Below are positions 1 through 64,000 of a stretch of DNA of 64,000 nucleotides, piece after piece. Origin of the DNA: Schmidtea polychroa (Eukaryota). The number at the start of each line of letters is the position of its first letter. Position 1 is the stretch's first letter. The translations under genes were made by a program, and so were the position numbers. The stretch covers positions 13,208,001 to 13,272,000 of the forward strand of contig CM097885.1 of NCBI GenBank assembly GCA_044892525.1, given 5' to 3'. The notes under the pieces are model-generated. The model ran no database searches and was not told the DNA's origin. It saw only the letters and a list, made by a program, of their open reading frames with translations.

Positions 1-486
1 AAAACCACGTTTTCTTTATTCATCGATTTCCCGTTGTCGTTACTCACACTCCATTTCAGACATATCCCTGTACGCGTGTACACACATAGGTATTCGCCTC
101 CCCATCCATCTCTTCATACACCTGTATACGCCCATCTATTCACGTCAGTGAGCTTGCCGGATTATCTGGGTATTCGATTCGGTTTTAATCACGTTCAAAC
201 ATCCAACATACTCTATTTAAATTTACTGCATTCTCGATCCTCGTTTTTGTCAATTAGTTTTTAAATGCCCAATTTGGCTTTTAATTAATTTAATTTTTAA
301 CGAAATATCGATCCTGATGAGGCATTATCTCCTAGAAATTTAGAGAAAACATTCAATTTCATGTCTTCACTATTGCTTCAAAAACATATAAAAAACGTTG
401 ATCTTTTCAAATTACATTATTAATTAACTTTGTTTAAGCTAACTATTTTAATCTAAAATCTTGTTTAACACTGGGTGGTAATTTGA

Positions 487-491
<5 letters not shown>

Positions 492-560
<69 letters not shown>
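492..560. repeat. (AT)n microsatellite
   Basis: Uninterrupted AT dinucleotide run. Confidence 0.97.
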
Positions 561-562
<2 letters not shown>

Positions 563-959
563 CAGGATTAAACCAGTGAATCGGATTTTACCACTAAATT
601 CGGGTACACTGGGGTGATAAGTATTAGTGACGAGCCTAGCTACTCGTGTTACTTGCTTATCCCTCAGTTGTACTCGTCATGAGTGGTGTAAGCACCATTT
701 TCGTATTGGAGGGTAATTTATTTTATTAAAATGCTTATTTTTAGATATTTAAACGGTAAGTTTACAACTGAAAACTGAAATAGAAGCGCTAGTCGGAGCA
801 TACGGGTATAAACTACCTAGCAAACTTTTCAGGAAAAGGTGAATTATTGGAATTTTATCGGCTCTCAAAACGAACAATTTGCACAATAAAAGTTCCTATT
901 TTGTTTAGTTATTTTTTTTTCTTTTTTATTCATTCACTCTTATGCTTTTTTATTCTATT

Positions 960-1476
960 TATAATAATAATAATAACATTGATAGCAGTAATAATAATAA
1001 TAGTAATAATAATAATAATAATGATAATAATAATCGCAGTAATAATAATAGCACTAGGGTAATAATAATAACACATGCAAAATTATAAAAATTTTTAGGA
1101 TTATACAACTTGGGGTCTTTAGGGGGAACGGTGGTTATATTTTTATAAGGTTATTTTATAAATCTATATATACATACACATACACATACATACATATTTA
1201 TATATATAATTTAAATTATTGTGTCGTCGTTTTCTGGGGGGCTGTTACTAAAAATAGATTTTAGTGGTTTTCTAAAATTTTATTGGAAGATAGGGTCATT
1301 GAAACTAAATTTAGAGATAGGGGAATCCCAAAATCAATAATTTGTTTTATAATTTTATTTTCATGAAATAAAGATAATTATTTTAATAATATAATAATAA
1401 TAATAATGATAATAATAATAATAAGAGTGATAATGTTACTGGTAACAATACTAATAACAATAATAATAACAATAAC

Positions 1477-1510
<34 letters not shown>

Positions 1511-1556
1511 TTAATAACAACAACAAAAATACTAATAACGATAATAATAATAATAA
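960..1556. repeat. Degenerate (AAT)n microsatellite tracts (~960-1070 and ~1390-1556)
   Basis: ATA/AAT trinucleotide runs that produce the poly-Ile ORFs at 847 and 1406. Confidence 0.9.
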
Positions 1557-1867
1557 ATGTAAATTTATATTTTTATAAGATACCTATGGGGGAGGGTCAT
1601 TTATGAAAATGTACAATTTATAATTTATTGCTTTTTCGTTGAAGAATAAAAATATTTTATATGTTCATTTTATAGAAAACTGAGCTACAGAAAACTGTTA
1701 TAAAACTAATCATAAAATAAATTTACATAAATTTTTAATCAATTTAAGTTAACACTTCTGTCTGGTGAGCATAATAATGGATAACTAACAAAACCGCAAA
1801 TTAGGAGCAGAGAAACTTAGATTGAAGAAACAAATTTATAGAAACCATTGCTGAAAAATGTGTTAAA

Positions 1868-3465
1868 TTGACAAATATTTTTGCATGTCCGCATTCGTTT
1901 ACATCTAATACAGTGGCAGGAACAGTGGTAGTAACTGAAGTTGTTACTAGTAGTTCATATCAAGGTCAAGAACTAGTATGCATCGAACAACAGTTAGATG
2001 ATCAGAAATCAGAAATTGAACACATTACGACACAACATGCTGATACCTCCGTTCTTGCAACAAGCGGGCTACAAACTGAGCAAGATAACAATGGAATTAC
2101 ATTGTTTAATTATTCTGTATATCCTGAAAAAGGTCGATTCAATTTATTTCTTAAGTATCATCCGAAGCAAGACATCAGTGATCCTGTGTTAAAAAATGCT
2201 ATTTATCGGAAAGATGGTTCTAATCGGAAGTGGCTGACATATAACGAGACACAGAATGCTTTATTTTGTTCAGTTTGTATAGCGTTTTCTACGACTTCAG
2301 ATTCCAATTTCTTTCCTTTAATACGAGTAATAAAAGATAGAAAGTATGTTTATGCCAGAGTCAAGGAACATGAGAAACCCGAAACGCACCATGCTTGATA
2401 ATTTACTATTTTACAATCAAATACGAAAAAAGAGGAATTTTGCAGAAAATAATATATATTATTACATTTATTGGGGAGGATTCAGTTATAGAGGCAATAA
2501 GTTAGAAGCTGCATACAGTCTAGAAAACATGTCTGTAGATCAGGGAAACCTTTTGTAACTCGTTCTTCCTCATAGCAAATATGATATTAATTTGAAAGAC
2601 CATTTAAAAGATTGTATTGAGAATAGTAAAAAACCTCACGAGTCTCAAAAGGGTAAAGGCTGAGGATCTTTGTTAACGTTTCTTTCTAAATCCACCATTA
2701 ATAAAATCATTCAAGGACTCGGAGAACTTATAACACGAAATATTATTATTGAAGTACAAGACGCACATATGTTTTCATTACAAGTGGATACAACACAGGA
2801 CATTTCATGCAAAGAACAATGCTCAATTATTGTACGATATGTGACAGGCGATCGAGTATATGAAAGACTTCTCGCTGTTTTAGAGTATAAATCTTCAACT
2901 GCAAAGGATGTTTTCTTTAGTGGATTCAATTTTAAAGTTTTGTAATATAGACAACGTACATTGGTAATTCAACCGACGGGGCTGCAAATATACAAGGTCA
3001 ATATGATGGATTTTCTGCTTGGCTTTCCAAAGAGTACCCGGGGCAAATTCATGTCTTAAATTTAGTTTTAGGATATACTACTAAAGATATAATTGAAAGT
3101 GCATCATTCTTTAGCTTACTAAATGATGTTGCAGCATTTTTCGTGAATCCTATCAACGTATGAAAAACTAGGAACAAACTAAAGAGAATGAGAATAGGAT
3201 GACTAGGATAAGAATGGGATAAAGTAATGGAGAAACACGTTGGTGGACTAAAAGAAACAACGTTGAAAAAATTTTCCGTTCATTCTCAAACTCGGATTCA
3301 ACTATAAAGCCATAATATGTAAAGTTGATTATTACTTTGGAAACTATATAACAAAATTTAAATTTTAAGCCAGAAGTCCACGCAAAGGCAAAAGTATATT
3401 TAGAATCATTTTGTAAATATGAAACAGTGATCACAGCTAAAACATTCTTAAGTATATTAGAACCC
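1868..3465 (+). pseudogene. Decayed hAT transposase (ZMYM1/TTF-zinc-finger, DUF4371 type)
   Basis: Fragments across frames: RKWLTY..NALFCSVCIAF..VKEHEK..H (TTF-type zinc finger), FSLQVDTTQDISCKEQCSIIVRYV..ERLLAV (first catalytic D), and STDGAANIQGQY near 2970-3005. Multiple stops and frameshifts. Confidence 0.85.
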
Positions 3466-6400
3466 GTACCGTGAACCTTACCGGGAGTAGTCCTACCACG
3501 GGGGCTCACCTGCTGGTAAGTTCCGACCTGCGTGTGCATCACCAACGTGACATATCATCATGGGCACTCGCATGGGAGATTCATGTCAAATCATGAAGGA
3601 AACTGAGGGCGTCGATCTGAGCGCATAATTAATTTCCCTAGGTAACCAACACAAATAAAAAAATTAGTGAGATTTTGATGTCGTACAGAAAGTTGCAAAT
3701 GAGTTTATTGCTTGTTGAAGAGTTGAATAAATTTGAATACTCTGATATAGAAATAAAAGAAAACTTTCCTCAAAATTTTTATTGATTTAACAATTGTTTT
3801 TATTATTTAACTTAGTGTTTATTTTATGGTGTTCTTTTTTTAATAGGAAAAATGAATTATAATAAAAGGGACCCTATCCTCATACATATCATCATTAATT
3901 ACATATTATGTTTATTTTTTATTTTTAGGCACAGTATCATAAAAAATCATTTAAAAAAAGAAAAAATCACTTAAAATTCATCCGATTTTATGTAACAAAT
4001 ATTAAAAGCACTTAACGATGATGATAATAATGTCAATAGTGGTGATAATAATGACAATAATGATAAAACTATTATAATGATGTCTAGAAAATAGACCTCT
4101 ACATTACTAATCTCAGGATGCTGGGAACCACAATGACCCTAAAACTAGCAATTGCAAGAAATCGTTTCTAATAAAACAAACGCTATTGACAAATAACAAT
4201 CACTTAAAATCAATGGCAACAAAATTTAGTATATAGTCAAATCACTCAAAAATTCTTAGTTCAAGAAGAATTTAATAGTTGATATGGACTATTAAAAATA
4301 TAAATTAGAGCATACAGTATATCGAGTTCAGAAAAAGCGTTTGATAAATTGCAATACAAGGCACTCAATACATATAAATATAATTATTTGTATACACATT
4401 GCAACAAATAAATTTAAAGGGGGTTGTGGTATTTTCATCAGGTAATTACTTTGTAATTGTAATATCAGGATAAAATTTATTAACCAGTGTTCACTTATTT
4501 ATTAATTTAAGATACTAAGTTGAGATTTTTCCATCAATTCATCAACTTCAAATGTATTTTTGATAGTTGGTAGAGTACCAATAACTTTGAAAGATTTACA
4601 TTTCTAACTGTAGTGAAGAGAAGTGTGAAAAATTTTAAAATACAATTAATTACAAATTTATTAATTAAATTTAAATTAAAATGAACCGAATTAAAATTTT
4701 TTAATCTATGTGGATAGTTATGTCGTTATATTATAAGGTAGTAAATCAGTTCTATCTGTGTATGGGGATTATTCATTCATGGGATGTCAAAATTAATGTC
4801 ATAACCCGCTTATATGAGATCACTATCGTTCACCTCCATTTTCGTTTCTTGTACCCCCAATTCTTTTTGCTGACCCCTTGCAGATCGTCATAAACCTCTT
4901 TAAGAATCACCATTTTAAATAATTTGTCAAATTACAATTCCAAAAGATTTCAAACAATCGGAATAAAGCAGTATAATTGGCTGTAGTAGCTCCTATAATT
5001 TTGTTGAGTTCTTATATTTGAAATATGATTAACACAATATAAATTCATCTTTTATATAAAGAATGCCTGACTCCTAAGATATTACAAATAAACGGTGTTG
5101 TGTGTAAATAATTTAAAAACTAAATAAATCAAGTAACAAAGAATGTTTACAAAATTCGTTATAGAAAAAGGTTGTTTCGTTGTCTTATCTAGAAAGAGAT
5201 CAGTTATTCAAACCGTCCTAAGAAGCGAAAGCTGGCAGTAACTCCATAAAATGTGTTTAGATAAAGATACGTGAGATATCCTAAAATTTACGCGATCGCA
5301 TTAACACGGAGATATTGGTTGTCAATCCATTCTCAAATTTTAAGAATAAAAATACCCCTGTTGCGTAATTGATAAATGATAAAAAAAAGACAAGAAATAA
5401 AATTTTTAATTTATATTTCATGTACACCATTTACATCGATTTTAAACGGTACAGCAAAATTGAATGCAAACGAAGATTTAACAATTCTGGCCTGGAAAAT
5501 CAATAATAAATTCGGAGATTAAACATAACTTTTCTACCTGTCTTTTTATAGAATTTTCGGAATAAAGATTACCTGGACAATTCATGTCAAGATAAATTCG
5601 TGTATTAATATAATGTGACCAGGAATTACCTAGCGCAGCGTTTTCCAAATAAAAATTTGAATTTACACCAGTTATTTGATTGGTTAATAATACCTAATCA
5701 AATATATACAATTATTTGATAATAAGCATATTATTTTTTAAAATGTATATTAATTTACACTCAGCTCGGTTAAGTGAAAGTGATTTGACTTAACCCAACT
5801 CAAGAGATCTGATAATAAGACTAGGTTCAAATCAGGGAATTGAAAAATCGAATATGGTAGATTACACACAAAATTTGACTTCAGAGATTTCTTAGAAATA
5901 AAGACTCGCACCAAACATCGAGCTGATCATTAGAAACCATCGAGACGTATTTTTCAATCAGGGCCAAGGCAAATTTTTTTACTTTGATTGATTATTCACA
6001 TAACATGTCGTGGGAACAATGAGAAAAAAGAAAATGAAATAACAATTTTGAATAAAACATGTTTGACTTGTTTATCTACGAATTAACGGTTTAACACTCC
6101 ATACTATTATTACTTTTACTATTACTACTCCATATTATTATTAAATTCATTTTCACTATATTCTTCATTATTTGCTCCATACTTATTTGGGTTACATTAT
6201 AAAAGCGCGCATAATGTCACATTTATTTTCCTTTGATCTTATTTTTATGAATTTAAACTTTAGTAAAAATGAAAGATGGTTCATCAATATCTCAATTCAA
6301 GAATAGAAGATCGATACGAGGTCGATAGGGTCAGAATCTCAATAAGATTTTAACTGTTTTATTTAATAAATTTTTAATCATTACTCTGTTTGTATTTTTT

Positions 6401-6872
6401 AGTCGCATAAGCTGCAGCACATATTAGCTGCACCATTTGCATTGCAGAGACACAGTAGTTTATGGACCAAGTTGAACCATGTTGTCAAGGTCAGTTTTTG
6501 CAAAATACAATTTTCATTAATTTTCACTGTAAAAAACACTACGAACAAACTCTAAAAATTCATTATGATTTTTAAATGATCAGCCTATTACAGAAAGACA
6601 AATGTGACAATAATAATATGAAAAACTATTATATAGAAGTAATTTAATATCTAATTTAATAATTTTGTATTGATTAATTTAAATCGTAATCGAAGTTTTC
6701 TGCCATATTATGTGATTTTTAAATCCACGATTAGAAATGGCTGACGATAGTGAACCAAAACAAAAGAAACACGAGAATATTTCAGTTCAGCAAAGTAAAA
6801 AAAAGTTATCAATTAGGAATTTTGTAAATATAAATTCATTTATGATTTCTTTTCGAAAATTGTCCATTAATG

Positions 6873-9320
6873 CAGTGGTTTCCAACCCGGGAAACGCGGC
6901 CTATAGCTAGGGGAGGCGCCAACAAATTTTGTGTAAAAAATAATTTTCATACCATAATATCCACAAATAAATAAAACTTTCTATAGTAACGAAACTGTAA
7001 AAATTCAGTGAATAAATACTTATTTTTATTAAATTTCTATACATACATTTAATTCGTATATAAAAATTATCCGAAGAGGAAGATTTTAAAATTGGCGCCT
7101 TTGCAACGCTCTGTTTCGGTTTTTTTTAGTAAAGAGGTTTTAATTATTAGAATGGACCAAAACCCAGTTAAGCCGGGGAAAACCTTTTGTTTTTTAAGAC
7201 TTTCTTTACTTCGGCCATATATGGCGACCATACCCGTCAGGGGGTTTGGTTCTGGGTGGTATTACTTTGTTAGATGAGCCAACATTAAGTCACCAGTGTG
7301 ACGAAATAATCATACGCGCATACTAACGAATCACGATTCGCCCCCCACCGCTTACCGCTTTCATGGGGATTTTATTTACTCCTTCCTCTTGCCCAACCAA
7401 CCCCCCGCTCTGTTTCGGTAATGCACAAAACGCCCGCTAGTTGCACGAAACAATAGCCTCAAATTTATACGTCACTCGTCGCAAAAGTGTCAATTGAAGT
7501 GAATTGGCGGGGTGTGATATTGCTATTATCGTGATTTCTTTCTGAAAATAATCGTTAGTATATTTTCATATTTATATTTAATTATAATTAATTTTAAATT
7601 ATATCAATATAATATTTTTAGACAAATGGATAAATGATACTGATACAAGTGGGAATAACATGAAAAAAGAAGGAGGTAAAACTCCCAAGAAAAGAAAATA
7701 TTGTTGATCATATTTATCGTTAGGATTTACAAGTGTTGTTATATATGGCTCGGAAAAACCAATGTGTTTGTTGTGTTTGAAAGTCTTGGCTTCAGATAGT
7801 ATGAGACCAGTAAAATTAAAACGGCATCACGAAACTCTACACCCTGAATATGTTAACAAGCCCATAGAATTTTTTCAAAGAAAATTGCACGAGACAAATA
7901 TTCAAAAAGAAACGTTCAAAAAAATAGTAACTTAAATAATTAAAAAGTTATGTCTGTTTGGGCGCTACCGACGTAGGGCTAATTAGTAATTTAATATACA
8001 AATAAATATACAGGTTCGTATGTTATAGCAAAACCTTGTTTTTATTCTGTAATTGTAGTTGAAATTTTTTTGTAATAAACCTATTATTGTGTTAGATGAT
8101 GAGGGTAGGCCCATCACTACATTTACCCTAGACAAATACTACAGAACGGGGCCGAACAAATATAGGGTTAATGTGTTCGCTGAAGAACGGAAATAGGCAA
8201 AGCTCCAATGTTTCAACACTATCAATCCAATTCCGAAATCCCCTAACAGTCCAATTCAATACAATCCAGCAAGTCGAATAAACAATCTATGTATATTATC
8301 CCAATTGACAATTATGTATTAACTAAAATTCATTATTTACTGTGCTATTCGAACTATTTTTTATTTTACTTATTTTATAGAAGTTGTACATATTAGCTTG
8401 TTAATTTTATTTAATATATCTCTCTGTATACATATTTAATATTTTTATAAAAGGGTAAATTAAATTGGTAAATTAAATCATTGGTAATTAATCTTATAAG
8501 TAGGGATAAATAATATAACAATAAAATAATTTCATCAAAATAATGTATGGAAAAAACAATTATAATTATTAGAGTAATAAATTAATTAAATAATATCTGA
8601 AACATCTGGTAAAAGTGAATTCATTTTCTCAAGCATAAGAATGCTTGAAATATATTCATTACACATGTAAAAATAATAATTTAATATGAATGCTTGAAAA
8701 TATATTAAATTCATTTTCCTTAAGTACATATATAAAAATAATAAATAATAAGTATTCTTGAAAACAATTTTATAACTCTTAATATATGCTTGAAATATAT
8801 TCATTACACATGAAAACAATTTTATGTAGAAATAAAATAACTCTTAATATAATAATAAATTATTTTACAATAACAAAAAATTGTATAAATAGCGACAAAA
8901 AATTAGTTTTAGTCGCCCAAAAATATTGCGAAGAAATTATTATTCAAAGGTAAATCCAGCGGATAAATTAATAATTGAATCAGTACAGAAAGATTCACAT
9001 TTAAGACATAACACGCATATATAACACGTAACAAATACATATATTTTCACACGCATTTCAGTAGAAGATATTGATAGATAATTGTCAACCTTTTTAGAAT
9101 TGGAAATTTGGTAATTTTGATCATAATAAATTTTTTATATACACATATTAGTTTTGTTTTGATATATATATAAGAACCAGCAAGTTGAGTGTTCCCGAAT
9201 ATCGAGACCTCAACAATTGTTTAAAAGGTGTTTATATTATATATATTAAAAAAAAGATGGGGAGGCGCCAAGAAAATTTTTTTTGGGGAGGCGCGGTAGC
9301 ATAAAGGTTGGAAACCGCTG
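6873..9320 (+). mobile_element. Non-autonomous hAT (Buster/Charlie, ZBED5-like) element, internally deleted
   Basis: TIRs CAGTGGTTTCCAACC / GGTTGGAAACCGCTG with perfect 8-bp TSD CATTAATG. Remnant N-terminal BED finger at ~7690-7930 (YLSLGFT..KPMCLLCLKVLASDSMRPVKLKRHHETLHPEYVNKPIEFFQRK). Confidence 0.92.
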
Positions 9321-9872
9321 CATTAATGTAATCACTGTTATTGTTTTCTTTTCCGAAACTTGGGATCGAATTTCAATTTGATTAAATTTATAAATTGTGA
9401 TTGAATTTTCAACTTTACGGAATTCAGATTTATAAACTTTTTCATTTAAACTGAGTTTTAATGTAAAATTAACAATATTAGGGGTAGGATTTTTTTAGCT
9501 AGTATTCTACTAGCTGCAGTGTATCATATAAAATTTATATAGATTTCGATAAGACCGTCTAACAACTCACCACATCAGTCCACATGGGAAATCAGGAGTA
9601 TTCTGTGATTTATTTTGTTTTTGTTGGATTAAAGTATTTTTTTCTTGAAAGTTTTAATTTTGAAGTGTATTAAAAAATAAATTTTAGGTAACCTAAATGC
9701 TCAATGGATTTTCATACGCCAGATTCATTTATGATTTCCTTTCCAAAGTGCTGCTATGGGCCCAGCACTCTTTTAAAGTGGGTAGCCAGGGGAACAGTTT
9801 AAAGAAAAAGAAAAAAAACCTATATCTAATGAAATAACATTAATGTAATAAAAAATAACAAATTTAAATTAC

Positions 9873-10910
9873 TTATAGTAAAACATAAAAGTAATTAATA
9901 ATGAAAATAAGAATATTTAAAATTTTATTTAGCTTTCGATGGGCGTCCTCTGCGTTTAGGCAACGGTTGAGTTGAAGATTATTGTTCCGATGTAATTCCA
10001 GTAAATTGTATTGCAGGCTCTTCAATAGATTGACGCTGGATTTTGATTTAGTTGGTGCTCCTCTTCTACGCTTTTTAACAAGAGGAACATTCATTATTAT
10101 ATCTTCATCAAATACAGTTAAGTGCTCTCGAACTGCTATTGATATTGTATGATCAGAATAATAGTTCTTTTGCTAATAAAAGCAAGTGCAAGTTGAAAGT
10201 TCTAAGGATAGATATTTAAGATAATCCGGAAGCGTTGAAGAATTAATATCTATAACTGTTTTGTAAATAAATTGATTGGTTTTGTAAAGTAAGTTTTCTG
10301 ATTTATTTCTTTTTTTTCTTTCCAATATTATGCATGTAAATAATCAGCTGTCGAAATTGGCGGATTTTTTGAAAAACGATTAGATTTGGATTTGCTGTTT
10401 GTTCACCAACTTCATTTAACAAAAACGGTTCTCTATTGAGTGACCAATCTTCTACTTGTTTTGACATCACTTTTAAAAAACGAACCTTGTTCAGAGTTGA
10501 TTTATAGCTGCTAATTTTTCGTAAGATGTTGGCTTGGCAATATTTTTTTGTATACACCCATGATGACCATTGTAGTTATAATGATTAATTTCTAGATATA
10601 TAATAATTTCAGGTTCAGTTATACATTTCAATCTAGATTCGCAGTTTTTGCATTTGAACCAAATGACTTGATTTTTTGTATTCAAGCGAGTCCAGTTGGT
10701 TCCATAACATTGTTCATGTTTGAAAATATGTATTGTATCCTCGATACTGGTGAAGGTCTTCTCACTATTAAACTCGTAAGCCTTTGCTTTGCGACCTAGT
10801 CTACCTTTGACTCTTGTATTCTCTGGTTCAATGTCCTCTGCGATAAGGTTTGTATCATCAGCATCATTCGTCCGATGGTTCGGATTTTGAATATTCTTGA
10901 CTATCATTCA
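9873..10910 (-). pseudogene. Mutator-like (MULE) transposase remnant
   Basis: N-terminal WFKCKNC..LKC..H zinc-binding motif (10491-10907). Degenerate SWIM-like CTCFY..H near 10150-10195, followed by a basic KKRRRGAP tail. No intact DDE core seen. Confidence 0.6.
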
Positions 10911-11272
10911 ATTTTTTTGGTATTGACAATAAATCAAAAATATTATCACATGAAGTTACTTTTAGATAGAGATTTTTTAAATTAGGCACGGAAATATTAT
11001 TTTAGATAGCAATTTATTAAATAATATACATAAATATTAATTTAAATACATTCTTATTAATTTAGTTAGAAAAGTATTAAATTAAGTATAAGTGTATTAA
11101 ATTTAGGTGGTTACTCATTATAATTAGATAGTATTTTATTAAATTTAGTTATTCGAAATATTTAAGGTGTTTATTTAACTAATAATACTTAACTATTTTT
11201 TAGATGGTCCGAGGACGTTCCTGAAAACCAGGGCATTCTAGAAGTCAAATTGCCATATCAGTTGAATCCCTT

Positions 11273-11965
<693 letters not shown>

Positions 11966-12129
11966 ATAACTGTATATATCGGCGTATATAAATTAATAAA
12001 TTGCTATATAATAGTATAGAAACCGACCACCAAATGGAATAAAATAATGCGTAAAATCTAAAGCCACAATTGCACAAAAGTAAAAACGAGATAATTCAGC
12101 CGAGTTAATTATGTGTATGTTATAGAATG

Positions 12130-12820
12130 ACCCAAGAGAAATTTATGGAGTACGAAACCAAAAAGTCACAGCAGTTCACGGCTTAGAGTGGTCAGCAAGC
12201 TATGTCACTTGTGACTTTGAAAAAGCATTCATCAAAGCTGTCAATCAACTAATTCCAAATGCTGAAGCTGCTCTTTGCTACTTTCACTTGTCATAGTCTA
12301 TTTGGCTGAAAGTTGGAGAACTGAGACTCAAGAATGACTATCTTGCTGATCCAGAAATTTGGACACTGGTCAACTGCTTAAAATCCCTTTGTTTTGTACC
12401 ATTGGAGGATGTAGAGAAATCCTTTGATGAATTCTCGACTGTTGACTGGCAACAATTTGAGCCATTACGTAAATGCTTACATTGAATCGTACAAAATGAC
12501 AAGATTAAGAGGTCAAGCAGCTTCATCACTGCAAAGAGTTACCCCCAGATTACCCCATTAAAACTTAGAATCAGTTTGACAGAACTATGGGGGGAAGCCT
12601 GTAATGCCGCTTTTCATGCATCTTTTGGTTTCTCAATGTCAAACATGTGAAACCTTTTCAAGCAATTTCAAGTTGAAGCAAACAAGACCATGTCTGATTT
12701 GGCAGAAGTGGAGGCATTTCAGATTCAACAAAGCTCTTCTTACAATGTGTCAGAGTTATCATTCTTCTGACAACAAAATCAACTATTTAAATAAAATTGC
12801 CGTAGTTCTTGGTTCCTACT
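12130..12820 (+). pseudogene. MULE transposase core remnant
   Basis: Frame-broken VTCDFEK, CYFHLS..SIWLKVGELRLKNDY and FVPLEDVEKSFDEF segments, typical of MULE DDE transposases. Confidence 0.65.
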
Positions 12821-14496
12821 AGTATGTATTTTCACTAAATGGACTACGAATTTACTAAATACCACCTAAATGATCATGTTTTTATTGATTACTTTGTTGT
12901 ATATAGATTTCCTTAGATACTTCAAAATGTTAAGGATAACACTGATATTCATAAATAAACTATAAGAAACTCAAAATGTGATTTTACGAACTATATTAAT
13001 TAAGAATTCAGTTGCTCAAATATTCATGTTTTTATCAAGAATTTACTGAAAGGTAAAAAGGTCATGTTTTTAATATAAATGTGAATTTATTAAATTATTC
13101 TTATCATGTTTTTTGTCAAATATGCATCAATTGAATATAATTTTTGTCTGAATGTTTCTCGAATTAGCGTGTTATTGCTAAATTAATTTACTATATAATA
13201 TCTTCAAATATCCATGTATTTCTCACAAAGATGAATAACTGTATCGCTGAAATTATCATCCTTGCATTTTGTTGAAGATGATTATGGCGGTAATATCAGA
13301 GGAATAATGTATTTTTAATAAAGTTATTTCATGAATTGTAAATTTTCATATAAATTTGTTAAGAGCGTTATTAAATTTTTATTATTTTTTTTAATAAGTC
13401 ATACCCTTCGAGGAAGGGTAAGAAAAAATTGGGGAAATGTATGAGTCATAAAATTATGAGTCATGTTCTTTGTTCAAATGAACTTCAGTGGATTTTGGAG
13501 AGTATGAGTCAGACATCAGTAGGGGTTCTTTGTTAATACTCCGAAAACTTTTCGAAAAAATTATGACTCATGTTTTCACCTGACATGACTTGTTTGAAGA
13601 CGTGTTAGTCATACTATGAGTAACAAAGATGACGTATCAAAATGACCACTCACTCATCCTATATCAAATGAGTCATGCTTTTAGTCAGCCAATCAGAACG
13701 CTTTGTGCCAGAGGGCTCACACCTACCTACTTCAGCTCACTAAACAATTCCTATTCTACGAAACCTTCCCAAAACTCTCTTAGATTGCGATGCATTATCT
13801 GGTCTTAGATTCATAACGATTTAAACAAAGCAGTTAGTTTTATCTTATTTCCGATATGGTTATGGTTGCACCCTCATTAGGAAATTTGCAGATACATCAA
13901 TATGTGTGTTTCATATCGACAGATAAGACAAACATTTAAGTTTCGAACGTTTTATATAAAATTAAATGAATTTCCCATGATATGAACGATGTTCAGCAAT
14001 CACTTAATGAGCTCAGCATTCATAATACGATCTTCATCCCTAACCTCTTTATTTCATTCTCCCAGGACAACGAAAGCTTAGTGTTTAAAGAAACTAGAGC
14101 CAACTATATTATCTATTTTCCCCGACACATGCTTGTGAGTCGTTATTTTCACGGATTAATTTTTTAAAAATAATTCAAATAGATGACGGGTGAATCCAAT
14201 TTAGCGCATGTCTTAGTAAAACTAACACCATATGAATCAGATATAAAATTTCTGGCATCCATAGAACAACAATAAAAATTATTTGAAAATTCATGTTGCA
14301 AATATAAAAATAATGTTATTTTTATAATCAAATAAAATTGTAATAATATAGTATTTTTTAATTAATTTTATCCTTTATTGTGAACAGCACTGCGTGTTGG
14401 CAACGCGCTAATACTGAATTAGAGTAACTTTCTTAATTATTAACGTAGAAAAGAAGTTTGGTGAAGAAATTATATATAATTATATATCAATAAAAC

Positions 14497-14955
14497 CATA
14501 ATTACTGTGATATTAAACTCTATTGCTGTTTTTTTCAAAATAGATATAATTTTAGTCGACATTCGAGTACGTTCCACTAAGTCGCTGATAGTTCGAATGT
14601 AATAAGCCATACAATCAATTATCAGTAATTTTGGTTTAAATGCTTGTAAATATTCCCTTAAATCAGTAAATCTGAGAAAATCCATAAAATTATAAAAATT
14701 TAATAACAAATTATACATAGCATAAAAATTGTCCTTATCTGTAGGTTCAAAGAAATACAATTTAGAGAGCATTTTATTTGTATCTTTATCTGCTGGAATG
14801 GTCAGATTCTTTTTTAAAATTTGAAATAAACGATTCATTGAAAAATTGCCATTTGTATCAATGTAAAAAATACTAGACTGGTCTAAACTGTTTAAATGAT
14901 CTGCGACAAATGTCATGCACAATTGAGATTTACCACTGCCTGGGGGTCCGACTAA
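14497..14955 (-). CDS. RAD51 paralogue (RAD51D-like), downstream exons 14955-14717 and 14671-14497 (45-bp intron)
   Basis: Acceptor TTTTATAG precedes LVGPPGSGKSQLC (Walker A), then IFYIDTNGNFSMNRL and KLLIIDC (Walker B). Joins in phase 0 to the exon ending ..GTITE at 29303. C-terminal exons were not resolved, and RAD51D versus RAD51C/B is uncertain. Confidence 0.85.
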
Positions 14956-15118
14956 CTATAAAAAGTTCAAATTATAAATGTCGTTAGGAAAAAGTGATTA
15001 GATTATATAATGATTTCAACATTTTTGAAAATTTTATTGTTATAATTATAATCTTTTTCTTATTATAATTACTATAATTAAAGTATATTTTCTTTTATTA
15101 AAGTGACAACTTTTAATA

Positions 15119-15811
15119 CAGTAAACCCTCCAACTACGCGGTTTCGCAATTGTGCGGCCAAGTTTATATATAAATATATAAACATATATGTAAATATAAA
15201 AACAGTCCTTGTAACTAATGAAGAAAATAATGATAAAAATGAAGATGTAGAGATTATAGGAGAAAAGGTTTACTAGTGAAAAACTATCGATTTTTTAAAC
15301 TTGGTAATCAACTTGAATAGGAAGCTTTTGATATGGATCCAGATATGGAGCGTGCCTTAAAATTTCGGAGAAATCTGACAGCAGCTTTAGCCCCATATGC
15401 AGAAATTTATAAAGACAAACGAAAGGCTGTTAAGCAATCAGTGTTAACAAGCTTTTTTCAAAAACATAGAATCACGGTCATTAGAATAACGGTTATTAGA
15501 ATCAAGCTCATCAGAATGTAGCAGTGATTAAAACCACGTTATTTATATTTATATTTAATTTTTATTTGTTTATATTCGTTATGTATAAGTCATTAAATTG
15601 AGACTGTTTTCTATAGTTTTTATGTTTATATTAATGTAAATATGTATATTAGTCGTTGAATAAAGACTTTTTATTATATTTTTTGCAATTTTTCTAATAT
15701 CTGAAACCTAACCCCATAATTACATATAAAAAATCGGGTTCACATTGCGCGGTTTCGGTCTGTGCGTTGTTTTTGTGGAACGTATCTACCACGCAGTTTA
15801 AAGGTTTACTG
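15119..15811 (+). mobile_element. Tigger/pogo-type non-autonomous Tc1-mariner element
   Basis: TIRs CAGTAAACC / GGTTTACTG flanked by TA. Internal ORF 15333-15521 (DPDMERALKF..YAEIY..QSVLTSFF) resembles a pogo/TIGD transposase C-terminus with a PIP-box-like QxxLxxFF. Confidence 0.82.
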
Positions 15812-16713
15812 TAATAAACAATTATTATTTTACACCCATTTCTGATTGCTTATTAAGACAAATTTAACATTTCACTTTTTTGCTAATTTAAAAATTGACT
15901 TTTGCATAATTATTTGTACAAATAAATTCTTAATAATTTATATTTTATAATTTATATTATACAATGTTTAAAACATTATTTAGAGATAATAAAAAAACAA
16001 GAAACTGTTTATATAAAGATCATAGAAATGGTTATTAAAAACTAATGGAAAACACTAAGGAAAAGTCTATATCAGAACATTAAAACTGAGTAATGCAAAC
16101 GCAATAAATCAAATTCAAAATGCTCACAAAAAACATAATTTGGGTTTAGCGGAAACTCATTCAACAATTCGGAGCAAAATTAAATATAACTATAAAAATA
16201 TTTCTTATAAATTTTGTTTGTCGTTTGTTATAAAGGAGAAACACGTCGACGCACCGATCATATTATACAGAATTATACATAATTTACCATGGGATTCAAT
16301 CACATTTTCTATAAAGGAGGCTCTTGAAAATATGAGATTAAACTACGCTAAAGGTTTTATTTTCCAACAATAAAAGGCCTTGATACATAGTTAAGCTGCA
16401 GTGAAAATCTTAAAAAATGAGCCTACATATAGCCTAGATAACAATATAAAAAAATGTTTGAAACCAGAATTTTGGGTGGTCTTGTGTAAATCATAAAATT
16501 GTTATAAAATATATATTGCTGATCAAATTTACTCTTGAAATTATAGTATATATTGTCTACTAAAATTAAATAACAAAAAAATTTTATCGCTAGCTCAAAA
16601 ATTTGGCTAATAACTTTTTTTTGTATATATTGTTACAAAATAAATTTAGCACCACTGAAAAGATAATAAAATTTGCAATTGGAAACATACTATCTGTAGC
16701 AAATAATGGTAGA

Positions 16714-19589
16714 TAGTGCATTCAATACCGGTATACCGGTATCGGTACTACCGGTATTACCGGACTTTTTTCTGGTACCGAAATACCGGTATTGAGTTGG
16801 ATCAATGCCGGTATTTCCGGTATAGGATATATAAAAAATATTTAAAATTGTTTCTCAATTTTACTTAAAAAATATTATAATAATAAGGCATTGCTTTTTT
16901 AAGCAAAAATAAATTAGACTTTCATAACTAAATTGACGAATGCAGGACTATTAATGGTTTTGCATGACTGTTTATGCAGAACTAAAAATTGTAAAATTCA
17001 TGACCAATTACAATTTTTCCTGACTAAATTTATTGTTTCCTGACTATTTATTATTTAACTAGTATTTAAAAAGACAAATGTCTCTATTATATCTTCAGTA
17101 CTCATGCAAAAACTTTATGCCTAATAGATTATTAAATCCCATTAACCAAATATTTCTAGTATGCGATGTGCTAGATTAAATTATTTTATTGACCCGAAAT
17201 TTCAGAAACCTACTTTTAAATTCAATAATAACAATAACGTTATATAATAATTCAGTAGTTAAATTGAAATCCGATTGATATTTATTCAAATAAATACGTC
17301 TACGTTAGTAAATTTGCATTTAAATAGTAAGTATTTAATTTATAAACATAGATTTGGGTACTTTAAATGAATTAGTTCGATTTTATTTGCAGATTTTTGT
17401 TTTTGTTTGAAGACAACAAGAAATAGACAAAAAAAGTTTTATATTAATTTAATATCCAGAAACCCCCAAAATGTCCCAAAAAATATTCAAAGAATTCAGC
17501 ACCGGCGCACGAGTAGACGAAAATTCTGTGTGGTTTTATTTTCTGCGTGATAAAGAAAATCAACTTTCAAAGTGTAAGAAATGCGACAAAGAGATAAAAT
17601 CACATGGTGGCAGTACCAGTGGACTCCATACACATCTAAGAACAAACCATGAAATTGACTTGCTAAAGAGAAAATCGACCCAAGATGCAGCATCGTCATC
17701 GGCTTCGTTTTCATCGGCTCCGTTGTCATCGGCCAAAAAACCCAAACCTCTGATCACCGATTTCTTCCAAAATCAACATGACAAGTCGTTGCCTGCAGTT
17801 CTTTCTAGAATGACCGCCCTTGACGGACTGCCCTTTAGCGTATTTGCCACATCGGCTGAACTGAGAACATCGCTAGGAGCTCGTGGGTTTATTGTTCCGA
17901 AATCGGCGGCGACAATTAGAAATATGGTAGTAAAATACGCAAACACAATCAGAGAGACGGTCATATCCAATTTCACTCGTCTCCGAACGCAAGGGATGCG
18001 ATTCAGTTTGACATTTGATGAGTGGACGTCAATAAAAAATCGCAGATATTTAAATGTAAACGTTCACACCGAGGACGAATTTTGGAGCCTTGGATTAGCT
18101 AGAGTTGTTGGTTCACTGCCTGCTGAAAAATGCATTGAGTTGGTTCAAAAAGTGTTGACGCAGTTTATGCTGAATTACGATGAAGACATTGTGTGCATTA
18201 CTACTGATGGAGCTTCCGTAATGCAAAAAGTGGGACGTTTAAGCAATTGTGATCAACAGTTTTGCATTGTGCATGGCATTCAATTGGGTGTGCTAGACGT
18301 TTTGTACAAAAAACCGTCAACTTCTGCTAAAACAATCTTGAAAGGAATCTCGAATGACGAGAGAAGCAGAGAAAGTGAGGATGACGACGCAAACCTAACC
18401 AATGATGATGAAGAAGACTTTTCGGACGGGTTTCAAGTTGTGATGAGTGAGAAGGACGACACTATCCAACTGACTGATGAGTTGCAGCCGTTAATCGCTA
18501 AGGTGCGCACCGTTGTAAAATTGTTTCGCTGTTCACCGACAAAAAATGATAAAACGCTCGAAAAATACACAGTAGACGAATTTGGTAAAGCTCTTCCACT
18601 AATATTCGATTCAAAAACTCGTTGGAGTAGCTTGCACACAATGCTCGCACGTTTCATGAAATTGAAAAATTGCATTCGCAAGTCGCTGATTGACCTTCAG
18701 TCCAAAATTGAGATAAGTGACAAGGAGTTCGACACAATTTCATCGGTTGTGGCATGTCTCGAGCCAGTGAAATTAGCCGTGGAAGCATTGTGTCGCGATG
18801 ATGCAACACTGTTGTCAGCCGATACAACACTATTATTCATGGTAAATTACCTTGGAGACACGGAATTAGCTGTTAAATTGAAAGCTGCGTTGGTGCGACG
18901 AATAAATGAGCGACTGACACCTTTTTCTAGCTTGCTACACTATCTGCACAAGGGCCATCAACGATACGAGAATTTGGATCCAGCGCTGTCTTTTGAGCAA
19001 CTTAGCAAATCAGCCATTTTAAATGCCATAGTTCAACTGAATGAGCGGCTCAATCAGCGAGCAGACGAGCCTCTCCCTTCGACCAGCGTTTCATCTGATA
19101 GCGATTCTGTTGACAGCACTGCAAACTTGTCATTGAAAGAAAAGCTTGACATGGCAATTTTGAATGATAAAAAGTGTAAAAATAAGGTAAGATTGAACGT
19201 TTCGAAAGATTTATCAAAAACAATCCGCAAGGAGATTGCAATTTTCGAAGTAGAAGGAACTCGTGGAACATATTTGCAAAACACCTACGAATACTTGAAA
19301 ACTATAAAGCCAGCAAGTGTGGAATCGGAGCGTGTATTTTCAGCAAGTGGCAACTTTGTCACCAAATTACGATCATCTCTTGAGGATGACACTCTGAATG
19401 CCCTTTGTTTCTTACGGGCTTATTTTACAAAGGAGAAAAACAGCGCAAAATGAAAAAAATCGTTATTTTGATACAAAATAAAAAAGTTTATTGAATCACT
19501 GTAAATTTTTACTATTTATTTGATATTTTAATCAAATTTTATTTTTTTCTAGTTTCAATACCGGTATTATACCGGTATTAAATGCACTA
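16714..19589 (+). mobile_element. Full-length, apparently autonomous hAT transposon
   Basis: TIRs TAGTGCATT(C/T)AATACCGG, perfect 8-bp TSD ATGGTAGA, many subterminal TACCGGTA repeats, intact transposase ORF. Confidence 0.95.
17471..19453 (+). CDS. hAT transposase with BED zinc finger, 660 aa
   Basis: VWFYF..CKKC..STSGLHTHLRTNH (BED), FDEWTS, ITTDGA, CIVH, TRWSS and the C-terminal dimerisation motif PASVESERVFS..RSSL. Confidence 0.95.
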   Translation: MSQKIFKEFSTGARVDENSVWFYFLRDKENQLSKCKKCDKEIKSHGGSTSGLHTHLRTNHEIDLLKRKSTQDAASSSASFSSAPLSSAKKPKPLITDFFQNQHDKSLPAVLSRMTALDGLPFSVFATSAELRTSLGARGFIVPKSAATIRNMVVKYANTIRETVISNFTRLRTQGMRFSLTFDEWTSIKNRRYLNVNVHTEDEFWSLGLARVVGSLPAEKCIELVQKVLTQFMLNYDEDIVCITTDGASVMQKVGRLSNCDQQFCIVHGIQLGVLDVLYKKPSTSAKTILKGISNDERSRESEDDDANLTNDDEEDFSDGFQVVMSEKDDTIQLTDELQPLIAKVRTVVKLFRCSPTKNDKTLEKYTVDEFGKALPLIFDSKTRWSSLHTMLARFMKLKNCIRKSLIDLQSKIEISDKEFDTISSVVACLEPVKLAVEALCRDDATLLSADTTLLFMVNYLGDTELAVKLKAALVRRINERLTPFSSLLHYLHKGHQRYENLDPALSFEQLSKSAILNAIVQLNERLNQRADEPLPSTSVSSDSDSVDSTANLSLKEKLDMAILNDKKCKNKVRLNVSKDLSKTIRKEIAIFEVEGTRGTYLQNTYEYLKTIKPASVESERVFSASGNFVTKLRSSLEDDTLNALCFLRAYFTKEKNSAK

Positions 19590-19768
19590 ATGGTAGAGTA
19601 TAAAATGTGATAATTAAATATTGGTTAAAAGAATCCCATTTTCAAAATTTACCCATCAACCAAAAACTTTAAATAAAGTTTAACACTGCTGAGAAGATAA
19701 TAAGATTTGATCGTGTTAAATGCCAGAGAATAAAATTAAAGTTGAGAAACATTGTTATCTAGTAATGC

Positions 19769-21165
19769 TAGTGACTGCATTACCGGTAAACGATAAATCA
19801 ATTTACCGGTTTTACCATCATTTTTTCTTTACCGAATTACCGGTAAATTTTAGTTTATTTGCCGGTAAAACGGTAAATTAATTAATTTTTTTACGAAATT
19901 AAAATAAGTTAAACAATCTAAATTCTAAATAACGATATGAATTACAATGTATAAAAAAGCATTTATATAATAGTTATTTATATATCTAGATTATAGAACA
20001 AGAAATTGTTATTTTGCGCACGAGAGAATTTTTATTATTTGAGGGTTACATCGCGTAGCCGAGAATAATAATTTTCTTGAGAACGCAAAATAATTTCTTG
20101 TTCGAATTGTATATTAAATTGTTACGCATACTATGATATTTAAAAAACAAAGAAAACAAAAATTAAATAAATTTGTTTTATGTTTAAACAGGTTTAATCA
20201 ATAGAATATTGCCTACCGCTACTCATACGCGTTTCATAGAAATTTGCAGTGACACTCATAATTCAATTAACGAGTAAAATAATAATTGTGTATTTTCAAA
20301 TTACTAAGCCACTAATAATTAAAATATCACGATATGTATTTATAATTTGGTATTGAATTTTGTTGAATATTTGCTTGATTAAAATTTTCCAAAATTAATT
20401 TTTTGTTATTAGCCCTACAAAACAGTGGAAAGCAACAATTTATCTAACCACGAAGACGAAACCAAAGACATTATGGGACTTCTTTTTGCGTAAAGGAAGC
20501 GATGCCGCAAAATGCAAGATTTGTAATAATATTTTAAAATCCGTAGGAGGTTCTACCAGTGGACTACACTATCATCTTAGAAGTCAGCATCAAATTAATT
20601 TACTAAAGCGAGATAAACCAGACCCTTCTACGCAATTCTCTCAAAATAAAATCGACTGCGCTGTGAGCACTTCAAAGGGTGGTATTAAGAATTATTTCAA
20701 AAACGTAGTTGATGATACTCTTCCTGTAGTGATTTCTAGGATGGTAGCAAGGGATGGGTTACCTTTTGAAAAGTTTTGTACCTCTTATGATTTGAGAAAA
20801 TTATTAATTGCAAAAGTATATGATGTCCTAAAATCAACAAATTCAATTAGAAAAATTGTAATGGATTACGGAGAAAAAATTCGGCATGAAGTACGTGGAG
20901 AAATTTCAAATCATAGCAAAAATGGAAGCAAGTTTAGCCTCACGTTCGATGAATGGACATCCATCAAAAACCGTCGTTACATGAATATAAATGTCCATGT
21001 TGAAAAACTATTTTGGAATTTAGGCTTAACGTAGTTGCAAGGATCGATGTCTGCAGAAAAATGTGTAGAAACTGTGGTAAAAAACTTCAAGAATTTGGAC
21101 TAAATTATAATAGCGTCGTATCAATAACTAAAGATGGGGCAGCAGTAATGAAAATGGTCTTCTTG
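19769..21165 (+). mobile_element. Truncated hAT element of a related family (left end plus 5' transposase)
   Basis: Left end TAGTGACTGCATTACCGG with TACCGGTA repeats. ORFs 20486-21034 and following retain BED, FDEWTSIKNRRY and ITKDGA, then a stop and truncation. Confidence 0.85.
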
Positions 21166-21555
21166 CATAATCTTTACATTGCCTATCACAGTTGCATCTG
21201 CTGAAAGAAGTTTTTCGAAACTTAAATTAATTAAGAATTATTTAAGATCAAACAACAGCCAATAAAGACTAAACAACTTAGCGATGATTTCAATTGAAAG
21301 CAACATTACAAACAATTTAAATATTGCAGATAGTTTGCAACATTGAAATCAAGAAAAGCAAAATTTTCAAAATTTCTTATTTTGTTACAGTTCATTTGTT
21401 TACTATATGAAATTTAGACAAACATTTTAGTGATTTTACAATTTATTTCCTTAATAAAAAATATATAAATAATATTCAAATAAATTTCATTGAAATTTAA
21501 AAAAGGCGGCAACATAAAAATTTCACACTCTCAAAATTTGTAGTGCCGGCCTTGC
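21165..21555 (+). pseudogene. C-terminal dimerisation fragment and right end of a different hAT family
   Basis: TLPITVASAERSFSKLKLIKNYLRS..RLNNLAMISIE (with a frameshift), followed by a GC-rich end ..GTAGTGCCGGCC. Confidence 0.75.
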
Positions 21556-23071
21556 TTTAACCACGTGACGTTTAATTTGTTAATTAAGCTTTCATTTTGA
21601 TTAAAAGGTAAATAAAATTCGTAAACTTTAAATTGTGAGGTTTCGAAATGAAATGGAGAAAAAAATTTTGAGAGTTTATAAGTGCATGAAATTAACGTAT
21701 TCAATCGCCACTTTAAATTTTTTAGAATTAAACTTTTTTTATTGTAAATTTTTTAAATTATTGTTTTCATTTCGATTAAATGAATTTACAAAATTAGCGG
21801 GCAAATAGGTGTTCAATGAAAGATAGAATTGAGTTTTTATAAATAGCAATTATAGTTTATAGTAAATCTGAGTCACCTACATGGGTCGTTTTGGTTATAT
21901 TTTAGATTTTATATAGATAGATAAATGCTAATAATTGATTGGGTTCATATGTAGTTATTGAATTTCAGGTAGATATGGATATTTTTACGTATTTGCAATA
22001 TTTACTTAACTGTAACAAATTGTATAAAATAAACCTCATTCAATGGGGAAATTTTAGGCAACTTATGAATAGCATTTTTAAATTTCAAGTTAATAAGTGA
22101 AATTTAAAATACTTTTTAATATTTCACAATATTATAATCTATGTGACATACTTGATGAAATTGAACAAATAATGCATCATTCGATAGAAAGTTGATTTTC
22201 AAATAACAGGAAAAAGATGTTTATGATTATAATTAAGTTATTGTAAAAAAATTTTGATTTTCGATTAGTTATGTAATGAATCATGGGGAACCTTACAGAT
22301 CTGGTAAATTCTAATACTTAATGTTTAAAAGTAAGGATACAAATAGCATATAAATTATAACTGAATATATTTGTGAAACTTGTATGAAATCCAATGTAAG
22401 TAAAAATAATTTAAATAATTCGTCTGAATGCTTAAATTTCAGTCGTAGAATCAAATGGTTATCTGAATTCAGAGAAGGAATATATATCTTGTATGGTAAA
22501 TACATTTAAATATAAAACCTGATTTTTATTTTGTTTAAGGTAATTGTACGTGCATGTCTGTAGGATAACAAAGATTTTGGGAAATAAAAATTTTTCAAGT
22601 TTTCTAATTGGCCTGATTCACTCTTAATTCATAAGTTTTATATTTTTACCGTACTTATAAGGCAACAGGCTACAAAGAAGCGTCCCACTAAGTTATGCTT
22701 TTCTAAAAGGTTAATCAATTTACTTTCAAAAGCTATGGAATAAAATATATTTCATTCCTGTGTGATATTTTTTTCAAATCCAACCATAGTATCAAAAATA
22801 GAAAAAAAACTCCGAGATAGTGCAAATCATTGTTTAACACGTTAAAATTAAATGCATTGTGAAGAAATTACACAACTTTATAATTTAACAAAGGATATTA
22901 TTGTTTATCCTCCTCTCATAACTTTACATTTGTGTAGTTTTTCAATTTATAGGCAACTTTTAAAAATAGAATTATAAACATGTAAACTACGGTTAATCCA
23001 CATCAGGTTAAATATGTTAATGATCATGGTGCAATTCGATTACCATTTGAGGTCACTGTTAATAGAAAATG

Positions 23072-24551
23072 TTAATAGAAAAGTTTGCGAGATGTTGCCT
23101 TTGAAATGGCTGCATGTATTGATGAGTACTCGAGCAGCGACTTCAGCAGCAGCAAGTCACTGAATGGAGCACCTGCTGCTTGAGGTGCAGATATCCAAGC
23201 TTTCAGGTACACTCGTACTGCAAATACAGCAGTATCATCACTCAGATTTTCTCCACTTTTCATGTTTCCACCATCTAAGCTGGTTTCAGAAGATGACGAT
23301 ATCAGTTCAGCGGTAGAAGCTGCTAACTGCTTCACTTGCTCCATTCGCTGTCGCCTCGCAAGCATTTGCTCATCTCGTTCAAATGATCTTTTCTCCTTAG
23401 CAGCAAGTTTTTCATCTGCACCAGTCATCGACCCCCTTCTTCCTTTTTCTCTCTGGGCTAACAAGAAATTTTTATCTTCCTGTAGTACCGAGGGGCTGGT
23501 CAGTGCATCAGCATGAGCAAGATCAAAGAGATCTTCGAGCTTGGAACTAAAAGCTGATTCTCTCGCTAGTTGAGTTGCTGATAATCGTGCCTTGTTCTTT
23601 TTCAGAAGACGCCATTCTTCAAATGCATGCTCAACCTTGGTTTGGCAGTTTTGATGATCTCTCATCGGGATCCTCGCTTTCTGCCAAAACTTCGATACTT
23701 CTGTAATGGTAACAGCCGATGATTGTCTTATTGTCTCTTTCAGTTCCAGATGGTGATGTAGGAAGAGTCCAAGAGCCATACGTAAAGATGGCAGCTTGCT
23801 GCCACGTAACTGAGTCACGGAATCGCCAAGAAGATACAACTCAGTTTGAGATCGTGTTGCTTTTGCAACTGATGACATTTTCTTACAGAAATGAATCTGA
23901 AATGAATATTATAAAAATAGCATTGACTTTGGAATCATGGATTGATATGTTAATTTGAATAATTGTATTACAAAATTCACATTTACTTATCTAACTAATC
24001 TATATCTTCATTTAATTACTATTCACACTTAAACATTGAAAATAATATTCAATATTCAAATAACATTCAACTAACTTACCAGCAGCTATAGATTCAGGAA
24101 GGCTTGCTTCACTTCAGTGGCCTACCAGCAATTTAATGCTCACTTTAATAGTAGTGTTATTAACTGTTTACAATTTAAATTTATAAACACATTTGTCAAA
24201 CTCCTGCAATAGCCAGTCCACACAGTAAACATACTAAACAAGTCTGATCATGCCTGGACTATGAAGAATTTGTGTTAATTGTATATTGTAAAAATAGGAT
24301 TGAAATGTTGTATGATTATCAGAGTCTGATAAAGTCTCAATTTACTTAGTTCTCAGTTACTATAGTAAAGTACCGTAAATAAATGGGCGGCCGCTGCTTA
24401 AGAGTATCAGAAACTTCTCTGTCCTTGAGCTACCCCTAAATATTGTTCAATTGTGTTCATATTTTGCCTGAATTTTTCTTTCATATATAGGAACAGAATG
24501 AGAGGGTAAGAAGGTAATATTTTGAAAGTTCAAAAATAAGCTCCACCCTAA
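23072..24551 (-). mobile_element. hATm-like transposon deletion derivative
   Basis: Terminus TTAGGGTGGAG at 24551. ORF 23878-23072 has the N-terminus (LPS..FWQKARIP..EEWRLLKK..LFDLAHADAL..FLLAQREKGRRG) fused directly to a late segment (VYLKAW..APFSDL), so the catalytic core is deleted. Confidence 0.7.
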
Positions 24552-25559
24552 TATTCTCGATAGTTGGAATCCTGGTTTCTGAGAATTATAACTCCTAATT
24601 TGGAATATGTATAATTTATGATTACTAATTTCAAGTGCTAATTATGGCTTGTAGAAAATTGATTCACTTAATTTTAGTGAATATCGAAAGACAAATTGAA
24701 AAGAAGGAAAACCAATTTAACTGTCATCATTTAATTGATTGAGAATAAATACATTCCGTAAAAAATTAATTTTAATTGTTTCTTCCATAATCTACATTTT
24801 AATCACAGCCTCTGTTAATGAATAAACTTAAGTAGTATTACAGATGACAAAGAGAATCTTAAATGGAAATTACGTATGATTTTTTGTTCATTTAGAATTA
24901 GAAAACATGCGATTCTCCAAGTAATATGTGAAAATGTTTGTTTGATATTAAATTATCCTTTTTAATTTATATGAATGTAAATATTCTGATTTAGTATTAA
25001 AGGACTTTAAGTAACAAAAGTACAGATATATTAGAAATAGAATTGTTATCTTTCAAGAGAAAGTAATTTCGAGTGAAGAAATATTGGTACACGGAATATA
25101 GAAAAATGAAAGTGTATGTCAAGATGGAATAATTACTATAATACTTGGAAATCAAAATCATCGCCAGGTCAAACTCAAAGTGCGGAAATCCATCAACAAC
25201 TTGAGAGAACGAGCTACAACAACGACAGAATAAACATATGAAAGGTAGCAAGATTTTCGAGGATTGAATGCAACAGTTGTATGTTAAAGCAACATCCTCA
25301 TCCGAAACATCAAACGAACAATAATACGAGCATGATATTATTATCAAGTGCTTTTGACCAGCCCTGCTAACCATAAACAACTGTTTTTTTCTCAAACAAT
25401 AAGGCGAGCAATCGCTTATTAAAGAAAATCAATGGAGATTATGAAAATCGATCAAATTTGGAATAGTTACAACGTCCATGGGCTCATATTAGAATTTCAA
25501 ATTTGATTCAAATAAAATATTTGTATTCATATAGGAAATGCAAAATTACTGAGTTTTGC

Positions 25560-25953
25560 TTTTACCGGTAAATTCTTTTGAATTAAAAATTATGTATTAG
25601 AAATAGCCAGGAAGTTAAATAAATACAATCATTTATTTATTCAATAACAAAAAAACACAATAACATTAAATATTTATTAGAAGATCTTTTCCTACATTGA
25701 AATATGCATGGAGCAGATAGATCGTATCTATTATGTTATCACTAAGTCTTGATCTTATTTTTGTGCTTATTACCCCTGCTGATGAAAAATCTCGCGCGGG
25801 TTCAACACTTGTTGATTTTATTGATGAAGGATGGTTGAACGCCAGGGTCAAATATTTACTACGGCTTTGTTCGTCTTCAAGCCCAACGATTTCTTTTTTA
25901 ACCAGTTTCCTTAAATTTGTGGTGTTTTTTAATTGGAGCATAGGGAATTTCAT
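25560..25953 (-). pseudogene. hAT transposase C-terminal fragment
   Basis: SIKSTSVEPARDFSSAG..KIRSRLSDNIIDTIYLLHAYF is homologous to the end of the 660-aa transposase. A subterminal TACCGGTA lies at ~25563. Confidence 0.8.
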
Positions 25954-26124
25954 TTAATTTTAAGTCATTTTTTGTTTTATAGACAATTACAACTTGCCTT
26001 TAATGGCTAATGGGTTTTTTCAATCAAAGATTTTGAAATTTGTCATTATTTTATATTTTTTCAATTCTACTTGGACATTTTCCAACCTATGCTCCTAATG
26101 GGTACGTTATTTTAGTTTGGATTT

Positions 26125-26126
<2 letters not shown>

Positions 26127-26184
<58 letters not shown>
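26127..26184. repeat. (AAT)n microsatellite
   Basis: Perfect trinucleotide run. Confidence 0.95.
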
Positions 26185-26185
<1 letters not shown>

Positions 26186-26432
26186 TTGGATATAAATATT
26201 TTTTAACAAGTTCATCGAAATTACTTTATTAATTTTATGTTTTACAAAATTAAATATTTTTATAAATTTTCTTTATATTTTTAATAAACTTTTCTCATGT
26301 TATCTTTCTAGTTTTTATTATTTGTATTTCAGATATTTTTTTTAATGTCGGTATAACGAAGATAAAATAATGAATTTTCGTCTGGTATTTATACTAATTT
26401 TTCTGATACTATTATATATCAGAGAATATATA

Positions 26433-26940
26433 TGTTGGGGTTCAGTAGGAACCGGAATCAAAAGTTTTGGAATTAAATATTAATTAATTACTAAAATTAG
26501 AATTAAAATATAAATATATTCTATTACATAAAACGATTATAATAAAGGGAACCGTAACGTCAGCACGTATCTTTTTGTGTTGTCTCGTTACGAATATAAT
26601 TTAAAAAGGGTTAACCAATTTTTGGGTTGACTCTATCGCGTTAAAATTAGGTAAACTCCCCTATCTTTTTCCGTTCACCTATATCGGGCTGTTGGCGCAT
26701 TTAGGGCCAGCCTTGATTCTTAGTAATACTCTTTAGGGCGGTTTGTATAACCGTTTTCTGTTCTTTAGAAAGCAGCTTGATTAATTGTGTAATATAAACA
26801 ATTGTGTAACAAATTATTTACTGTTAATAAATATTTAAATCATATTTGTTATTTTTATTTACCTACACGCGTTATAAATTTTTGGAGTCAGATAAAACGT
26901 TTTTTGTGTTAGTTCGAGTACATACCCATCGAACCTAACA
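26433..26940. mobile_element. Solo LTR (~508 bp)
   Basis: TG...CA ends with short inverted termini (TGTTGGGGTTC / GAACCTAACA), flanked by TATA on both sides (possible 4-bp TSD, but low complexity). Confidence 0.65.
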
Positions 26941-29302
26941 TATACACAGTTTTGTCTTATTTATTTGGTTTTTTGAAAATTATATTTACCTTTTCTAGAA
27001 ATTATTATAACGTGACTCATCACTTTAAGCATTGGTTGTTATCGTGCATTCTATTGATTGTTTAAAACAATTAGATTAATTATTAAATTTATTTTTATTT
27101 TATTTTATTTTAGCGATTTTCATGGGGATTTTTTTCATAATCATTATTTAATTATTCTCTCTTAAATTCTGCACTTTTTTCATAGCTCCTTCGTATGTAA
27201 ATACAACCAATAATCATTCCTAATTCTCGATCTTACTAATTCATTCTTTTCTATGAGCTAGCTGATTTTTCGAATGCGTTGTTTCTCTCTTCTAGTTATA
27301 TCGGTCATTGCAGCTTCTTGTATTTATTGTATTGAAATTTCAGTCGGTTCGATTTCAAATAAAAAATTCCTCAACCAATCTTATAAGAAATTTATTCGTT
27401 TATTATTTCTAAATGTACATTGAATGTCAAAGGTAACTCCGGTGCAAATCTAATGAGGCATATTCAACACAAACTTCCTGATATTGACGAAAATATAATA
27501 GAACAAGAAATAAAAAATCAGACAATTAGAACTTTAACAATTTCGGGTTGTTAGTTCGATTATCACTGACTTATTGATTTAACAATTATATTCCTTTTTC
27601 TGTTTCTCTTTTGGCTGCTTTGTTTTGTCCTTTATTAAATACGATTTCAATTTCACCTCTTCTTTCTTTGAATTCTCAATATTGCGTCTTCTATAATCTC
27701 ATTTCTAATTCTACCTCTTCAATAAATTATCTTCTGTCTTTGCAATTAGTGATTTTCTTTTATAACTTGCCATATGCCTTTGGACATTCCTAATTCCCGT
27801 ATTATCTCAGACATCTGTGGTTGATTAGGTATTGTGTCTGTGTGCGCTTTGATTTGTATTTGTTTTTTGATTTTTAAATTTTTCCTAACGGTTTTGGAAT
27901 TCTAGATTAATGTTTTGTTTGGTCGGATTAAGTGATCTAGTTTTTAAAAATGTTTATGGAAATTGTTTTGATAATCGAACTGATATCATTTTATTTCGTT
28001 TTCTTGCCTTTTTATTTTTCGTTCTGTTCTAGTGATGTATTTATTATCTAATGTGTTTCTATTCTCAAATTGTTTTTCTTTTCCTAATTTTCATGTGCAC
28101 ATATTAATTTAAAGCGACTTTGTCGCGTTACATTTTTCGATTTCATTGATTTTTTGCTATCTTTTTCGTTTTCCAATTTTATCACTTCATTAATTTTTTC
28201 CCGTATTTGAGAACATAACATCATTTGCTGTATCAATTTTCCCCCGATCATTTTTATTCATTTTGGAACATTATTTCACTTTTTGTTATTCAGATATCCT
28301 GAACAAAATTGATGCAGTTTCGAGTTTAGGAAAATATATTATTGAAATTAATAAAGAGTAAAGAAAATTTTTGTTCCAATAAAGTTCAATTAATCGGGAA
28401 AATGGGAAAAGGTGAAAAAAATAAATAGAAAAACCAAAAAACAAATCAAATTGATTGGAATTCAAATCAAAATTTAAGAAAATAAATTGATCAAAAGCGT
28501 ATTTGTGATCAACCCTGATTGGTTGCAAGATTTACAAAATAATATATAAGCCACCACTTTTCAAATTCATTGAAATTTTAAATATGAATCGCGCGAAATC
28601 GTAATCTGAATTCTATTTTAATAATTTTTATTTTTTAATTGTTTATAATTCTTGTAATTTGATAGAGATAAAGATATTACATTAAATAAATTAGTTGCAT
28701 TTCTCTTCCGATCTTTAAAATTTTATTTAAATGTTATTTTTATGATATGTAGGTCCCAGATTATTTTGATTGGATATAAATATTATTATAATAATGACAA
28801 TTCACAAAATTAAGCGTTTTTATGGCTAGTTGTGTGGTTTTGTTAATATACCCGGAAGGAGACCGTACAGTAACTCTGTCTTAGGGAAGAATTTGATACA
28901 ATCATCTCCGATATAGAACTTAGTTTTAAAATTAACGAATTCGAATGCAGAGAATTTAATCAATAATGAAGTCCATGATGGCTAAAAATGTCCACTGGTA
29001 GAATAAAAATAATGAGGTCAATAAGTGAACTAATAAGTGTGGGCAGCATGGTAACGACTTATAAATTCTTAGGGATTATACGATTAATTTCCCTTGCCAT
29101 CAGTGGTGCGTTTATTATCATTATTATATTTTATTTTAATTACATTTTTTTATGAATTAAATATAACAATTTTTTATATATTTCTACTGCTTCAGGTTGA
29201 ACTTTAACAAGTACTAGGATAAAATTTTCAATAAGCTAAATGGTTCTATTGTTGTAATTAAATTACATTTAAGAATTAATTTAAAATTAGTAAAATTAAT
29301 AC

Positions 29303-29570
29303 TTCGGTTATAGTTCCACTTTGTAGTCCACCATTTAAAATTTTATTAAGTGAAGGTAACGGAGTAAAGACTTTCTGAATCATTTGTTCATATAAATCTA
29401 AAGCCTGAACCAGAATAAAATAATGATATTATTAAAGGCTTACAGAACATTCAATATCACATGTTACTTTGTCGGCTTCTCTTCTTTGAATGTTCAAAAC
29501 ATTGTCTTTAGATAAATTCCATTTTTTTATTAAATATTCTGTAGTATAACTTAAAATGTTCATATATTGA
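29303..29570 (-). CDS. RAD51D-like gene, upstream exons (~29570-29444; 39-bp intron 29443-29405; 29404-29303)
   Basis: Spliced translation ..LIKKWNLSKDNVLNIQRREADKVTCDIECS|ALDLYEQMIQKVFTPLPSLNKILNGGLQSGTITE| with GTAAG..CAG and GTATT donor. Continues as LVGPPGSGKS at 14955. The 5' boundary and start codon are approximate. Confidence 0.85.
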
Positions 29571-32451
29571 TGAAATGACTTAATAAAATATCCGATTGGT
29601 ACAAATTGAATTATAATTATTTAAACAACTTATTTAGAAAATGGCGATAAAGAAAAAATAATATCTTTTGAAAATAATATTTTTAAATATGGAAATATTA
29701 CATACATAGATTTCTTACATTTTCATACATAGATTTCTTAAATAAATATGAAAATTTGAAATACGTTTATTTTTAATTTTTATATATATGCATAAAATCA
29801 ATTTTCTAGAAATCCTAGTGTGTTCCATTCACTCATTCCTGATCAATTAATTTCACAAGTTAATTACTGATCCATAAAAACCTAAAAAATACAAATAAAA
29901 TGGATTATTTTATCCCGTTTGGAAGACAACCACCATGTCTACCAAGCTGTGAAATTTTGTTTAATTATTAAATTGAATAATGTTTTTCAAATAATTAATT
30001 AATTAATTGGTAATTTTAAGTAACCTTGTCTAGGAACTTTCCATCGTTTTCAAATTATTATATTTGTGTATATCTTTTCATTTGCTACCAGTTCAAACCT
30101 GTTTTCCGAGAAATAATGATCAAATTTTTTTACACTGTTAATTAACTTTTTAAAACTTTGGTGCATTCGATTTTCTATTCATCGTCAATCTTTAGAACCA
30201 AAAATATAATTATAAAACTCAAAAAATCTTCGAAATATAGGTCATTGGCAAAGGTTCTAAAATTTTAAATGTTTTATTTTTGAATATAAGTAAAAAATGA
30301 TATTTGGATTTATTTTTTATTGGAGCCTCTTAAAATGAATTTGACAGTTCGTATTTTAGTTATGTGTTTGACGCTACTGGTTTAGGATTGAAAACAATTG
30401 TTGGGTTATTGGGTTGGTGATAAATTTAAATGTTTACTCTGACTCCAAGCGTGTCTTTGACTGATCCACAAATAACACTTGACTACAGAAATATTTATTG
30501 ATAATCACAATAAACTTTCACTTTACACTGACAATCAATTCAACACTCTGCTTGGTGACTATACAATGCTTATTACAACACTCAGTGAGGAATAGGACTT
30601 GGTTATAACGCCGGATTAAAAGATCACAAATTACTGATTGGTTTATCAACTGGCACTTTGAGCTGGTTGTTTTCTTTGACCTTCTTCACAAATTTATTCA
30701 AATACTCAAGTAACTTCTTTTCATTTTATTTTTCAACCAACTCTTGTCTTCAAATCTTGTCCAATAATTATTCTTCACAATTGTTTTCTTTACTATTATT
30801 TTTCACAAATCGTTTCTCCAATAACGTTTCGTCTGACGTTGTCTAATTTTTCCCAATAATTTTATTTCCCGAGTTCGTCTCGCAAATTTGTCTTTACTCT
30901 TGTCTCCCAAATTTGTCTCCTAAATTGTTTCTACTCTTCTCTGAATTTGTGTCCACCAGTTTCCCTTTATATAGTTTGTTTTGTTTGTGGCACTGGAGAC
31001 ATATTTTGTTCTCCATTTTCATTTTCTTCTGTGTTCCCACTACGTCAGCTTTATCTCCGACAAATGTCGAAAAATTTTTTCTCTTTTCCCTTTTTTGTTA
31101 AGCCACCTTCTCCCGCCAATTCCACTATCTTTGACAAGCTGTCAAGATATTGCTTTTTCCAATATTTTGTTTTTCTGGTATTTAAAATTCCACCTCTATT
31201 TGTACTTCTTACTTAACAATGACCTTTGATTTAATTTCTTGTTTGTTTTTTTTCCTTTGATTTATCTTTCTCATTTTTAATTTTTTTTACTTTCGTTTTC
31301 TTTTTTGAGTTCCTATAGATCGTCCCGTTTGTCATGACAATCTCCCCCAAGGTAATTTATTTATTTAATATGTCATTTATCAATTAGGTATCCTCAACAC
31401 AATCAATCAAACTTGAATAATACACTTATGAGAGTTAGCGAATTGGTTGCGCTTGGATAATCCAAGACTGATGGGTCCACCAATGTCTTGTATCGAACTT
31501 TATCAAGAGCGTCACTTGCATTGGAAATCAATCCTCTAAGGAAGATTTCTTTGTTTGAATAGAAGGTGTTGATGATCATTTTTTAATAGATTTTAATAAG
31601 AATTGTTGGGCTAAATTACGAAAAATCCTGAATTTTCTATAAAGTAATTAAATAAAATCTTGTTTTAACATAAAATTGAGGTAATCAGTCAAGTATTACG
31701 AAAAATAAAGAATAAGAGAGGGAGAAATAATAAAATAAAATAAAAAATAGACAAAATCACCAAAATAAAATAAACAAGAAATAATCCCCAAACGAACAGG
31801 AGACACAACCATAACTGATAAGCAAAACAAAATAGCTAGGAAAAATAAAGCAAAATATCAGAAAAACAAAATATTAACAATAAAACGAATAATAATCAAC
31901 AGAAAATAATAAATAAAAACAAAAATGAATAAAATACAAAGTTACAAACAGGATCCGACAAAAGAAAAAGAGAAAAATAAGAATAACTAAATTAGCAAGT
32001 AGATTAAAAAATAAAATAAATAAATAACTTTAAGAAAAGCGTTTTAAAAGTAATAAAAATAGAAAAATAGTATTTTACAACGTACCTGGAACCTGATTGG
32101 ACGAAAATTATTACATAAGAACAACAACTTGACTGATACCCTCAATTCTAAAAAATTTTCATTCAGGGACTATTTTAGCACCAACCACTTACTCGGTACC
32201 ATCATTATTACAGTGTACTATTCGATTTAAGAAATTTAAATTCATCGTACAAAGAAAGGAAAGAAAACGTAAATCTTGATTTATTTTTAATTGTGTATAA
32301 TTTATTATTTTATTCGAATAAGTTAAAATATCATTACATAGTTTATTCTCTTTTCTCTTCACTTCATTTATTTAATAATTTACATTGAATTCCCAATAGT
32401 TCATTCCCAATTATTCCCAATTTATTCCCAATAGCTATTTTCAAGGGAGAG

Positions 32452-35400
32452 TGATTTGAGCACAGTTCGAATAGTCCATATAAAATGAATTCCTCAGAAA
32501 CAGTTTCACGAGAATTAGGAGTTGGTAGAGATCAGCGAGTTTGTATTATGGATAGGAAAGAGAAATTGACTCTCCTGAGATAAAGATGACGTAACAAGAA
32601 CAAAGAATAGAGGTTAGGATCATGGTGAGGAGCACGAGGAATTAGTCCTGGTAAGAATTAGAGATTCGAGATTTGAATAGGAGGAGATTGTTCCGACGAA
32701 TGGATGAACGAGAATAGGCTGTAGCGAGCCACATAGCCAAAAACTAGTAGGAACTGTGGCCGGAGAGTAAGGTAGATAGAGAATAGTAGTCATTGGACAT
32801 GTAGCCATTTAGAGTAAGATTGATTGGGAAGAGGAGATTTTGGTTGTAGACGAAGGATGGAGAACCGTAAGATGAAATTAATATCCTGAGAATTGTTCAT
32901 TCACTTGAATCAAAATTTTATCTATATATATTTTTTTATTTATTTACCATTTATATGTGTGGCGAGACCTGCTTCGGAGAGCGTTTGGGTATTACTGGCA
33001 CGTGTCAGTGGTAATGAGATGATTTTGTCAGGTGGGCACGCTGAAGGTACGGTGTGAACGAGAGATATTTTGAGTTTATGCGTTTTGAGGTTGATGAATA
33101 GAGAGCAGCAGTTCTTCACGTCAGTAGTGTACTTAGACAGATGAGTAACCTATATTAGAATCGTTCCTTCAGACAACCAGTTTTAGAAAATAGATGTTAT
33201 CAATTATCCACCGTCAGAAAAATAACCACTCCAAGATTCGCCCTTGCACTCGTCAAAAAATAGGTCTCGATGCGCATTTTCTGAGAAGAACTGATCCAAG
33301 TTGTCGTGTATCGTTTTTTTCCGAGTTGACATATCCCATGCAGATCTAGCAAGTTTCCATAGTTGATTGACATAGACAATGATTGTCTACACATGAGATT
33401 CTAGAGAGTCATAACACGTTGCATAAACAGTAACATCTCTGATTGAATTATCATCTTACATTACCGCACTGCTGAGGAAATTGACATAACATCCGGTATA
33501 ATCTAGTGACTGTCATGGACTGTTGACATATTTCATAAGGGCCAACCGAATTAAATCACCACCTACCACTTTCACCAGCAAACATATACATGATGTATCG
33601 CAAACTACCAAATGACAAGTGACAGTAGATGGTTATCCAATTCGTGATCATCACGAAATATACACAATAAATCGAGACGGAGTGTAAAGGCCGACAGTAA
33701 ACCATATTTAAGGCGCCGATTCGATCGACCTCCAACGCTCATGTTAGTATACATTCGGCATACATAAACAGGAGTTTCCGTATGATTTATTCTGAAGTCG
33801 CCTTAAATTCTACCCCGGATATTTATTTTAAAGCAAATAGCAGCCAGAACAATTAAACCTTCAACTCAATCATACTGTAAATAATTAAAATTGCCTATTA
33901 ATAAAGTAGAATGTGACCAAACCCACGCATTGGATTAAATAATAATGTTGAAAATTAAAAGACGATTGTCTTAAAAAACGAATCACTGTAAAGCTATAGG
34001 CTAATTTAACTGAACGGGAGATAGTGTGAACATTGCCTTAGAAATCTTGTTTTTATATTCTAGATTAATTTTTTCAGGCCCAAAATTATTTAGTTTTGCA
34101 AAACCGAAGTGACAGGTAGGAAAATTTTGTAGTTACCGTGAGGTTTTCTCGGGAGGTTACTTTTAAATATGTCTTTTTTCCGCATGATCATAAAAATCCG
34201 ACCCGCTATGGAATGATTGATAAACTCTGATTAACCCCCCGATTTTTCTTGATAAATTCAGATAGATACTCACGAGCTGCGATCAAATCTCACTTCCGAC
34301 GGGATACTATGTCAGAATTGATGTGGATAAAATACAACTAGATAGAGTCCTGCGACTTTAAGGTAAGATATCTCGATTTTTCTTAAAGGACGATTGACTG
34401 AACGTATGTGTGTGCGAAATGGTGCTACGACTGAGAAAGGCCGATTTGTTCGTCGATCAAAGCTATTTGATAAAATTCTTGATTTCTGACTTTTTGAATT
34501 TTTAGTCGATGTCGGAACCAAACTTACCAGCACCCGGCCCGAAACCCTGTTTTTCGTGCGCCAACAAGAACGCGAGGTTGTGACAATAAAATGAATATAT
34601 CCGGGTTCTGAAGAAGTGTATCGACACGCTAGAAGGCACGTGGTTCTCCCCGCCACTTATGAAAGAAGCAAACAAGAAGATCTTACGACTCGAGCACTGC
34701 CGTGACAGCCTGCTCGAGGAAAGCCGATGTCAACGGCTCACCATCAAGGCCCAGTCTGAGACGCTTCACCGAGTATATTCCGAAGCGGAGTTAAAGTATC
34801 GCATCAATGAATTCCCGCTAATCGACAAATTGAACGTATTTCCGGTCCATCATCGGACGGACGAGGTGATTATCCAATCCACCTCCCGATGCCACGGCCA
34901 TAGTCCTGAGACGACTACTGTCGTCAACCTCGATTTATTTGGCACAGTAGCTGTGGGAGCACAGCCTGTCCCGGCTAATATCGCAATACCGCCAGTCGTA
35001 CAGACAGAGACGCCAAGCCGTCCGATTCAATCGAACCCCCGGAAAAGGAAACGCCTGACAAGAGCGGAACGGTCGAAGAAGCGCCGCATTGGAAGCATCC
35101 CTGTTTGCCGTCACGGAGGTCCGAAAAAACGTGTCCTTCCCTAATCTCATCGCGTCCTCTAATACTTCTTATCGAGTGATTCCGTCATCCGAATCTATAC
35201 TCTTTTGTGACCCACACCTACAAACCGGCCTTGACGCCATGATAGATGAGGGCGAAATGCCATCGACGAACCCCAATCCATAGCCAGACGAAAACGTACA
35301 TTCGAAATGTAGACTGATATGTGCATCCGATGAGACGCGTGATGACTAACAGCGACGGCGTGAACTGATTAATTAGTATTCTTGATGAATTTTATTATGA

Positions 35401-35781
35401 TTTGTATTGAACTTAATATAATTATTGAAATTTGTCTCGAGTGATCATGTTTGGTTGTGAGTTTCGACTAGAATTTGTTTTCTCCGAACAAGCGGTCGTA
35501 ATGAAATAATGAAAATGGGAAACAACCTCACTAGGACCAGAGGTATGTTATGAGTGAAAAAGACGAATGAAGTAGATGTAAGTCCTTCTAATGGCATTCA
35601 AGAACCCGAATAGCGAATACCAAGAGTAGTCCTAACGCAGGGGCTCACCTGCTCCTGGATTCCAACTTATGTGTCAACCTATTGTCAAATCATATTGGGC
35701 TTCCAGGAAGGAGTCAAGTTATCACCTATCATTACCCCTATGCATTGTAAACCAGGATGACACACCCCTAGGCGCCCAACA
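32452..35781 (+). mobile_element. Possible long LTR or retroelement remnant with higher GC content
   Basis: Purine tract AAGGGAGAG followed by TG at 32452. The segment ends ..CCCAACA at 35781, and its last ~160 bp resemble 3485-3651. No RT or integrase recognised. Confidence 0.3.
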
Positions 35782-36081
35782 GAATTAACCGTGCCGATGT
35801 TCGAAAGAAATATTAATCTTATTTTTTTAGAATATATAAACAATCATTTTAATTTAATTAATTTTAAATTTAATTATTAAATTGATGTATCTGTCATTGG
35901 CATGCAAGTCAGGGGCACTACAAAGATATCTAAAAATAATAAAAAATATTTAAAAATAATTATAATAATAATGTAAACCAATAATTCAAATATTTATCGA
36001 TTTCTCACATTTCAACTTCATTGTTAATATTTTCGTTGAATTTATGTAATATAGTGAAAATTTAGTTATTTGCGTTTTTGA

Positions 36082-36337
36082 ATGTTCCCAATTTTTTCGA
36101 CAATTGTAAGTTAAATTTCATGTTGAAAATTTGTTTTATTATTAATTATTATTATTATTTAGGTGAAATTTGTTATTGGATTTTATGCTGGAATTTATGC
36201 TGTTCAAAATTATCACGTAATAATTAATAATTAAAATAAAAATTAATTACAATCGGATAAATTAGATTCCAATAGTTGAACATCCAAAAGTCCTTTATCA
36301 AAAAGCTTTGATTTTTATCGACAAATATAAAAAATAG
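36082..36337 (+). CDS. STMP1: STMP1-like short transmembrane mitochondrial microprotein, 49 aa (exons 36082-36105, 36163-36216, 36266-36337)
   Basis: GT-AG introns of 57 and 49 bp give MFPIFSTIVKFVIGFYAGIYAVQNYHIPIVEHPKVLYQKALIFIDKYKK*, which carries the family motif GxYxGxYxxQNYxIP. Confidence 0.85.
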
Positions 36338-36444
36338 TTTGAATGAGAATTTAAAAATTTTGAGAAAAAATTTGACATTTTAATGAATAAAATATCATTT
36401 GATTATTCTTTTCTAATTTCAGCATTTTTTCAATTGGTCGAGTT

Positions 36445-36877
36445 CAAGGCCATAAAAAGGCATTATTGCGCCCTGTGCGGTTCATATATCTAGCGCCCCC
36501 AACACGCGAATTCAAAACAGCCTACTATAATAATTATAATATTCATGTTAAGATTGTTGACTATGTATTCATCTCCAGATATTATATAATAGCTAGTAAT
36601 GTTCTTAAAATTAGTTGCTAATTGAAAAAATGACAGGAACCCATTTTGTGGACTAACATTTTATAAAATACACACCTACAAAGGCACGCTAATGGACCAG
36701 TCCAACCAGTAATGTTAAAGATACGCTAGGATGATCTTTTTTTCGTTCATGCCATTTATTATTTTTTTATTTATATTTTTTAATTTTTTGGTGACATTAA
36801 AAAATTGGTACATCCCAATTTTGCGCTCCTTTCAGATGTGCGCCGTATGCAACTGCACCACCCTTGTTACGGCCCTG
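36445..36877. mobile_element. hAT-type MITE, copy 1
   Basis: TIR CAAGGCCATAAAAAGG / CCTTGTTACGGCCCTG, TSD GTCGAGTT/ATCGAGTT (7/8). Near-identical to 39789-40143. Confidence 0.85.
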
Positions 36878-37199
36878 ATCGAGTTGAAAGTGTAAATAAA
36901 AAAAATTTGGTATAATTAATTTTATTATCATTGAAATAATCTAGTTGAATTTGTATTAGTTTGTAATTGTTATTTTGTTATTTATAATAATATGCGACTT
37001 CATTAAATTAAATGTTGAAATAAATAATAAATAACACTTGACAAAGACAGTATTGAAAATTTGTGTTGTATATGGAAAAAATTTGGGATCATGTAAAAAA
37101 AATGACCCGTTAAAAGATATCAATAAAAATTAAATTTTTAATTAAAAGATATAAAATGCAAATAAAAATTCATACCTGATTTGTCTTAAACCGCAGTAA

Positions 37200-38030
37200 C
37201 TCAATCATTTTGTTGTACGAATCACTTTTGAAATGATCTATGAAAGAAAATCCCTATAACAAACATCTTTCTACCTTCATAATTTATTCTTTAATCTTTT
37301 TTTATTTTTAGATTCAATTTGTTGTTGTAGCTTTCAACATTTTGGGTATGAATCCCGTTGAACGGACAAACGAAATTATGTTTGTGTATGTCAGACTGAT
37401 GATAATATTCGTTTATATCATTAAGACAGACATAACTAGCCCATTCATCAGTGTGTATAATAGAACTTTCACGACATCCTTTTGGAACGATTTTCGATTA
37501 TTTTAACAAAGTTTCGGCAAGGAGATGTGTATCTATCGACGATTACCAATGCTCAATTTTTCTCTATCGGCTCTCTTCCCCAATGACTTTTAACTTTGAA
37601 ATTCAGTATAACCTCGTCACACTGAACTATTTTGCCAGGACCACCGAGTTTTATGGGGAATCGAGCATAGTACTCCTCAATTTTAGATATAAACAGCTTT
37701 CGAATATTTGATATTGTGGGTCTGGATACATTCACAAACTTTAAAATTTCGCTTTGGTTTTGACACTGTGACTGAGAGGATCTTCAAAATTTTTTTTTGT
37801 TGGAATGGCGATATCTACACGAGAATTGTGGTTCCTCAAGCAGACAGTTGATTGTTTTTTTAGACACCTATAATTAAGGCATCTCCATTCAAACCCAACC
37901 ATTTGTTTTCACTTTTTTTAAGAGACATGGATACATTACACGTATTACAATCAACTCATCCACGCAACCAACTGTTCTTCATTCATAACAGTTATTCTTC
38001 TAATTCATTTTTAAAGTTCATGTCTAATTT
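37200..38030 (-). pseudogene. Merlin (IS1016/ISXO2-like) transposase remnant
   Basis: PIKLGGPGKIVQCDE..KSHWGR, and downstream IIHTDEWASY..VNHKFV-like segments broken by frameshifts. Confidence 0.7.
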
Positions 38031-38149
38031 ATTAAAAAAAAATAAAGTATTAAGATTTAAATTAAATAATCAAATATTTTTTATGAATATTTCGAAAATT
38101 TTAAATTAATGTAGAATATAAAATAAATTATAATTTATATAAATTAATT

Positions 38150-39580
38150 ATAAGAAAACGCCAAGCAAGCATTCTTTTCACGATATATTTCGACAGTTTT
38201 CCTGTCATCATCAGGTGGGATATAATAACTCATTAAATTAAGGATTTTAAACAAATTTATTAATTATATATAAAAAAATTATACTTAAATTAATATATTA
38301 TTTTTTGAAAATTTTAGCATTTAAAATTTAATTTAATAATTTAAAAATTTTTTATTAATTATTTAATTTAATACAACAATCAATACATACAATATAAAAA
38401 AACCTATTTAAAAACTTGTTTAAAAACACTCAAAACACAGGTATTTACTGCATTCTACACATTAATTTTCGGATTCAATGATTTTATCAACAACGCCTCA
38501 AAATCACACGTTCCCAATAATTATAGAAATTTTTTAATAAAATTTTAAAATCAGACATACCTATTTTAATCTTACAGCCCTTATTGTGCTCACTAATATG
38601 GGTCAAAGCCTTCGGTCTACAATGTTCTCGAGCTCGAATACAGAGATGACGGGAAGTCTCTCCAATGTATGTGGCATTACACCCATTACATGTAAACTGA
38701 TAAACGAGATCGGAACACAATTCGACCGGAGGTTTTAACTTATTAATAAACATATTGCGTACTTTCCATGAAGTTGACACTATCCTATAGTTTAAATTCC
38801 CTAACTGCTTTCTTATCTTCACTTTATAATCCTTAAAACCTTCTGAGTACGGCAATACTAACACAAATTTAGGCTCATCATCCTTGCTCACACTATTTAA
38901 TTTATTTAACTCATCAGACTCACACACCTCAACAAAATCACACCCAGATTTTAACTCATCAGACTCACACATCTCAACAAAATCACACCCAGATTTTCTC
39001 AAACATGATCCTTAGGATTTTTAATAAATTTGTCAACAGTCTCTTTCACCATTATTACTAAAAAGGATTTTGAATAACAGTTCTTCATTAACAATTCAAC
39101 CAATATGTCAACACTTTTTACTGAATTTTTAAAAGTAGAAGACAAAGACCATGCACGATAAATCAACCCCTTCACCATATTTCTTTTATACTTGAATTCA
39201 CAAAAACTTTCGGAAGAAGTATAGAGACCAGTATCCGTTGGTTTTCTATAAATCTCTGTCTCATAGTGTTTCTCTTTGCGTTGTATTAACAGATCCAAGA
39301 AAGCAAGCGATGATTTTTTCTCTGTTTCACATGTGAATACAATGTTTTTATGCAGACTATTGTGAATTCAAGTATAAAAGTATGGTGAAGGGGTTGATTT
39401 ATCGTGCATGGTCTTTGTCTTCTACTTTTAAAAATTCAGTAAAAAGTGTTGACATATTGGTTAAATATAAACTATAGGATAGTGTCAACTTCATGGAAAG
39501 TACGCAATATGTTTATTAATAAGTCAAAAACTGTCGAAATATATCGTGAAAAGAATGTTTGATTGGAGTTATCTTATAAT
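38150..39580 (-). mobile_element. Penelope-like retroelement fragment (RT thumb plus GIY-YIG endonuclease) with inverted partial copies
   Basis: LAFLDLLI..TEIYRKPTDTGLY..KGLIYRAW (39298-38999) and VYQFTCNGCNATYIGETSRHLCIRAREH (39002-38487). 39361-39580 is a mosaic of inverted copies of internal and 3' segments. Confidence 0.9.
38179..38217 (-). ncRNA. Minimal type I hammerhead ribozyme in the Penelope 3' repeat
   Basis: Minus strand: CAC-CUGAUGA-U-GACAG(GAAAA)CUGUC-GAAA-UAUA-UC^GUG. Complete core, 5-bp stem II, palindromic AUAUAU stem III, short stem I. Confidence 0.8.
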
Positions 39581-39788
39581 TAAATCATTGCCATGTATGT
39601 TTAACTATTTATATAAATTAAGTTTGTAAATCCGCTAGTACCAGTTTTATCAATCCAAACCACAATGTCGACTGCCACTTATAAAGTGGATCTTAACATC
39701 GACTCTTCATATCATAGGTCTAACATCTGAAGGTATCAACTCTATGACATTGACCTAAGCGTAATCATAGTTAATAGTTCGGTGGCTA

Positions 39789-40143
39789 CAGGGCCGTAAC
39801 AAGGCATTATTGGGCCCTGTGCGGTTCACTTATCTGGTGCCCCTAAAACCCGAAATCAAAACAGCCTACTATAATAATTATAATATTCATGTTGAGATCG
39901 TTAACTATGTATTCATCTCCAGCTATTATAATAACTGGTAATTCTCTTAAAATTTTGTTGCCAATTGAAAAAATGACATGAACCCATTTTGTGGACTAAC
40001 ATTTTACAAAATACACACCTACGAGGGCATGTTAACGGACCAGTCCAACCAGCAATGTTAAAGGTAGGCTAGCTAGGTGCCCCTTTTTTCGTGCATGCAA
40101 TTTGATAATTTGCACCGCTCGCATCACCCTTGTTACGGCCCTG
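39789..40143. mobile_element. hAT-type MITE, copy 2
   Basis: TIR CAGGGCCGTAACAAGG / CCTTGTTACGGCCCTG, TSD GGTGGCTA/GGTGGCTG (7/8). Confidence 0.88.
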
Positions 40144-40670
40144 GGTGGCTGATAAATAATAAAATTCAAAAAAGGAACAGCATTTTCAATGCGTCAGAAA
40201 ACCAATTCATCTTCAACCTCATTGACAATTGATTGTTGGAGTTGTGTAAAAAGGCACAAATAAATTTAAAGTGCAAAAATTAAAATGCTAATCAGATAAA
40301 ACTGAAAAATTTTAATTAAAAGTAAAACTGTAATTAAAATAAAAAATCACTAGTTTACAGGAAAAAAGGTTTGAACTGGTAGCAGATACAAAGTTTAGTA
40401 AAAAATTTATGAGGGAAATCCCGAGGTGAAATTATTACAAAAATATAAATTAGCAGTGGCGGTCTATTAAATTGGCGCTTAATTAGAAAATCTTTAGATC
40501 TAGTTGTTTATTTGTGTTGTTTAATCAAAGTGACGTGAGGAGTCTGTAAACCAAATCCTACCAAAACACATTAATAAAATTCAACATGGTGTTTTGTCTC
40601 GTTAATTACTGTTCGAAGTATGTTCTCTTTGGTAACTTATTTATAGAACTATGTGATATATCATTTATAA

Positions 40671-40983
40671 CAGTGATGTCCACAATATTTTCAACAAGTG
40701 CAAAAAAAAATTGTTTTTAAATAAATAGTGCCAATTTAAAAAATTCAAATATTTTATTTAAAATCACTATTTAAATTTGAATATTTAAATTTGAATTTAG
40801 TAATCGATTCCTTTGTTTATTTTTAATTATTTTCAAAGCTGACCTCTTTCGATTATAGATTAATAATAAACAATAATTATTGATTTCAAGGTAATGGTAA
40901 TTGTTTCGAAAACTTTAACAAATATGGAAGTTTAAAGAGTGCCAATAAAAAGGCTAACGCGTGCCACACTTTGTGCACCACTG
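40671..40983. mobile_element. hAT-type MITE
   Basis: CAGTGATGTCCACAA / TTGTGCACCACTG ends with perfect 8-bp TSD ATTTATAA. Confidence 0.8.
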
Positions 40984-41208
40984 ATTTATAACAATATCGT
41001 CATTTCGGATTATAAACTATGAAACAATTAAAGTCTTTATTTAAACAAATGTATTTTTAAAAATGAACTTTTAAAGAAATACTTGACAAAATTGAATAAA
41101 TTATGCATCATTAGATAAGGAAAAGTTGATTTTCAAATAACAATGAAATAAAAATATCATATTGCTAGTTAACAGTTATGGCAAACCTTAAATATATTAT
41201 AATGAATC

Positions 41209-41981
41209 CAGTGGCGTAGCTAGAAATTTTGGGCCCCTATGCAATGAGTCATAGATACCTGATACATACACAAGTGAAATAAGTGCGGAGCACCATAGCG
41301 CCACAGGAAAAATTTTTTTTGGCCCCCTTTGGAAGCACAATTGAGTTAGACCAGGGTTTCCCAATCTTTTCCTGTGAGGGAACAGTTCGTAACTCTCGAA
41401 ATTTTGATGGAACACCTTGTTTATTTTGTACGGTATGAGACCAGTGGAGTAGGCCTGCCCAAGATTTTTTAAAGGGGAGGGGAAAGTGTTAATTGAAAGA
41501 AGGGCTTATAGTTACAGAGTAGTTTTTGGGCCGTAGGCAAAACATTTTTTTGGGTCCTCTTTGGAAAGACGATTTAATTAAATAATTAGAGCTCAATATA
41601 CAATATAACAGTATAAATCGTTATAAAATGATAGTGATGTAACAGGGACAAATGTGTATAGCCGACAAGCGAAACAAATTTTTCGACCCCTATATGCTTG
41701 CTTATACAGTATATTATTAGCGAGGAGAGGCAGAGGGGATTGCATAAATAGGTAAAATGCAGGTAAATAATGTACTTAATTCAATAAGTAAACAAACCAG
41801 TGGAGCTTTATTACTTCAAACCACAAATCGATCATTTGGAGATCCCGGTTGACTGGTGCCGACCGTGCCGTTGTTTGACATTGTTTACTGAAGAAAATTA
41901 AGGAAACTTGGCAAAAAGACCCCACTGTCTTGTGGGCCCCTGTGCATTGCTTACTCTTGCTATATGGTAGCTACGCCACTG
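41209..41981. mobile_element. hAT-type non-autonomous element
   Basis: TIR CAGTGGCGTAGCTA / TAGCTACGCCACTG with perfect 8-bp TSD AATGAATC. Confidence 0.9.
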
Positions 41982-42519
41982 AATGAATCACAAACAGAAG
42001 CACAAATACAATAAATTCTATGTTAATAAGTATTATAAGCCGCTTGTACATTGAAAAATTTTCTATTCATTCCAACTTGACATTTAACTGATCATTATCT
42101 CACTTGCTTTCTAATTCAAAGCTATTTTGTTGTTCACAACTATATATTACTTTTTATATTATTTAAAATCATTTCGATTTTGCTTAATTTTAATTATTTG
42201 ACATTAACTCTGGCTGTTTTAGAAAAACTTTTATGTAAATTATATTTTTAATAATTAATATTATCTTGGACTATTTTGGCTTTACCGATTTTATGAACAA
42301 TCAAACTACTTTGTCTACTTAAACTCTGAACGCGCTTAAAAATTAGATTCTTAATTTCGTGACAAACGAGTGGAAAATATAAAAACTTTAATTAAAAATT
42401 GCAGAAAAAATAATCAAAAATTTTTAAATTTGAATAATTTTTCAATAAAGTTTAATAATATTAAAAGGTCATTTTATTAAATACAATTTGTTCATAACCA
42501 CAATTTTAACTAATTAATT

Positions 42520-42746
42520 TTATTCTTTTTTAAGTTGTTCAGAATAACTCAAAACCTTTTTATACATTTCTCTAAGATCATCAACTTTAGGTATCTAAAT
42601 TGAAATCAAAGATTTATAGAGAATTTATACATAGTCTACTTTGTAATTCTGATCAAGATATATTCCTATATACATCCCAACAAGTACGCTTGCCTAAAAA
42701 GTTAAAAATTTAATATTCATAAAGTACTTACAATTGAACGAAGCAT
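42520..42746 (-). CDS. STMP1: Second STMP1-like microprotein, 47 aa (exons 42746-42732, 42693-42640, 42594-42520)
   Basis: GT-AG introns of 38 and 45 bp give MLRSIASVLVGMYIGIYLDQNYKIPKVDDLREMYKKVLSYSEQLKKE*. It has the same 54-nt middle exon and phase-0 introns as the copy at 36082. Confidence 0.87.
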
Positions 42747-43218
42747 TTGAATCTAACAGAAAGAAATTAAATGTTAATAAAAAAGTTTTAAAAAATATTA
42801 AAATACAATGTTTATTAACTTACATATTTAAACATTATAAAATATAAAAAATCATTTTGTTTTGTAAATGTAAATAAAATTATGAAGCAAACACTTTTTA
42901 ATAATTTATAAGAGATTTTTATTTATGTATATATATATATATATATATATTTGCTTCTTTAACTTAAAAAGAAGAATTTTAAAAGTTATTAAACAAATTT
43001 TATACATTGTAGGAAAATGAAAATTTGTATCTTACTATGGAAAATAAAACATTAAATAAATTTAATGAGCCAGTGTTTTAATTATTAAACTTATATTTAT
43101 TTTAATATATCTATTAATTCAAAATTAAGATGAATTTAATTAATAATTTAAAGATTTTCTTGCTTTGGTGTGGGTATAAGACTAATAACCAAATATTTTA
43201 TTATTTCTCATATTTTAG

Positions 43219-43608
43219 GAGGACTTTAAAGTAGTTATTACTGATAATTTGAGAACTGTTTATTTTAGTGATGGTATTTTGTATCAAGATATTAAAACGG
43301 GAGTTTTAATAGATCCTTCAAATGACAATTCTGATGAGTTAAAAGTAGTCATCTTTTTTTTAATAACATTATTAATTATAAATAATCAATTTTAGGTTTC
43401 GAGAAGAAATGAAACAAAATCCGAAGATAAAAATTGGATTCACTCATTTTTCACGAAAAGTTTCTATTTTGTATCAAGATCTGGAGAAATTATTGCAGAT
43501 TATTTTAGAATTACTAAGCCTAGATATCATAATTATTTATATCAACCGATCGTCAAGCGTCAACAATCAGGTCTTAATGACAAAAGTTATGGATCTTTTA
43601 TAAATTAA
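43219..43608 (+). CDS. FAM177-like protein (exons 43219-43344 and 43396-43608; first exon possibly from ATG 43037)
   Basis: Spliced translation contains LRTVYFSDGIL and SGEIIADYFRITKPRYHNY, resembling the FAM177 motifs RxIHFxDG and GExLAxxFGITxPKY. 51-bp GT-AG intron. Confidence 0.7.
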
Positions 43609-44679
43609 CGTAGAATGTATCGATTTAATTGTTGGTTTTGGTCGTTTTTTTCTGGTTTTGTGGATGGGATTTATTCTCATCTGACATTTTGATATTAATT
43701 CTGGTTGTGTTTCATTTGTTTTGGATTTATTGAGAATTATTTCAAATGTAATTTAGTTTATAATTTTGTATTATTAACAAGTGGTTAGAACAGGACACTC
43801 GTTAAGGTAAGTTATCAAATTTGGCAATAAAACATGTGTTATACCCACTGGCAATGAATAAGGTAGAGTGAGACAATTCTGCATTAGATTTTACTCATTT
43901 GCCTCCAAACTTACAATGAATTGCATCGGCTATAATATTTGAAAAATCAATATAACGCGAGCTGGCGATAAATGAAATGTTCTCACTGACCAAGGGAGCG
44001 TAATCAGGACCATTTAATTGTAGGTAAGAAATATTGCCAGCCGTAGTCATCATGCAATATGAGCTGTTGAATACTGTTATAGAAAACGGCAAATAAATAT
44101 AGTGTAGTTTAGCTTACCGCCAGTTTAAACCTTTAAAATGAACGTAAAGTGAATGAGAGTAGCAAGTGGAACATTTTGGGATTAATCTGTTGTATATGGT
44201 TTGTGTGAGTTCCTTTTATTCCTGTCAGTTAAGGATAATGTTATAGAAAATGCCCAGAAGTTTCTGTTATATTTTATTTAAAAACAGGTGGAATATTGAT
44301 TAATGGCGAAATATAAATTTTGATGTACAAATCGATAAAAATATACCCTTGGAAAAAGATATTCAAAAAATCGAAATTAATTAGAAATATTAGCTATTTG
44401 GGGAACTCGAGCGATAAATAAGAAAATAATGAAAAAAGGAAAACTCATATTCAAAATCCAGAAAAGGTTGACTTCCGTTGGGTTACATACCTTATTAATT
44501 TCTATAGAAGTGGTGCGTTACTGGTAAGCCACATTTTACCATTTAGTGATGTTTTCAGTGTAACCTAGAATACTAGGTTGCTGTACCACTCAATACCGGT
44601 TGGAACTGTATCAAATGGGTGAGTATTTGTGAAAATAACGTTTACGCTTGTATACTATCATCGGCAAGCACTCGAAAGG

Positions 44680-44925
44680 AGTAGTGAGGAATCTATGCAC
44701 CCCAGCACCCCCACCCTAAAAAAAAACAGCGCTATTGACCCATATTTTCCACATTTATGTGCTTTTTTACCCCATATTCTTCACTTTTTTTAACTTTTAA
44801 ACTTTGTCCCCTATTGCCATTAACCCTTAATTTCTTCCCTTAAAAGTAAAAAAGTTCGGAATAGATGTATTTATAGATTAGTAATTCCGAGAAAAGGTAA
44901 CGGGGTGCATAGATTCCTCACTACT
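44680..44925. repeat. Perfect 24-bp inverted repeat at the Polinton left end
   Basis: AGTAGTGAGGAATCTATGCACCCC (44680-44703) and its reverse complement (44902-44925). Confidence 0.92.
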
Positions 44926-45605
44926 TGGTCTTAAGGATTTAATGTTATAAGGATTTAATGTTATAAGAATATCAGATTACCTAATTCATAATGATCTAGG
45001 TCGCCTGATCACCTTAAGGTTTTGAAAGTTTTAAAAATAAAAAATTTTATGAAATAGTAAAACTGCTCTGAGAGGACAGTGGTTTTTTTTTTTTTTTTTT
45101 TCACTGTCCCCTCAACAGTTTTTTTTGATCCGGATCATTTTTTTTATTTATCAACCTCTTTCGTTTATCGAATCTCTTCCAATATACAAGCTGGCCAGAC
45201 TCATACATCAGAATCAATTCGATAATAGCAGCACACCTTATTATTCGCTACTCGCTCGAATACGATTTCATCGGCATTTTAAGTGTGCTGCTCGAAAGTA
45301 CAAATGAATTCGAAAGCGAATTCGAAAGAGGTCCGAAAACAACTGAGAAATAAATGTGCACATTACCGGGATCGATCCGGGGGTGTTCGAAAGACAGGTG
45401 GCGATAATTACCGGTTCGCCACCATCACCCGTTTCAATATTTTTTTTTTCATATTTATGTTTAAAAAATAAATAATTAATAAAAAAATAAAATAAAATAA
45501 AATAAATAAAATAAAATATACAAGTACTTTATAAATATAAGATACCCACACTATTTTCAATATTATTTTCAAATTTTTAATATTATTTTATGTTGAAAAA
45601 AAACT

Positions 45606-45678
45606 AACCTCAGATGTGATTTGAACCGCTATCCATTTGAACCACTGTGCCAGTCTATTCCCACTGCGCCATCAAGGT
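45606..45678 (-). ncRNA. tRNA-like Pol III unit 1
   Basis: A box TGGCGCAGTGG (45671-45661), B box GGTTCAAATC (45627-45618), partly pairing acceptor stem ACCTTGA/CTGAGGT, and a T8 run at 45603-45596. Confidence 0.6.
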
Positions 45679-45925
45679 TTGAATTTTTGTCATTTTTTAG
45701 ACTATAAATAATCGATTCAAGTTCTTTAACTCTTTCCTGTAATTGTTTCATTTTCTTCAATCTTATATCAGCAACATCTACAGCCTTCATATAAAAATGT
45801 CGATACTTTTCATTATCTACCATCAACTCTTTGATGTATTCTAATGGTTCTTCTTCTCTTCTTTTCATTCTCTTATGTTTAACTTCATTCAATTCATTTC
45901 TCATTCTTTCTTTTAACTCATCCAT
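45629..45925 (-). CDS. Small charged coiled-coil Polinton protein of unknown function, 98 aa
   Basis: ATG in the AAAATG context shared by other element genes; E/K/R-rich helical sequence. Its 3' end overlaps Pol III unit 1. Confidence 0.55.
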   Translation of the reverse strand: MDELKERMRNELNEVKHKRMKRREEEPLEYIKELMVDNEKYRHFYMKAVDVADIRLKKMKQLQERVKELESIIYSLKNDKNSNLDGAVGIDWHSGSNG

Positions 45926-46095
45926 TTTTATAAATATTTTTTTATTGGATATATTAATTTTTGGTAGCTTAAGTTAAAACGTTTTTGATCTTAAATTTCC
46001 AAGAGTTGCCGTTGACCAATCTCATTAAAAATTTGTACAAGTACTAAATCGAGTATGCTGATCAATATTTCGTTAAAAAAAAATTTGAAAAAAAA

Positions 46096-46168
46096 TGACC
46101 GAAATGGGATTTGAACCCATTGGTATTGGCAATGCAGTCGAGTGCTATTACCACTAAGCTATACTCAA
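46096..46168 (-). ncRNA. tRNA-Cys(GCA)-derived Pol III unit 2 (not a functional tRNA)
   Basis: TTGAGTA-TAGCTTAGTGGTAATAGC-A-CTCGACT-GCA-TTGCCAATACCA-ATGGG-TTCAAAT-CCCAT-TTCGGTCA followed by T8. D arm and T arm pair; acceptor and anticodon stems do not. Confidence 0.7.
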
Positions 46169-46328
46169 TATAAAATAAGTTGTTAATGTGTGACTATTTA
46201 TTGATGAAATTAATAATTAATTATTCATTTTCTCGACAACTACCACTCAGATCCATCTGAAAATTTAAATATATACTAAAATCAGTACGCTGAATCAGAT
46301 TCCGTTGAAAAAAATATCGATAAAAATT

Positions 46329-46401
46329 GACCAAAATCGAAAATTGAACCCGGTACTCCCGGTGATAAAATTGAAGCCTATTCCCACTCCGCTATAATGG
46401 C
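46329..46401 (-). ncRNA. tRNA-like Pol III unit 3
   Basis: A box TAGCGGAGTGG (46394-46384) and degenerate B box GGGTTCAATT. Ends ..GGTCA then T5. Its downstream flank is homologous to that of unit 2 (233-bp spacing). Confidence 0.55.
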
Positions 46402-46457
46402 TTACATAATATATTTAATTAATCCTATTTTGTGTGTGTAAATTTTAATATATAAAA

Positions 46458-47749
46458 ATGAATAACATAAATCTTAAAATTCAAGAAAAAAATAAATTAA
46501 ATCTTGATTATAATAAAGAATTTACTCATGAAATTCAAAAAATGATATTTTAAAAATCTCTCCAACTTCAGGATCTATTGCAAACTTAAATCGTAGGGGT
46601 GATATAGTTTTTCAATCTCTTCAAACATCAAACCCTATAGATATTTGTAATGCCAAATTATATTATAAAATCGAATTAGAAATTGAAGCAAACAAAGATA
46701 TAACCCTAGAAAATAATTTCTTTCCAAATTTATTCTCCAACATGAGATTAAAACTAGGATCATCAGAAATTGAAACTGTTTTGCATCCGGGAGTATATTC
46801 TACAATGTTAAATTTTATTTTGACTGGTTGTGATTATAAAAACGAATATGGTGAATTAACAGGTTGGATTCCTGATGTTAATAAAGGGGATTTAGATAAA
46901 GATGGTTTAGATGTAAACCATGGTTACCATAAAAGAGCTGAACTTTATAAATCTAAAAAATTTGAAGGTTATTTTGAATTAAAACACTTGTTTGGATTCC
47001 TTCAAAACTATAATCGTATACTTCATAATGTTTTTATAGAATTCATCTGTAATAGAGTAGAAGGTGATAAAAGATTGTTCTATGGAGCTGTAGATACAAA
47101 AGCTAAATTAAAATTATCAACACTTGAATTACATATACCTGAATGGACATTAAACCCACATTCTGAGATTAAACTCCTTGAAAGATTAAATTCCAACAAG
47201 TCTATAAATGTAAATTATTTAAATAGAATCTGTAGTGAATTTAGTATGACAGAGGGTTCAACATATTCTATAAAGGTAGCAAATTTAGCATACCGACCAA
47301 GATATATCTTGATTGGATTCAAAGAAGTAGATTCATCTTTCCAAAAAAATAACAACTTGTTTATTCAAAAGATTGGAGTTGATAATTTAAAAGCAATCCA
47401 AATTCAATTAAATAGTTCTTATTATCCAATAAATAGAATGGAATTTAATATTGAAAATAATGAAAACATATTCCCATATCTAAATTATATTGAAACATGT
47501 TATGATTTCAAAGTTGAACCGCAATTAAGTTTAGAAGATTTCAAAAATTTATATTCTATATTTTGTATAAATGTTTCAGACCAAGATGATCGCCTAGCCA
47601 TAAATAATGTTGATGTTACACTTCATGTAACAAAGGATTCTAATTTTAAAGCTAAAGTATATACATTAATATTAGAAGAAAAGAAAATAGAAATGAAATT
47701 ATATGGTGGAAAGATTTCAATAATCGAAAATGTTAGGGGAGATTCTTGA
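46458..47749 (+). CDS. Polinton major capsid protein (double jelly-roll, hexon-like), with a 1-nt frameshift in an A6 run at 46537-46542
   Basis: The frame of ORF 46742 is open from ~46541 (ISPTSGSIANLNRRGDIVF..LENNFFPNLFSNMRLKLGSSEIE..PG..STM). It also has LKHLFGF..Y, PRYILIGF, LNSSYYP and IFCINVS motifs of invertebrate Polinton MCPs. The likely start is ATG 46458 in another frame. Confidence 0.85.
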
Positions 47750-47778
47750 TATAATCCCTGATATTTTAACATTTTAAA

Positions 47779-49188
47779 ATGTCTCTAAATAAATATTGGA
47801 GATGTGAAAGTTGTAATTGTCAAGTTACAAGACATCATAAAGCAAGTCATTTAAAAACTAAAAAACATACAGGAGGTGATCTAATTCCACGAGCTGGAGG
47901 CGATTTGCAATCTTCAAAAACAACATCTTCAATATTAAAACCTTTTACTACAGAAAAATATCCAGGTGAAAGACATTTATTTAAACACAACTATACTGGA
48001 CCAGGAACACGTCTAGATATTAGATTAGATGAAAATAATAATCCCAAACAAGGAGAAGAACCAATAAATAGAATCGATCAAGCAGCTTTAAAACATGACA
48101 TTGCATACAATTCAACAAATCTTAGAGATAGACATGTTGCAGATGTGAATTTAATACATGATTTAAATAGTATCCAAAATCCATCAACCCTAGAAAAGAT
48201 TCAAAGAGCTCTAGTTAAATTAGCAATGAAAGGTAAGATTTTCATAGGCTTAGGACACAGTCCGATCACCATGGGTGCAAGACTTCCTAGGAAAGCAAAA
48301 GATGTTGCTTATAAAAAGATTATCGAACAAGCAGAGATTGAAAGATCCCTCGAGAGTACAGCCAAGACTAGTTTACAAACCCCAACAGAATCAGAAATAA
48401 AATATGCAAAGGAATTACACCATGAATTTAGAAAAAATAAAAAATATTTAAAAGTTCAAGTACATGAAAAAGATCAAACATGGTCTGCAGATTTAGTCTT
48501 TATGCCCAAATCATCAGACCCTGAAAAATATAAAATAATTTTAACTGTAATAGATTTATATACAAGATTTGCCTTTGCAAGATGTTTAGAAAATAAAACA
48601 GGATATTCTATTACAGAAGCATTTGAAAATATATTTGAAGAAAATCAAAGAATCCCAAAATATTTATGGTGTGATAAAGGAACAGAATTTTATAACAAAG
48701 TTTTTACAAAGTTTTTAAATGAAAATGATATTAAATTATATTCAACAGAAAACGAAGGAAAAGCAGTCGTAGTTGAAAGATTAAATAGAACATTAAAAAA
48801 TAAAATGTGGAAATATTTTACTGCTATTGGAAAACAAAAATGGAACAATGAATTGTTACAAAAGATTGTAAATGAATATAATAATGATGTACATAGTTCT
48901 ATAAAATTAACACCTTTAAATGCTTCCATGAAGCCTGAAACCATTAAAGTGGTAAATATTGAAAATGATGTTATTGAAAAACCAAAGTTTAAAATTGGTG
49001 ACCGAGTAAGAATATTTAAATATAAAAATAAATTTGAAAAAGGATTCACAGCAAAATGGACAAATGAAATTTTTATTATAAATAAAATACATTATACAAC
49101 TCCAATAACATATACCATCTTTGATTTAAATACTGAAAAAATATTAGGTAGATTTTATAATAATGAACTACAGAAAACAGATTTTTAA
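47779..49188 (+). CDS. Zinc finger - parvovirus-type phospholipase A2 (PLA2X) - retroviral-like integrase fusion, 469 aa
   Basis: CESCNC..HLKTKKH; NYTGPGT..PINRIDQAALKHDIAY..ADVNL (PLA2); WSADL..VIDLYTRF..WCDKGTEF..VERLNRTLK (DDE); KFKIGDRVRI..WTNEIF..FYNNELQ. Confidence 0.93.
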   Translation: MSLNKYWRCESCNCQVTRHHKASHLKTKKHTGGDLIPRAGGDLQSSKTTSSILKPFTTEKYPGERHLFKHNYTGPGTRLDIRLDENNNPKQGEEPINRIDQAALKHDIAYNSTNLRDRHVADVNLIHDLNSIQNPSTLEKIQRALVKLAMKGKIFIGLGHSPITMGARLPRKAKDVAYKKIIEQAEIERSLESTAKTSLQTPTESEIKYAKELHHEFRKNKKYLKVQVHEKDQTWSADLVFMPKSSDPEKYKIILTVIDLYTRFAFARCLENKTGYSITEAFENIFEENQRIPKYLWCDKGTEFYNKVFTKFLNENDIKLYSTENEGKAVVVERLNRTLKNKMWKYFTAIGKQKWNNELLQKIVNEYNNDVHSSIKLTPLNASMKPETIKVVNIENDVIEKPKFKIGDRVRIFKYKNKFEKGFTAKWTNEIFIINKIHYTTPITYTIFDLNTEKILGRFYNNELQKTDF

Positions 49189-49199
49189 GTCGACAAGGC

Positions 49200-50006
49200 C
49201 TAAAATAAACTTTTCCATATTTCAGCTTCTTCTCTATCCAAATAAATATAATTATATTTTTCTTTCCAATGATTATCAACAAACATATCAAACATATTCT
49301 TATCAGGTTCAACATTTGAAAATAAATCATTATAAATCATATTCTTATCACGGCGATCTAATTTAAAAAATATAAAACAATTGGAATTATTTCTTATTGA
49401 ATTTTTATCTAAAGCATAATATGTTTGAGATATATAAATAACATTACAATTATTATGTCGACCTCGTGTAAAGTAACTCTTTTGAATCTCTTGATTTTTC
49501 ATATTAACAACATCATCAAATATAACTAGATTCTTTTTATCTTTAGGAAGTAAATCACAATGTAAAACATCTTCAGGTTTATTAGAGAATAAAACTTGAA
49601 TTGCCTCCTGCCCTTCTTCACAAATATAATCATTTTTATTACTAATATCTGATTCTAAAATCTTTTCCTTATACCAATCAACCATATCACAAGGTTGAAA
49701 AACTTCTTCAGGACACCTATGTTGATTTTTAAAAATATCAATTATTGCTTTTTTAGTTAATTTATTTTCAAATCCTCATTTCAAAAGTTGTAATTCTGGT
49801 TGATTTATGGTTGTAGAATAAAAGATTAAATTATTATAATCTAAAAAATCATCTTCAAGTAACATTCTCAAAACAAGTACATTCTTTCCACATCCAGAAG
49901 AACCAACAATTAATAATCTAAAATTATCAGGAAATACTTTATTATTAAATTTACTCTTATGTCTATTTAAAATTGGTTTCCAAATTATTGGACTTCGTAC
50001 ATCCAT
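49200..50006 (-). pseudogene. Polinton packaging ATPase (A32/FtsK-like) with one in-frame TGA at 49778-49776
   Basis: MDVRSP..RLLIVGSSGCGKN (Walker A)..LLK*GFENK..LVIFDD (Walker B)..FTRGRHNN..ISQ..IRNN. The two track ORFs are in the same frame. Confidence 0.9.
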
Positions 50007-50021
50007 TTTGTTTATTATAAA

Positions 50022-50600
50022 ATGACAACTGAAGAATCTTTGCAAGAATTAATAAATTCAAATAAAAATAAATCAGTAGTAATTGATGGTAAAAAATATT
50101 TTATTGGAAAACATGTAAAAGAACAAGTTAGAGCGAAGCTCCACGAAGCTAAAGAAGGTGGCATTCTTCCATTAGCTGCTTTAATACCTGCAATCATTGC
50201 TGGTTTATCAGGTGCTGCTGGAATAGCTGGAGGAATTGCAACTACAGTTCAAAAAGCTAAAGAATCTCAAAAGACAGACCTAGAAAAAGAAAAACTACAA
50301 ACTGAAATCGATTCAATGAAGAAGGTAGGGCAAGCTAAAGGGGGAGTGTCCGTTGGAAAGGGTCTCTATCTTAATCCATATGAGGGGAGTCGGCAAAAGT
50401 CTCAGGGCAAAGGTCTCTATCTTGATCCTTATAAAGGTAGAGGTTTAAATGATTTTTTAAAAAATCAAATTTCTACATCTGAATCTTTATCTTCAAAAGA
50501 TAAAGAAGATTTAAAAAAAATATGTAAATCTTTAAAGAATGGATGCCTTTGTAAAACTAAAAATGGTAAAGGATTATACTTGAAGCCCTTCGAACTATGA
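50022..50600 (+). CDS. Adenovirus pX/core-protein-like Polinton structural protein, 192 aa
   Basis: GGILPLAALIPAIIAGLSGAAGIA resembles the adenoviral pX hydrophobic segment (GGILPLLIPLIAAAIGA). Three GKGLYLxP[YF] repeats. Confidence 0.7.
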   Translation: MTTEESLQELINSNKNKSVVIDGKKYFIGKHVKEQVRAKLHEAKEGGILPLAALIPAIIAGLSGAAGIAGGIATTVQKAKESQKTDLEKEKLQTEIDSMKKVGQAKGGVSVGKGLYLNPYEGSRQKSQGKGLYLDPYKGRGLNDFLKNQISTSESLSSKDKEDLKKICKSLKNGCLCKTKNGKGLYLKPFEL

Positions 50601-50622
50601 TACCATTTTTGATACCATTAAA

Positions 50623-51504
50623 ATGGTATATGAAGAAAGATTATCACTTTTAAAAAAATTACAATCAGAACAAGATAAATATAATAAAAAAGATACAACT
50701 CAACATGCTGAATCTATAATATTAAATGAGGTAATAACACAACAACAGGGGCCAACAATTAAAGCTATAAAAGAGTTGGAAGATTTCAATGAGCAAGCAA
50801 AATTTAAAGAGTTAGAAGATAAAAAACAAAAAATAAAAGAACTAGAGTGGCAGGATAAAGAAAAAGAATCCAGTGAAAACCATCCTGAAAGAAATCAAAG
50901 AAAACGCAGAAGAATTTCTAATGTGGAAGAAGAAGAAATGTTTTTAAAAACAAAACCTCTTAAAGTTGATCCTAAAATTAGAGATGATTTACCTCCTTCA
51001 ATTAGACCCACATTTAATACTAATACTGAAGGATATCAAATAATAACAATTAATAAACAAAACTTTACTTTATATTCAAATTCAGAAAATAAATCACGTA
51101 TTCATTCACAAAATGTTTATAATAATGAATATTTAGACTTTGAATTTACAGATGATTTTTATAGATTACTTTGTGGATATTCTTCAGATGATGTTGAAGA
51201 AATTAAAAAATATTTAAATTTAATAAAATTAATAAGAGCTAGTTCTAAAGCAAAATATATTCAAGATTTAAAGAATTATTTAAATAAAAATGAAAAGGGT
51301 TATGTTGTTACAGAGGGAGAGGGATTAATTAGTGAAGGTGGTAAACCAAATCCCATCAATCTTTTTATTGAATTAAGAAAACTATTAGCTGCAAGGAAAG
51401 CAGGACATAATAATTTAGATTCTGATATTTTAAAGATTTCTAAAGATTTGTTAAAACAAGGAATAATTTCAAAAGATAAATTTAATAAGTATACGAAGTT
51501 ATAA
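50623..51504 (+). CDS. Conserved uncharacterised Polinton protein, 293 aa
   Basis: C-terminal GEGL..P..L..ELRKLLAARKAGHNN..I..I..LLKQGII motif, recurrent in invertebrate Polintons. Basic RKRRR stretch. Confidence 0.7.
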   Translation: MVYEERLSLLKKLQSEQDKYNKKDTTQHAESIILNEVITQQQGPTIKAIKELEDFNEQAKFKELEDKKQKIKELEWQDKEKESSENHPERNQRKRRRISNVEEEEMFLKTKPLKVDPKIRDDLPPSIRPTFNTNTEGYQIITINKQNFTLYSNSENKSRIHSQNVYNNEYLDFEFTDDFYRLLCGYSSDDVEEIKKYLNLIKLIRASSKAKYIQDLKNYLNKNEKGYVVTEGEGLISEGGKPNPINLFIELRKLLAARKAGHNNLDSDILKISKDLLKQGIISKDKFNKYTKL

Positions 51505-51526
51505 ATACGAAGTTTTAAAATACAAA

Positions 51527-51991
51527 ATGACTCCTTCAATATTAGATTTTTTAAAAACATTTGGAATAAATGCAAAAACAAATTTTGATTTAAAAGATTA
51601 TGCAAATTATTTAAATTTAAAAATTAAAATATTAATGAATGATGAATTATCAAGTCTGGAGAGTCCCCTGAATATAATAATCAATTATCAAAATTCAAAT
51701 GAAAAAGGATCTCATTGGGTTTGTATATATAAGAAATCTATCTACTTTGATTCTTTTGGGATTAAACCTACTAAAGAAGTTGAAGATTATCTCTTGAGGG
51801 GTTCTCCGATTGATTCCCCAAATGGTTATACTTTTAACTCTTTACAAGTTCAACCTTTGAATACTAAAATATGTGGTATTTTAAGTTTATATGTTTTGTA
51901 TAGATTGAATAAGGGAGAGGGAAAGGGGCATACGCAGGATTTTGAATCTATAATTCAAGAAATTTATAATGATCTAGAATCTCTACTATAA
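51527..51991 (+). CDS. Adenain-like cysteine maturation protease, 154 aa
   Basis: IIN..GSHWVC..YFDSFG..QVQ..ICG, with catalytic H, D, C and oxyanion Q. Confidence 0.92.
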   Translation: MTPSILDFLKTFGINAKTNFDLKDYANYLNLKIKILMNDELSSLESPLNIIINYQNSNEKGSHWVCIYKKSIYFDSFGIKPTKEVEDYLLRGSPIDSPNGYTFNSLQVQPLNTKICGILSLYVLYRLNKGEGKGHTQDFESIIQEIYNDLESLL

Positions 51992-52034
51992 GGATTTTTA
52001 CTATAAGGATTTTTACTATAAGGATTTTTACTAT
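51986..52034. repeat. 3 x 15-bp tandem repeat ACTATAAGGATTTTT
   Basis: Directly visible between the protease and penton genes. Confidence 0.9.
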
Positions 52035-52054
52035 ATGAATTTACTACTAAAGAA

Positions 52055-52819
52055 ATGGAGCTTCACAACCCTCCGGAAGATAATTTAAAAAAAATGGTAA
52101 ACATAATGTCAGATAAATATTCAAGAACTTTATCTATAAATTCAAAAGAATCAGACTTTACTATAAACTTTCAAGATTCAATTAAATTAGATCAAAATTT
52201 AAATTATGAATTGGGGCTATTATGGTTTTGTGCTTATAATACTATTTTTAATATAACTAAAGATAATAATAAATTTACTATTCAAACTCGTGATGGGCAT
52301 AAACCAGAAATTATAACAATAGAACCTGGGGCATATGAGATAAAAGATTTAAATGATATACTTTCTAAAAAAACAAATGAAGGTATTAAAATTAAAATGG
52401 ATATACCAACTTCAAAATGTGTAATGACTTTGAAGAATATAAAAATTAGTTTTTTAGATAATTGTTTCTTTCACACAGTTTTCGGATTTAAACCTATGGA
52501 TATAACAATAAAAGAAGATAAAATAATAACATCAGAACATATTATAAAAATAATAAATACAAACACAATAAATATTCATTGCGATTGTATAACAGGTTCT
52601 TATAATAATGGTAAACAAACAAATGTTTTATATTCCTTTCCCTCAAACACAGTTCCTATGGGATATAAAATAGTTGAAAGAATGAATCCTCCAAATTATT
52701 TACCTTTATGTAGAAAATATATAATGGATATTAATTTTAAAATTCTTAATCAAGAAGGAGAATTGATTGATTTTAATGGAGAAGAGATTTCAATGTATTT
52801 ACATTTGAAACAGGTTTGA
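52055..52819 (+). CDS. Minor capsid protein (penton-like, single jelly-roll), 254 aa
   Basis: YNTIFNI..NNKF..IEPGAYEIKDLN..INIHCDCITGSYNNGK..LYSF..VPMGYKIVE..YLP..NQEGELIDFNGE, typical of Polinton pentons. Confidence 0.88.
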   Translation: MELHNPPEDNLKKMVNIMSDKYSRTLSINSKESDFTINFQDSIKLDQNLNYELGLLWFCAYNTIFNITKDNNKFTIQTRDGHKPEIITIEPGAYEIKDLNDILSKKTNEGIKIKMDIPTSKCVMTLKNIKISFLDNCFFHTVFGFKPMDITIKEDKIITSEHIIKIINTNTINIHCDCITGSYNNGKQTNVLYSFPSNTVPMGYKIVERMNPPNYLPLCRKYIMDINFKILNQEGELIDFNGEEISMYLHLKQV

Positions 52820-52843
52820 AGATTCATTTTAAATTATTAATAA

Positions 52844-53854
52844 ATGAGTTCTTATATTCCATGTAATAGAGGTGGTGGAACAATAAAAACAGGGTTTAAT
52901 ACAGAAGAAATATTAACTTTAACAGAAAATAAATATATTAATGAAAGAGGTGATTCAATGAAGGGTGATTTAATTTTAAATGGACACAAGATAAAAGAAT
53001 TATCTTTTCCAACTGATGAAGCTGATGCTGCTAATAAGAAATATGTAGATGGTGTTAAAAAATATACTGATTTAACAACAACAAGAATTGAAAGTTCATT
53101 AACAACAAAAATTGATTCAATGGAATCAAAGCTTAATAATATCGAACAACGATTTAATGATAAATTTGACAAGTTACAAAGTCTGTTAACTGAACAAGTT
53201 GTAAAGTTAAATACTGCTATATTAAATTCTAAAGATAAACAAATTATGAATACTAAATTTAATACAATATATAAAATAATAAATGAGATGATTACATCAT
53301 TTAATAAAAGAATTTCAAATTTAGAGTCTCATGGAACACACATTAACACCACACATAGTATTAGAAAAAGAGCTGCTGAATTAGAACAGAATAAAACATT
53401 ATTACCCCATACATATAAACATTTTATAGAACCAAGTTTAATAACAACAAACAGTAAAGAATGGGGTGTTTTTATGGTTGTAAAAATTATTGATCCTTAT
53501 TTCTTTTTGTTTGATGATGATAATGAAAGAATGAAATGGTTTGTGAAATGTGATTATAATAGTAAGCTTGAAAAGGGTGATGTTATAATGACTAGTTATG
53601 ATTTACCACACGGAGATTGGTATGTTAATACTCATTCACATGGACTACATAAAGTTAAAAGTAAGAATATTCATTTTTCTAGTTCACTTGTACAATATAT
53701 AGATTTAATATTTTATGAAAAAAAGGTTGATGTTGATGAAGTTCGTAAAGCATTGAGAGAATTGTATAAAGACATCCTCTCAACAAGAGTTTCTTTTGAT
53801 ATCCGAGTATTGGTGCCAGATGGTGCTCAGAAGAATAAAGTCTTATTTTTTTAA
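52844..53854 (+). CDS. Fiber-like protein, 336 aa
   Basis: Phage tail-fiber-type motif GDSMKGDLILNGHKIKEL..PTDEADAANKKYVD, followed by a long heptad coiled coil and a globular C-terminus. Confidence 0.7.
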   Translation: MSSYIPCNRGGGTIKTGFNTEEILTLTENKYINERGDSMKGDLILNGHKIKELSFPTDEADAANKKYVDGVKKYTDLTTTRIESSLTTKIDSMESKLNNIEQRFNDKFDKLQSLLTEQVVKLNTAILNSKDKQIMNTKFNTIYKIINEMITSFNKRISNLESHGTHINTTHSIRKRAAELEQNKTLLPHTYKHFIEPSLITTNSKEWGVFMVVKIIDPYFFLFDDDNERMKWFVKCDYNSKLEKGDVIMTSYDLPHGDWYVNTHSHGLHKVKSKNIHFSSSLVQYIDLIFYEKKVDVDEVRKALRELYKDILSTRVSFDIRVLVPDGAQKNKVLFF

Positions 53855-53862
53855 TTATTAAA

Positions 53863-54471
53863 ATGGAAGAAGTAAGAGAAGAAAAAATTTACCCAGAATT
53901 GAGATCATCAGGATATTATTCCGAAGGTCACAAAGGTTCCAAGGCCTCGGCTCCCACAGAACTTGAAATTATGAGAGTAAAAGAATTTAAATCAGAAACC
54001 TTACATTTACAAGATTTATTAAAGCATTATAAAAAAATTAAAAATAGATGGAATAAAGGGAATACAGTTTTAAAAGTTATAGGTTATTCTTTAGGATTTG
54101 CATCTGCAATATTAACAGTTATTTTACCCATAACTTTACCAGTTGTTACTCTTGCACCTGTAATACTTGGAAGTATTTCTGTGGCTGATGGTTTCTTAAC
54201 TGAAATAGTTTCATTATCTTATACTTCTAAAAAGAAAAGTTTATATAGAGAAGTTTGTTTATCAATAGAATTAGGAATCTCTAAATTATTTTTATTTCAA
54301 TTAAAAGCTTTAGAAGATGGAATCTTAACTGATGATGAAATAATGAAATCAAATCAAATAATTCAAGATATTAAAAATGAAGTTATAAAATTAAAAAGTG
54401 CAAATATTATAACTAATGAATATTCTAAAAAAATTAAACGAGACAAGTGGTTAAAGAATTCTTACTTATAA
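53863..54471 (+). CDS. Polinton membrane protein with a central hydrophobic hairpin, 202 aa
   Basis: IYPEL..SAP N-terminus, basic helix, two hydrophobic segments, then the ALEDGILTDDEI motif. Possibly the family labelled gasdermin-like in adintoviruses (not verified). Confidence 0.65.
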   Translation: MEEVREEKIYPELRSSGYYSEGHKGSKASAPTELEIMRVKEFKSETLHLQDLLKHYKKIKNRWNKGNTVLKVIGYSLGFASAILTVILPITLPVVTLAPVILGSISVADGFLTEIVSLSYTSKKKSLYREVCLSIELGISKLFLFQLKALEDGILTDDEIMKSNQIIQDIKNEVIKLKSANIITNEYSKKIKRDKWLKNSYL

Positions 54472-54565
54472 AATGGGTGTATTTTTAAAAAAGTAGATCA
54501 GGTTGCTATAGTTGCTTAAATTAATTGTCGACATTTTATTATTAAAAAATTAAATATCGTTGGTT

Positions 54566-55120
54566 TCAGTTATGGTTGAAAGCCAACCTATGAATCATTA
54601 ATTTATGATCTTTAAATTCTTTATCACTTAGACCTTTTATATATTCAGAATCAGTATTAAAATATTTAAGTTCTAAACATATAGGATTAAAAACTTGAGA
54701 ATATAAAGGTTTCTCGATTTCTCTCTCGGGATAAATAATTTCAACATTATAAATATCAAGATCAGTAATCTTTGTATCATATAACGTATTCAACTTTTCT
54801 AGATTTTTTATTATAGGGATTAAATTATTTCCAATAGGCAGAGTTGTCTTTAAATCACTTAGTATGAATCTCTTATCATCATAATTTGATAATGATACTT
54901 TTTGAGATTCTATCAAGTGAATATCATGGTTTTCACTTTTAAGTTGATGTATTTCATCAATTTTATCTTTATGATTTGGGTTTAATGTATCTATATAATC
55001 TTGATGAGAAAGATTCTTTGCAACCACTCTCTGTATTCCTTTACATCTGTTATCCTTTAAATTAGTAATATTTTTTATAATTTCAAAAATGTTATTTTCT
55101 TGATTTTTAGTTTCCATCAT
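54566..55120 (-). CDS. Stand-alone paralogue of the pPolB C-terminal (thumb plus tail) region, 184 aa
   Basis: Own ATG and intact frame. KGIQ..LKSE.H.I.L..YDDKRFILSDLKTTLPIGN.LIPIIKNL..KPLY.QV..LKYFNTD.EYI.GL..HKLM is collinear with the last ~165 aa of the adjacent pPolB. Confidence 0.88.
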   Translation of the reverse strand: MMETKNQENNIFEIIKNITNLKDNRCKGIQRVVAKNLSHQDYIDTLNPNHKDKIDEIHQLKSENHDIHLIESQKVSLSNYDDKRFILSDLKTTLPIGNNLIPIIKNLEKLNTLYDTKITDLDIYNVEIIYPEREIEKPLYSQVFNPICLELKYFNTDSEYIKGLSDKEFKDHKLMIHRLAFNHN

Positions 55121-55144
55121 TTTATAGTGTTAAAATTCTAATTC

Positions 55145-56612
55145 TTAGACCAGTCGTAATTGATTTATAATTATTTCTGCAGTAATGCTTTTTAACATTA
55201 ATTTATGTGATTTATAGTCTTCTGGTGTTAGTCCTTGGATATATTCAGGATCAGTATTAAAATATTTAAGTTCTATAGGTTTTATATTTTGAACTTGATT
55301 ATATAAAGGTTTAGGAATTAATATTTCAGGATATTGGATTTCTACTTTAGCAAGTTGAAGGTCTGTAATCTCTAGGTTATAAATTTCATTTATTTTATCA
55401 AGATTTTTTATTATAGGGATTAAATCATTTCCAATAGGTAATGTTGTCTTCAAGTCAGAAAGTATAAATCTTTTATCATCATAATTTGTTATAGCAATCT
55501 TGTTACACTCTTCAAGATATATATTATGTTTCTCTGATTTAAGATGATGGGTTTTAGCAATTTTATTTTTATAATTTATATTTAATGAATCTTTATACTC
55601 TTGATGTGTGAAGGTTTTTGACACTGATTTTTGAATTCCTTTACTTTTATTTTCTTTATAGCTTTTCGGGTTTTCAGGGAATGAAGGATATTCAAATGTG
55701 TGATCTATTTCAACAGATCCTTCTCCCTCCCCTATTATAAATTTTATTGTATGCTCTTTCATAATTGGTTTGTCTTTCATTTCAAGAGAATATTGTTTAG
55801 GTCTAATAAACACTCCTCCAGTTATTGGAGTATTTGGTTTTTCATCTTTAAAAGTAAACAACTCTCCAGAATTGTTTATTAATTTATTTAAGGTTGGATC
55901 TTCACGTATTTCTTTTTTTAAATCTTTGCTATATCCTTTTAAAAACATACTATCAGTGTCCATTGCATGCATGGATATTCGATCTCCAAAATGTGGTACT
56001 AGAACATCATAGTAGGCTTCATACATTTGAAGCTTTGAAAGTTCTAAAATTGAAAACCCTATAAAGATTGGTTTATTATAAATTTTTACAGAGTTTTTAA
56101 TCTCTATGGCTATAAGGTTACTAGAGAATATCTCGGCATTTTTAAATGTGGGCTTTCCAATTATCCGGTTGTACCTATTAAGGTCTTTGGATGTATTGGT
56201 CAAAAGCTCTACACGTGTGTACTTGTCTATATTCTCCATGGTCTTTCCAAAGACCGCATTGTTCAGGAGTTTGTAAATCATATCAAGAAATGCATTTCCA
56301 GCTCTCTTTGCTGCATTTCTTTTCAAAATATTTCCCTCTATGAATTTTTTCATAAAAGGAGCTTGTCGAAATTTAATAATGGAATGTACTTTTTTTAAAA
56401 CCATTCCATGGGAGAGATAAAACTGAAGGAGTCTATAATGACAAAGGTAATCAGTTTTATCGGTCTGATCGCATAAAAGTTTTATACATGGTGTTCTATT
56501 CTGAGCAATCTGCCAGTCTGAAAGTTCTTCAGTCGAGATCTTTCTTCTTACTGGAGCAAATGGAAAGAATCTTGTCCTGGATTTTATTTCATTGGGATAT
56601 TCAAGATAGCAT
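55145..56612 (-). pseudogene. Protein-primed family B DNA polymerase, 5'-truncated
   Basis: The frame is open from ECYLEYP..FPFAP (~56612) through KLLNNAVFGK (motif B), AMDTDS (motif C), FKDE, PKQY, KGI and DDKR. Motif A, exonuclease and terminal-protein regions are missing. Confidence 0.92.
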
Positions 56613-57449
56613 TCTTTTTTATGGGCATAATAATTTGCTTGCAGTTTTTCAGTGCCCAGTGATGTTTAATCGTCAAAAATATTGACTGTAACAACAAAAA
56701 ATTCACAAAGATGGCATCTTTATGTGATTGAATAAAAAAATGTCACTCATCTGGTTTCACCCTTATTTATAAGCTATAAAATGTATTTTCTCTACCCTAG
56801 ACTGAATTTAGGTGAGGGGATCTGACACCAAATAAGAACCCCATAAATTAATAAAACAATAATAAATGTTACCCGGGCCCATTTACATGAAAATTATTTA
56901 AATCCATATCATAACATTAACTGTTAGAATTTTTTAGAAATCGTTTTATGTCACGAAAAATGAGAGTGTATAATGCTCTTTATTGAGTCGTTTTATTTTT
57001 GGACACAGTAATATTCACTTGTAGATTTATGCAAAAAACGATTCTCATTCCTTGAGATTGGTTATGGAATACATTGACTCAAAATTAGATATCTTGGCTC
57101 GTACAACATTTGTAACAATGACAATCATCATGCTCATTGGTAGAAATTAATAATTATTCGCGGCAGTGCATAGAAACTAGAAATAGGAAAAATTTCATAA
57201 AATAGCATAAGGAATAGAATAAGAATTAAAACTATAAGAAAAACGATAAGAAACACTAGAATATTCTATGAAAATGGCAAAATCCGACATGGGGCCGAAA
57301 CAAACGAATACTAAATAAAAATATAAGAATTTAGAAAATTTATTCGCCAAAAATAATATAAAAATAACGTAATAATTAAAAACAATATAAATTATATATT
57401 ATAACGATTAAAACTAGCATAAAATATTCTAGAAAATGACCATATCAAT

Positions 57450-58301
57450 CAGCGCCGGTTCGAGATAATTATACGCCCCAGGCGAAAATTATAAAAAGCG
57501 CCCTATTTTAAAAATTAGGTACAAAAATTATGATAAAATAAAAAAGTTTAACAAAAAACAATCCATTTATTACTTTATTTCATTTTTTTCGATCTACTAT
57601 GACGGAAGATAGGTTGAATAATTTGGCCATTATTTCAATTGAAAATAATGTTGTAGCAAACCTAAATTTGGAGGCAGCAATAGAAAAATTTGCAGACATG
57701 AAAGCCAGGAAAAAATCATTCTTATAAATTCTGTTTTTTTATATATATGTCACATATATAAAAAAACAGAATTTATAAGAATGATTTTTTCCTGGCTTTC
57801 ATGTCTGCAAATTTTTCTATTGCTGCCTCCAAATTTAGGTTTGCTACAACATTATTTTCAATTGAAATAATGGCCAAATTATTCAACCTATCTTCCGTCA
57901 TAGTAGATCGCAAATACGTTTTTATTAGTTTTAATTTACTAAAACTTCTTTCACCACTCGCAACACTAACAGGAATTGTTACAAGAATTGTTATAGCTGT
58001 TAATTTAACTCGCACATCAGTTTTTGTAATACATACATATATTTTTTTTTATTTCAATTTTCAATACATATCAGAATTTCTCAGAATTGGAAATTCGTAT
58101 ATTTTGCATGTACTTTTTTTTTGTTTTTTCTTATTTTCAATTTTTTTTAAAACGGTTGGTTTCATAGATAAATTTCAAAATATAAAGTTTTGGAGGCTTA
58201 TTTTATAATTTACTTTGATTGTTTATAATAAATTTTGGCGCCCTCTAAAAAAAGGTGCCCTAGGCTATGGCCTAGGTCGCCTGGCCCTTGGGCTGGGCCT
58301 G
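57450..58301. mobile_element. Non-autonomous hAT element containing a fold-back of the transposase C-terminus
   Basis: CAGCGCCGG / CTGGGCCTG ends with perfect 8-bp TSD ATATCAAT. Minus-strand PVSVASGERSFSKLKLIKTYLRSTM..RLNNLAIISIE. ~160-bp inverted duplication at 57590-57910. Confidence 0.88.
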
Positions 58302-58363
58302 ATATCAATCATGGTAGTGAATTTAATAAAAATTAAATAAAATATCAAAATTATAAAATAAAA

Positions 58364-59411
58364 GGCGACGGTTTACTATACGCATCCCAAAAAAATTACA
58401 ATAAATAAATCAATTAAATAATCATTTATTTTATGGCAGAAATTGCGTACAAAAACATATCTAATAAATGATTTTCTGTTGTATTTTGCCTTGATAACCA
58501 CATTTTAAATCAATAAAAGCCGTTTTTTCGGTAAATGACATTCCTCTTCTACTTCTTAAATCAGTCTTTAAATTACCCCATAATCCTTCAATAGTGTTGG
58601 TATGAACACCATTTTCTTGGTTAACATATTCCAATTTGTGATTAACAGCATGGTGTGTGTAATTTAATCCAGGTAAATTTCCGAGATTGAAGGTTTCGGT
58701 ATAATATCCACACCACATATCGGAGTGAATAATAGAGCCTGGTCTTATGAATCTAGTGATTAAAGGAACAAGTGTTTCACGATCTCTTTTTTCGACAACT
58801 CTTGCAAACCATTTTTTTGAAACTCTGTCAATACCGCCCATCATCTAAACTTCCATGTATCTCCGACCTCTGTTATATTTGGTATTTTTGGAGATAAGAG
58901 TTTCGTCGATTTCAACGATTACTCATTCTCCCCCAATCATGAGATCATCGTAATTTAAATTTAGCAAAGAGAAAAGAAATTATTCCAATCTGCCAAAGTT
59001 TTATTTGATAACTTTAACATTATTAAAATAAAATTTTATTGCTAGGCACCCTAATACTCAAAAATAAGTCAAAAGAAGCAATGTAGAAAGTGGCAGCTTT
59101 GATTTCTCAAAAAAAGAATCTTTCCTTACACTGCAGGAAGAACATTTTATTGGACATCTATAAGTATATCCATCTGTAATATTATTTCCTTTTATTGAAG
59201 TCATTTGTTGACCACAAAAACAATTAAAATTACTTTTTAAAAGTTTTTTCTCTGAAAGTATTCATTACATTCCAATTTATCAGAGCTAATTTGAAAAATT
59301 ATGTATAAGTCAGGATAATTTTGCATTTTAAGGTTTAAAATAAAATGATTATTTAATTGATTTATTTATTAAATAATTATTTTTTTGGGATGCGTATAGT
59401 AAACCGTCGCC
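58364..59411 (-). mobile_element. Merlin (ISXO2/IS1016-like) DNA transposon, full length, transposase disrupted
   Basis: TIR GGCGACGGTTTACTATACGCATCCCAAAAAAA (similarity extends to ~65 bp) with 8-bp TSD AAATAAAA. IVEIDET, GSIIHSDMW..Y and VNH..GVHTNTIEGLW motifs, with stops and frameshifts upstream. Confidence 0.93.
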
Positions 59412-59659
59412 AAATAAAATAACAAAATTCGCCATAAAAATCTAAAAATAAATGGAATTAAAAGAATTCGAATTTGTTTTTACCTGCATCAGTGCTTGCA
59501 CACAAAAATTAGGATATATAAGCAGACACATTTTGGTCATAATATAATGATTTTGGTAATCCAAATTATACGAATTGTAGGGCAAAGAACAATAAAAAGT
59601 TTGAAGAATATTTTTTTACAATGACTTACCATTAGACGAGATTAATCTAACACGAAAGC

Positions 59660-60160
59660 ATTTTTTGAGCTTAAATGCTAATCCGTCGTTCACATATTCC
59701 ACGTCGTACAAATCATATATAACACAGTCCCTTTCCTCAGCAACTGACGCATGGATGAAAACTATCGACTCTTCAAACCTCAAATCCGGATTCAAAGGTC
59801 CGTTTCGCATCATAGAACTGTACAAAAATACAGCGAAACTTGATATTGACAACAACTACGTCATGATCAACCTTTCCAGATTAAAACCAGCTTTTTGCAC
59901 CCTTGAATACGACGAAATCCCAAACAACCATATCACAAAAGACTTTAACATAAACAAAGACATTAGAAGACATGGAACAACCGACAACACCACCAGACAC
60001 ACCAAATGTTCAACTCCTTAAAAAAAATCCGCCCCTCCCCTCAAGGCGAACACGTAAACTCCCTCAATACCTCTCAGATTATGATCTTTAGTGACTGCTT
60101 CCACCATTATCGCCGTTTTGATCTTTTGATACGCTCTGCGTACTTCGGTGGGGGCTATTG
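59660..60160 (+). mobile_element. 3' end of a Gypsy-like LTR retrotransposon (integrase GPY/F tail, PPT, start of 3' LTR)
   Basis: FKGPFRII..INLSRLKPA, later YLSDYDL*, then a G-rich tract at 60147-60154 followed by TGTAG at 60159. Confidence 0.65.
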
Positions 60161-63005
60161 TAGTGCCTCTGACTAGCAATTTTATCAATTTAATAAATTT
60201 ACTAAAAATATATTATTAAATTAATTAAATTAAAATAAAAAAATTAAAAACAATTGTTTAAATAATCTTTTACTTTCACTTTTTCGAAAATCATCATCAA
60301 ATTCAAACATGTCTAACGAAGTTACTGAAATTGTCACTGAGGTCGAACAAGTTGCAGAAGTTGAATCAACTGAAGCTGTTACTGAAGAAGTTGAAGAATC
60401 ATCAAATCGAGTCAAAATCAATGAATCAAATATGTCAGAAATACAGGAAACAGAAACCTTCGTCTTATTCACAATGATATCTCTGATGATGTTCAAGTTC
60501 TTCAACAATGTTAATTACAATAAGTTCTTTGTTCAAATTAATTGTATGTCCCTACACCATTAGCCTAGTATCTTGTTTCTTATCTAAGATAGGACTACCA
60601 ACATGGAGAAATTATCTAAACCAGAAAATAAACTAAAAAGAAGAGAACCATATAGATAGCAATAATAATAAAATGAAAAATAGCAAGATAAAATATTTTT
60701 AAAATCAAAAGGTAAAAATATACAAATAACATGGCCGTCAGGATTGATCAGAGCAAATAGAATAAGGAAAAAACAATTAATAATTAAATAAGAAGATAAA
60801 ATCAAATAAATCCAAAAGAAACCATTTAAAAAACAATTAAAATAAGAAAAAGTATAAATTACACAACCACTCAACCCTGATTGGACGAGGCAATAAAAAA
60901 ATTACTATATATACAAACGGTTTGGTTGATTTCCCCAATGTTAACTTTTCGTTGTATTAGGTAACAAGCTATCAACTTTTTCAGTTTCGTAAAGGATCGA
61001 TTTGTATTCAACTTATTCAGGGACATTCAATTTATTTCCAAGGAGAATGTTCCACGGATAGTAAATGTAAATTTTTATTGTTGTTTTATTTTACCTATGT
61101 AGTATAGATATGTAATGTTAATGTAACCATTTAAATTTCAATTAGTAATGTTCTCTCTCTTTCTCTCTCTCTCTCTCACTCTCTCTTTTCTCCACACAAT
61201 TATTTAACATGTCGGGCTAGAACTAAATTCTAGACCCAAACTTCTAATTGTGACTAGAATGCGTAGGTACATAACATGCAAAAAGCAAAAAGTATAGTTA
61301 AATATTAAAAATACACCAAATAAACAATATTAATTAAAGGAGAAAACAACAAAAATATAAACACAGAAATTAAATAAAATTATACCAAAAGCAAGAAGTT
61401 ATGCAAAATCTAACTCAAAAATAACCAAATAAACATAGAGTTACAAAAAACAAACTCGAATAACTTAAAAGACGGTAAAAACAGTAAAAAATTCCAGAAA
61501 AACCCAGAACATTCCATAAAAATGGCGATGACCATCATAAAAGCCATCTAGAACAATAAAAGTTAGAAAAATAAATAAATTAGTAAGAAAAAATAAAAAA
61601 TTCTTAAAAGGAAATTCAGAAAACATCAATTAAAATAAAAATTGAATTAAAAGTAATATGGAATGTTCTGGAACCGTTCCAAATCCATCATGGAGGTAAA
61701 ATTAGTAAAAAATATTTAGGAAATAAAAATTTAAAAATAAAAATAAAAATTATGACGCAAAAATCGCCATTGAAAATATCAAAATTACAAAATAGAAAAT
61801 TCTGGAATAAAAAGTATTCGAGTTTGCTTTAATGCATCAATACATACACGTGTACAAAATAGGTATATATACCAACGCATTTTAGTCACAATTTAATCTT
61901 TTTGTATGCCAAAAATTTTCACGGTAACTTCAAGCGATACCGAAAGTAAGGACTGTTGATTGATTTCATTTTATAACTATTATTTATTATTATGTCCATT
62001 ATATTGATTAATTTTTGTCTTTTTTTTATCATATTCAATTCCACTATTACAGAACAAGAGTGACCAGCATCGTCATAGACGGATTATATTCACGACGCTG
62101 ATCAGCCTTGTTTCTAACTAATAGGCTACATGCACAAATACGGGTCTACGACCCTACATGCACTAAAATTTCAATTTTTTTTAACCGGAGATCGCCACGA
62201 ACAAATGGTTTCTAACCAGGAGTAAGGCGGGTAAATCCATCCCGGTAGTTTGCATAGTCACAGGGACTATGCGGACGGAATAAAATTTGGGATAGTAATC
62301 GCGGGAAACGTAATACAATAAGGCCTATCGTACCGTATTCAGTTGAGTCGGGAAAGTAGGAAAATTTTAATTAATTCGACCTTTCGGTAAATGACATACT
62401 AAAAATAAACACTTAACTATTCTATAGGAAATATATCACTAGGAATACTTAAAGGGAAATATCCCAGACTCAAATTATCACAAAAGTTATCAAGTAGTCG
62501 GTTAATTGCACAAACTATTATTCAGTATGCTAAATATTAACTACCATTAATAGACTCTATTAATATCATTCATAATTATGTTCAATCATAAATGTAATCT
62601 AGTTCACGTTCGATGATGTATTAATTATAAACTAAAATCATTTCGTAAAAATTTTATACTTACCTTATATGTATTGAAATTTAGCTTATATAAAATCTTT
62701 AGAAATTTTTTGTGCCCTAATAATACTATCATCTTTAGGATCATTATTATTATCATTATTATTTTTACAAAGCTTCATTAATAAAGAGTATATCATTACC
62801 ATTAGTATATAATCGCATATATCCGTATATTAAACTTAAAAAAACAAAAAAATTATAATTTTTCATAACTACCCCAACGTTACGAAATCGTCGAAACACA
62901 TGTTCATATTCATAATCTAACTTATATATGTATATTTGAAACTTATAAAAGTATAACTTACCTTGCTTCATAAGTGCCCCCCACAAACCATACATTAGTC
63001 GAAAC

Positions 63006-63007
<2 letters not shown>

Positions 63008-63072
<65 letters not shown>
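63008..63072. repeat. (AT)n microsatellite
   Basis: Uninterrupted AT run. Confidence 0.95.
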
Positions 63073-63073
<1 letters not shown>

Positions 63074-63114
63074 TTAACTTAGGTTACCTTAAAATCATAG
63101 TTGAAAATTTTTCA

Positions 63115-63690
63115 TTAAAGACCCCCAATAAACCATATCGTCATCAACTACTACCTAAATATACTAAATTAGCTTATAGTAATATACATCTAACTTATAT
63201 TATATTTAAAAATATAAATTGTAAATTTCTTATGAATGACCCCCTCAAAATTATACCATCTTTATCCATCACCTAAGTATACTAAATCAGCTTATCTTAA
63301 TATATATTTAACTTATATTATGTTTAGAAAATGATAAATTATAAATGTTCTTAAATGACCCCCCTCCGAATTATACATTCATTACCCATTGCACAAATAT
63401 CCTAAATTAACTTATTTTAATATATATTTAGCTTGTAGTATGTTAAAAATGATAATTTATAAATATTCATAAATGACCCCCTCCGAATTACACATTCATT
63501 ACCCATTGCACAAATATCCTAAATTAACTTATTTTAATATATATTTAGCTTGTAGTATGTTAAAAATGATAATTTATAAATATTCATAAATGACCCCCCT
63601 GCATAAATTAACTTATTTTAATATAGATTTAACTTGCAGTATATTTAGAATGATTACTTATAAATTTTCATAAATGACCCCTTCGGTTCA
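63115..63690. repeat. ~118-bp tandem repeat array (about 5 degenerate units)
   Basis: Recurring AAATGACCCCC..CCTAAATTAACTTATTTTAATATATATTTAGCTTG units. 63353-63470 and 63471-63587 are nearly identical. Confidence 0.85.
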
Positions 63691-64000
63691 TATAGCCCTT
63701 AATGACTACTTAAAGGTATTAATTTAATTTGCTCCCAGACATAGTTAGCTTACATTACTTTTAGAAATATCATTTACATTTTGTTGTAACCGACCCCTCT
63801 CAATCATGTAGCCATTAACTATTCCTTTACTGAATTATATCATCTTCGCATAGCGTTCACGTATAACTCAGAGCGAAAAATAAGTCCATAACTTTCCGTA
63901 AATGATTCCCCATATGTGGTAACCTTTTAAAACTATGAACTTACATTTATTATTATTATGATTAACCTTATTGTTATTGTTATTATTAACATCATTATTA

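Follow-up and report, generated by a model that had tools for sequence, protein, structure and literature searches.

Candidate RNA polymerase III cassettes of apparent tRNA-Cys descent in the terminal arm of a Schmidtea polychroa Polinton

Polintons, or Mavericks, are regarded as integrated animal viruses with kinship to adenoviruses, and next to nothing has, to our knowledge, been learned of how they turn on their genes or avoid silencing. A 64,000-nt stretch of the Schmidtea polychroa genome (contig CM097885.1, positions 13,208,001 to 13,272,000; hereafter, the window) contains a Polinton with three tRNA-like units in one of its terminal arms. An earlier reading of these letters, made without database searches and referred to here as the sequence-only reading, proposed that the units are RNA polymerase III (Pol III) genes for small noncoding RNAs comparable to adenovirus VA RNAs, or else binding sites for TFIIIC. 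What are these units, and does the element keep them for their RNA, for their DNA, or for no reason at all? The features on which the answer depends are given below in window coordinates.

44680 to 45022, no strand assigned: left terminal inverted repeat (TIR) of the Polinton, recognized as an inverted repeat of the other end of a full 15.2-kb copy
45368 to 45441, minus strand: a fourth, weaker tRNA-like promoter geometry, read from the letters
45596 to 45679, minus strand: unit 1 with its T8 terminator, recognized by its box pattern and paralogue similarity
45629 to 45925, minus strand: conserved 98-aa coiled-coil-like open reading frame (ORF) between unit 2 and unit 1, recognized as an ORF and by comparison of copies
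46075 to 46168, minus strand: unit 2, tRNA-Cys derived, with a double terminator (T8, then T9), matching the Rfam tRNA model at 26.7 bits (E = 0.0087)
46308 to 46401, minus strand: unit 3 with a double terminator (T5 here and T7 in most copies, then T7)
46440 to 46479, plus strand: core start region of the capsid gene, delimited by a copy of the sequence at the right end of one subfamily
46458 to 47749, plus strand: double-jelly-roll major capsid gene (PF21738, E = 3e-23)

The carrier of the units is a Polinton, in agreement with the sequence-only reading; it is young and present in roughly 2,000 copies in this animal genome. Both hallmarks of Polintons/Mavericks are found, namely, the core genes and TIRs with a 6-bp target duplication. 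A full copy measures 15.2 kb and carries at both ends TIRs of 343 to 344 nt that are 98% identical in inverted orientation, which a more sensitive search extends to 377 nt at 96%, and the target duplication, TTTCCA, lies on both sides of the full copy on C3. Pfam matches identify a protein-primed family-B polymerase (PF03175, E = 7e-9), an rve integrase (PF00665, E = 6e-12), and the capsid protein, together with a weak match to the packaging ATPase that falls just below the cut-off (PF04665, 21.7 bits versus 22.8). The copy in the window ends at 56615 and is without its right end. A palindrome is located at 57586 to 57914, where an RNA-family search of 56600 to 58400 returns only generic hairpin matches, and no match to SRP RNA (a 7SL-like piece) was found in 44800 to 47000 or in 56600 to 58400.

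All three units lie on the minus strand where they had been placed earlier, at 45606 to 45679, 46096 to 46168, and 46329 to 46401. They are 73 to 74 nt long, and unit 1 is better drawn as 45679 to 45606, which gives it a 7-bp acceptor-like stem that includes two G-T pairs. The A box has the consensus TRGCNNAGTGG, and the B box follows it by 30 to 60 nt with the consensus GGTTCGANNCC. The A boxes of unit 1 (TGGCGCAGTGG, 45671 to 45661), unit 2 (TAGCTTAGTGG, 46161 to 46151), and unit 3 (TAGCGGAGTGG, 46394 to 46384) fit this consensus at every specified position and are followed in each unit by [G/T]AATAG. The B box (GGTTCAA...) starts exactly 44 nt from the start of the A box in all three units; compared with the consensus, it is without the last C in unit 1 and without the final CC in unit 3. 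Unit 1, which overlaps the final 17 codons and the stop codon of the 98-aa ORF, contains two A boxes (45671 to 45661 and 45652 to 45642) and two B-box cores (45643 to 45637 and 45627 to 45621).

A T-run begins 0 to 2 nt past each unit. Unit 1 is followed by T8 (45603 to 45596), unit 2 by T8 (46095 to 46088) and a second run of T9 (46083 to 46075), and unit 3 by T5 (46326 to 46322) and a second run of T7 (46314 to 46308). Runs of seven or more T start at 0.08% of strand positions in the window. Across genomic copies, the terminator of unit 1 is T8 in 16 of 17 and T9 in the other, that of unit 2 is at least T8 in all 21, and that of unit 3 is T7 in 16 of 20 other copies, the T5 being peculiar to the copy in the window. 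The composite pattern AGTGGNAATAGN{20,40}GGTTCAA matches three times in the window and never in 100 dinucleotide shuffles, while GGTTCAA by itself is not enriched (14 occurrences versus 9.6 expected). The A boxes, the B boxes at tRNA spacing, and the T8, T8, and T5 runs claimed by the sequence-only reading are all present, and with the A box, B box, canonical spacing, and strong terminator each of units 1 to 3 reads as the full grammar of a type 2 Pol III gene.

The fourth unit is a weaker case. Its A-like box (45421 to 45411) and B-like box (45378 to 45368) are 43 nt apart, an 8-bp hairpin replaces the D arm, no T-run adjoins it, and it has no Rfam match at E values up to 10. Together with an A-rich tail it spans 45441 to 45120. 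The 32-mer at its head occurs 2,372 times in the genome with at most two mismatches, often as inverted pairs 13 to 14 kb apart, which places it in both arms of many elements.

Unit 2 indicates where the units came from. Its segment from 46133 to 46164 is identical to the 5′ half of the host tRNA-Cys(GCA) at 28 of 32 positions (E = 5.7e-6), its 11-nt B box/T loop is identical to that of the host gene at 11 of 11, and its A box differs from the host A box at 1 of 11; the flanks of the two are not homologous. With a relaxed E value, unit 2 is the only unit to match the Rfam tRNA model RF00005 (26.7 bits versus a cut-off of 29, E = 0.0087), and units 1 and 3 remain unmatched in Rfam at E values up to 10. 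The alignment displays an anticodon loop CUGCAUU, with anticodon GCA, and a perfect T arm. A subfamily variant of unit 2 that carries a 9-nt insertion scores 32.4 bits, and its acceptor, D, and anticodon stems contain mismatches. The tRNA-Cys-like 5′ half, GCA anticodon, and perfect T arm described earlier are thereby substantiated, and unit 2 descends from the host tRNA-Cys gene. Host tRNA arrays were rejected as a source, since the spacers of the tRNA-Arg, tRNA-Lys, and tRNA-Cys tandem arrays have no homology to the Polinton arm beyond short AT-rich words.

The cloverleaf stems are largely lost, also as described earlier. ARAGORN detects no tRNA in the window, while the same tool detects the host tRNA-Arg, tRNA-Lys, and tRNA-Cys, and Rfam at its gathering score likewise finds none in the window; none of units 1 to 3 is a working tRNA. 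Fold z-scores relative to shuffled sequences are −0.83 for unit 1, −2.83 for unit 2, and +0.16 for unit 3, with unit 2 folding better than 199 of 200 shuffles and units 1 and 3 no better than shuffled sequence.

Units 1 to 3 are paralogues and sit in a repeated module of about 235 to 245 bp in the terminal arm of the Polinton. The similarity between units 2 and 3 continues for about 100 nt beyond the T-run, which indicates that these two arose by segmental duplication and not by separate insertions. The sequence-only reading held that boxes and terminators are conserved while the interiors diverge, and across the three paralogues this is the case. Box columns are invariant in all three units at 16 of 22 positions versus 13 of 52 for the other unit columns (Fisher p = 2e-4), a test that is partly circular because both the units and their alignment are anchored on the boxes. 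The corresponding figures are 45 of 126 for flank columns and 7 of 33 for interior columns, which are nearly unalignable; units 2 and 3 agree at 69 of 120 columns in the flanks and at 16 of 33 in the interior. If unit 1 were an independent capture of another tRNA, the shared boxes would need no selection.

Conservation of the boxes is not supported among genomic copies of the element. Across 21 copies, variable sites number 7 of 66 in the boxes, 19 of 154 in the rest of the units, and 130 of 1,200 in the spacers, versus 6 of 246 in the 98-aa ORF and 7 of 336 at capsid codon position 2. The boxes differ from the 98-aa ORF (p = 0.008) and not from the spacer-like capsid codon position 3 (p = 0.64). 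The units and their boxes therefore vary like neutral DNA among these copies, while the 98-aa ORF and the second codon positions of the capsid gene are clearly constrained, and the alignment of copies gives no sign of recent constraint on the boxes. Variants common to at least 2 of the 21 copies occur at 1 of 66 box sites and 61 of 1,200 spacer sites, a comparison with no statistical power (p = 0.37); the sole box variant is G/A at a position where the A-box consensus permits either purine. Genome-wide, both boxes are exact in 1,128 of 1,280 copies that have the exact 33-nt interior of unit 2. In C1:0-55.2 Mb, 89 of 99 interior-exact copies keep the boxes and 89 of 98 box-intact copies keep the interior, both ratios being taken from the first 100 matches. 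The genome-wide ratio from the box-intact side is unusable because the count of 2,820 box-intact units is inflated by amplified variant arrays. The boxes are thus not retained better than the unit 2 interior genome-wide.

The capsid gene starts at 46458, not 46742. Capsid homologues are 410 to 448 aa long, and one of 431 aa that is 96% identical aligns over residues 1 to 28 with 46458 to 46541 and over residues 28 to 430 with 46538 to 47746 in another frame, which locates a frameshift in the window's copy within 46535 to 46541. The units do lie between the left terminus and the capsid gene, as the sequence-only reading stated, and 57 nt separate the capsid ATG from the 5′ end of unit 3, which lies on the other strand, so that the two are divergent and unit 3 spans about −57 to −130. 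The 98-aa ORF, for which no Pfam family was found, begins 171 nt downstream of the end of unit 2. One subfamily has at its right end a 90% identical copy of the capsid core start region, with an outward-facing copy of unit 1 about 40 nt away. A full 15.9-kb copy has units 1 to 3 in its left arm and two copies of unit 1 in its right arm, all facing outward, with the start-region copy about 40 nt from the inner right-hand unit. In a deletion variant, as at this right end, some unit always adjoins the core start region.

The units are integral to this Polinton and are not free short interspersed elements (SINEs), as comparison of copies makes clear. All 40 genomic matches scored span the entire 825-nt region at 98 to 100%. 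In C1:0-41.9 Mb, 63 of 76 exact unit 2 matches have the capsid 30-mer 850 to 880 bp away on the opposite strand, and the match lists place the fourth-unit head beside 10 of the 11 unpaired matches that could be checked. The count of this head is close to that of the capsid gene (1,970). The units are nevertheless lineage specific, and a wider distribution among Polintons is not upheld: two divergent Polinton lineages of this genome (80 kb) lack them, as do 14 metagenomic relatives, only one of which has a long sequence (5 kb) upstream of the capsid gene, so that Polintons in general can dispense with them. These 14 loci were found using an alignment of 24 capsid homologues; the capsid protein had no relative in viral contigs or, with a single query, in metagenome contigs. 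At the polymerase end of one full copy, whose inverted repeats are short, there is no unit. The box pattern occurs in at least 120 stretches of viral contigs, and the one stretch among those listed with three matches is a coding repeat unrelated to the Polinton.

We favor, at a probability of about 0.45, the reading that the units are complete type 2 Pol III promoter-terminator cassettes that are no longer tRNAs and whose role is probably exerted through the DNA or the act of transcription instead of through a structured RNA. They would be decayed, duplicated descendants of one captured tRNA-Cys gene. TFIIIC would bind the boxes and recruit TFIIIB and Pol III, and the resulting RNAs would be short (about 75 to 85 nt), poorly structured, oligo-U ended, and directed outward to the end of the element. 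What the element appears to retain is the cassette, not the RNA sequence, and the likely benefit would then be an open or bounded patch of chromatin. Its back-to-back neighbors would be Pol II starts: that of the capsid gene, 57 nt away, that of the 98-aa ORF, and, in one subfamily, that of the polymerase leader. A role in cis is favored because the RNA sequence seems unconstrained, given the few invariant interior columns among paralogues and the variable sites outside the boxes among copies. TFIIIC binding, Pol III transcription, and any benefit are predictions from sequence. The second option of the sequence-only reading, that the boxes serve as TFIIIC sites, is partly supported in that the new anatomy agrees more closely with it than with a decoy RNA.

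It is possible, although we consider it doubtful, that the units are a neutral relic in which a captured tRNA-Cys gene was duplicated as a segment of about 240 bp by unequal recombination and the copies are decaying. The units would ride along because they share a short, indispensable arm with the capsid gene promoter and that of the 98-aa ORF. Such a history would account for units and boxes that are as variable as spacers in the 21 copies, boxes retained no better than the interior genome-wide, lost cloverleaf stems, and other Polinton lineages without units. In a satellite copy of the unit 2 module that is 81% identical, the unit is kept no better than its flanks (54 of 73 versus 171 of 213 positions) and the T arm is broken. 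Module number is also unstable, as either unit 2 or unit 3 is fused to unit 1 in DNA contigs, with skips of 490 and 814 nt, and expanded arrays of units with 243-bp spacing exist in the genome. However, for all the divergence of flanks and interiors between units 2 and 3, every A-box position that the consensus specifies is intact in each of the three units, as are the B-box core, the 44-nt spacing, and the T-runs. Uniform decay should not spare an 8-nt T-run and 16 box positions in three lineages, and the only box variant found in at least 2 of 21 copies is a purine change that the consensus permits.

A role for the RNAs themselves, as functional viral noncoding RNAs acting as decoys or small-RNA precursors in the manner of VA RNA or gammaherpesvirus 68, was the first proposal of the sequence-only reading and now appears improbable. 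The complete Pol III grammar with strong terminators is consistent with it, as is the fold of unit 2, and a tRNA-like cluster at the left genome end resembles the layout that a passage in PMC4337559 describes for gammaherpesvirus 68. Against this, units 1 and 3 have no stable fold, the interiors differ wholly between units and drift among copies, there is no space for a hairpin ahead of the terminator, and Rfam matches are to tRNA only.

We regard it as very unlikely that the modules of about 240 bp serve the capsid gene and the 98-aa ORF as upstream Pol II enhancer or promoter repeats, with boxes that bind some other factor, in which case the tRNA likeness would be only historical. The position of unit 3 just ahead of the capsid ATG, that of unit 2 upstream of the 98-aa ORF, and the constant presence of a unit beside the core start region would suit such repeats, and in unit 2, unit 3, and the satellite copy the sequence past the T-run is conserved as well as the units are. 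Yet the conserved positions coincide with the A box, the B box, the tRNA spacing, and the Pol III terminator and equal the elements of the host tRNA-Cys, and another factor is not expected to preserve exactly the elements of Pol III. Insertion of tRNA-derived SINEs into the Polinton is scarcely credible: the tRNA-like heads and the nearby fourth unit with its A-rich tail recall such elements, but each unit runs directly into a T-run with no body, tail, or target duplication of its own, units 2 and 3 share homologous flanks, and the occurrences are not dispersed independently but tied to the Polinton, with the fourth-unit head about as numerous as the capsid gene and in inverted pairs at element ends.

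No run recorded as RNA is listed for 45550 to 46450. Assembled contigs of three runs only guessed to be RNA, in which starts, ends, strand, and levels are unreadable, include pieces over 45118 to 45424 and 45643 to 45955 (from the 98-aa ORF into unit 1) and a piece of 45553 to 45699 (unit 1 with its T-run) joined to 46451 to 46534. Among the pieces listed, none lies over unit 2, and unit 3 is reached only at its edges. A broader interpretation, which we advance tentatively and think unlikely, is that an animal Polinton (adintovirus-like) maintains its own tRNA-Cys-derived Pol III genes, whose activity or RNAs may aid expression or escape from silencing. If true, Polintons/Mavericks would gain their first described set of Pol III genes, one that parallels the tRNA-like genes of gammaherpesvirus 68; among the matches listed, a full-text literature search found no description of Pol III units in these elements. 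About 2,000 young copies with such cassettes beside the capsid and polymerase starts allow a direct test of whether a DNA transposon-virus recruits the machinery of tRNA transcription. They also illustrate how a tRNA gene, once captured, can be pared down to its promoter and terminator and give rise to satellites. Should the units prove silent, they would be just a well-documented tRNA pseudogene array in a transposon.

Several known systems resemble the Polinton units in part. Adenoviruses, which are related to Polintons, make VA RNAs of about 160 nt that are highly structured and are transcribed by Pol III from genes with A and B boxes inside them. The internal boxes and the viral kinship are shared, but the analogy drawn by the sequence-only reading is not supported, as the Polinton units are less than half as long, two of the three have no stable fold, and the Rfam match is to tRNA with none of VA type. 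tDNAs, extra-TFIIIC sites, and TFIIIC-bound SINEs act on chromatin and on neighboring Pol II genes. The proposed box-dependent binding of TFIIIC beside Pol II promoters would resemble these, and an action of TFIIIC on Pol II genes from Pol III-type repeats has a precedent (PMC7014570); those sites are host loci, whereas the Polinton units lie in the arms of a mobile element and their TFIIIC binding is predicted. Like tRNA-derived SINEs, the units have a tRNA-derived head with a Pol III promoter and exist in thousands of copies, but their copy number is that of the carrier Polinton and its derived satellites.

Relatives of Polintons also carry tRNA-derived Pol III genes. An excerpt of PMC12220804 counts 558 tRNAs in a set of Polinton-like virus and virophage genomes, and a figure legend in PMC8502044 has tRNA flags. 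The tRNA genes of Polinton-like viruses, virophages, and mid-size linear double-stranded DNA (dsDNA) viruses are detectable, foldable, and thought to serve translation, whereas the units of this animal Polinton fail ARAGORN, mostly fail Rfam, and have lost their stems. Murine gammaherpesvirus 68, according to a passage in PMC4337559, has eight tRNA-like, nonaminoacylated Pol III genes in 6 kb at its left end, known as TMERs or vtRNAs. These carry pre-miRNA hairpins between the tRNA-like part and the terminator, for which the T-run that begins at once after each Polinton unit leaves no room, and their transcription and function are proven, whereas the Polinton units are known from sequence and belong to an integrated element of about 2,000 copies. 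With the TMERs (PMC4337559, same passage), the Polinton shares a set of several noncanonical units with A and B boxes, clustered near the left end of a linear dsDNA genome, that are not usable as tRNAs.

Three tRNA-like units on the minus strand, each with an A box, a B box and a T-run, lie between the left inverted repeat and the capsid gene of a Polinton, as the sequence-only reading had placed them:

44680-45022, left inverted repeat of the Polinton
45679-45606, minus strand, unit 1, 73-74 nt, tRNA-like, T8 after it
46168-46096, minus strand, unit 2, 73-74 nt, tRNA-like, T8 after it
46401-46329, minus strand, unit 3, 73-74 nt, tRNA-like, T5 after it

The A-box consensus of type 2 Pol III promoters is TRGCNNAGTGG, and the 11-nt A box of all three units satisfies every specified position. 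Each A box runs into the same unusual extension, [G/T]AATAG, and the B-box core GGTTCAA follows at exactly 44 nt from the first base of the A box; the three also have in common a D-loop-like 8-mer, AGTGGNAA, that leads into TAG, and a tail TTTTTTT-CAAC. The T-runs begin 0-2 nt past the unit ends, with a second run a few bases beyond the first after unit 2 (T9) and unit 3 (T7); runs of at least seven T start at 0.08% of strand positions in the window. The composite pattern AGTGGNAATAGN{20,40}GGTTCAA has 3 matches in the 64-kb window and none in 100 dinucleotide shuffles, which bears out the proposal of three box-plus-terminator units. GGTTCAA by itself is not enriched in the window.

The carrier of the units is a Polinton. 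It shares 44680-56615 at 97.9% with a full copy elsewhere in the genome, after which the window copy breaks off. The full copy is about 15.2 kb long, bounded by terminal inverted repeats of 343-377 bp and flanked by a 6-bp duplication (TTTCCA). Pfam recognizes four Polinton genes in the window, encoding a double-jelly-roll capsid, an rve integrase, an A32-type ATPase (a weak match), and a protein-primed family-B polymerase fragment. The integrase (47779-49188, plus strand) is N-terminally fused to a parvovirus-capsid-type PLA2-like domain (PF08398, E 1.5e-8), and part of the polymerase C-terminal region (54566-56404, minus strand) occurs twice (300 nt at 74%). A hairpin at the inner edge of the left inverted repeat (45057-45124) has a loop of 19 T, or of A on the opposite strand, and draws only weak generic miRNA-model matches in Rfam. 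Elsewhere, the window holds a near-perfect 164-nt palindrome (57586-57914; arms 99% complementary and 1 nt apart) with generic hairpin matches only and no SRP-like match in Rfam. It also holds a short element (58364-59411) between 56-nt inverted repeats of 80% complementarity, whose 127-aa coding fragment contains a DDE transposase domain of the IS1595/ISXO2 type (E 1e-13), and a tandem repeat (63122-63677) of five copies of about 117 nt, two of them 99% alike, adjoining a long (AT)n tract.

Judged by sequence models, units 1 to 3 are not tRNAs, and unit 2 is derived from one. ARAGORN found no tRNA in the window, a meaningful negative because tRNA-Arg, tRNA-Lys, and tRNA-Cys were detected in short stretches of the same genome, and Rfam returned nothing at the gathering score. 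At a relaxed E-value, only unit 2 matched the tRNA model (26.7 bits versus a cutoff of 29); the alignment includes a perfect T arm and an anticodon loop reading CUGCAUU. Eight of 21 copies carry a subfamily form of unit 2 in which 9 nt are inserted before the A box; this form reaches 32.4 bits, yet its stems are mismatched. Single-strand folding is unremarkable for unit 1 (z = -0.83) and unit 3 (z = +0.16); unit 2 folds better (z = -2.83), owing mostly to its T arm. The 5' half of unit 2 is identical to host tRNA-Cys(GCA) at 28 of 32 positions, as are 10 of 11 A-box and all 11 B-box positions; the flanks of the two are unrelated. The tRNA-Cys likeness claimed for unit 2, GCA anticodon and T arm included, thus stands; none of the three units is a working tRNA. 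Host tRNA-Cys(GCA) genes form a tandem array with a 281-bp period (982 pattern matches), one of several very large host arrays that also include Lys-TTT (424 bp) and Arg-TCG (278 bp):

C1:269250644 onward, host tRNA tandem array
C4:76658343 onward, host tRNA tandem array
contigs C474, C333, and C140, host tRNA tandem arrays

Residues 1-28 of a 96%-identical capsid homologue map to 46458-46541, and the capsid gene therefore starts at 46458 and spans 46458-47749 (plus strand); the longest ORF begins 284 nt downstream of that start. Homologues of the capsid measure 410-448 aa; the window copy has a frame shift within 46535-46541. The 1,008-nt stretch 46742-47749 has no internal stop in 19 of 21 copies (17 of the 19 at full length and 1 other 2 nt short), and the other two have 1 and 27 stops. 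The capsid ATG is 57 nt from the 5' end of unit 3 (46401), on the opposite strand. A strongly conserved, coiled-coil-like 98-aa ORF between units 2 and 1 (45925-45629, minus strand), which matches no Pfam family, probably represents a genuine small gene of the element; it begins 171 nt downstream of the end of unit 2, and its final 17 codons overlap unit 1. In a full 15.9-kb family member, the left arm carries units 1-3 and the right arm two unit-1 copies, all pointing outward. Also on the right, a 90%-identical copy of the capsid start region (window 46440-46479) sits about 40 nt from the inner unit and is directed towards the polymerase gene. The 15.9-kb copy has a 99%-identical capsid, a polymerase C-terminus only 60% identical, and much longer inverted repeats, which suggests module exchange between subfamilies. 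The full copy of the short-repeat subfamily has no unit at the polymerase end. A weaker tRNA-like promoter layout, the fourth unit (45441-45368, minus strand, body to about 45120), spaces its A-like and B-like boxes by 43 nt, replaces the D arm with an 8-bp hairpin, and is A-rich at the end (45145-45119). Its head, a 32-mer probe, occurs 2,372 times in the genome, often as inverted pairs 13-14 kb apart, indicating that the fourth unit belongs to both arms of many elements. In contigs from runs guessed to be RNA, the listed pieces cover 45118-45424 at this unit.

Units 1-3 are, as their alignment indicates, paralogues of one ancestor, and units 2 and 3 have about 100 nt of common flank (69/120 columns). 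Across the three, 16 of 22 box columns are invariant versus 13 of 52 other unit columns (Fisher p = 2e-4), with 7/33 between the boxes and 45/126 in the flank. The T-run of unit 1 is T8 in 16 of 17 copies and T9 in the other, that of unit 2 is T8 or more in 21/21, and that of unit 3 is T7 in 16 of 20, T5-A-T in 2 (the window copy among them), and interrupted in 2. This persistence of boxes and T-runs is the main argument that promoter and terminator, and not the RNA, have been maintained, an argument weakened by circularity because the boxes both drew attention to the units and anchored their alignment. Nor would selection be required to explain the shared boxes had unit 1 arisen from a different tRNA, captured independently.

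The most economical account is that a Polinton would have captured a tRNA-Cys gene once, that the gene would have been duplicated along with flank, and that the copies would have lost all but the Pol III promoter and terminator. Because the boxes of unit 2 match those of host tRNA-Cys at canonical spacing, we infer by type 2 promoter rules that TFIIIC would bind the units and Pol III would transcribe them wherever chromatin permits. We tentatively favor, at a probability of roughly 0.45, stripped tRNA-Cys Pol III cassettes. Since the RNA sequence is free to change, any benefit would act at the level of DNA or transcription, beside Pol II starts, and is not placed in a decoy RNA.

Variable-site fractions were compared among the 21 copies.

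Variable sites among 21 copies
Spacers, 130/1200
Units outside boxes, 19/154
Boxes, 7/66
T-runs, 2/29
98-aa ORF, 6/246
Capsid codon position 1, 20/336
Capsid codon position 2, 7/336
Capsid codon position 3, 29/336

The capsid codon pattern shows that copy differences do record selection. The units resemble the spacers (p = 0.64) and differ from the 98-aa ORF (p = 7e-5; boxes alone versus ORF, p = 0.008), which argues against present constraint on them. Of the seven box variants, six occur in one copy each and break the consensus, and the sole shared one is a G/A change at the purine position. Genome-wide, 1,280 copies match the 33-nt unit-2 interior exactly, and 1,128 of them also have both boxes exact. 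Over the first 55 Mb of C1, boxes are exact in 89/99 interior-intact copies and the interior is kept in 89/98 box-intact copies, so the boxes are kept no better than the interior; in an 81%-identical satellite copy, the unit (54/73 conserved) fares no better than its flanks (171/213). The claim that boxes and terminators were kept while interiors diverged holds across paralogues; among copies, the boxes vary as the interiors do. A neutral relic would fit this spacer-like variation, set against the box and T-run persistence across paralogues, and we regard it as somewhat less likely than the stripped cassettes. Functional RNAs of the VA kind, as the sequence-only reading proposed, or of the TMER kind (tRNA-like Pol III genes of murine gammaherpesvirus 68) have viral precedent and are improbable given that the RNA sequence is free to change. 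Regulatory repeats bound by another factor would also keep short motifs, and we give them little credence beside the canonical box spacing.

The units are integral to the element in other copies: 40/40 scored genomic matches to the 825-nt region run end to end at 98-100%. The box pattern has 4,505 matches genome-wide versus 0 for a reversed control. On C1:0-41.9 Mb, an exact capsid 30-mer lies 850-880 bp from 63 of 76 exact unit-2 matches, on the opposite strand, and the fourth-unit head adjoins 10 of the 11 matches without a capsid partner that fell within range of the head matches listed (compared by eye). SINE insertions, free units with their own duplications, are not the pattern found and are highly improbable. 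The surplus of the unit-2 30-mer over the capsid 30-mer (3,249 versus 1,970 occurrences, both at up to 2 mismatches) is explained by amplified derivatives, which include arrays of unit-2-type modules at 243-bp spacing and a 1,245-bp tandem repeat, 290 bp of which correspond to unit 2 at 81% identity:

C1:145889-167106, unit-2-derived satellite
C1:12975-13272, unit-2-derived satellite

Unit 1 is joined to unit 2 or to unit 3 in contigs from a run that is probably DNA (490 and 814 nt skipped), implying that module number changes by unequal recombination.

In 80 kb from two divergent Polinton lineages in this genome (about 35% polymerase and 37% integrase protein identity), the A-plus-B-box pattern has no match; the same search gives 3 matches in the window and 0 in reversed sequence. 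With E up to 1, Rfam matches no tRNA in either lineage, in a search that did pick up unit 2 in a copy of the window's own family. The units are also missing from 14 metagenomic loci (27.2 kb) that encode capsid relatives, and at the one with long upstream sequence the capsid is 49% identical and a different gene lies 75 nt before it. Absence from the divergent lineages and metagenomic relatives points to the units as a lineage-specific acquisition.

A full-text literature search on Polintons/Mavericks found no description of tRNA-like Pol III units. tRNA genes occur in Polinton-like viruses and virophages, according to two papers (PMC12220804; PMC8502044). Murine gammaherpesvirus 68, as described in PMC4337559, carries tRNA-like Pol III genes clustered at the left end of its genome, an arrangement tellingly similar to that of the units.

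Follow-up and report, generated by a model that had tools for sequence, protein, structure and literature searches.

A single open reading frame (ORF) in Schmidtea polychroa DNA joins a small zinc finger, a parvovirus-type phospholipase A2 (PLA2) and an rve integrase without a chromodomain. The frame was confirmed as real in a 64,000-nucleotide stretch of contig CM097885.1 (the window, to which all positions refer), and the fusion is conserved: it is neither a copy accident nor rare, but an ordinary member of a common architecture. In relatives, PLA2 and integrase are encoded separately, joined in frame, or placed out of frame behind a run of A residues; judging from their sequence, these out-of-frame junctions are quite probably recoding sites. 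We consider it moderately likely that the protein is a virion precursor, cut by a protease at GG/D and GL/G (slashes mark predicted cuts), with the integrase linked in frame or by recoding, like Gag-Pol.

The zinc finger-PLA2-integrase ORF

The ORF and its parts are as follows.

47779..49188, plus strand: zinc finger-PLA2-integrase ORF, 469 aa, in frame, no internal stop
47803..47868, plus strand: C2H2-like finger (C9, C12, H24, H30), an N-terminal, lineage-specific module
47896..47904, plus strand: GG/D, predicted N-terminal maturation cut, a conserved motif (motif class from PMC6048507, as far as its accessible text goes)
47902..48252, plus strand: parvovirus-type PLA2 domain (Ca loop Y72-G76, H106-D107, Y110, D122; PF08398)
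48247..48255, plus strand: G157-L-G159, predicted C-terminal cut GL/G, a conserved motif
48256..48405, plus strand: variable linker, in frame in the window copy, without a run of at least six A (A>=6) and without a slippery heptamer
48406..49185, plus strand: rve integrase, short type from A-x-E-L-H (D238, D299, E333), with a beta-rich C-terminal domain; PF00665

An earlier note, made from the letters of this DNA alone, had claimed an uninterrupted 469-aa frame, a PLA2 with intact Ca loop and catalytic HD, and an integrase with D-D-E and no chromodomain, and all of these claims held. Pfam placed Phospholip_A2_4 at aa 66 to 131 (E 1.5e-8) and rve at aa 229 to 321 (E 6e-12), each of them passing the curated threshold; the same scan gave no Chromo match in the window ORF. 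The motifs lie at C9-x2-C12...H24-x5-H30, Y72TGPG76, K105HD107, GGD at 32 and 40, G157LG159 and D238/D299/E333; the YxGxG Ca loop, HDxxY and second Asp that characterize parvovirus-type PLA2 (PF08398) are all present. The C2H2-like finger, also read by the note, has the expected pattern but is without a Pfam match in the window copy.

In an AlphaFold model of the 469-aa ORF (mean pLDDT 80.7, pTM 0.53), the domains are separate, and the low-confidence stretches 37 to 54 and 157 to 170 coincide with both Gly motifs. The integrase part matched a foamy-virus intasome (E 1.6e-14) and a MELD virus integrase (E 3.9e-22) in Foldseek, and the PLA2 part has fold matches to entomopoxvirus and densovirus PLA2 models. 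A wide fold search with the PLA2 model returned rice PLA2 (2wg7) as the top match, with an rmsd of 3.8 over 87 residues and a Z of 7.2, which is within the background range of the tool; the match to bee-venom PLA2 was weak (Z 5.9).

The surrounding Polinton element

The fusion ORF is the second gene of a Polinton cassette of about 10 kb, beginning 29 nt downstream of the 3' end of the capsid gene. The other genes are, in order:

46458..47749, plus strand: double-jelly-roll major capsid gene (PF21738, E 3.4e-23), with a frame change near its 5' end
49200..50006, minus strand: A32-type packaging ATPase gene, broken by an early stop codon
50022..50600, plus strand: separate pX-like core gene, with GG/ILPL and repeated G(K/R)G motifs (weak Adeno_PX match, E 0.04)
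50623..51504, plus strand: 293-aa conserved Polinton gene, a putative core protein (weak tblastn matches to ORFs of loci L001, L003 and L008, E 5e-5 to 3e-4)
51527..51991, plus strand: putative 154-aa maturation protease (homologous ORFs in L002 and L003, E down to 4e-12)
52055..52819, plus strand: minor capsid (penton) gene (homologous ORFs in L001 and L003, E down to 2e-25; penton label from size and position)
52844..54471, plus strand: two accessory ORFs, a 336-aa coiled-coil and a 202-aa hydrophobic one (ORF list, homology search)
54566..56614, minus strand: protein-primed PolB remnant, C-terminal part only, with a duplicated tail (PF03175, E 7.4e-9)

The window thereby holds the genes by which a Polinton/Maverick (Polintoviricetes) is recognized, namely an rve integrase with D-D-E, a protein-primed PolB (as a remnant), a double-jelly-roll capsid, a penton, an A32 ATPase and a cysteine protease. 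The 154-aa protease is without a curated Pfam match; we take its H63, D75 and C116 to be the catalytic triad, by adenain/Ulp1 motifs. The pX-like gene is the half that PLA2X, a PLA2 gene of other Polintons, has fused to PLA2.

The element is decayed, its capsid, ATPase and polymerase genes being broken. No pair of terminal inverted repeats was found around the cassette (43000 to 59500 searched), and the window copy is truncated. The PolB remnant is without the N-terminal part, where adintoviruses carry an OTU-like domain, and the end of the gene is present twice (54566 to 55495) as a direct repeat of 300 nt, 74% identical and 600 nt apart.

The flanks are AT-rich, repeat-rich eukaryotic DNA with transposase-like ORFs, of which only the ISXO2-like one was Pfam-scanned. 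It is a transposase fragment of the ISXO2-like (IS1595) kind, with a Pfam E of 1e-13, in a small inverted-ended element at 58364 to 59411. A near-perfect palindrome of 164 bp with a 1-nt spacer (57586 to 57914) adjoins the truncated Polinton end, and perfect 24-bp inverted repeats starting AGTAGT enclose 198 nt at 44680 to 44925, possibly a MITE or a Polinton-type end. An exon-like ORF with a Walker A motif (14470 to 14955, minus strand) presumably resembles a Rad51 paralogue, and an open frame of 666 codons (17453 to 19453, plus strand) is, we assume, similar to a hAT transposase with a BED finger.

Conservation of the fusion

Homologues were sought among proteins of 257 to 821 aa, a search that favours fusions because only proteins of this size were visible to it. 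Both the PLA2 and the rve Pfam domain were present in 103 of the best 120 of 570 homologues, so that the architecture is common in databases, an outcome that the earlier note had listed as counting against its claim. Among these best 120, D-D-E is kept in 119, and H106, D107, Y110 and D122 in 112 of the 113 that cover them. An integrase tail longer than 30 aa is present in 9 of the 120, with a Chromo match in P0115 and P0091. The spacing from G157 to E212 is 54 aa in the window and 5 to 252 aa in homologues.

Three Gly motifs had been named in the note as possible cut sites. Two of them are conserved among the best 120 of 570 homologues, AGGD as G40-G41 (81/97 covering homologues) and IGLG as G157-x-G159 (97/117), but TGGD (residues 31 to 34) was rejected as a conserved cut site, with Gly at position 32 in 0/120. 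The P4 residues are off the adenovirus consensus in most homologues.

The C-C-H-H finger pattern was found in only 12/120 (best 120 of 570), other lineages having a DUF5679 Zn module or none in its place. A similar finger occurs in a separate ORF of L002 (E 1e-4), and P0009 has a weak zf-C2H2 match (E 0.08). The zinc finger is a swappable, lineage-specific N-terminal piece. Before GG/D-PLA2, sister lineages usually carry DUF5679 as the N-terminal module (L093, 6306 to 6818, and L002, 7066 to 7590, both Pfam-confirmed; L119, 9821 to 10336); this domain of unknown function may thus serve as a Zn module of the virion core.

The fusion is not specific to this copy, as sister copies show: in the sister proteins P0001 and P0124, at about 90% identity, it is in frame. 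No junction-frameshifting indel was found among the matches listed in contigs of four public runs from four studies, contigs being assemblies that drop rare variants, and overlapping contigs of run X2 span the linker without gaps. A single-protein scan of viral contigs and a phage collection found no relatives.

Three junction states in relatives

Relatives were also sought with the PLA2 domain alone (alignment A2), which gave 526 confirmed loci in metagenomes; the 80 best were kept. Together with the window, L001 and L002, 83 loci were examined, of which 48 had an integrase anchor within 260 nt. Both domains were intact in 28 of these, and removal of 2 duplicate linkers left 26 distinct junctions; the length filter left out L042 and L048, which are in-frame fusions.

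In state A (25 of the best 80 of 526 loci), PLA2 is separate and its stop lies one residue after the G157 equivalent, that is, at the predicted G-x/G cut. The integrase of these loci is longer, about 1 kb downstream where the contig reaches, and has its own ATG in L093. State A loci form one weakly supported clade (76/55), which points to about one event. In state B, the integrase lies within about 100 nt behind PLA2, out of frame, after an A>=6 run. State C is the in-frame PLA2-integrase fusion, as in the window. The 26 distinct intact junctions, window included, comprise 18 at -1, 4 at +1 and 4 in frame. L045, whose integrase ATG overlaps the PLA2 gene end, may represent a fourth state with translational coupling.

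Among 150 representative proteins, 103 reach the PLA2 end: 27 continue into integrase, 56 have a tail of 2 to 45 aa (some short-tailed rows perhaps clipped by contig ends), 6 stop within one residue and 14 have another long tail. Of 28 viral-contig PLA2 loci, 27 were examined (L012 repeats L001), and an integrase lies behind PLA2 in L001 and L002 only and in none of the other 25, the contig of L025 ending too early for the integrase region. Viral contigs of about 3.3 kb with a related PLA2 and no integrase behind it are L013 to L023, L026, L027 and L029. L119 is a 14.7-kb Polinton contig inside a bacterial genome bin, probably contamination, and its junction is at +1 with an A7 run.

Predicted processing of the precursor

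The window PLA2 is flanked at both ends by candidate GG/X and GX/G motifs, and the pX-like gene contains such motifs too. Cuts at GG/X and GX/G were shown experimentally for the mavirus protease, and mavirus virions contain an rve integrase together with a hydrolase that is processed and has a candidate GK/G site (Born 2018, PMC6048507, in its accessible text). The earlier note had proposed a protease-cut virion polyprotein; its motifs do fit the mavirus sites, and stand-alone PLA2 genes stop at the second one, in such a way that the G-x-stop end of state A is the product expected from cutting. We infer that cleavage of the precursor by the element protease is likely, and its packaging in the virion somewhat less so, though still favoured. 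The insect-type PLA2X of L003 has the same GxG, followed by a Lys-rich tail and then a GG/ILP pX; the window, L001, L002, L061 and L093 encode this pX motif apart from PLA2, in a gene of its own.

In an unlikely alternative, the fusion would remain uncut, and PLA2 (with the finger) would stay on the integrase as a membrane- or DNA-tethering domain replacing the usual integrase N-terminal domain. Linked integrases are indeed without the N-terminal region that the separately encoded state A integrases have (L093), the linker is as short as 5 aa in homologues, and GxG sites of the mavirus capsid protein were not cut in vitro according to the available text of PMC6048507. However, insect-type integrases (L003) are about as short, with their own ATG and without PLA2; Gly motifs stand on both sides of PLA2 with stand-alone genes stopping at the same place; and the model combines a pTM of 0.53 with a disordered linker. 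If the fusion is cut during maturation, it would serve co-packaging and stoichiometry, and not the physical coupling of membrane penetration to integrase delivery that the note had envisaged.

Out-of-frame junctions as candidate recoding sites

An A>=6 run lies within 30 nt of G159 in 18/18 of the -1 junctions (coding windows taken from these loci would predict 0.2) and in 0/4 of the in-frame junctions (Fisher p 1.4e-4, a value that overstates independence because the loci are related). From the A-run, the -1 frame is open to the integrase start, (K)W(T/S)D..LA.ELH, in 17/18, and frame 0 stops within 4 to 18 codons in 17/18. In L001, whose -1 frame is closed, the frame is kept across the A-runs and shifts further downstream. 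In 14/18 the first Met of the integrase comes only after the first catalytic Asp, the two lying 31 to 32 and 27 codons from the anchor, respectively; the remaining four are L002 and L112 with an earlier Met, L052, cut by the contig end, and L001.

Heptamers are present at 14/18 of the -1 junctions, two of them unusable (L001, L112), leaving usable canonical ones at 12/18, for example T TTA AAA and A AAA AAC; the other junctions have A-runs of other phase or ending. No stable structure, a frameshift-stimulating hairpin included, was found in the 80 nt downstream of the A-run at the 18 loci (mean z +0.28, from folding without pseudoknots). A-runs also occur at the +1 junctions of L043, L060 and L085, plus L119, and Lys-rich in-frame junctions are found in L116, P0187, P0233 and P0256. 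Given both shift directions and no structure, sliding on poly-A lysine codons (described in the consulted part of PMC4363877) or polymerase stutter would fit as well as classical -1 frameshifting.

The integrases behind the -1 junctions of class B (state B) show pN 0.18 versus pS 0.87, with a dN/dS of 0.058 on the 5 unsaturated of 66 pairs, and are thus under strong purifying selection. DNA identity among -1 loci is 56 to 92%. In the PLA2 tree (72 rows, 121 columns, midpoint root, many forks unresolved), -1 loci fall in several parts, interleaved with in-frame rows, and the junction label changes at least 3 times on starred branches.

It is improbable that the out-of-frame junctions are decayed or mis-assembled in-frame fusions, arisen at a homopolymer indel hot spot, with the in-frame form alone functional. 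A-run length does differ between near relatives, some junctions are at +1 and L001 changes frame late, 20 of the 48 loci with an anchored junction are incomplete or carry breaks at other places, and many loci are probably endogenous copies. Decay or mis-assembly is nevertheless at odds with the frames themselves: 18 of 21 intact junctions with an A-run are at -1 and none was classed in frame, and these loci carry seven further A>=6 runs in their coding parts without any change of frame. Identical junctions recur in separate assemblies (L049 and L050), 9/10 rows of one starred clade are at -1, and the early frame-0 stop is common to nearly all -1 loci.

Splicing of a shared short intron out of the linker was rejected as an explanation: neither L044 nor L049 can hold a GT-AG intron of at least 20 nt that would restore the frame. 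Least probable of all is a class-B integrase made as a separate protein from a spliced leader or non-AUG start, with genes that merely abut and an in-frame class of secondary fusions: L045 and L002 have their own ATG and a YAG occurs in the open stretch of 12/18, but 6/18 have no YAG, the pyrimidines before the others are mostly 4 to 9 of 15, the intron result stands against it and the A-run enrichment is left unexplained.

Proposed mechanism and comparison with known systems

If the out-of-frame junctions are recoding sites and the precursor is processed, PLA2 with its N-terminal Zn/basic module would be packaged as a minor virion protein, and the integrase would enter the particle as its C-terminal passenger. 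The element protease would then cut at GG/D and GL/G, releasing a free PLA2 of about 117 aa and a short integrase, the former for membrane breach at entry and the latter for insertion of the incoming genome. Integrase output would be set by the junction type. In the lineage of the window, the in-frame link would give PLA2 and integrase at 1:1; in many sister lineages, the ribosome or polymerase would slip on the A-run behind GxG and yield much PLA2 and little integrase, following the logic of Gag versus Gag-Pol. The probable origin is a gene like PLA2X in which the integrase displaced the pX half and the Lys-rich tail left the A-run, although the change may have run in either direction.

In retroviral and LTR-element Gag-Pol, the integrase is a C-terminal extension of a virion protein, joined in frame or through -1 recoding and set free by the element's own protease. 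The Polinton case differs in that it concerns a DNA virus-like element and a carrier that is PLA2 rather than a capsid protein; no downstream stimulatory structure was found, and the window itself is in frame, with the canonical -1 frameshift heptamer X XXY YYZ absent from its junction.

The closest known gene is PLA2X of alpha-adintoviruses or group-2 Maverick-Polintons (Starrett 2021, PMC8502044; "CAP" of Geisler 2018, PMC5803895), which, by the accessible text of these papers, shares with the window a parvovirus-type PLA2 that sits in a Polinton alongside genes for capsid, penton, protease, ATPase, protein-primed PolB and rve integrase. PLA2X ends its PLA2 in the same GxG as the window (L003). 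As described there, it has a C-terminal pX and a separate integrase with a chromodomain, whereas in the window pX is separate, the integrase lies behind PLA2 and a chromodomain is absent in its lineage. The window gene is not of the PLA2X class, its pX-like motif being in an ORF of its own (50022 to 50600), outside the PLA2 ORF. Adintoviruses are defined in the available part of PMC11071296 by an integrase with a C-terminal chromodomain and an OTU-like domain at the PolB N terminus, and the window integrase does not have that chromodomain. In mavirus, the integrase (MV02) and the hydrolase (MV13, with an alpha/beta fold) are separate gene products, and no PLA2 fold is described in the accessible text of PMC6048507.

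Software-predicted -1 slippery sites in adintoviruses are given for Penton and Hexon-Adenain only (Buck 2024, PMC11071296); these are other genes of the same virus group, and PLA2-integrase is unmentioned in the accessible text. PLA2 or PLA2X is treated as a gene of its own where it is discussed in the portions covered of PMC8502044, PMC3671162, PMC5803895, 10.64898/2026.06.19.733378, 10.64898/2026.07.28.741253, PMC11131425, PMC11071296, 10.1101/2021.01.25.428050, PMC12567637, PMC6048507, PMC11161782 and 10.64898/2026.10.13.758929. A literature search over open full text found no description of a PLA2-integrase fusion or frameshift in the text that it covered; the genome maps of PMC8502044 are pictures and might show one. 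The PLA2-integrase architecture is common, yet undescribed as far as this search reached. According to the consulted part of a 2026 preprint (10.64898/2026.06.19.733378), no Maverick-Polinton virions have been observed.

Implications

The surprising and testable part of these results is the series of separate, recoded and in-frame junctions in relatives. We give an even chance to the broader reading that a wide Polinton clade converged on the Gag-Pol solution, in which the integrase would be the passenger of a packaged phospholipase, in frame or through structure-independent slippage on an A-run, to be freed by the virion protease, and in which lineages would tune the ratio of PLA2 to integrase by switching between the three junction states. 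The relatives joined through an A-run suggest a retrovirus-like loading of the inserting enzyme into the particle, which bears on how the Polinton integrase reaches the incoming genome. Given the naturally occurring junction series and a precursor whose cut sites are defined, small reporters and purified proteins can be used to test packaging, processing and recoding. If the reading is true, functional recoded genes would lie behind many Polinton integrases that are annotated as pseudogenes, or as truncated with a start after the first catalytic Asp, and a eukaryotic DNA virus may be added to the examples of A-run slippage as a means of expressing genes.
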